Shown: one piece after another, positions 1 through 25,175 of the stretch
Layout: every line of letters starts with the position of its first letter
Position numbering within the stretch: the first letter of the stretch is position 1
Assembly: GCA_048887225.1 (NCBI GenBank)
Contig: JBHLJY010000029.1
Location: forward strand, 1-25,175
Reading direction: 5' to 3'
Origin: Candidatus Hodarchaeota archaeon
Lineage (GTDB): Archaea; Asgardarchaeota; Lokiarchaeia; Sigyniarchaeales; SOKP01
DNA: 25,175 nucleotides
Program-made: the position numbers and the translations under genes
The notes under the pieces: generated by a model
Told to the model about the DNA's origin: nothing
Databases searched by the model: none
Seen by the model: the letters and a program-made list of their open reading frames with translations, nothing else

Positions 1-2
1 AG

Positions 3-338
3 GAACATCTTAAGGTTAAGAAAAGAGAAGCAGCTCTAATTGCTAACTTGTATAAATCAAAATTAGATAAAGAGAAAATTGAAAAGGAATATGATTTAGA
101 GGTTGCACAAAAGAAAGTTTCTAACATGGTTGACGAAGCTATTAAAATAGCAAGAGAATATGAATTTGCTATCCGAAGAGGTTTACAGTCTGAAGACCAA
201 AGCACCTATTTAAGAGTAATCGAAATTTTTAAAAAAGTTAGAACAATGGTTTTAGAACATGGACTAAAAGACCAAGCTGAGATATATACTAAACAAATTC
301 AATTGTATCAAAATAAACTAAAATCTATGAATAAATGA
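3..338 (+). CDS. 3' end of a helical-repeat protein (5'-truncated by window), paralogous to the downstream 1474-aa protein
   Basis: The frame is open from position 3 (EHLKVKKREAALIANLYK...), so the TTG at 48 is probably not the start. The segment VSNMVDEAIKIAREYEFAIRRG...YLRVIEIFKKVRTMVLEHGLKDQAEIYTKQIQLYQNKL matches the repeat unit of the next gene. Its stop overlaps the next start (ATGA, 335-338). Confidence 0.85.
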   Translation, partial: EHLKVKKREAALIANLYKSKLDKEKIEKEYDLEVAQKKVSNMVDEAIKIAREYEFAIRRGLQSEDQSTYLRVIEIFKKVRTMVLEHGLKDQAEIYTKQIQLYQNKLKSMNK

Positions 339-3300
339 GCAAGATGGACGAAAATATTAATAAAAAGGAAAAAAACAACGAGGATTTCGATAATGAAGAA
401 CTGAAACGCCCCAAAGATGATTTTTTCGCCGATTTAATTGAAATGGATGATGAAGTCACCACCGAGGCCCTTGAGCTCGTTGAACATGCTTCATCTTTAA
501 TTGATTCGCAATTCTTTGATGATGCGATCGAAATTCTGCGTAAAGCTATTGCTTTATATAGCGAAATCGGTAGGGATGATGAGATTGATACAATAAACCA
601 AAAAATTTCAGAAATATATATTTTGAAAGAACAGGCATTTAGAGAAGGTGAATTTGAACCTATCAAAATTCCAGAAGAATTAAGAACGCAATACATTGAT
701 AATGAGCAATTAGTAGAAAAAATTGAAGAGGATTTGTCCCAAATAGCAGAAAAATTAATTGAAGAAGCAAATAAATTATTAGAAATTGATGAATTTGACG
801 AGGCGATTGAGAAATATGACGAAGTTATTAAGATATTTCAAAAAGAGAAAAAAGAATCTGAAATTGAAAAAATATATGAATTAATAGATAAATGTTACGA
901 TGCGAAAGCTGAATTTCTAAAAAGACCTAAAGTAGATTTAGAGATCCAAGAAACCTCAAAAATGGAAGAACCTGCTAAATTAAAGGACGAACTTAAAGAA
1001 AAAGAAAAAGCTAAAAGAATTGCTGAAATTGAAAAGAAAAAGCAAGATGAAGAGGATTTTCGAAAAAAAATTTCATATATGACAACTGAAGCTGAGAAAA
1101 TGGAAAGAGAATACGAGCTTAGTATTAAAAAAGGTAATTTTGATTTAGAGCCTCCATTCAATAAAATTATAGAAATTTATAAGAATATTCAGAGTATGCT
1201 TCTCGAAAGGGAATGGAAAGAGGAAGCTAATATATATTTTAATCAAATTAAATTAATTAAACAAAAATTAGAAAAAGATAAAAAACTACGAGAGGTTGAA
1301 GCTCAGAAAAGAGAACGGGATAAAGAATATTTAGAATCTTTTAAAATTAAGAAAATCGAAGGTGAGGATTTAGATAGATTAAAAGCTGTTGAAACAAAAC
1401 GCAGAGTAGACGAAAGGTTTCAACAACAAATCGATAAGATGGTTGGCGAGGCTGAAAAATTAGATAGGAAATATGAATTAGAAATTAGAAGAGGGAATTT
1501 TGACACAGAACCTCCTTTTGAAAATGTTATCAAGATTTACGAGGATGTAAGAGAATTGCTTCTTGAAAAAGGTTGGAAAGATCAAGCTAACTTGTATTGG
1601 AACCAAATAAAATTAGTTAAAGATAAATTAGAAAATGATAAGAGATTGAGAAAAATCGAAGCTCAGAAAATTCAAAAACAAAAACAATATGAAGAAATGA
1701 TAAAGACAAAAAAAGAAGATAAAATATTAAAAGCAGATCTAGAAGAATTAAAGGAAATTGAGACACGTTATCAAAAAGAATTAGAGGACGAAAATTTCGA
1801 AAATAGAATAACTAGCTTAGTTGATAAAGCGGATAATATGGTTAGAAAATACGAATTAGGCATTAGGTATGGCCAATTTTTTCAAGAATGTGTATATCCA
1901 ACGGTTATTAATATTTACAAAGAAATAAGAAAAATGCTGTTAATGAAGGGCTGGAAGGACGAGGCACAGATCTATTACAATCAGATAAAACTTTACGAAG
2001 ATAAGTTGGAACAAGATAAAAAATTAAGGGAAATTGAAGCTCAAAAAAGAGAACGAGATATGGCATATCTAAAATCGCTAAAAACTGCCAAAGAAGTAAG
2101 TATTGATTTAGAAAAAATGAAAACAATTGAAGTAAAATATAAAGAAGATGAGATTTTTCAACAAAAAATTAATGATATGGTTACTAAGGCCCAAAGAACT
2201 CTAAAAGAATATGAATTAGAGATTAGAAAGGGTAATTTTGATACCAAATCTCCATTTAAAGAAACTATTGAGATATATTCCGATGTTCACAAAATGCTTA
2301 TTAAAAGAGGTTGGGTTGATCAGGCTAAAGTTTATTTAAATCAAATTGAATTAATTAAACAAAAACAAGAAAAAGACAGAAAATTAAGAGAAATCGAAGC
2401 TCAAAAAATACAAAAACAAATGGAATTCGAAGCACAACTAAAAGTTAAAAAAGGAGTTAAAGGACTTGAATTTCAAAAGTTAAAAGAGCTTGAAATTAAA
2501 AAAGGTGAGGGAGATATCTTAATAGATAAAGCTTTCAGTTTCATTGAGGAAGCTGAAAGGATAGTAAAAGACTATGGATTCAAAATAAAAACGGGTATAT
2601 TGTTTTATAAAAATCCCTACGATAAAGTTATATCGTTGTATAAAGAAGCGAGAAAAATATTTTTAGAAAATAATTGGGAAACTGAAGCTTCTCGTTTAAT
2701 TAGTACCATCAAATTTTATAAAGATAAACAGAAGAAAGACGAAAATTTACGTGCTTTGGAAGTAAATAGATTAGCTAAAGCAAAAGAAAAGCCTGAGGCT
2801 CCTATAATCAAGCCGAAAAAGAGGATTTTAGAAAAAGAGGAAATGATTTCAGAATTTGAAAAAGAGAAAAAAAAAAGAGAGGAATTATCGAGTGAAGCAT
2901 TTGAAATGATCGATAAGGCAGAAAAATTAGTGAAAGTTTATGAATTTAATCTAAAGGAGGGTCTCTTTTTAGATTGCCCCTACGAGCAAGTCATTGATAT
3001 TTATAGAAAAGCAAGAAAGAGATTTGAGGAAATCGGTTGGGAAGAGCAATCAGCTAATTTAATAAACACAATTAACCATTATAAAGAAAAATTAGAAGCA
3101 GATAAAAAATTAAGAACATTAGAGAAGGAAAAAATTGAAAAACAAAAGAAGGAATTAGAGGAGCGCCAAAAATTAGCAGAGAAAGCCAGAAAGAAAAAAG
3201 AAGTGATGCTTAAACAAAGAGAAAGGGCCTTATTGGTAAAAAGTAAAGAAATATCCCCGTTTGAAACTCAAAAAGATCACGCCTTTAGACTCATGGATCA

Positions 3301-4759
3301 AGCTAAATATCAATTTAATATGAACAATTTTGACCTTGCGATTGAATTATATAAAGAAAGCGAAAATATTTTCTCAAAAATAAATTGGCCAGCAGGTATT
3401 AGAATGATTAAAGACTCAATTCAATTAATTTCTAAGAAAAAAGAAGAATTTGGACTTAGACAGAAAGTTATTGAAGAAAAAGAATCTGAAGCGTTAATTT
3501 CAGAAAAAAAATTGGGAGAAAAAATAGCTGAGTCTCAGGATTTACTGAAATTGCAACAAGAACGGAAGAGAAAAGAATTATTAAGAATTCAAGAACAGAA
3601 AGCAAAAGAAAAGGAAGCTTCAGATAGAGCATACGATTTACTTGAACAAGGAACAAGGCTATTAAATCTTAAAAAATTCGACGAAGCATACGAAAAATAT
3701 ATCTTGGCTCGCAATATTTTTACTCAAATTGGATGGGTTCATGAAGTTAGCCGTATTAACAATGATCTCTTGCTTAAACTTAAAAAAGACGAAAAGATGA
3801 GTAAAAAACAAGAAGAGTATAAAATAAAGAAAATACAAGAAGAAAAAGAAATTGAAACTCTGTTAAAAGAAGCAGAGATACAAAAGGAGGAGCTTAAAAA
3901 GGTTAAGGAAAAAGAAAAGCGTGAGAAATTGTTTAAAATTCAGATTTCCGATAAAATTAGGGGAAGAATAAAAGATAAACTAAATGAAGCAAATATTGAA
4001 ATTATTAAATTCAAATATAATGAAGGGATATTGATCCTCAAAAATGTTATTGAAATGATGGAAAAATTAGGCTGGAAAAAGGAAATCGAAGATGTAAATG
4101 AACAAATCCAAGTAATAAAAACAAAGAGCCAAGTCCCTCTTGTTGTTTTGGAGGAATTTGATGCTAATGAGAATATGCAAAAAATAAAATCTGCATACGA
4201 GGCATTAGATAAAGCACAAATGTCGGTGTTAAAAGATCGCTTTATGAAAGCTATTTCGGAATTAAATGAAGCAAAATTCAACCTTTCTGAAACTAAAATA
4301 AGAAAGAAATTCATACAAGAAATCGAAGCCAAAATTGAATCTTTCAAAAAAGAAGTTGACAAGAGAATAAAAGTTAAATCAGTGCGGGAAGCTAAAAAAA
4401 TCGGAGAAAAAGAAGCTGCGAAACTTACAGCTGAAAAAGCATATAATTTTATGGACAAATGCAAAAAAGCAGAGAGGCGAAATAGATTTGAAAAGGCAAT
4501 AGAATGTGCTATGGAAGCTAAAAATATTTTTTCTGAAATGGGTCCAGAGTGGATTAAAGAACAAGAGACAATAGATAAATACATAGACTCTTTAAAAAGC
4601 AAAAAGATAGAAAGAGAGCAGTTGTTTAAGCGTAAAAAAGAAGAAATTGAGAAAAAAGAACAATCTTTAAAGAAAGAAGAACAAGATTTCAAGGCAAGAA
4701 TAGCCGCCAGAAGAGAAGAAAGACGTAATAGGATTAAGGAATTAATGAAAAAAAAATAA
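335..4759 (+). CDS. Giant (1474 aa) K/E-rich helical repeat/coiled-coil protein with ~13 MIT/TPR-like three-helix units; function unknown
   Basis: Long ORF with a recurring pattern A-x-x-(L/M)-(I/V)-x-x-A ... (F/Y)-x-x-(A/V)-I-x-(L/I)-Y ... (F/L)-x-x-x-(G/N)-W ... I-x-x-(I/Y)-K, separated by charged coiled-coil linkers. No Walker motifs or transmembrane segments are visible. Confidence 0.85.
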   Translation: MSKMDENINKKEKNNEDFDNEELKRPKDDFFADLIEMDDEVTTEALELVEHASSLIDSQFFDDAIEILRKAIALYSEIGRDDEIDTINQKISEIYILKEQAFREGEFEPIKIPEELRTQYIDNEQLVEKIEEDLSQIAEKLIEEANKLLEIDEFDEAIEKYDEVIKIFQKEKKESEIEKIYELIDKCYDAKAEFLKRPKVDLEIQETSKMEEPAKLKDELKEKEKAKRIAEIEKKKQDEEDFRKKISYMTTEAEKMEREYELSIKKGNFDLEPPFNKIIEIYKNIQSMLLEREWKEEANIYFNQIKLIKQKLEKDKKLREVEAQKRERDKEYLESFKIKKIEGEDLDRLKAVETKRRVDERFQQQIDKMVGEAEKLDRKYELEIRRGNFDTEPPFENVIKIYEDVRELLLEKGWKDQANLYWNQIKLVKDKLENDKRLRKIEAQKIQKQKQYEEMIKTKKEDKILKADLEELKEIETRYQKELEDENFENRITSLVDKADNMVRKYELGIRYGQFFQECVYPTVINIYKEIRKMLLMKGWKDEAQIYYNQIKLYEDKLEQDKKLREIEAQKRERDMAYLKSLKTAKEVSIDLEKMKTIEVKYKEDEIFQQKINDMVTKAQRTLKEYELEIRKGNFDTKSPFKETIEIYSDVHKMLIKRGWVDQAKVYLNQIELIKQKQEKDRKLREIEAQKIQKQMEFEAQLKVKKGVKGLEFQKLKELEIKKGEGDILIDKAFSFIEEAERIVKDYGFKIKTGILFYKNPYDKVISLYKEARKIFLENNWETEASRLISTIKFYKDKQKKDENLRALEVNRLAKAKEKPEAPIIKPKKRILEKEEMISEFEKEKKKREELSSEAFEMIDKAEKLVKVYEFNLKEGLFLDCPYEQVIDIYRKARKRFEEIGWEEQSANLINTINHYKEKLEADKKLRTLEKEKIEKQKKELEERQKLAEKARKKKEVMLKQRERALLVKSKEISPFETQKDHAFRLMDQAKYQFNMNNFDLAIELYKESENIFSKINWPAGIRMIKDSIQLISKKKEEFGLRQKVIEEKESEALISEKKLGEKIAESQDLLKLQQERKRKELLRIQEQKAKEKEASDRAYDLLEQGTRLLNLKKFDEAYEKYILARNIFTQIGWVHEVSRINNDLLLKLKKDEKMSKKQEEYKIKKIQEEKEIETLLKEAEIQKEELKKVKEKEKREKLFKIQISDKIRGRIKDKLNEANIEIIKFKYNEGILILKNVIEMMEKLGWKKEIEDVNEQIQVIKTKSQVPLVVLEEFDANENMQKIKSAYEALDKAQMSVLKDRFMKAISELNEAKFNLSETKIRKKFIQEIEAKIESFKKEVDKRIKVKSVREAKKIGEKEAAKLTAEKAYNFMDKCKKAERRNRFEKAIECAMEAKNIFSEMGPEWIKEQETIDKYIDSLKSKKIEREQLFKRKKEEIEKKEQSLKKEEQDFKARIAARREERRNRIKELMKKK
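1052..3150 (+). repeat. Six ~120-126-aa intragenic tandem repeat units (first four most conserved)
   Basis: The Ala codon of the EAQK anchor recurs at 1301, 1661, 2039 and 2399 (spacing 360/378/360 nt). The motifs YEL.I..G.F, GW...A..Y.NQI.L and KDKKLRE.EAQK repeat. Boundaries are approximate. Confidence 0.85.
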
Positions 4760-4770
4760 AAAAAAGATTC

Positions 4771-5004
4771 TTATATTAACAATTTTTCTCGTAATTCGCT
4801 TTCTATTTGAGGCTCGATTGTTCCTGGGCTAATATTTTTTCTAACTGATTCTTCAATTAAATATTCTGTTTTAATGAGATCCCTTATCCCAACTCTAATT
4901 GCTTCACTTCTATTTGGGAACTTTCCATCCGCAACTAATAATTCTAAGACTTTAATATAAGCCTCTGGCAGATTTACCGATATTAATTTAATTTTTATCA
5001 CCAT
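4771..5004 (-). CDS. Ribbon-helix-helix (CopG/Arc/MetJ) transcriptional regulator, CdrS-like
   Basis: KLISVNLP beta-strand followed by helix-helix with the G.FPNRSEAIR..IRDL signature typical of archaeal RHH proteins, including CdrS. The true start may be ATT at 4992 (see findings). Confidence 0.85.
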   Translation of the reverse strand: MVIKIKLISVNLPEAYIKVLELLVADGKFPNRSEAIRVGIRDLIKTEYLIEESVRKNISPGTIEPQIESELREKLLI

Positions 5005-5195
5005 TTAATATGTATTTAGGCTATTGATTTATTTTACAATATTATTATTGTGGAGGTGATATTTAAGCGTTTCAATGGAAACCGACCCCAAGAAATCCGA
5101 CAAAATAAATTAAAAAAATATAAATAACATCTATATTATGCATATACCAAAGATGTAACATATATCGCAAAAAAAAAAATATTAAATTTCCAATA

Positions 5196-5203
5196 AAGGT
5201 GAT
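5196..5203 (+). promoter_or_regulatory. Shine-Dalgarno AAGGTGAT preceding in-frame ATA at 5209
   Basis: Strong match to the archaeal anti-SD. An in-frame stop at 5203-5205 bounds the ORF. Confidence 0.6.
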
Positions 5204-5268
5204 AAAAAATAGCTGACATCAAAGCTCAATTAAAAGAGCATCTTCAAAATGGAAAAGATTGGGAAAAA

Positions 5269-5532
5269 ATGGAAACTCCTATTGATGGAGTGTATGTCGT
5301 GAAGGTTCCTGCTACTAAGATCCGCCCTTCCTTATTGTTTTTAGAAATAAATCCATTAAGAGATGACGGAAAACCCATGAAGAAAAGAGGCCTTTTTGTT
5401 GGAGATAGAGAAATGCTCATAAAATTTAGCGAAACTTTAAGCGATGATAAAGTTTATCAATTAATTGGCGAGTTAGAACAAGTTAATCCTGAGGTAAAAG
5501 GGGCAGGATTGACTAAGAAGTTGAAAATGTAA
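5269..5532 (+). CDS. Conserved-looking small archaeal hypothetical protein, possibly PC4/Sub1-like ssDNA-binding fold
   Basis: Beta-rich GVYVVKVP...LFLEINP..DGKPMKKRGLFV followed by helices. The frame is open upstream to an ATA at 5209 preceded by AAGGTGAT, so the protein is probably ~107 aa. The fold call is inference. Confidence 0.7.
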   Translation: METPIDGVYVVKVPATKIRPSLLFLEINPLRDDGKPMKKRGLFVGDREMLIKFSETLSDDKVYQLIGELEQVNPEVKGAGLTKKLKM

Positions 5533-5680
5533 TTCTAAATGTGTATTGATTTAATTTTTTCTTTTGAAAATCTTTATTTTCGAAAAAAAAAATTTTTAAT
5601 TACATTTACATAATTTATTACATATACAAACAAACTATAAGTCGTAATAAATTTCCTTAGAAAAAAATAGGTGGACATAT

Positions 5681-5950
5681 TTGGCTGAAAAAATTTGTTC
5701 AGAATGTGGTGGAAAATCGTTTAGAGTTGTCAATGATGAGTGGATGAAAAGAACTTTTAGGTTCGTTGAAAACGGCACCCTTGAAATGTGTGATGGATGT
5801 GGAGCTAAATTTCTTGTATGTGAAGAATGTGATGGTCTTTATACTCGAGTACATCCAGCACTTGAAGCTTGGGAAGTTTCAAAACAATGCCCATCGTGCG
5901 GTCATGTAGATCCTGAAGTCAAGGCTTGGGATGGAGTATCAGCGAGATAA
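5681..5950 (+). CDS. Small double zinc-ribbon protein (4 CxxC)
   Basis: CSEC, CDGC, CEEC and CPSC motifs. TTG start preceded by the SD-like AGGTGG at 5669-5674. Confidence 0.8.
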   Translation: MAEKICSECGGKSFRVVNDEWMKRTFRFVENGTLEMCDGCGAKFLVCEECDGLYTRVHPALEAWEVSKQCPSCGHVDPEVKAWDGVSAR

Positions 5951-5951
5951 A

Positions 5952-5981
5952 TATTTTTTTAATTTATTTCTTTAATTTTTT
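5952..5981 (+). terminator. Oligo-T archaeal terminator candidate after the zinc-ribbon gene
   Basis: T-runs directly after the stop codon. Confidence 0.45.
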
Positions 5982-6190
5982 AAATTCTGAATTTAGGATT
6001 AAATAAAATAAAACTTAATATTAATTTCTCGCTCTCTTAAAATTTTTATAAAAGAAAAATCAAAATTTATAAGAGATAATTGAATAAAAATTACATATCT
6101 TTTAGTTTAATTATTAAGTAAAGCATAAGAAAATAAAAATTAAGTTAAAAAAACGTAATTTTAATCAACAATTCGTTCTAATGGTTTATC

Positions 6191-6652
6191 ATGAATAATA
6201 TTAGAGTTGAGATTGCTTCTCCAAAGCATATAAATGCGTTAGAGAATTTTACAAGACAATTAGTAGAGGGTTTAGGCCAGAAATTTGATTCTAAGCGCTT
6301 CGATTGGGGAATCAGTAGAAGACTTTATGATCCACTTCAACGTCATGGAATTTTGATAGCTATTGATGAAGATACTGACGATCCAGTAGGTATGATAATA
6401 GCAGAGCTTCGAATAGATCCATTTGGTATGTCAGAAGGATATATTAAGCAGTTTTTTTTAAAGAGCAATTATAGAAAAAAAGGCATAGGACGGATTTTAT
6501 TACAAAAAGCTCTCGACCATTTGAAGAAAATCAAGGTTGAAAGAGTAAAAGTAAATATTAAAGATGAAGCTGTAGAAGCCTTAAAACTTTACGAAAAGAT
6601 GCATTTTAAGAAAATTTATGAGGTTTTAGAATTAGATCTCACAAAAGACTAA
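6191..6652 (+). CDS. GNAT family N-acetyltransferase
   Basis: Acetyl-CoA binding motif A (YRKKGIGRILL), a preceding beta-strand GYIKQFFL, and C-terminal A..LYEKMHF. Confidence 0.85.
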   Translation: MNNIRVEIASPKHINALENFTRQLVEGLGQKFDSKRFDWGISRRLYDPLQRHGILIAIDEDTDDPVGMIIAELRIDPFGMSEGYIKQFFLKSNYRKKGIGRILLQKALDHLKKIKVERVKVNIKDEAVEALKLYEKMHFKKIYEVLELDLTKD

Positions 6653-6674
6653 TTATTGAATGCTTAAGGGATAA

Positions 6675-7658
6675 ATGATGACACTTGATTTAGAGATCCC
6701 TTGGATTGAAAAATATAGGCCTCAGAGATTTGATGAGATAGTAAGTCAAAATATTGCAATAAATAGTTTAAGAGATTTTGTCAAAAAAGGTAACATGCCT
6801 CACATGATCTTTACGGGGCCCGCAGGAACAGGAAAGACAAGTACAGCTTTGATAATAGCAAAAACATTACTAGAAGGTGAAAAATACTATAGAAATCTTT
6901 TAGAATTAAATGCCTCAGACACGGTGAGAATGCAATATATAAGAGATATCCTTAAATCCTTTGTTAATTCAAGTATGATGATAGAAGAAGATTCTTTAAA
7001 AATTGTTATTTTAGATGAAGCAGATAATATTCCTGGGCAAGTTCAACAAGCACTTAGACGAATTATGGAACGGTCTTCAAGAAATGTAAAATTCATTTTA
7101 TTATGTAATTATATAAATCGAATAATAGATCCAATTATTTCTAGATGCGCAGTATTTCGATTCGTTAACCTTCCTAAGGAGAAAATTGTGGAAAGATTGA
7201 AATATATCGCAAAGCAAGAAAACTTGCCAATTCCAAACAATAAAGTGGAGATATTCTTTGATACTCTATATTTTATCTCAGGAGGTGATTTAAGGAAAGC
7301 AATAAATACGCTACAAATGTCAGTTGCTCTTGAATTATTAGAAAATTTAGATGTCAATGAAATTCTAAAAATATCTGGATTTGTGGATCAAGAAACTTTA
7401 GAGAAGTTTATGGAGGCATTTCAATCTAAAGATTTCGAGAGTGCAAGAGAAATATTAAGTTCAATTGAAACTTTTGATAGTAGAAACTTTATCAGACAAC
7501 TTATAGATATTGTGTCAAGGATTAATTTAAAGTCTGATAAAATTCACTATTTGCGTGCGCTTTTTGGTGATATTGATTTCCGAATAAGTCAAGGTGCAGA
7601 CGAGAAAGTTCAGATATTAGCTCTAATAGCTGAGATTATAAATCAAGTAGATAAATGA
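6675..7658 (+). CDS. rfcS: Replication factor C small subunit (catalytically intact)
   Basis: PWIEKYRP, Walker A GPAGTGKT, ELNASD, Walker B ILDEAD, QQALRR, sensor-1 CN, SRC arginine finger, sensor-2 GDLR. No intein. Confidence 0.95.
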   Translation: MMTLDLEIPWIEKYRPQRFDEIVSQNIAINSLRDFVKKGNMPHMIFTGPAGTGKTSTALIIAKTLLEGEKYYRNLLELNASDTVRMQYIRDILKSFVNSSMMIEEDSLKIVILDEADNIPGQVQQALRRIMERSSRNVKFILLCNYINRIIDPIISRCAVFRFVNLPKEKIVERLKYIAKQENLPIPNNKVEIFFDTLYFISGGDLRKAINTLQMSVALELLENLDVNEILKISGFVDQETLEKFMEAFQSKDFESAREILSSIETFDSRNFIRQLIDIVSRINLKSDKIHYLRALFGDIDFRISQGADEKVQILALIAEIINQVDK

Positions 7659-7668
7659 GGATAAAAAC

Positions 7669-8718
7669 TTGAGTGAAGATATTCCGATTTGGAGAATTAA
7701 ATATTTACCAAGAACGTTGGATGATATTTGCGGTAGGGAAAAAATTAAGGAAAGATTAAAAAAAATTATTAAGCAGAGAAATTTTCCACATCTTTTATTC
7801 GTAGGCTCTGAAGGTATTGGGAAAACAACTTTAACAACTTTATTTTCAAAAGAATTCCTTGGTAGATATTATGATGCGAATTTTAAATTGGTATATGCCA
7901 ATGTTCCGTTAACGGTGGAGGAAAGAAAGCAAGCGGAGGCTGAAGTACATGTTCCAACAAGTAGAATTGGAAGTACGGCGGGGAAAACTTTTAGACCACC
8001 TTGGTTTATTCAGGCTAGAGTTAAACCTTTTGTTCAATTGAAAGTGTTTGGAGACGTCCCTTTCAAAATCTTGATTATTAAAAATTTTGATGCCCTAAAT
8101 AATACCAATATGCAAGGTTTTAGAAGGGTAATGGAAATTTATGGTTCTAATTGTAGAATGATCTTGATAACAACTAAAATTTCTGGAGTAATTGACCCTA
8201 TTGTGAGTCGATGCCAATTGTTTTTAATTTCTCAAGTAGATCTTGACTCTTTTAAAGAATTAATGAATAAAATTGCTGATAATGAATCGTTTGAAATTGA
8301 AGACAATGTTATAGAAACACTTTATAATATTTCTGAGGGAAAACTATCTCGAGCGATAGATATATTGCAATTATCAAGTATAAGTGGAAAAACCATAGAT
8401 TCGAATAAGTTGTTTGTATATTCTCAAAAATTTCAAAATGATTTAATTAGGAGTTTATTATTGATGGCATTAAGAGGAGACTTTCCAAAATCAAGAGATC
8501 TCTCGCGAAATATCATATCCACTTATAAGTACACACCTCACGAGCTTTTTAATATCATACTTAACGAACTTAATAAACTGCCGCTAAGTAAATTTGCCCG
8601 AGCCCATTTAATTAATTTAATTGCTGATGCTGATTTCAGGGCTCTCGATAGTCTAGATGGAGACATTCAAATATCTGCGTTGTTGTCAAAAATTTGCTTA
8701 TTTTCAGAACATTTATAA
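7669..8718 (+). CDS. Divergent second replication factor C small subunit (RFC-S2-like), predicted ATPase-inactive
   Basis: IWRIKYLP, PHLLFVGSEGIGKT, RRVME, IDPIVSRC and a C-terminal collar (ADADFR...IQISALL) are RFC-S-like. Walker B reads IIKNFD and sensor-2 reads GKLS. TTG start after a GAGG motif. Confidence 0.9.
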   Translation: MSEDIPIWRIKYLPRTLDDICGREKIKERLKKIIKQRNFPHLLFVGSEGIGKTTLTTLFSKEFLGRYYDANFKLVYANVPLTVEERKQAEAEVHVPTSRIGSTAGKTFRPPWFIQARVKPFVQLKVFGDVPFKILIIKNFDALNNTNMQGFRRVMEIYGSNCRMILITTKISGVIDPIVSRCQLFLISQVDLDSFKELMNKIADNESFEIEDNVIETLYNISEGKLSRAIDILQLSSISGKTIDSNKLFVYSQKFQNDLIRSLLLMALRGDFPKSRDLSRNIISTYKYTPHELFNIILNELNKLPLSKFARAHLINLIADADFRALDSLDGDIQISALLSKICLFSEHL

Positions 8719-8736
8719 GAAATAATGGTGAAAAAA

Positions 8737-10098
8737 TTGGCTAAAAAAAAATCTGTCAAATTAAACGTTCCATGGGTCGAAAAGTACCGGCCCAAAAGTG
8801 TCAAAGAAATGGCCCTCCCAACAGCTAAAGTTGGCGGGCATAGAGTTAATTTGGCAGAAGATTTAACGAAGTTTATAAAAAATTTTTTCAAAGAAATGAA
8901 AAGAATAAATGCTGAAAATAAACTTATCAGAGCAAATAATAGAACTGCTTCGGAAAAAGTAAAGAAAGAAGAGATAAAAATGGCTCCTGAAAGAGCAGCA
9001 GTATTATTAGAAGGACCGCCTGGAATTGGAAAAACTTCTATTGTTTATGCTTTAGCAAACGATTTAAATATGGAAGTGATTGAAACAAATGCTTCTGATA
9101 CTCGAACAAGAGAAGCACTCGAAAATAAATTGAAAGAAACTATTAAATCTCGAGGGATTATGGATTTTGTGGCTCAATCAAAAAAAAAACTCATTCTTAT
9201 TGACGAGATCGACGGCATTTATGGAACGAGAGATAGAGGAGCAGTTCCCACAATAGTGGATTTAATTCAAAATACACAATTTCCGATTATTATGTGCTCC
9301 AACGCGTACAAACAAAGTTTACAACCACTTTATAACAAAATTCGAAAGTTTGAAGTTCATTCATTATCTGAAGATGATATGATAAAAATTGCTCAAAACA
9401 TTCTCAGAAAAGAAAATATTATAAATCTTAAAAAGGATGATTTGGACCTTATCGTTAAAAAGAACAATGGTGATTTAAGAGGTGTTATTAATGATATTCA
9501 GGGAATTGCTCAAGGTTCGACTGAAATAGATAATAAAGAGTTAATATATAGTTTAAATAGGGACAGTACAGAGGAGATTTTTGCGTTAATTAGAGATTTA
9601 TTTCAAAAAACTACAACATTAAGAGAAGTTCGAGATTTAACTGATAAATCGGATGTCGATTATAATTTTTTATATAAATGGGTAAACGAAAATCTACCAA
9701 CATTCATTAAAATCAATAAAGAACTAGCAAACGCTTACGAAAATCTCTCTTTGGCTGATGAGATTTTTGGACGTATTCGAAAAAATCAATACTGGGGGTT
9801 GCTGCCTTATTTTTACGATCTCTTTACTGGGGGAGTCAGCCTGGCACAATTACATAAAACTAGCGGTTTTCGAAGAGTTTTATTCCCGAGATATGTGATA
9901 GGAGGAGCATTCTCTTTAACCAATGCCGAGAAGGATTTAATTGAAAAAATTAATAAAACTTACGATATATCGCAAATTGAAGCAATACAAGACTTTATTC
10001 CATTCTTAAAGATTTTATGCAACAGTTCACGACGACAATTAAAAAACATTAGTGAGTGGCTTGAATTAGATGCGAAAGAAAAGAAGTTATTAAAATGA
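8737..10098 (+). CDS. rfcL: Replication factor C large subunit
   Basis: PWVEKYRPKS, Walker A GPPGIGKTS, ETNASD, KKLILIDEIDG, GDLRGVINDIQ, WVNEN, AYENLSLAD, YWGLLPY. Start placed at TTG 8737 (GGTGA SD 5 nt upstream); the ORF track gives ATG 8725. Confidence 0.93.
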   Translation: MAKKKSVKLNVPWVEKYRPKSVKEMALPTAKVGGHRVNLAEDLTKFIKNFFKEMKRINAENKLIRANNRTASEKVKKEEIKMAPERAAVLLEGPPGIGKTSIVYALANDLNMEVIETNASDTRTREALENKLKETIKSRGIMDFVAQSKKKLILIDEIDGIYGTRDRGAVPTIVDLIQNTQFPIIMCSNAYKQSLQPLYNKIRKFEVHSLSEDDMIKIAQNILRKENIINLKKDDLDLIVKKNNGDLRGVINDIQGIAQGSTEIDNKELIYSLNRDSTEEIFALIRDLFQKTTTLREVRDLTDKSDVDYNFLYKWVNENLPTFIKINKELANAYENLSLADEIFGRIRKNQYWGLLPYFYDLFTGGVSLAQLHKTSGFRRVLFPRYVIGGAFSLTNAEKDLIEKINKTYDISQIEAIQDFIPFLKILCNSSRRQLKNISEWLELDAKEKKLLK

Positions 10099-10161
10099 AT
10101 TTATAAAGAATCAAAAAAACTTTCAACAACTATAAGAACAGAAATCCTAAAATTTTTAAAA

Positions 10162-10536
10162 TTATTCAACAGATACAGTTACCGCAGCATTACATATAAT
10201 CATATTATCTGAAGTATCACCTAATTCCTTAATCATAATACCTTGAGCAACGAGCCCACCTTCCACCACTTCAATAGATTTTACCCCGAACGGAATCGCT
10301 TTCAACATTTTCTTATTATCTATATTTTTAGGAAATGGAGCTCCAATCTTTACGTGTACTTTCATACGCATAAGTTCTTTAGGGTCTCTAATACCACATA
10401 TATCCGATAATCCACACAAACAATTATTAGAGATTGCATTTTTAATTGCCTTTATCGCAGCATTAGTACAGTCGTTATTATGCCCGTGTTGGTCAACACC
10501 CATTCCAATTTGTACAATAAATTTCTTCTCACTCAT
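10162..10536 (-). CDS. Lin0512 family conserved protein
   Basis: The motifs GMGVDQHG..D.TNAAIKAI.NAI, V.IG.P, IPFG...I.VV.GGL and C-terminal NAAVTV match the Lin0512 family. ATG at 10536 is preferred over the GTG at 10545. Confidence 0.85.
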   Translation of the reverse strand: MSEKKFIVQIGMGVDQHGHNNDCTNAAIKAIKNAISNNCLCGLSDICGIRDPKELMRMKVHVKIGAPFPKNIDNKKMLKAIPFGVKSIEVVEGGLVAQGIMIKELGDTSDNMIICNAAVTVSVE

Positions 10537-10696
10537 TCTTAACACAAATTTTGAAATATTATTTTGTATTACATCTAATAAAATTCCTTTATTGTTAAAG
10601 ATAAGGAATAGGCGTAAAAAAAAGAATTAGATTAAAATAGAGAATTATATTAACCAAATTATTATAAAAAATTTATTATAAATAATGGTGACTAAC

Positions 10697-12232
10697 ATGT
10701 CCAAAGTTAAAAGTGCCTATAAAGAAATAGAAGATGTGATTGGACCTGATTACATTACAGATAAAGATTTCATGAAAGCTGCGTATTCTCGTAATGTAGA
10801 TCCTTCCTTTCCTGATAGATGGGCTGATATGATTGTGAGACCAGAGACCACAGAAGAAGTTTCGGAGATCGTAAAGATTGCGAATAAATACAAAATTCAT
10901 ATGGTTCCTCGAGGGGGTGGCGCTGATCTAGTAGGTGGCTCAGTTTCAGAAGGGGGAATTTTAATTGACCTTACAAGAATGAATCACATTTTAGAGGTTA
11001 ATGAAGATGATTACTACATTATAGTTGAATGCGGTGTTACATGGGGGGCTTTACTTTCAGAATTGCACCCAAGAGGATATACAACAGGTGTTATCGGACC
11101 AGGAAGTGGTTTTGCTGCAACTATAGGTGGAGGGCTTTCTAATAGCACTGCTGGTGGTGGCTCGACTAAATATGGGTTAGTTCCAGATATATGTTTAGGC
11201 GTTGAAGTTGTATTACCCAATCCTCAAGGAACAATTATAAAAACAGGAGCAGCTGCCAATAAATACGCTAAACCATTCTGTCGATATGGAGTTGCACCAG
11301 ATTTTACTGGTCTCTTTATGGGAGATGTAGGAACAATGGGGATTAAAACAAAAGCGTACATGAGAATCTTCCCAGATCCACCATATAAAGCACAAAGAAG
11401 TTATATGCTTCATAAGAACGATTATAATAAAGTATTTGAACTTGCACATAATCTACGGAATGAACTTGGGAATGGTTTAGTTAACTTATCCGTTCTTCCA
11501 CTTATGGTAATTCAGCTTTTGGCGTCTACAGTAAAGGAAAAACCTAAAAAAAGAACAAGATTAAGAGGTCCCGCTTTTGGGATAATGGTTGAAGCAACTG
11601 ATCCACGAATATTAGACGTTCACCTTGAAAAAGTTGAAGAGATCATGACAAAAGATGAAGTGTCTCGTCGGTTTGAATGGGACGAAATCGATCCAAGCTT
11701 AGTATCCCCAAAAGAATGGAGCTATAATTTAAAACAGACTTTTAATTACTTTCAGAGATATATTTCAGTAGCCCCTCCAAAAGTATCATGTACTACTTGT
11801 CATAAGGTGCCAATCTCAAATCTACCCCAAATTTCACAAAAGGCACAAGAATTCGATAGTACGCATAGAAGCGAATTTCCACCTGGAAGTATGTCTTTTT
11901 GGTCCACGATTGTATATTTTTTACCTAATGGAAACTGTGTTCTTGTTGGGGGGTTTAATGCTGATAATTTAGATGACCAACGTGAAATTTCGATGAATTT
12001 GTGGCATAAGAAATTAAGGCATCAAGTTCGGTATGGTGGAGTTCATTACTGGCTTGGCGAATCAATTTCGCAATCAATTCTTGAAGCTGATGCTTATTCC
12101 CCAGAATTTGTACAATTTTTCAGAGATATGAAAAAAGCAGTGGATCCTAATTACTTATTATCTCCAAATAAATTCCATTTATATTCCTACGATTATGATT
12201 ATACAAAACATATTGTAAAAGACGAAGAATAA
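10697..12232 (+). CDS. FAD-binding oxidoreductase (FAD_binding_4 / GlcD-DLD superfamily), copy 1
   Basis: VRPETTEEV, PRGGG..L.GG, IDLTRMN, ATIGG, KYG, G.EVVLP, G..GTMGI, K...DP..LLSP.K. Start at ATG 10697 (GGTGA 5 nt upstream; N-terminus MSKVK matches its paralog). Confidence 0.9.
   Translation: MSKVKSAYKEIEDVIGPDYITDKDFMKAAYSRNVDPSFPDRWADMIVRPETTEEVSEIVKIANKYKIHMVPRGGGADLVGGSVSEGGILIDLTRMNHILEVNEDDYYIIVECGVTWGALLSELHPRGYTTGVIGPGSGFAATIGGGLSNSTAGGGSTKYGLVPDICLGVEVVLPNPQGTIIKTGAAANKYAKPFCRYGVAPDFTGLFMGDVGTMGIKTKAYMRIFPDPPYKAQRSYMLHKNDYNKVFELAHNLRNELGNGLVNLSVLPLMVIQLLASTVKEKPKKRTRLRGPAFGIMVEATDPRILDVHLEKVEEIMTKDEVSRRFEWDEIDPSLVSPKEWSYNLKQTFNYFQRYISVAPPKVSCTTCHKVPISNLPQISQKAQEFDSTHRSEFPPGSMSFWSTIVYFLPNGNCVLVGGFNADNLDDQREISMNLWHKKLRHQVRYGGVHYWLGESISQSILEADAYSPEFVQFFRDMKKAVDPNYLLSPNKFHLYSYDYDYTKHIVKDEE
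10811..10926 (+). repeat. Near-identical 116-nt tract shared with 12394..12509
   Basis: Direct comparison gives 3 mismatches in 116 nt, all synonymous. Confidence 0.9.
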
Positions 12233-12279
12233 GTAATCAATATAAAAATTATATAAAAAACAAATTTAAGTGAAAATAA

Positions 12280-13821
12280 ATGTCAAAGGTTAAAAATGCG
12301 TTTAAAGAAATTGAGGATGTAATAGGGGCAGAGTTTATAACGGATAAAGATTTCATGAAAGCCGCTTATTCTCGTAATGTTGACCCTGCTTTCCCTGATA
12401 GATGGGCTGATATGATTGTGAGACCAGAAACCACAGAAGAAGTTTCGGAAATCGTAAAGATTGCGAATAAATACAAAATTCATATGGTTCCTCGAGGTGG
12501 TGGCGCTGACCTCGTAGGAGGTTCCGTAACAGAAGGCGGGATTCTTATAGATCTTACTAGAATGAATAATATTTTAGAAATTAATGAAGATGATTATTAT
12601 TGTGAAGTTGAATGTGGAATCACCTGGGGTGCGTTATTATCAGAATTGCATCCAAGAGGGTATACTACAGGGGTTCTTGGTCCAGGTTCTGGATTTAGTG
12701 CTACAATCGGTGGAGGACTTTCAAATGCTACTGTAGGTTTTGGATCGACTAAATATGGAGTAGTACCAGATATATGTCTAGGCGTTGAAGTAGTTCTTCC
12801 TAATCCTCAAGGAACCATCATTCGAACAGGAGCAGCAGCTAATAAATATGCAAGACCATTTTGCCGCTATGGAGTCGCACCTGATTTTACAGGTTTATTT
12901 ATGGGTGATGTCGGGACAATGGGAATTAAAACTAAAGCTTTTTTACGACTTCATCCAGATAGTCCATACAAAATAATGAGACATTATATACTCAACAAAA
13001 ACGATTATAATAAAGTTTTTGAACTAGCACATAGATTACGCAATGAAGTTGGTAGTGGAATACGTGATTTAATTGTTGTACCAACCATAATTGTTCAGCT
13101 TATGGCGAGTCAAACTGAAAATAAACCTGCTAAAAGACCGAGGTTGAGAGGTCCCGTTTTTACAATACATCTAGAGGCATTTGATCAACGAATATTAGAT
13201 ATTTACTTAGAAAAAGTTGATAAGATTATGACGAAAGATGGTGTTGCTCGACTATTTGAATTTCAAGAACTCACTTTAGACGCAGAATTAGCGAAGGATT
13301 GGAATTTTAATTTAAAGTACGCTTTTAACTTTTTTAATTTAGCAATATCAACAGCTCCACCTAAGATTTCCTGCACCACTTGCCATAAGGTTCCAATCTC
13401 TTCCATGGCACCACTTGTAAAAAAAGCTACTGAATTTGATACCAAATACCAAAAATTAGGTGAGTTTCCACCTGGAAGTATGTCGATATTTGCTATGGTC
13501 ATATTTTTTCTGCCTAACGGCGGATGCGTATTCGTTGGGGGTTTTAACGCTGATAATTTAGATGATCAACGCAAAATTGCGATGAATATATGGCATAAAA
13601 AAATTAGACATCAAGTTCGGTATGGAGGTGTGCACTATTGGCTAGGGGAGGCAATTTCACAATCTATAGTTGAATCTGATGCTTACACACCTGAATTTGT
13701 ACAATTCTTTAGGGATATGAAAAAAGCAGTGGATCCTAATTACTTATTATCTCCTAATAAATTCCACATGTATAGTTATGATTATGATATTTCAAAGCAT
13801 ATTATAAAAGATGATGAATAA
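12280..13821 (+). CDS. FAD-binding oxidoreductase (FAD_binding_4 / GlcD-DLD superfamily), copy 2
   Basis: Tandem paralog of 10697..12232 with the same FAD-binding motifs and a diverged central cap domain. Confidence 0.9.
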   Translation: MSKVKNAFKEIEDVIGAEFITDKDFMKAAYSRNVDPAFPDRWADMIVRPETTEEVSEIVKIANKYKIHMVPRGGGADLVGGSVTEGGILIDLTRMNNILEINEDDYYCEVECGITWGALLSELHPRGYTTGVLGPGSGFSATIGGGLSNATVGFGSTKYGVVPDICLGVEVVLPNPQGTIIRTGAAANKYARPFCRYGVAPDFTGLFMGDVGTMGIKTKAFLRLHPDSPYKIMRHYILNKNDYNKVFELAHRLRNEVGSGIRDLIVVPTIIVQLMASQTENKPAKRPRLRGPVFTIHLEAFDQRILDIYLEKVDKIMTKDGVARLFEFQELTLDAELAKDWNFNLKYAFNFFNLAISTAPPKISCTTCHKVPISSMAPLVKKATEFDTKYQKLGEFPPGSMSIFAMVIFFLPNGGCVFVGGFNADNLDDQRKIAMNIWHKKIRHQVRYGGVHYWLGEAISQSIVESDAYTPEFVQFFRDMKKAVDPNYLLSPNKFHMYSYDYDISKHIIKDDE

Positions 13822-15064
13822 AAAAGGTGAAAATAAAATTACTGAATTTAATCCAAAGGAAAAGTTTAAGCATTTAGCCAAATTAGGCGAGATGGTATTG
13901 CAATGCATAAGTTGTGGTGATTGTAGAGAACAGACAGATTATACAGGAGATCCTCCAAAGTGGGGTGTTTGCGTGGCAAAAGAGAACACTCCTGGTTTTG
14001 AACCTTATTTTGCAAGAGGCAAAATGCAAATAATTCGTTCTCTTTGGCAAGGTAAATTAGATCTAAGCAAAGACATGGCTGAGGTAATTTATCAATGTCC
14101 TACATGTAATGCATGCGCAGATGCATGTGCTTACGATATGGATAATGCCGCTTTTTATGAGGCTTTAAGAGCCGAACTAGTGGACGCTGGCTGTGGTTTA
14201 GAAGCACACGTGCCAATGAATAAAGCGATGGTTGAGTTATTAAACCCTTACCAACGGGATAATAAAGAAAAAAAAGATTGGTTGGGAAAACTTGATTTTA
14301 AGGTAAAGGATGCTAATACTGAGAAAGCAGATTTTGTTTATTTTGTTGGCTGTACTGCTGCGATTAGTCCAGAAATTCAAACAGTAGCAATAAATACCGC
14401 AAAAGTCCTTAATAAACTAGGAATTGATTTTTCTGTTTTTGGAGAACATGAAATATGTTGCGGAAGCGTTGGCATAAGAACAGGAGATCTTTCTGTTTTT
14501 AATTCAGTGGCAACTAAAAATTATGAATTATTTAAAAAGAGCGGAGTAAAGACTATAATAACAAGTTGTGCTGGTTGCTATAGAACTTTAAAAACGGATT
14601 ATACTGATTACCTTGAGGATCTAGATATTAAAGTACTTCATACAATTGAATTAGTTCGTAATATTATAAACGAAAAAAATATTCATTTAAACCATTTAGG
14701 AATCACTGCTACATATCATGATCCTTGCCACACGGGAAGAAATTCAGGATTAAAAGAAGGAGTTAATCCCCTTTACGAAGAACCGAGAGAAATTCTAAGT
14801 AAAGTTGCTAATTTAATCGAAATGAAAACAATTAAACAAAGTACTAAATGTTGTGGAGCTGGAGGAGGCGTAAAAAAGGGATTCCCTGAATTAGCGCTAG
14901 AGATTGCTAAAGCTAGAGTTCAGGAAGCAGAGGAAACAGGAGCAGAGTATTTAGTATCAATTTGTCCTTTCTGTTATAGAAACTTGTATGATGCAATTCA
15001 GTTATTAAACTCTGAAATTAAGATGGTTGATCTGATGGAATTAATAGATCAAGCCTTAAATTAA
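13811..15064 (+). CDS. Fe-S binding protein with 4Fe-4S dicluster and two CCG domains (GlcF/HdrD-like)
   Basis: CISCGDC...C and CPTCNACADAC, plus CCG-domain motifs YFVGC, ICCG, SCAGC, YHDPC, KCCG, ICPFC. The true start may be ATT at 13838. Confidence 0.9.
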   Translation: MMNKKGENKITEFNPKEKFKHLAKLGEMVLQCISCGDCREQTDYTGDPPKWGVCVAKENTPGFEPYFARGKMQIIRSLWQGKLDLSKDMAEVIYQCPTCNACADACAYDMDNAAFYEALRAELVDAGCGLEAHVPMNKAMVELLNPYQRDNKEKKDWLGKLDFKVKDANTEKADFVYFVGCTAAISPEIQTVAINTAKVLNKLGIDFSVFGEHEICCGSVGIRTGDLSVFNSVATKNYELFKKSGVKTIITSCAGCYRTLKTDYTDYLEDLDIKVLHTIELVRNIINEKNIHLNHLGITATYHDPCHTGRNSGLKEGVNPLYEEPREILSKVANLIEMKTIKQSTKCCGAGGGVKKGFPELALEIAKARVQEAEETGAEYLVSICPFCYRNLYDAIQLLNSEIKMVDLMELIDQALN

Positions 15065-15067
15065 TTG

Positions 15068-15075
15068 TTTTTTTT
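15068..15075 (+). terminator. Oligo-T terminator candidate after the FAD/FAD/Fe-S unit
   Basis: T8 run starting 4 nt after the stop at 15064. Confidence 0.45.
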
Positions 15076-15119
15076 AAATATAATAAATATTTAATTTTAA
15101 AAAGGGTGAAATTAGAAAT

Positions 15120-17099
15120 ATGCCAAGATTGTCCGATCCAATTGTAATTAGAGGAATGGAAGTTAAAAACCGATTGGCATTTCCACCTATGCTAACATTT
15201 TCACATGATAAATATGGTCGCCCTACTGATAGAACATATAATGCATATGAGCAAAAGGCTCGTGGGGGGGCAGGAATGATAGTTTATGAAAATGTTACTA
15301 TTATCCCAGACTATATAGGGGGTGGTGGTGCAAACATAGGATCAGATGATGATGTTCCAGCTTATAAAAAAATGGCCGATTTATTACATAAACACGATGT
15401 AAAAATTGGGATGCAAATAGGTGATGGTGGTTTAATAGGTTTTGTTCTTGGTACGGTTTTTAACGTAGATGTTGAACCATTAGGACCATCAAAAATAGAC
15501 TTATTGAAAGCAACCTCTGCCTATGAAGTAATGATACCAGCTTGGGCAGATATGTTAAAGAATCGTGGTGCTGAAATAAGAGAATTGAAGAGAGAAGAAT
15601 TAATTGAACTGGAAAATCAATTTGCGGCGGGAGCAAAAAGAGCAATTCAAGCAGGATTTGACTTCATTGAGCTGCATTCTGGTCATGGAATGTTACATGC
15701 TGCTTTCTTATCACCTTATGCTAATAAAAGGACTGATGAGTATGGAGGCTCTTTAGAAAATAAATGCCGTTTTCATGCAGAAACTATTGAAAAAATTAGA
15801 AATAGTATTGGCGAAAAACCTCCTATACTTGTTCGATTTTCTGCCGATGAGCTTTTACCAGATGGAAATAGAATTGAAGATTCAAAAAAAATTGCCCAAA
15901 TTTTAGAAAATGCGGGAGCAGATTGTATTGATGTGTCTCAAGGTATAATGATTCGAAACCCTACAGGGATACAGATCCCAACTTATTTTGATCATGGTTG
16001 CTTTATTCACTTAGCAGAAGAAATCAAGAAGGTTGTTAACGTTCCCGTTATTGGTGTCGGTAGAATTATTGATCCCAAAATGGCAGACGAATTTATTCAG
16101 CAAGGCAAAGCAGATATAATCTATATGGGGCGCCAATTGATTTGTGACCCTCAAACTCCCAATAAATATTTTAATAGACAGCTTGATGATATTAAATATT
16201 GTATTGGATGTCTGCAAGGATGTAACGCAATTTGCGTGTACGACGCATTTAGTGGCCAAAATTATAAAGAACTTACTCCTTCAACTGATCCAAAGAAAAT
16301 CGTTATATTAGGAGCCGGAATTGCTGGTATGGAAGCAGCTAGAGTTGCAAAACTAAGAGGTCATGAAGTAGAAATATATGAGAAAACTGATAAAATCGGA
16401 GGAATAATGCCTCTCGTGGCAGCAGAATATAAAAAAGAAGATTTCATGAATATTATAAATTATTTAGAAACTCAATTAAAAAAATTAGAAGTACCTATCT
16501 ATTTGAATAAAGATCTAACAAAAGAAGAAATTACTGCTTTAAAACCTGATATATTAGTTCTAGCTGCTGGCTCTGAAGCAACAATCCCCGTAAATCTAAA
16601 AGATAAAGTAAACATATTAACTCAAGATGAAGCAATTTTAAAGAGCAAACCAATGGGAAAAAATGTAGTCGTTTGGGGTTTAAATACATTTTGGAAAGGA
16701 GGAGTAGAAACAGCAATAACATTATCAGAACAAGGATATAATGTGAAAGCCCTTGTGGGTCCAGAAGGAGGTATTGCAGAGTTAATAACCTTAGCAACAG
16801 GGAGACGATTTTGGATTATATGTTATTTACAAAGAAAAAATATACCTGTCTACACCAAAGCAAAACTATTAGATGTTACTGAGAATAGTGTTAAGTTTTT
16901 AGATATAGATAAAAATGAACAATCGATTGAAGCTGATAATTTAATTTATTGCGGTTCTCGAATTGCTAACAATAAGAATTTACAAAAGAAATTTGAAGGA
17001 GTTGCTCCTAAAATTATTAGTATTGGAGATGGTAAGAGACCCAGAGATATACAACAAGCGATGAAAGATGCCCAAACTTTTGCAAGAAAACTAAAATAA
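15120..17099 (+). CDS. NADH:flavin oxidoreductase, Old Yellow Enzyme TIM barrel + Fe-S + FAD/NAD-binding domains (2,4-dienoyl-CoA reductase/BaiCD-like architecture)
   Basis: KNRL..PPM, ARGGAG, AGFD.IELH..HG, FLSP..NKRTDEYGGSLEN, CIGC.QGC, ILGAGIAGMEAA, IGD...PR.I..A. Confidence 0.92.
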   Translation: MPRLSDPIVIRGMEVKNRLAFPPMLTFSHDKYGRPTDRTYNAYEQKARGGAGMIVYENVTIIPDYIGGGGANIGSDDDVPAYKKMADLLHKHDVKIGMQIGDGGLIGFVLGTVFNVDVEPLGPSKIDLLKATSAYEVMIPAWADMLKNRGAEIRELKREELIELENQFAAGAKRAIQAGFDFIELHSGHGMLHAAFLSPYANKRTDEYGGSLENKCRFHAETIEKIRNSIGEKPPILVRFSADELLPDGNRIEDSKKIAQILENAGADCIDVSQGIMIRNPTGIQIPTYFDHGCFIHLAEEIKKVVNVPVIGVGRIIDPKMADEFIQQGKADIIYMGRQLICDPQTPNKYFNRQLDDIKYCIGCLQGCNAICVYDAFSGQNYKELTPSTDPKKIVILGAGIAGMEAARVAKLRGHEVEIYEKTDKIGGIMPLVAAEYKKEDFMNIINYLETQLKKLEVPIYLNKDLTKEEITALKPDILVLAAGSEATIPVNLKDKVNILTQDEAILKSKPMGKNVVVWGLNTFWKGGVETAITLSEQGYNVKALVGPEGGIAELITLATGRRFWIICYLQRKNIPVYTKAKLLDVTENSVKFLDIDKNEQSIEADNLIYCGSRIANNKNLQKKFEGVAPKIISIGDGKRPRDIQQAMKDAQTFARKLK

Positions 17100-17100
17100 C

Positions 17101-17109
17101 TTTTTTTTT
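17101..17109 (+). terminator. Oligo-T terminator candidate after the OYE gene
   Basis: T9 run right after the stop at 17099. Confidence 0.5.
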
Positions 17110-17160
17110 GCATTTAATTATTAAATAAAATTATCTATAGAAAACTCTTAAATTAGTAAT

Positions 17161-18837
17161 ATGTCAACGAAAAAATTTAGATTAACTACAAGAACTATTT
17201 TAAGAGATGTAATTAAATATAAAGCAGAAACTGTGCCAGATAAAGTTTATTTGACATTTATTAGAGATTTTGATAAGGAAATTGATGAAAAATACACCTA
17301 TAAAGAGATAGATTTACTCTCCAATCGTTTAGGAAATGGATTAATGAATCTCGGAATAAAAAAAGGTGATGGTATTGCCCTTATGGAAATTAATTCTCCT
17401 GAATTTTTGTTAACTGTTTTTTCCACGTTTAAATTAGGAATTTATTGTGTTATGGTTAATACGGCCTTAAGAGGAGATGGTTTAAAATTTATCATAGATC
17501 ATTCAGATGCATCAACTATTATTGTTCATTGGTCCTTTTTAGATGCGTTCAAAGAAGTTAAAAATCAAGTACCTAAAATTCAGCATATAATAGTCGATAT
17601 TAATGAAGCACCAGCAGATTATAAATTGCCAGAAGGAATAATATCATTCCAGGATGTAATGCAGGCTTCTGATGATGAAATAAATGTAGAGATTAGTCGT
17701 GATGACCTGGTTATGTTGATGTATACTGCTGGTACAACAGGTCTTCCTAAAGCTACAATATTTCGGCAAAATAGATTGATAGGAGGAAATAATGTCCAAA
17801 CACTAGTAAATCTATCCCAAATGCCCCAATTATTTGGTAGACCAGATGATATTCTTTACACTTGTTTGCCATTATTCCATGCGAATGCATTGTATCTAAC
17901 GTGTATACCAGCTTTTTTCTCGGAAAAACCTTTGATTCTTGCGAAAAGATTCAGCGCTAGCCGACATTGGGATATTTGTCGCAAATATGGTGTTAACCGA
18001 TTTAATGCTCTCGGTGCTATGATCCCCATTTTAATGAAACAACCTGAACAACCCAATGATAAAGATCATAAGGTAAGAGAAGTGTTTTCCGCAGCTTGTC
18101 CTAAAGAAGTGTGGGTTGCTTTTGAAGAAAGATTCAATGTGAAGATATTAGAATTTTATGCAGCAACAGATGGAGGGGGTTTTATACTGGGAAATTGGGG
18201 GCTAGAAGATGTACCTGTAGGATCTATGGGACAGCCACCACCAGGATCTATCGCAGAAATTATGGACGATAATGGTAATCTCCTGAAACCTGAACAAGTT
18301 GGAGAATTAGTTTTTTTGGTAAGAGAAAGTGAAAAAAAACAAAGAGAAGTGAAATATTACAAGGATGAAGATTCCTCAAAAAGTTTAATATCAGAAGGAG
18401 CAGATAGAAAAAAATGGTTCCATACAGGTGATTTAGCATACAAAGATAAAGATGGCTGGTTTTTTTTCGTAGATAGAAAAAAGGATTCTATTAGAAGGCG
18501 TGGTGAAAACATCGCATCATATAGTATTGAAAAAATAATTAATTTAAATAGCAAGGTTTTAGAATCAGCAGCTTACGGTGTTAAATCGGAATTGGGCGAA
18601 GATGAGGTAATGGTTGCTGTTGTCTTAAGACCAGGGGAAACCATGACTCCTGAGGAACTATTAGATTTCTGTCAAGGAAAGATGGCTTATTTTATGATTC
18701 CTAGATATATCGACTTTGTTGATAACCTTCCTAAAAACGAAGTACATAGAATATTAAAGCGGATTCTTAAAGAACATGGAATAACACCAAACACATATGA
18801 TAGAGAAAAAGCAGGTTATGTTTTAAAACATAATTAA
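17161..18837 (+). CDS. AMP-binding acyl-CoA ligase, CaiC (crotonobetaine/carnitine-CoA ligase)-like, copy 1
   Basis: YTAGTTGLPK, LPLFH.NA, RFSASR.W, EFYAATD, FHTGDL, FVDRKKD.IRRRGENI. Confidence 0.92.
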   Translation: MSTKKFRLTTRTILRDVIKYKAETVPDKVYLTFIRDFDKEIDEKYTYKEIDLLSNRLGNGLMNLGIKKGDGIALMEINSPEFLLTVFSTFKLGIYCVMVNTALRGDGLKFIIDHSDASTIIVHWSFLDAFKEVKNQVPKIQHIIVDINEAPADYKLPEGIISFQDVMQASDDEINVEISRDDLVMLMYTAGTTGLPKATIFRQNRLIGGNNVQTLVNLSQMPQLFGRPDDILYTCLPLFHANALYLTCIPAFFSEKPLILAKRFSASRHWDICRKYGVNRFNALGAMIPILMKQPEQPNDKDHKVREVFSAACPKEVWVAFEERFNVKILEFYAATDGGGFILGNWGLEDVPVGSMGQPPPGSIAEIMDDNGNLLKPEQVGELVFLVRESEKKQREVKYYKDEDSSKSLISEGADRKKWFHTGDLAYKDKDGWFFFVDRKKDSIRRRGENIASYSIEKIINLNSKVLESAAYGVKSELGEDEVMVAVVLRPGETMTPEELLDFCQGKMAYFMIPRYIDFVDNLPKNEVHRILKRILKEHGITPNTYDREKAGYVLKHN

Positions 18838-18865
18838 AAAATATTCTAAATAAAAGAGATTTGAA

Positions 18866-20539
18866 ATGTCGGTAAAAAAGAAGTTTCGAGTAACAAGACG
18901 AACATTATTAAGAGAACTTATTAAACATAAAGCAGAAACAGTAGGAGATAAAGTTTACATGACATACATTAGAGATTTCGATAATGATATTGATGAAAAA
19001 TACACCTATAAAGATATGCATATATTATCAAATCGCCTAGGAAATGGTCTTTTAAATTTAGGGCTTAAGAGAGGGGACGGCGTAGCTTTAATGGAAATTA
19101 ATTCTCCCGAATTTTTATTAACTGTTTTTGCTGCATTCAAAACGGGAATGTATTCCGTTATGGTTAATATTGCTTTACGAGGCGATGGTTTAAAATTTAT
19201 TATAGATCATGCTGATGCGTCGGCTATCATTATTCACTGGTCTTTTTTACAATCATTATTAGATATTAAAGATCAACTGTCCAAAATTAAGTATGTAATA
19301 GTTGACGTTAATGAAGCAGAAGCAGATTTTAAATTGCCAGAAGGAATTGTATCTCTCCAAGAAGTTATGCAAGCACCTGATGGTGATATTGATATAGAGA
19401 TAAGTCTTGATGACTTGGTAATGCTTATGTATACGGCGGGTACTACCGGTTTGCCCAAAGCAATACAATTTTGGCAAGGAAAATTGCTTGGTGGTCTTAG
19501 TATTCAAACACTTCTAAGTTTTGTTAATATGATGGCACAACCAGATGACGTTCTCTTTACAGCCTTACCTCTATTCCATTCGAACGCTTTATTTTTGACA
19601 AGTTTGTCTGCTTATTTTGCCGAAGTTCCTTTAATTCTTGGTAAAAGATTTTCAGCTAGCAGGCACTGGGATATATGTCGTAAATATGGTGTTACTACAT
19701 TTAATGCTTTAGGAGCAATGATTCCTATTTTAATGAAACAACCAGAAGGAGCAAATGATAGAGATCACAAAGTAAAAACTATAGGTTCTGCAGCTTGCCC
19801 TAAAGAATTGTGGGTTGCTTTTGAGGAGAGATTTGGTGTAAGAATTTCAGAAGGCTATGGTGCTACTGATGGAGGGGGATTTATGCTTACTTCTGGGGGT
19901 CGTGATGATGTACCTGTAGGATCTATGGGAAGACCATTACCAGGGGTGATTGCTGAAGTTATGGATGATAAAGGGATGATTCTTCCAGATTCAGAAAAAG
20001 TAGGAGAACTAGTTTTCTTAGTACCAGAAAGGGAATTAAAACAAAGAGAAGTTAAATATTATAAAGACGAAGAGTCATCAAAAAGTTTAATATTAAAAGG
20101 TGCAGATGGGCAATTATGGTTTCATACAGGGGATTTAGCATATAAGGATAAGGATGGTTGGTTTTTTTTTGTAGATCGAAAAAAAGACTCTATCAGAAGG
20201 CGAGGTGAAAATATTGCACCATTTTCTATTGAAAAAATAATTAATTTACACGACAAGGTTTTAGAATCAGCAGCATATGGAGTTAAATCAGAATTAGGTG
20301 AGGATGAGGTAATGGTTGCGGTAGTTCTAAAATCAGGAGAATCTATGACTCCAGAGGAACTTTTAGATTTCTGTCAAGATAAAATGGCTTATTTTATGAT
20401 ACCTCGATATATTGATTTTGTTGATAAGCTTCCTAAAAGCGAAGTACATCGAATATTGAAGCATTTCCTCAAAGAACGTGGAATAACACCAAACACTTAT
20501 GATAGAGAAAAAGAAGGATATGTGATAAAAAGAACCTAA
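18866..20539 (+). CDS. AMP-binding acyl-CoA ligase, CaiC-like, copy 2
   Basis: Tandem paralog with YTAGTTGLPK, EGYGATD, FHTGDL and FVDRKKDSIRRRGENI. Confidence 0.92.
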   Translation: MSVKKKFRVTRRTLLRELIKHKAETVGDKVYMTYIRDFDNDIDEKYTYKDMHILSNRLGNGLLNLGLKRGDGVALMEINSPEFLLTVFAAFKTGMYSVMVNIALRGDGLKFIIDHADASAIIIHWSFLQSLLDIKDQLSKIKYVIVDVNEAEADFKLPEGIVSLQEVMQAPDGDIDIEISLDDLVMLMYTAGTTGLPKAIQFWQGKLLGGLSIQTLLSFVNMMAQPDDVLFTALPLFHSNALFLTSLSAYFAEVPLILGKRFSASRHWDICRKYGVTTFNALGAMIPILMKQPEGANDRDHKVKTIGSAACPKELWVAFEERFGVRISEGYGATDGGGFMLTSGGRDDVPVGSMGRPLPGVIAEVMDDKGMILPDSEKVGELVFLVPERELKQREVKYYKDEESSKSLILKGADGQLWFHTGDLAYKDKDGWFFFVDRKKDSIRRRGENIAPFSIEKIINLHDKVLESAAYGVKSELGEDEVMVAVVLKSGESMTPEELLDFCQDKMAYFMIPRYIDFVDKLPKSEVHRILKHFLKERGITPNTYDREKEGYVIKRT

Positions 20540-20689
20540 ATACAACTTTCTTAAAAATTCAATTTTTTAATATAATTTAGTAATATCTTTACTGAAGTTA
20601 GTTAAGATATATTAAAATTTTAAATGAAATCTAATCCTCTTATTTTTAATACTCTAGTTTAAGCAATAAAAAAACAGTATGGGAAAAAA

Positions 20690-21541
20690 ATGAAGATTTT
20701 TAAAGAGAAGAAATGTTTAATTACCGGTGCGGCCAGCGGGATAGGGAGAGCGACTGCCATTGCAATGGGAAGATTAGGGGCTCACCTCTTTTTAACGGAT
20801 ATTAATGAAAAAGGTTTAAAAGAAACATGTCAAATGATTGAGAGTGAAGGAGGAAAAATATGTAAATACAAAGAATTTGATATTTCTAAATATGATGATG
20901 TAAAGGAATTTGCTGACGAGATTCATAAAGAATACGGCTCAATTGATATCCTAATGAATATCGCTGGAACTTCTATATGGGGTACCGTTGATCAATTAGC
21001 TCACAATCATTGGCAGAAAATGATTGATATAGACTTATGGGGACCAATCCATGGTATTGAATGCTTTATTCCTGAGATGATCCGAGCAGGAAACGGTGGA
21101 CATATGGTAACTGTTTCTTCTGTAGGAGGATTGATAGCACTTCCTTGGCATGCGGCTTATAGCGCAGCAAAATGGGGATTAGTAGGAATATCTGAAGTCT
21201 TACGATATGATCTGAAGCAACAAAATATTGGAGTAACTGTAGTTTGCCCCGGCGCCGTGGAAACTCCATTAAAACATACGGTAGAGATTGTTGGAATTGA
21301 TATGACTCATCCAGAAGTAAAAAGATTAAGGGATGAGTTCTCAAAGCGTGCTGTTACACCAGAAAAGGTGGCTAGGCTAATAGTAAAAGCAATAAAAAAG
21401 AAAAAGTTTTTAGTTTTAACGTCATTTGATATCAAGCTCCTTTATTGGTTTAAGCGAAAGATTTTTCCTTTATACCATTTAATTATGAAAAAATTAAGCA
21501 AACTTGCAAATACGGTTAGGAATTTAGCTCAAAAAACTTAA
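20690..21541 (+). CDS. Short-chain dehydrogenase/reductase (classical SDR)
   Basis: TGAASGIG cofactor motif, NIAG, catalytic Ser (VSS), YSAAK, PG.V.T. Confidence 0.93.
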   Translation: MKIFKEKKCLITGAASGIGRATAIAMGRLGAHLFLTDINEKGLKETCQMIESEGGKICKYKEFDISKYDDVKEFADEIHKEYGSIDILMNIAGTSIWGTVDQLAHNHWQKMIDIDLWGPIHGIECFIPEMIRAGNGGHMVTVSSVGGLIALPWHAAYSAAKWGLVGISEVLRYDLKQQNIGVTVVCPGAVETPLKHTVEIVGIDMTHPEVKRLRDEFSKRAVTPEKVARLIVKAIKKKKFLVLTSFDIKLLYWFKRKIFPLYHLIMKKLSKLANTVRNLAQKT

Positions 21542-21595
21542 ATGAAAAAAATAAAATAAAGAGTATAATATTAAAAATAATTCAATTGAAATATC

Positions 21596-22969
21596 ATGCT
21601 AAAAATTGCTTTTATTGGCGCGGGATCATTTGTTTTTGGAGAAACTGTTTTAACAGATATACTTACATTTCCTTCACTAATAGAAGATACAATCATTTAC
21701 CTTGAAGATATTGATTCACATTATTTAGATTTAATGTATAGATATATGTTAAAGTTGAAAGAAAGCTATCCAGGAAAATATGATGGAGTCAATTTTGAAA
21801 AAACGACAAATCAACGGAAAGCTATTGAAGATGCTAAATATATAATAAATGCGATTCACGTTGGGGGTTATGATGCTTATAAATTAGATATGGATATCCC
21901 CCATAAATATGGGGTGACGCAATGTGTAGGTGATACGTTAGGACCTGGTGGTGTATTTCGGTTTCTTAGATCTGTACCTGTTATGGAATCAATCTTAAAA
22001 GATATTGATGATGTAGGTTATAATAGGGGAATAGATGGAGATAAACCTTTACTTCTAAATTATACGAATCCAATGGCAATGGTAACTTGGTACTGCAATG
22101 AAATAGCCCCGGATTCCACAATTGGCCTCTGTCACGGTGTTGTTCACACGTCAATCGGTCTTAGAAACGCTTTAGGTGTTAAGCCAGAAAATTTTACTTT
22201 CTTATGTGCTGGTATTAATCATATGGCGTGGTTTATTGAACTTTGGTACAAAGAGAATAAGTTTTCACCTTGGAAAAATGCGTATCCAATACTAAAGAAG
22301 AAATTGGAAGAAAAACCTCAATTTGAAGTAATGGAACGATTACGAGTTGATATGATGAAAGCAACAGGATATTTTATGACTGAATCATCTGGACACTTAA
22401 GTGAATATATACCATACTATAGAAAACGGGATGATTTATTAGAAAAATATAGAGGTGAAAATATGATATTCTCTGGTTTGGAACATAATTTCAATTATGA
22501 ATTTAGTAAAAGAAATTCTGAAGGATTTGACAAAAAAATTGAACGAAAATTAAAATTAAAAAAGCTTAGATTAAAAAAAAAAGTTTCGGAGGAGTATGCA
22601 TCGTACATAATGAATGCTATTGAAACAAATAAGCCTTTTGAATTTAATGGAAACGTTATGAATAAAGAAGGAGGATTAATTACAAATCTTCCTAATGGTT
22701 GTTGTGTAGAAGTACCAGTTACAGCAAATAGTACTGGATTACACCCTCAAGGTGGAATTGAATTGCCCACAGTTTGCCAAGCACTATGTATTTCAAATAT
22801 AATGGTACAAAAAGCTGCAGTTGAGGGGGCTCTTTCATTGGATCGTGAAAGTATATATCATGCAGTGTTACTAGACCCGAATACTGCTAGTGTATGTTCA
22901 CCTAAAGAGATTCGGGACATGGTAGATGAGATGTTCCAAGCTGAAGCTAAATGGCTTCCTCAATTTTAA
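21596..22969 (+). CDS. melA: NAD+-dependent glycoside hydrolase family 4, alpha-galactosidase (MelA-like)
   Basis: KIAFIGAGS, Q.VGDTLGPGG.FR.LR, LNYTNPMA, GLCHGV, AGINHMAW, TESS.H.SEY, NLP...CVEVP, LDP.T. Confidence 0.88.
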   Translation: MLKIAFIGAGSFVFGETVLTDILTFPSLIEDTIIYLEDIDSHYLDLMYRYMLKLKESYPGKYDGVNFEKTTNQRKAIEDAKYIINAIHVGGYDAYKLDMDIPHKYGVTQCVGDTLGPGGVFRFLRSVPVMESILKDIDDVGYNRGIDGDKPLLLNYTNPMAMVTWYCNEIAPDSTIGLCHGVVHTSIGLRNALGVKPENFTFLCAGINHMAWFIELWYKENKFSPWKNAYPILKKKLEEKPQFEVMERLRVDMMKATGYFMTESSGHLSEYIPYYRKRDDLLEKYRGENMIFSGLEHNFNYEFSKRNSEGFDKKIERKLKLKKLRLKKKVSEEYASYIMNAIETNKPFEFNGNVMNKEGGLITNLPNGCCVEVPVTANSTGLHPQGGIELPTVCQALCISNIMVQKAAVEGALSLDRESIYHAVLLDPNTASVCSPKEIRDMVDEMFQAEAKWLPQF

Positions 22970-23084
22970 ATATTCTTTTCTATAATGATATTCTCGTATT
23001 TAAGAATTTAGGTTAAAATCATAAATGATTAGTTATAAAAGGCAATGAACACATTCTAAATTAATAAAAGAGTAAGTTTAAATC

Positions 23085-23450
23085 ATGAAAAGACACCCTA
23101 TATTTATTGGTGATAAATTAAACGCATCGAAATGCAATGATTGTGGAAATATTAGATTCCCACGTATGGTCTATTGCAATATATGCCAATCTACCAATGT
23201 TTCAGAATATCTTGTAGGGCCAAAAGGTAAACTCATGAGTTATACTATTTCATACACAAAACCACTTGTAGGGAGAATCAAACCGCCATATCCTTACGCT
23301 GTGGCAAGGTTTCCTATTGAAAATGGAAATTACATAGACGTGTTTGGAGCAATTGATTCACAAGAACCATTCAATGATATTAAAATAAATGGCTCTGTAA
23401 AACTTATTCCTGATAAATTATTAGTAAAATTCAAAATGGAGGAGGATTAA
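23085..23450 (+). CDS. DUF35-type Zn-ribbon/OB-fold protein (thiolase partner)
   Basis: C..CG...FP....C..C, G.L.SYT and PY..A motifs; lies directly upstream of a thiolase. Confidence 0.88.
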   Translation: MKRHPIFIGDKLNASKCNDCGNIRFPRMVYCNICQSTNVSEYLVGPKGKLMSYTISYTKPLVGRIKPPYPYAVARFPIENGNYIDVFGAIDSQEPFNDIKINGSVKLIPDKLLVKFKMEED

Positions 23451-23455
23451 AAAAA

Positions 23456-24646
23456 TTGAGAAATGTAGCTGTTGTTGGGGCAGGAGTTTTTCCATTTGGA
23501 CGACATCACGATCTTATGTATGTTGAAATGGGAAGACCTGCAGTGAATGATGCAATTGAAGATGCTGGAATAGACCGAAAAGAAATTCAAAGTTGTTATG
23601 TAGGAACGACCGGAGGTGTTGGCGTTGGACATGAAATTGTTCATGAATGTGGATTTATAGGAATTCCAATCGCAAGGCTAGAAAATGCCTGCAATTCGGG
23701 TACAAACGCATTTCGGCAAGCTTGGATGGAAATTTCGTCAGGATTAAGCGATATTTCATTAGTGATTGGAATTGAAAAAATGAAAGATAATTCTATGGGA
23801 ACTGTTTCTGGTGGATCAGGAAGGTTTCAGCTTGAGATGAAGGCCATTATAAAAAATGTATCCATGTCAAGTTTTGGGCTAATGGGACCACCAGGATATT
23901 TTGCTCTTGCTGCGAATCGTCATATGAACGAATATGGTACAACAAAAGAAGATCTAGCCAGAGTCGTTGTAAAGAGTAGAGAGAATGCTCATAATAATCC
24001 TAAAGCAGAATATCAGAATATAATGACCGTTGACGAAGTCTTAAATGATAAAATGATTAATCCCCCTTTAACTCGATGTCAATGTACTCCAAAATCAGAT
24101 GGAGCTGCTGCTATTATATTAATGGGTGAAAAATTAGCCAAAAAACATACCGATACTCCAGTATGGATTAAAGCATCTACTATGACAAGCTCTTTTATAA
24201 CTGACTTACTATCTAATTTATCAGCAATGCCTAATGTTAAGTCATCAAGAATGGCATTCGATATGGCTAAAGTGGAAGCGAATGATTTCTATAAGAACGG
24301 ATTTGCAGAAGTTCACGATTGCTTTTCAATTTCGGAACTATTACACTACGAAGATTTTGGATGGTGTAAAAAAGGAGAAGGTCCGAAAATGTTAAATGAC
24401 GGAATCACCCAAATAGATGGAGATTTTCCTGTAAATCCTTCAGGTGGATTATTATCTTGTGGACATCCCCTTGGTGCTACTGGTGTTAGACAAATTGCTG
24501 AAATATTTTTTCAAATGCGAAAAGATAAAGAAGTAGCTAAACGCCAAGTGCCAGATGAAAGTTTAAATATTGCTCTTACTCATACAATGGGTCAGCCAAT
24601 GTTAGGATTTACTTCCTGCGTAAATATTTTTTCAAGAGACCTCTAA
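23456..24646 (+). CDS. Thiolase family protein (SCP-x/archaeal type)
   Basis: ENACNSG (catalytic Cys), DGAAA, EVHDCF, VNPSGGLL..GHPLGATG, HTMG. TTG start with GGAGG SD. Confidence 0.92.
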   Translation: MRNVAVVGAGVFPFGRHHDLMYVEMGRPAVNDAIEDAGIDRKEIQSCYVGTTGGVGVGHEIVHECGFIGIPIARLENACNSGTNAFRQAWMEISSGLSDISLVIGIEKMKDNSMGTVSGGSGRFQLEMKAIIKNVSMSSFGLMGPPGYFALAANRHMNEYGTTKEDLARVVVKSRENAHNNPKAEYQNIMTVDEVLNDKMINPPLTRCQCTPKSDGAAAIILMGEKLAKKHTDTPVWIKASTMTSSFITDLLSNLSAMPNVKSSRMAFDMAKVEANDFYKNGFAEVHDCFSISELLHYEDFGWCKKGEGPKMLNDGITQIDGDFPVNPSGGLLSCGHPLGATGVRQIAEIFFQMRKDKEVAKRQVPDESLNIALTHTMGQPMLGFTSCVNIFSRDL

Positions 24647-24648
24647 AA

Positions 24649-24655
24649 TTTTTTT
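24649..24655 (+). terminator. Oligo-T terminator candidate after the thiolase
   Basis: T-run immediately after the stop at 24646. Confidence 0.4.
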
Positions 24656-24728
24656 AAGCTATTTTATATTCTTTTCAAAGAGGATAATTAATAAATTATT
24701 GAAAAAACCCTTTTTTGATCGTTTTATT

Positions 24729-25175
24729 ATGAGTAAGAAATCTTATCCGATAATTGTGGGCGCAGCTCAGTTAACACAACATAAGCAAACTCCACATCCA
24801 CTTGATCCGCTCAGTTTAATGGTTAAAACAAGTAAAATGGCTCTTGCCAATTCGGGAGCGGATAACTTAGAGAAGTTCATTGATTCGATATACATGGTAA
24901 ATATTAATAGTTGGTCTTATGAGGATGCACCTGGAGAACTCGGTGGAATCCTTGGTATTACACCTATCAATAAAATTTTTTTACCAGACGGGGGAGATTC
25001 ACCTCAAATGCTAGTAAATTGGGCTGCTAAAGCTATAGCATCTGGAAAGAGCCAAGCAGTACTTATCACTGGTGGTGAAGCTGCATATTCTATGTACAGG
25101 AGTAAGGCAGGTAAAATCACTTTAAATTGGCCGAAATATAAAAGCCCTAAATATATGCAGGGTAAGTTATGGAAT
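24729..25175 (+). CDS. Acetyl-CoA acetyltransferase/thiolase-like protein, 3'-truncated by window (absent from ORF track)
   Basis: My translation: MSKKSYPIIVGAAQLTQ...DPLSLMVK...IDSIYMVN..SWSYEDAPG.L...GGDSPQMLVN.AA.AIASG...AVLITGGEA; open to the window end. It resembles the divergent thiolase-like family carrying GG(N/D)SPQ in place of the catalytic Cys motif. Confidence 0.82.
   Translation, partial: MSKKSYPIIVGAAQLTQHKQTPHPLDPLSLMVKTSKMALANSGADNLEKFIDSIYMVNINSWSYEDAPGELGGILGITPINKIFLPDGGDSPQMLVNWAAKAIASGKSQAVLITGGEAAYSMYRSKAGKITLNWPKYKSPKYMQGKLWN

Follow-up and report, generated by a model that had tools for sequence, protein, structure and literature searches.

P0001, a 1474-aa repeat protein encoded in a 25,175-nucleotide stretch of DNA from Candidatus Hodarchaeota archaeon (GenBank assembly GCA_048887225.1, contig JBHLJY010000029.1, positions 1–25,175 of the forward strand; referred to here as the window), belongs to an uncharacterized family that is confined to one archaeal order. 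As modelled, its repeats are separate three-helix bundles of the MIT/TPR type that do not stack into a solenoid. We give about an even chance to the reading that P0001 is a long, segmented and multivalent scaffold, specific to this one order of Lokiarchaeota-type Asgard archaea, in which the bundles act in the manner of MIT domains.

The gene for P0001 is a complete open reading frame (positions 335–4759, plus strand; all of the features given below are on this strand). An earlier note on this DNA, made from the sequence alone, described a tandem pair of giant proteins that overlap through ATGA, the upstream one ending in a unit of the P0001 type. The open reading frame list confirms the ATGA overlap between 335–4759 and an upstream frame at 3–338, which is open at its 5′ side and encodes the last 111 aa of a paralogue, and this fragment is indeed 38% identical to aa 454–563 of P0001 (BLAST). 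The upstream protein did not prove to be a giant: the window begins at a contig end, the last 77 nt of contig C23 are identical to window positions 1–77, and the rest of the upstream gene lies on that contig (L009:16379–18136), so that the joined product has only ~672 aa with 6 units, and it is without the basic tail found in P0001. Counterpart genes upstream in relatives of the same genus encode 580–702 aa.

Neighbouring genes encode a Ras-like GTPase, proteasome alpha, a winged-helix-like protein of 131 aa, a protein of 107 aa, GNAT and RFC, and this synteny is kept in all eight of the loci examined (seven from the family of this genome and one from the sister family). In the Protein Atlas, the 131-aa protein has a winged-helix-like fold and the 107-aa protein is similar to unnamed archaeal clusters; no functional link was found there from either of them. 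The conserved neighbourhood contains no ESCRT gene in the loci examined, and the ESCRT-III and Vps4 genes lie elsewhere in the genome, on contigs C14 and C2; a genomic association with the ESCRT or AAA-ATPase machinery was accordingly rejected. A search of sequencing runs returned only DNA runs from sediment metagenomes and no RNA runs carrying the sequence.

The opening of the window at a contig break inside a repeat family, and the composition of the protein (45% charged residues; K 17%, E 16%), could suggest a low-complexity or repeat frame that serves no particular function, or an error in assembling repeated DNA. We consider this very improbable given that the frame is full length, has a 91%-identical homologue and more than 200 relatives, and keeps its synteny; in addition, the head and tail of the protein are strongly conserved and the structure models are confident. 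The repeats have also diverged at the DNA level, and Tandem Repeats Finder detected no tandem DNA repeat of ~360 bp in the gene; in this copy, then, the repeats are old.

Relatives are annotated only as hypothetical or as generic TPR proteins, and no description of the family was found in the literature searched on MIT, spectrin and coiled-coil proteins of Asgard archaea and Lokiarchaeota (including Makarova 2024, Lu 2020 and Hatano 2022), in agreement with the suggestion of the earlier note that the family is undescribed. The protein is conserved in nearly all sampled genomes of one Lokiarchaeal family. A profile built from the units and surveyed across genomes, as that note had proposed, found the core repeat almost wholly within the genome's own family and rarely in the sister family; the GTDB-based genome sample contained no match outside the order. 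Among 1.84 billion representative proteins, no more than 169 carried it. A closed genome of the sister family encodes a homologue of 2417 aa. Some homologues are labelled Thor-, Heimdall-, Hod- or Hermodarchaeota at NCBI, at odds with the GTDB-based sample. Across 90 complete homologues the ends are constant, with an acidic head and 2–3 short bundles at the N terminus and 3–4 short bundles and a near-invariant basic helix at the C terminus, and the number of core repeats between them ranges from 5 to 11. Stand-alone two-unit proteins also occur; a natural module of two units lies, for example, at L098:1410–2072.

Self-BLAST of 120-aa pieces gives a period of ~115–120 aa along the whole of P0001. 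Twelve units are detected by the iterated unit profile (E ≤ 10−3), and a degenerate thirteenth (aa ~1268–1306) is discernible by eye only, which accords with the original count of about 13. The expanded loop ascribed to six central units is present in six units, all of them central. A Trp after helix 2 had been counted in ten units; it follows the helix directly in nine of these and is displaced in the tenth.

At the N terminus, an acidic head (positions 335–412; net charge −9 over the first 45 aa of the protein) is followed by the conserved FF.DL with which helix 1 opens. Short unit 1 (aa 27–107; 413–655), in which many polar residues are conserved among orthologues, is modelled as a three-helix bundle with pLDDT 92–98. 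It is followed by an acidic linker of varying length that is predicted to be disordered (656–733; pLDDT < 50) and by short unit 2 (aa 134–196; 734–922), also modelled as a three-helix bundle. Six core repeats of ~120 aa each (aa 203–927; 941–3115), delimited by self-BLAST and profile, are mutually 30–57% identical. The C-terminal block (aa 929–1430; 3119–4624) holds four short units detected by profile and the degenerate one; the unit quoted in the earlier note (aa ~1092–1150) lies in this block. The protein ends in a near-invariant basic helix (..DFKARIAARREERRNRIKELMKKK; 4670–4756). Gaps between units are ~25–42 residues. No membrane or signal family was matched in Pfam, and with no such membrane or secretion family found we take P0001 to be cytoplasmic.

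In each core repeat, an expanded loop of 9 residues (G.[LF]...[CP]P[YF]) separates helix 1 from the 17-aa helix 2; after a GW turn, a long helix 3 then runs into a conserved linker (KLEKD.KLREIEAQK, in which E is invariant and K is present in 99%). Among 150 repeat pairs, polar positions form conserved stripes on helix 1 (E18, R22 and E25) and on helix 3 (Q68, K75, R83, E86 (100%) and K89 (99%)). The core linkers carry a hydrophobic seam (L82, I85, F96, M99 and V102, then I111, L116 and L119).

The AlphaFold2 model of two core units (aa 357–589; positions 1403–2101) has a pLDDT of 88.5 and a pTM of 0.46, with helices at residues 2–29, 39–55 and 59–104 and, after a break, 108–155, 165–182 and 185–232. 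Core helix 3 extends ~19 residues past its bundle in this model; beyond a short hinge, the following helix 1 begins with an extension of ~20 residues. The hinge is a variable 3-residue break with pLDDT ~55. In the N-terminal model, two bundles (pLDDT ~90–98) are separated by a linker with pLDDT < 50. The earlier note had the modules strung on coiled coils; the N-terminal linkers are instead disordered acidic spacers. Neither model found a PDB structure at E ≤ 0.001 with Foldseek. Its alignments with TPR and SNAP arrays have rmsd values of 14–46 Å; we therefore conclude that the units do not form a solenoid and are isolated rather than stacked, as the earlier note had read them. A TPR solenoid (PF00515, PF07719, PF13424), in which at least three 34-aa repeats adjoin and stack as a superhelix, was rejected on these rmsd values together with the spacing of the units and the pTM of the models (0.39–0.46). 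Assignment to TPR by Pfam was also rejected (TPR_12, 23.9 bits against a cut-off of 30.1; TPR_2, 22.8 against 27, for the N-terminal piece), as was SNAP (PF14938; 24.1 bits against 25, over aa 45–98 only, with rmsd values of 14–41 Å to SNAP chains).

In the structure searches with these models, the nearest natural single-domain structures were recurrently MIT domains, and spectrin was absent from the 50 best matches. The matches include the MIT domain of Sulfolobus Vps4 (2w2u_B; Z 9.3, rmsd 2.2, 72 of 74 residues), katanin p60N (5lb7_B; Z 8.4 and 10.3, with rmsd 2.3 over 67 of 78 residues at Z 10.3), NRBF2 (2crb; Z 9.1, and by Foldseek probability 1.00 and TMt 0.64), MITD1 (4a5x_B; Z 8.5 and 9.0), spartin (4u7i; Z 8.7) and the tandem MIT of calpain-7 (8uc6_B; Z 9.3); Z values of 8–10 are in the range flagged as generic for helical bundles, and scores just as high were obtained with designed three-helix bundles (Z ~10) and with 1.5-TPR fragments from STUB1 and Sti1. 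The models of P0001 share with the MIT domains of Vps4/CdvC (2w2u), MITD1 (4a5x), NRBF2 (2crb), katanin p60 (5lb7) and spartin (4u7i) an antiparallel three-helix bundle of ~70–80 aa, a trait of MIT (PF04212) but a generic fold, with a TPR-like first hairpin; the superposition extends across the whole domain with rmsd ~2 Å.

At the sequence level, the best match of the Pfam MIT model to P0001 reaches 12.6 bits (E 0.15; aa 138–196, model positions 4–65 of 66) against a gathering cut-off of 30 bits, and a scan of the whole protein against Pfam and NCBIfam returned nothing above threshold and no MIT match at all. The cut-off is passed by two of the five orthologues scanned (P0020, 40.9 bits; P0026, 30.2 bits) and by the same-genome paralogues C2 (79.7 bits) and C1 (38.1 bits), both of which are tied to P0001 by the unit profile (E values for the pair, 3.6 × 10−36 and 1.5 × 10−107). 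The short-unit profile matches the MIT domain of VPS4A (E 1.4 × 10−4) and, by hhalign, that of the genome's own Vps4 (E 1.4 × 10−4, 52% probability, over only 30 columns). In a six-frame search of 14 control genomes, which for the most part lack ESCRT genes, 7 also contained matches to the Pfam MIT model, and we infer from this that the model cross-matches TPR-like helices. The likeness to MIT domains claimed in the earlier note is supported in part, by the structural matches and by the Pfam matches of orthologues and paralogues; it is weakened by the 12.6 bits of P0001 itself and by a fold match no better than that of designed bundles or 1.5-TPR pieces.

P0001 also departs from MIT proteins in several respects. 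To our knowledge, described MIT proteins have one or two MIT domains joined to an enzyme or adaptor; Vta1/LIP5 and ULK3 are tandem-MIT proteins. P0001 has 12–13 units per chain without a catalytic or other domain, its core units have the 9-residue loop between helices 1 and 2 and a conserved extension of helix 3, and it falls below the Pfam threshold and has no ESCRT gene linkage.

The cross-matching of the MIT model bears on an alternative in which P0001 is a dispersed TPR-type adaptor without MIT function (a co-chaperone, a NASP/SHNi-TPR-like chaperone of histones or acidic proteins, or a SNAP-like protein) and the Pfam MIT matches are cross-talk. With TPR, SNAP and SHNi-TPR (NASP) proteins the units share the helix A/helix B signature (..A..L.....F.eAie.Y..A...) and weak matches in Pfam and in PDB profiles: besides the sub-threshold TPR_12, TPR_2 and SNAP matches and the hits in control genomes, the unit profile matches consensus TPR proteins (E 10−11, summed over repeats) and gamma-SNAP (E 3.8 × 10−5), NASP and TPR chains are among the structural matches, and paralogue C2 passes SHNi-TPR (24.2 bits against 21). 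However, each hairpin in P0001 stands alone with a third helix as its cap, linkers intervene, and no two units are adjacent or stacked; the TPR matches do not go beyond a single helix-turn-helix signature of 22 residues; no TPR model scores as high as MIT in the paralogues (46.8 bits against 79.7 for MIT); and no chaperone or histone gene is present in the gene context. We regard this alternative as unlikely.

A second alternative is a structural, spectrin-like rod or filament former, that is, an elastic spacer without a repeated ligand, joined end to end through head and tail or forming two-chain coiled coils through its linkers. Spectrin rods are likewise long and modular with a variable number of three-helix repeats of ~106–120 aa, the last helix of each leading into the first of the next. 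The hydrophobic seam along the linkers, the opposite charges of head (−9) and tail (+7), the 5 to 11 repeats between constant ends and the two-unit proteins that stand alone are all consistent with such a rod. Against it, helix 2 differs from spectrin helix B in being no longer than 17 residues, the variable hinge of pLDDT 55 interrupts the inter-repeat helix, and the N-terminal linkers are disordered and vary in length; moreover, the 80–100% conservation of polar surface positions across 150 repeats exceeds what spectrin-type rods usually show. A spectrin repeat as such, with three helices of ~30 aa and an unbroken helix from one repeat to the next, was rejected on the short helix 2, the inter-repeat break and the lack of any spectrin family among the Pfam results and the 50 best structural matches. 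A rod of this kind is possible, but we consider it rather less than probable.

Almost without exception, the ~120 homologues listed retain the basic C-terminal helix (net charge +7), with the consensus ..[LF][KR]a[RK]IaaRR.ERRkk[VI]..L[LM]. It resembles the MIM1 motif of ESCRT-III ((D/E)xxLxxRLxxL(K/R), with three hydrophobic residues for the groove) in its place at the extreme C terminus and in an acidic residue, L/F, R/K, I and a final R at MIM1 spacing (..EDLRAKIAARR..). Asgard MIM1 motifs with Ile in place of Leu have been reported (PMC7240154). Full membership was rejected: the other four positions fit, but an invariant Arg (R15/R16, alignment A4) occupies the third hydrophobic position, and the tail goes on with a further amphipathic, basic segment (ERRKKV.DLL). 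A search of PDB sequences with the tail profile returned no ESCRT-III chain and only a 10-residue chance match. As with MIT proteins, P0001 occurs in an organism that encodes Vps4 and ESCRT-III, here two ESCRT-III proteins that terminate in MIM1-like helices.

In the scaffold reading that we favour, each bundle would act like an MIT domain, with a groove that could receive a short helix or peptide motif; with one groove per bundle, the chain could bind a repeated ligand in many copies, and so with avidity, or else hold several partners simultaneously. The core, through its variable number of repeats, would set the length of the molecule, perhaps around 100 nm in an extended state. As candidate ligands we place ESCRT-III-type tails on a polymer first, the MIM1-like tail of P0001 itself, which would allow head-to-tail or lateral self-assembly, second, and another filament third. 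The ESCRT-III binding and cytoskeletal role raised in the earlier note are purely conjectural.

A bolder proposal, to which we attach little weight, makes P0001 a poly-MIT ruler or cross-linker and a hitherto unrecognized cytoskeletal accessory of Lokiarchaeota-type Asgards. The 5–11 core bundles, nearly identical to one another, would bind next to each other along the repeated tails of ESCRT-III or of another filament, and the invariant MIM1-like helix at the C terminus would fit into Vps4 or into a bundle of the neighbouring molecule, giving a lattice that Vps4 could remodel. If this were true, MIT–MIM recognition would have served to build large-scale structures before the origin of eukaryotes.

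No known organisms are closer to eukaryotes than the Asgard archaea, whose ESCRT, ubiquitin and cytoskeletal systems attract study as precursors of the way eukaryotic cells are organized. We found no description of an architecture in which 12–17 MIT-like bundles form a chain with strictly conserved ends and a core of variable length. Should the bundles bind one another or tails of the ESCRT-III type, the family would represent a new kind of multivalent organizer of membrane-remodelling polymers; should they bind neither, P0001 would still be a lineage-specific giant structural protein of a Lokiarchaeal family.

The 1474-aa protein P0001 (window ORF 335..4759, +) is repetitive throughout: comparison by BLAST of 120-aa pieces with the whole protein gives a period of ~115–120 aa along its entire length, and the six central copies (aa ~203–927) share 30–57% mutual identity. 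A unit profile seeded on these six copies and iterated over orthologues recognised 12 units at E ≤ 1e-3, and a degenerate 13th hairpin (aa ~1268–1306) was found by eye only, which agrees with the ~13 units of the earlier note. Because a profile seeded on central copies detects 12 units, the long units of the centre belong to a single repeat family with the short ones at the N- and C-terminal ends. The expanded loop between helices 1 and 2, previously ascribed to six central units, is present in six; of the ten units said to carry a Trp just after helix 2, nine have it there, and in the tenth it is shifted.

The window opens contig C29, and its positions 1–77 are identical to the 77 nt at the end of contig C23 of the same genome (G000:C23:42059-42135). 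The two contigs are almost certainly adjacent, the assembly having broken inside a repeat gene. The 5′-open ORF at 3..338 (+) overlaps the P0001 start with its stop as ATGA, and its product is 38% identical to P0001 aa 454–563, as expected from the claim that a coupled upstream gene ends in the same repeat. This ORF starts on C23 (L009:16379), and the joined gene encodes ~672 aa (586 + 111 − 25 overlapping residues) comprising six units, the basic tail being absent. Genes of 580–702 aa at the same position in same-genus genomes make the join credible. The ATGA coupling is not conserved, as the two genes lie 246 nt apart in one same-genus genome. Present in this genus as a partial tandem duplicate, the upstream gene is not a second giant, and the ‘tandem pair of giant proteins’ proposed earlier has to be abandoned.

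With a Pfam MIT cut-off of 30 bits, P0001 scores below threshold (aa 138–196, 12.6 bits, E 0.15); its orthologues P0020 and P0026 reach 40.9 and 30.2 bits, the match in orthologues being the second or third short unit, and the paralogues on contigs C1 and C2 reach 38.1 and 79.7 bits (best TPR model for the C2 protein, 46.8). The MIT model also finds matches in 7 of 14 control genomes in a six-frame scan, so that borderline MIT scores are not specific. In the PDB, the short-unit profile matches consensus TPR proteins, gamma-SNAP (E 3.8e-5) and the VPS4A MIT domain (E 1.4e-4); against the organism’s own Vps4 MIT domain, hhalign gives E 1.4e-4 with just 52% probability over 30 columns. Overall, these comparisons establish homology between the units and sequences labelled MIT by Pfam, the units of P0001 itself having drifted under the threshold.

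Two segments were modelled. The N-terminal 211 residues, aligned with 35 orthologues, form two separate three-helix bundles (pLDDT ~90–98), and the acidic linker between them varies in length (pLDDT < 50). For the core, we modelled two units (aa 357–589) with 150 natural two-unit segments as the alignment (pLDDT 88.5, pTM 0.46); in each, ~28 residues of helix 1 belong to the bundle, a loop of 9 residues leads to helix 2 (17 residues), and a GW turn precedes helix 3, which is predicted to run ~19 residues past the bundle. After a three-residue break (pLDDT ~55), the helix continues and lengthens helix 1 of the next core unit by ~20 residues at its N-terminal end. Foldseek returned no match at E ≤ 0.001 for either model, and where it aligned them over long stretches to TPR and SNAP arrays the rmsd is 14–46 Å, so that the modelled units form no solenoid; the earlier view of them as isolated rather than stacked is upheld. 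A TPR-type chaperone or adaptor, the role that the TPR profile matches would suggest, seems improbable. With an exhaustive structural aligner, single bundles score Z 8–10.5, and MIT domains recur as the natural whole-domain matches: Sulfolobus Vps4 (2w2u_B; Z 9.3, rmsd 2.2, 72/74 residues), Katanin p60N (5lb7_B; Z 10.3, rmsd 2.3, 67/78 residues), NRBF2 (2crb; Z 9.1–9.5), MITD1 (4a5x_B; Z 8.5–9.0), Spartin (4u7i; Z 8.7) and the Calpain-7 tandem MIT (8uc6_B; Z 9.1–9.3). Equal scores are reached by designed three-helix bundles and by 1.5-TPR pieces of larger TPR proteins, and the aligner carries a warning that, for helical bundles, a Z below ~13 is not specific; the modelled fold is therefore described as an MIT/TPR-type three-helix bundle and nothing more specific.

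A word-indexed search returned 217 homologues of P0001. Among the 120 listed, lengths range from 1109 to 2267 aa, the source where named is Promethearchaeota/Lokiarchaeota, and annotations are hypothetical or generic TPR. We sampled 301 genomes of the GTDB phylum, including a closed 1.4-Mb genome that we take to be an Odinarchaeon. At E ≤ 1e-10, the core repeat occurs in 63 of 68 genomes of its own family and 4 of 7 of the sister family in the same order, with no match in any other sampled genome; a few NCBI labels (Thor-, Heimdall-, Hod-, Hermodarchaeota) are at odds with this order-restricted distribution. An exhaustive search of 1.84 billion representative proteins with the core-repeat profile gave just 169 matches at E ≤ 0.001. 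We consider it very unlikely that the protein is an artefact. The unit profile matches four genes in this genome: those for P0001 and its upstream neighbour, one on C1 for a 590-aa protein and one on C2 for an 843-aa protein. No description of the repeat architecture or the family was found in the literature searched; as far as that literature shows, the module is of a known kind and both architecture and family are undescribed.

Across 90 complete homologues, the end blocks are constant in length (304 ± 29 aa before the first core repeat, although 203 aa in P0001, shorter than in most homologues; 463 ± 33 aa after the last) and the core varies from 5 to 11 repeats (mode 7; 6 in P0001). The head of P0001 is acidic (net −9 over 45 residues), and unit 1 has many invariant or nearly invariant polar residues among orthologues that are 35–64% identical. 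The final ~25 residues (DFKARIAARREERRNRIKELMKKK in P0001; consensus ..[LF][KR]a[RK]IaaRR.ERRkk[VI]..L[LM]k) are near-invariant in virtually every one of the ~120 listed homologues, and the motif is absent from every other ORF of the genome. The architecture of P0001 is well supported: separate MIT/TPR-type bundles follow one another in a long chain whose ends are constant and conserved and whose core is variable in length. The main rival to a binding role, in which a spectrin-like rod or filament former would serve structure alone, is possible but doubtful. The core-repeat linker is more than a featureless charged helix: it carries a hydrophobic seam (L82, I85, F96, M99, V102, hinge, I111, L116, L119) and the motif LREIEAQK, with one invariant Glu and Lys in 99%. 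Polar stripes on helix 1 (E18, R22, E25) and helix 3 (Q68, K75, R83) are kept at 72–86% across 150 repeats.

In the seven own-family loci among those examined (window 5209-10098; L009:14373-16228; L074–L081), the gene order is strongly conserved: a Ras-like GTPase, a proteasome alpha subunit, a ~130-aa protein with a winged-helix-like fold, the giant repeat protein, a 107-aa protein, a small zinc-ribbon protein, a GNAT acetyltransferase, and two RFC small subunits with one large subunit. These neighbours are mostly housekeeping genes, so the synteny may merely reflect relatedness, and none of these loci has an ESCRT gene near the giant gene. The 107-aa gene also lies 3′ of a 2417-aa homologue with 17–18 units of ~126 aa in the closed sister-family genome (L078:8434-15684, G210:C1); this homologue is unlike P0001 in its N-terminus and in its basic C-terminal helix (..ARIELRKKIRRALRHS). 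In the window (5209-5532, +), the 107-aa gene has an apparent ATA start at 5209 with a AAGGTGAT motif just upstream; orthologues begin MAD(I/V)QAQLK.. at the matching position, and the first ATG (5269) would remove 20 conserved residues. A non-canonical start, a sequencing error and a truncation are all possible explanations. Between the giant and 107-aa genes lies a 77-aa ORF (4771-5004, −) that by eye is ribbon-helix-helix (CopG/Arc-type)-like. Two pairs of adjacent, highly similar paralogues, at 10685-13821 (515/513 aa) and 17161-20539 (558/557 aa; acyl-CoA synthetase-type by eye), are probably recent tandem duplications within a metabolic cluster.

Elsewhere in the genome, the C2 paralogue (5–7 MIT-like units; L096:4336-6864, −; G000:C2:240335-242863) is followed 78 nt downstream by a 526-aa ThiF-family E1-like gene (L096:2680-4257, −; G000:C2:238679-240256), with Ras- and Arf-like GTPase genes within 6 kb. 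Other genomes of the family encode stand-alone 220–225-aa proteins of exactly two core-type units and the linker (L098:1410-2072, +; L100:821-1498, −); the L100 gene shares its strand with a 189-aa Ras-like GTPase gene and lies directly 3′ of it.

The tail resembles the ESCRT-III MIM1 motif in that four of five consensus positions fit, and Ile in place of Leu is reported in Asgard MIM1s (PMC7240154); it differs in carrying an invariant Arg where MIM1 has its third hydrophobic residue, and a tail profile search of PDB sequences matched no ESCRT-III chain. The two ESCRT-III proteins of this archaeon end in DLEAELDRLK and KLEEEIEKLRKE. The reading that we favour, at roughly even odds, takes P0001 as a multivalent scaffold in which every bundle would present an MIT-like peptide groove; the most attractive candidate ligands of these bundles would be ESCRT-III tails or the protein’s own tail.

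Follow-up and report, generated by a model that had tools for sequence, protein, structure and literature searches.

An rfcS3-rfcS2-rfcL operon and an unlinked rfcS1 in a Lokiarchaeales genome point to a four-component RFC with a putatively non-catalytic small subunit

The origin of the eukaryotic heteropentameric clamp loader from an archaeal 1+4 complex is a question on which genomes with more than one type of RFC small subunit bear. In the stretch of 25,175 nucleotides analysed here (the window), a small-subunit gene that appears to have lost its catalytic residues lies next to a second small-subunit gene and to the gene of the large subunit, and it is to be asked which role such a protein could have in a loader, and with which partners. 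The window belongs to a Lokiarchaeales (Promethearchaeota) genome, and the three genes form an rfcS3-rfcS2-rfcL clamp-loader operon. The open reading frames and the NCBIfam scores confirmed the three tandem RFC genes, all on the same strand, which had been proposed in the initial annotation of the window:

6675 to 7658, + strand: rfcS3, 327 aa, a divergent, catalytically complete RFC small subunit (NF001679, 310.5 bits, cut-off 303)
7669 to 8718, + strand: rfcS2, 349 aa, TTG start, a putatively ATPase-dead RFC small subunit in which the arginine finger is kept
8725 to 10098, + strand: rfcL, 457 aa (NF003229, 295.9 bits over 8725-10095, cut-off 280)

The genes are separated by 10 nt (rfcS3/rfcS2) and 6 nt (rfcS2/rfcL); the candidate starts of rfcL are ATG 8725 and TTG 8737. 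A scan for bacterial-type promoters and terminators, which is ill-suited to archaea, gave counts not above those of shuffled controls. The gene order S3-S2-L was kept in 35/35 loci, of which 29 belong to the family (29/29) and 6 to more distant members of the order (6/6), and the dN/dS values were about 0.11–0.16 for S2, 0.10–0.17 for S3 and 0.08–0.10 for L. The expectation that S2 would be conserved and under purifying selection in relatives holds, as judged from these values, the synteny and 36 orthologues.

On the general RfcS model (NF001679), S2 reached 235.7 bits, under the cut-off of 303, and the match fell in two stretches divided by an insertion; Pfam Rep_fac_C matched residues 258–341 with 29.3 bits (cut-off 23.6). 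By its sequence, S2 is a divergent relative of the RFC small subunit and not an equivalog. An assignment to euryarchaeal RFCS2 (NF009067) was ruled out, with 167.3 bits against a cut-off of 317, a score also below that of S2 on the general model. The AF2 model of the protein (mean pLDDT 86.3) has the RFC small-subunit fold, with AAA+ Rossmann domain, lid and C-terminal collar, and gave VIA Z scores of 26.5 to the P. furiosus RFCS (1iqp_A, 320 residues) and of 26.8 to human RFC2. The state of the motifs in S2 was counted in 36 same-order orthologues and compared with the 36 neighbouring S3 copies:

7699 to 7710, + strand: KYLP, in which the Arg of KYRP is replaced by Leu (motif reading)
7804 to 7827, + strand: Walker A (P-loop) GSEGIGKT, kept (Lys in 36/36, Thr in 31/36 orthologues)
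7906 to 7986, + strand: insertion of 27 aa in box IV, residues 80-106, after VYAN, which aligns to LELN
8080 to 8091, + strand: degenerate Walker B, KNFD for DEAD (Asp in 2/36, Glu in 1/36 orthologues)
8161 to 8175, + strand: sensor-1 strand ILITT for ..CN, with Asn replaced by Thr (Asn in 2/36 orthologues)
8206 to 8214, + strand: SRC, the trans-acting arginine finger, kept (S-R in 36/36, Cys in 35/36 orthologues)
8338 to 8352, + strand: degenerate sensor 2, GKLSR for GDxRR, with GKLS at 8338-8349 and Arg replaced by Ser (Arg in 0/36 orthologues)

All the motif calls of the initial annotation, namely Walker A and SRC kept and Walker B, the KYRP Arg, sensor 1 and sensor 2 lost, proved correct together with their coordinates, and the insertion of about 25 aa that it had placed at the ELNASD site is there, at a measured 27 aa. 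With the loss of the Walker B DE and of both sensors, RfcS2 is predicted to be unable to hydrolyse nucleotide, and with its P-loop kept it may still bind it structurally. In a second family the Walker A Thr was replaced in 2/4 S2 orthologues, and therefore nucleotide binding may not be universal.

The neighbour upstream is of a different kind. In RfcS3 the motifs KYRP, GPAGTGKT, LELNASD, DEAD, CN, SRC and GDLR were all found, and all six scored motifs were intact in 36/36 orthologues. In a tree of archaeal sequences only, RfcS3 formed a starred clade of its own, separate from canonical RFCS. The possibility that S2 and S3 are recent tandem duplicates was ruled out, since the two proteins share 26% identity and fall in separate, well-supported clades. 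The third gene encodes the only RfcL match in the genome (98% complete); on motif grounds, RfcL is a subunit with complete ATPase motifs (GPPGIGKT, IDEIDG, MCSN, GDLRG) and without arginine finger, as NKI stands in place of SRC.

The RFC genes of this genome number four: a different contig (C2; G000:C2:50649-51602) carries a canonical RfcS1, which scored 419 bits on NF001679 as against the 310.5 bits of RfcS3. With the canonical RfcS1 located there, the operon's first gene is the divergent paralogue, RfcS3 in the naming of Feng et al., and not the 'S1' for which it had been taken; with four genes in the genome, the proposal of a three-subunit-type system was not borne out either. The separation of rfcS1 from the operon is not peculiar to this genome: in 77/81 genomes of the order it occurs as a single copy without linkage to the operon, and in one of them (G204) it lies on the same contig as the operon at a distance of 290 kb. 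RfcS1 is also the best-conserved small subunit, with 73–85% identity within the family.

This arrangement of four components is already known. Feng et al. 2025 (Nat Ecol Evol, PMC12680538) described the rfcS3-rfcS2-rfcL operon and the unlinked rfcS1 of Lokiarchaeales, noted that RfcS2 lacks Walker B like RfcE and likened its insertion to the E-plug. In the same work all four proteins of Ca. Harpocratesius repetitus were co-purified after co-expression in E. coli, AlphaFold3 models had RfcS2 at position E, with L:S1:S3:S2 modelled as 1:2:1:1 or 1:1:2:1, and phylogenies and topology tests grouped RfcE with RfcS2 (Feng et al. 2025, PMC12680538). The initial annotation was thus right to suspect an earlier report of an expanded RFC in Lokiarchaeales and, because of that publication, the finding is not new. 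By the published description, the H. repetitus system has the same operon with rfcS1 elsewhere and belongs to the same order, in a different genome; its RfcS2 keeps Walker A and the arginine finger, has lost Walker B and carries a mid-protein insertion, as S2 does, and its RfcL is without arginine finger, like the RfcL of the operon. The S2 of the window shows the sequence and locus features of Lokiarchaeales RfcS2, namely Walker A and arginine finger, no Walker B, the insertion, and an operon with rfcS1 elsewhere.

We consider it very probable that the operon and the unlinked rfcS1 encode a four-component, eukaryote-like RFC, in which RfcS2 most likely occupies position E. There it would be the last subunit in the AAA+ spiral, facing RfcL across the gap, and the arginine of its SRC motif would be supplied in trans to the neighbour at position D, for use in the active site there. 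RfcL would stand at position A, its complete active site without arginine finger being as expected for the opposite end of the spiral, and positions B to D would be filled by RfcS3 and RfcS1, both catalytically complete. The core of the earlier reading of S2, as a non-catalytic donor of an arginine finger analogous to Rfc5/RFC3, is supported by motif conservation, synteny and purifying selection, and by the published co-purification and AlphaFold3 models of orthologues. The stoichiometry L1:S1x3:S2x1 that went with it is not established, given that S1 is an unlinked gene and that the published models have 1:2:1:1 or 1:1:2:1.

The eukaryotic RfcE (yeast Rfc5, human RFC3) offers a functional parallel for this position: it is a non-catalytic subunit, the last in the spiral, which binds nucleotide without hydrolysis (human RfcE is inactive with ADP bound) and keeps the arginine finger, and S2 is predicted to be alike. 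The parallel may extend to the insertion. Alignments of S2 with archaeal RFCS and eukaryotic RfcB/C/D fall in two at this element, whereas those to RfcE are unbroken; with the S2 profile, all RfcB/C/D and archaeal chains were interrupted at the insertion, and only the RfcE chains (human RFC3 and yeast Rfc5) gave one unbroken alignment, 4-342 against 6-346, at near-equal length. [quoted passage not shown] The mean column conservation of the insertion was 0.82, compared with 0.77 in the rest of S2, and it probably reaches into the DNA-binding chamber, like the E-plug of eukaryotic RfcE. In place of the beta-hairpin that forms the E-plug, however, the S2 model predicts a helix at 83-91 followed by a low-confidence loop (pLDDT 52–54 across residues 91-110). 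When the first 140 residues of S2 were used to search the PDB, the insertion itself found no match.

Whether the likeness between S2 and RfcE reflects common descent is a separate matter. It could have arisen by convergence, in which case long-branch attraction of two fast-evolving proteins would account for the published RfcS2-RfcE grouping. On such a reading, whichever subunit ends a clamp-loader spiral would be prone to lose catalysis while its arginine finger stays, as in bacterial delta-prime (HolB), which is ATPase-dead, stands last in its AAA+ spiral and donates an arginine finger. Several observations are in line with this. Delta-prime is only a distant, analogous counterpart of S2, which weakly matches its models (48 bits against a cut-off of 282). 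In euryarchaea a position-specific specialisation took place independently: Methanosarcina acetivorans and haloarchaea have a 3:1:1 complex in which an additional, divergent small subunit, RFCS2, always takes the same place (Chia et al. 2010, PMC2880001), although that system has two small-subunit types and Lokiarchaeales have three. Moreover, the S2 clade is on long branches (0.83–0.92), and the helix and loop predicted for the insertion are at variance with a beta-hairpin. Overall similarity to S2 was lowest for RfcE among the RFC small subunits, by phmmer (165 bits for archaeal RFCS, 80–92 for RfcB/C/D and about 55 for RfcE), by profile and by Foldseek, where no E chain appeared in the top 50 with the S2 model. 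A protein-language-model atlas search with S2 returned no eukaryotic RfcE cluster, the nearest being Promethearchaeota S2, archaeal RFCS and giant-virus RFC. In structural comparison all RFC small subunits matched the S2 model (VIA Z 23–27), with 25–27 for the B/C/D chains and 23–24 for the E chains, the latter at a lower rmsd (9.5 vs about 12 Å). Against convergence stand the published trees and topology tests, which put RfcE with RfcS2 (Feng et al. 2025, PMC12680538), and the fact that, of the PDB families, RfcE alone runs collinear with S2 across the insertion, at near-equal length. On balance, we hold convergence to be a possible but rather doubtful explanation.

A different objection concerns the composition of the complex. 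By analogy with the eukaryotic RFC-like complexes, the four genes might serve two alternative loaders built on one RfcL, a self-contained, operon-encoded, eukaryote-like L:S3x3:S2, which corresponds to the pentamer of the initial annotation once its 'S1' is read as S3, and a canonical archaeal L:S1x4, with different tasks; if so, the alternatives would be made by exchanging small subunits and not large ones. The genomic layout would suit this arrangement, in that S3, S2 and L always share an operon, S1 is always elsewhere and the genome has a single L. It would also agree with the fact that S3 alone has every motif needed at positions B to D, and with the high conservation of S1 (73–85% within the family), as expected if it were still part of a homotetramer. 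However, a sequential purification through His-RfcL and Strep-RfcS1 also recovered RfcS2 and RfcS3 (Feng et al. 2025, PMC12680538), which means that, at any rate when the proteins are co-expressed in E. coli, S1 shares particles with S2 and S3. We regard two separate loaders as unlikely, and favour the single four-component complex with RfcS2 at position E.

The idea that RfcS2 is a decaying duplicate without a role in the loader, to which the loss of four catalytic motifs and the score under the family cut-off might lead, has practically no probability, in view of a reading frame intact in 36/36 orthologues (57–84% identity, ~348 aa), a dN/dS of 0.11–0.16 equal to that of its neighbours, an invariant P-loop Lys, arginine finger and operon place, and the co-purification of an orthologue with the complex (Feng et al. 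2025, PMC12680538). That S2 is a pseudogene was ruled out by its conservation and dN/dS.

With the arrangement itself already published, the present analysis adds one more genome in which it occurs, an independent confirmation of its order-wide conservation and of purifying selection, and some smaller points. One is the loss of sensor 1 and sensor 2 in RfcS2, which the text of Feng et al. 2025 (PMC12680538) does not mention (the word 'sensor' occurs 0 times); another is the erosion of Walker A in one family. The third is a stand-alone RfcS paralogue of Thorarchaeota (370–380 aa), with an insertion and intact Walker B, which is the nearest archaeal relative of S2 in the archaeal-only tree (SH-aLRT 98). 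It has an insertion at the S2 site, with an ER motif common to both proteins, and has likewise lost the sensor-1 Asn. It differs from S2 in that 4/4 sequences have an intact Walker B DEAD and sensor-2 Arg, that the insertion is longer (~48 aa) and that no S3 or L gene is adjacent in 4/4 loci. It is conceivable, if rather unlikely, that the Thorarchaeota paralogue is a surviving intermediate, which would mean that a plug-like insertion came before the loss of catalysis at position E.

The three RFC genes of the operon lie head to tail on one strand, with gaps of 10 nt (rfcS3/rfcS2) and 6 nt (rfcS2/rfcL), and their products, named S3, S2 and L, carry the expected Pfam domains (AAA, DNA_pol3_delta2 and Rep_fac_C):

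6675-7658, + strand: rfcS3, 327 aa; NCBIfam NF001679 (RFC small subunit equivalog) 310.5 bits, passing the cut-off of 303
7669-8718, + strand: rfcS2, 349 aa, TTG start; NF001679 235.7 bits, in two matching stretches, under the cut-off of 303
8725-10098, + strand: rfcL, 457 aa; NF003229 (RFC large subunit) 295.9 bits, passing the cut-off of 280

Despite its score under the cut-off, S2 is, judging by homology, clearly a relative of the RFC small subunits, and its identity to S3 is only 26%; thus ORFs, NCBIfam matches and identity bore out the tandem of two different small subunits and one large subunit described in the initial annotation. S2 was rejected as a member of the euryarchaeal RFCS2 family (NF009067, 167 bits vs a cut-off of 317). 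The start of rfcL is ambiguous: downstream of the ATG at 8725 come GGTGA and, in frame, a TTG at 8737 (8725-8740); residues 1 to 13-16 are unconserved in relatives, and tblastn alignments begin at residues 14-17. A GNAT-type acetyltransferase ORF (6191-6652, + strand, 153 aa) ends 22 nt upstream of rfcS3 and may be co-transcribed with rfcS3-rfcS2-rfcL; a homologue with 71-78% identity was present in 5/5 relatives' loci checked (two are the same sequence; the loci reach 1.5-2.5 kb beyond rfcS2). It is preceded by an AT-rich stretch (6100-6190) and, further upstream, by an ORF of 1474 aa (335-4759, + strand).

S2 was aligned to the RFC small subunits of P. furiosus and A. fulgidus, and the motifs were mapped onto the window:

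7699-7710, + strand: KYLP in place of KYRP
7804-7827, + strand: Walker A GSEGIGKT, retained
7906-7986, + strand: insertion of 27 residues (80-106), after VYAN (aligned to LELN in box IV)
8080-8091, + strand: KNFD in place of DEAD (Walker B)
8161-8175, + strand: ILITT in place of the sensor-1 ..CN
8206-8214, + strand: SRC, retained
8338-8349, + strand: GKLS in place of GDxR (sensor 2)

All the motif states reported at first, with Walker A and SRC kept and Walker B, the KYRP Arg, the sensor-1 Asn and the sensor-2 Arg gone, were therefore correct, as was the insertion at box IV. In L, Walker A, Walker B, sensor-1 and sensor-2 are all complete, and NKI stands at the SRC site.

Running the RFC small-subunit model against the assembly that contains the window (3.27 Mb, 98% complete) retrieved a further gene on another contig (C2, 50649-51602), scoring 419 bits, far above rfcS3. 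Its product of 321 aa matches P. furiosus RFCS with 315 bits, vs 221 bits for the rfcS3 product, and by these scores is a textbook RfcS, the canonical RfcS1. Because this gene was found and the genome has one large-subunit gene, the RFC proteins number four and, because the C2 copy scores far better, rfcS3 is a divergent paralogue and not the canonical small subunit. The pentamer first proposed, L1:S1x3:S2x1 (its S1 being the rfcS3 product), is thus wrong in composition, having missed the fourth subunit, while its core, a non-catalytic S2 resembling eukaryotic Rfc5, is upheld by motifs, selection and literature. RfcS1 is single-copy and unlinked in 77/81 genomes of the order; its distance from the operon is 290 kb on the same contig in one genome (G204) and ~2.5 Mb in a single-contig genome (G210).

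Databases hold >120 cluster representatives of S2 (66-84% identity, nearly all 348 aa), whose names, where given, are Promethearchaeota or Lokiarchaeota, and named genome records concur. A search of 301 genomes across the phylum gave full-length orthologues in 64/68 genomes of the window's own family (46-79% identity) and weaker, likewise full-length ones (37-45%) in 6/7 from a second family in the same order; beyond the order no S2 orthologue was found, and canonical RfcS or another paralogue made up all the matches. In 29/29 family loci and in 6/6 more distant loci of the order, the three genes keep the arrangement S3-S2-L on one strand. Motif states were counted in 36 orthologues of each small subunit. 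In RfcS3 every residue scored was kept in 36/36; in RfcS2 the counts were 36/36 for the Walker A Lys and the SRC Ser-Arg, 31/36 for the Walker A Thr, 2/36 each for the Walker B Asp, the sensor-1 Asn and the KYRP Arg, 1/36 for the Walker B Glu and 0/36 for the sensor-2 Arg. The insertion is no less conserved than the remainder of S2 (column mean 0.82 vs 0.77), and dN/dS (Nei-Gojobori, vs three relatives, with dS near saturation) was 0.11-0.16 for S2, 0.10-0.17 for S3 and 0.08-0.10 for L. The conservation and purifying selection that the initial annotation had set as a check were therefore found; motifs, insertion and dN/dS rule out a decaying copy, and S2 is a maintained, specialised subunit. 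Two of the four RfcS2 orthologues examined from one family of the order (L039:3992-5032, - strand; L041:4048-5088, + strand) also lack the Walker A Thr (GKME, GKLE) and yet keep the first Walker B Asp (DDFH), so the degree of degeneration differs between lineages.

The motif pattern is that expected at the two ends of the clamp-loader spiral, whose subunit places are lettered A to E: L, with its complete active site and missing arginine finger, would fit position A, and S2, which combines P-loop and arginine finger but lacks the catalytic residues, position E. We infer that S2 most likely binds a nucleotide in a structural role, as human RfcE does with ADP (Gaubitz et al., bioRxiv 10.1101/2020.02.18.953257), that its SRC arginine most likely completes the ATP site of the position-D subunit, and that its insertion most likely lies inside or close to the DNA chamber. 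S3 and S1, both fully equipped, would fill positions B to D, with no fixed S3:S1 ratio implied.

S2 was compared with RfcE (yeast Rfc5/human RFC3) by several measures. By raw similarity, archaeal RFCS (165 bits) precede RfcB/C/D (80-92) and RfcE (about 55), and the S2-family profile gives the same ranking (290, 175-195 and 110-133 bits). This profile aligns without a break to human RFC3 and yeast Rfc5 alone (positions 4-342 vs residues 6-346), all the other chains breaking at the insertion, and this collinearity is one feature of the sequence that does point to RfcE. The insertion (80-106) is close to the tip of the human E-plug, the extra β-hairpin of RfcE (residues 75-81; Gaubitz et al., bioRxiv 10.1101/2020.02.18.953257). 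In an AlphaFold2 model of S2 (29 homologues, mean pLDDT 86.3) the insertion is predicted as a short helix (83-91) leading into a loop of low confidence. The predicted fold does not discriminate among subunit classes: with Foldseek and VIA-align every RFC small subunit matches, VIA-align Z being 26.5 for archaeal RFCS, 25-27 for eukaryotic B/C/D chains and 23-24 for E chains, and the rmsd is lower to the E chains (9.5 vs about 12 Å). Orthology of S2 and RfcE rests on the published phylogeny (Feng et al. 2025, PMC12680538), our own tree being archaeal only; convergence, with long-branch attraction behind the published grouping, is a live rival explanation.

The finding is already published, biochemical support included (Feng et al. 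2025, PMC12680538). According to that study, Lokiarchaeales encode RfcL, a canonical RfcS1 and two more paralogues, with an rfcS3-rfcS2-rfcL operon and rfcS1 at another site; RfcL lacks the arginine finger, and RfcS2 has Walker A and arginine finger, lacks Walker B and is 'akin to the eukaryotic RfcE'. Complex formation was shown there for orthologues, all four Ca. Harpocratesius repetitus proteins co-purifying with tags on RfcL and RfcS1. AlphaFold3 models (1:2:1:1 and 1:1:2:1) placed RfcS2 at the E position, facing RfcL, with its insertion, a predicted helix, in the E-plug spot, and trees linked RfcS2 to RfcE and RfcS3 to RfcB/C/D. These points recur in a 2026 review (PMC12993045), and a position-specific RFCS2 is the euryarchaeal precedent (Chia et al. 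2010, PMC2880001). Our additions are incremental: the loss of sensor-1 and sensor-2 in RfcS2, of which the main text of Feng et al. 2025 (PMC12680538) makes no mention, and, compared with that main text alone, the eroded Walker A of a second family and the traits of a Thorarchaeota paralogue.

This paralogue was placed by a tree built from 59 archaeal sequences (IQ-TREE, LG+C20, SH-aLRT support), in which Loki S2 form one clade (99) and Loki S3 another (98). The sister of S2 (98), and its nearest archaeal relative there, comes from a different family of the phylum; it is a stand-alone paralogue whose database relatives (>120 cluster representatives) are named Thorarchaeota. Four copies, of 370-380 aa, were located:

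L042:4034-5170, - strand: stand-alone RfcS paralogue
L043:3087-4208, - strand: stand-alone RfcS paralogue
L044:4053-5174, - strand: stand-alone RfcS paralogue
L045:3996-5114, - strand: stand-alone RfcS paralogue

It carries an insertion at the same site as that of S2, longer (about 48 aa) and with an ER motif common to both, and like S2 it has lost the sensor-1 Asn, in 3/4 copies. Unlike S2, it keeps Walker B DEAD and the sensor-2 Arg intact and has no adjoining RFC gene. If the grouping is real, the insertion would predate the loss of catalysis; both branches are long, and we regard this order only as a lead. In the same tree, an RfcS from a bin labelled Candidatus Bathyarchaeota Bin_245 (L072, WJJB01000276.1) joins the Loki RfcS3 clade (SH-aLRT 99) on a long branch; either a mis-binned Asgard contig or an RfcS3-like gene from beyond Lokiarchaeales could account for it.
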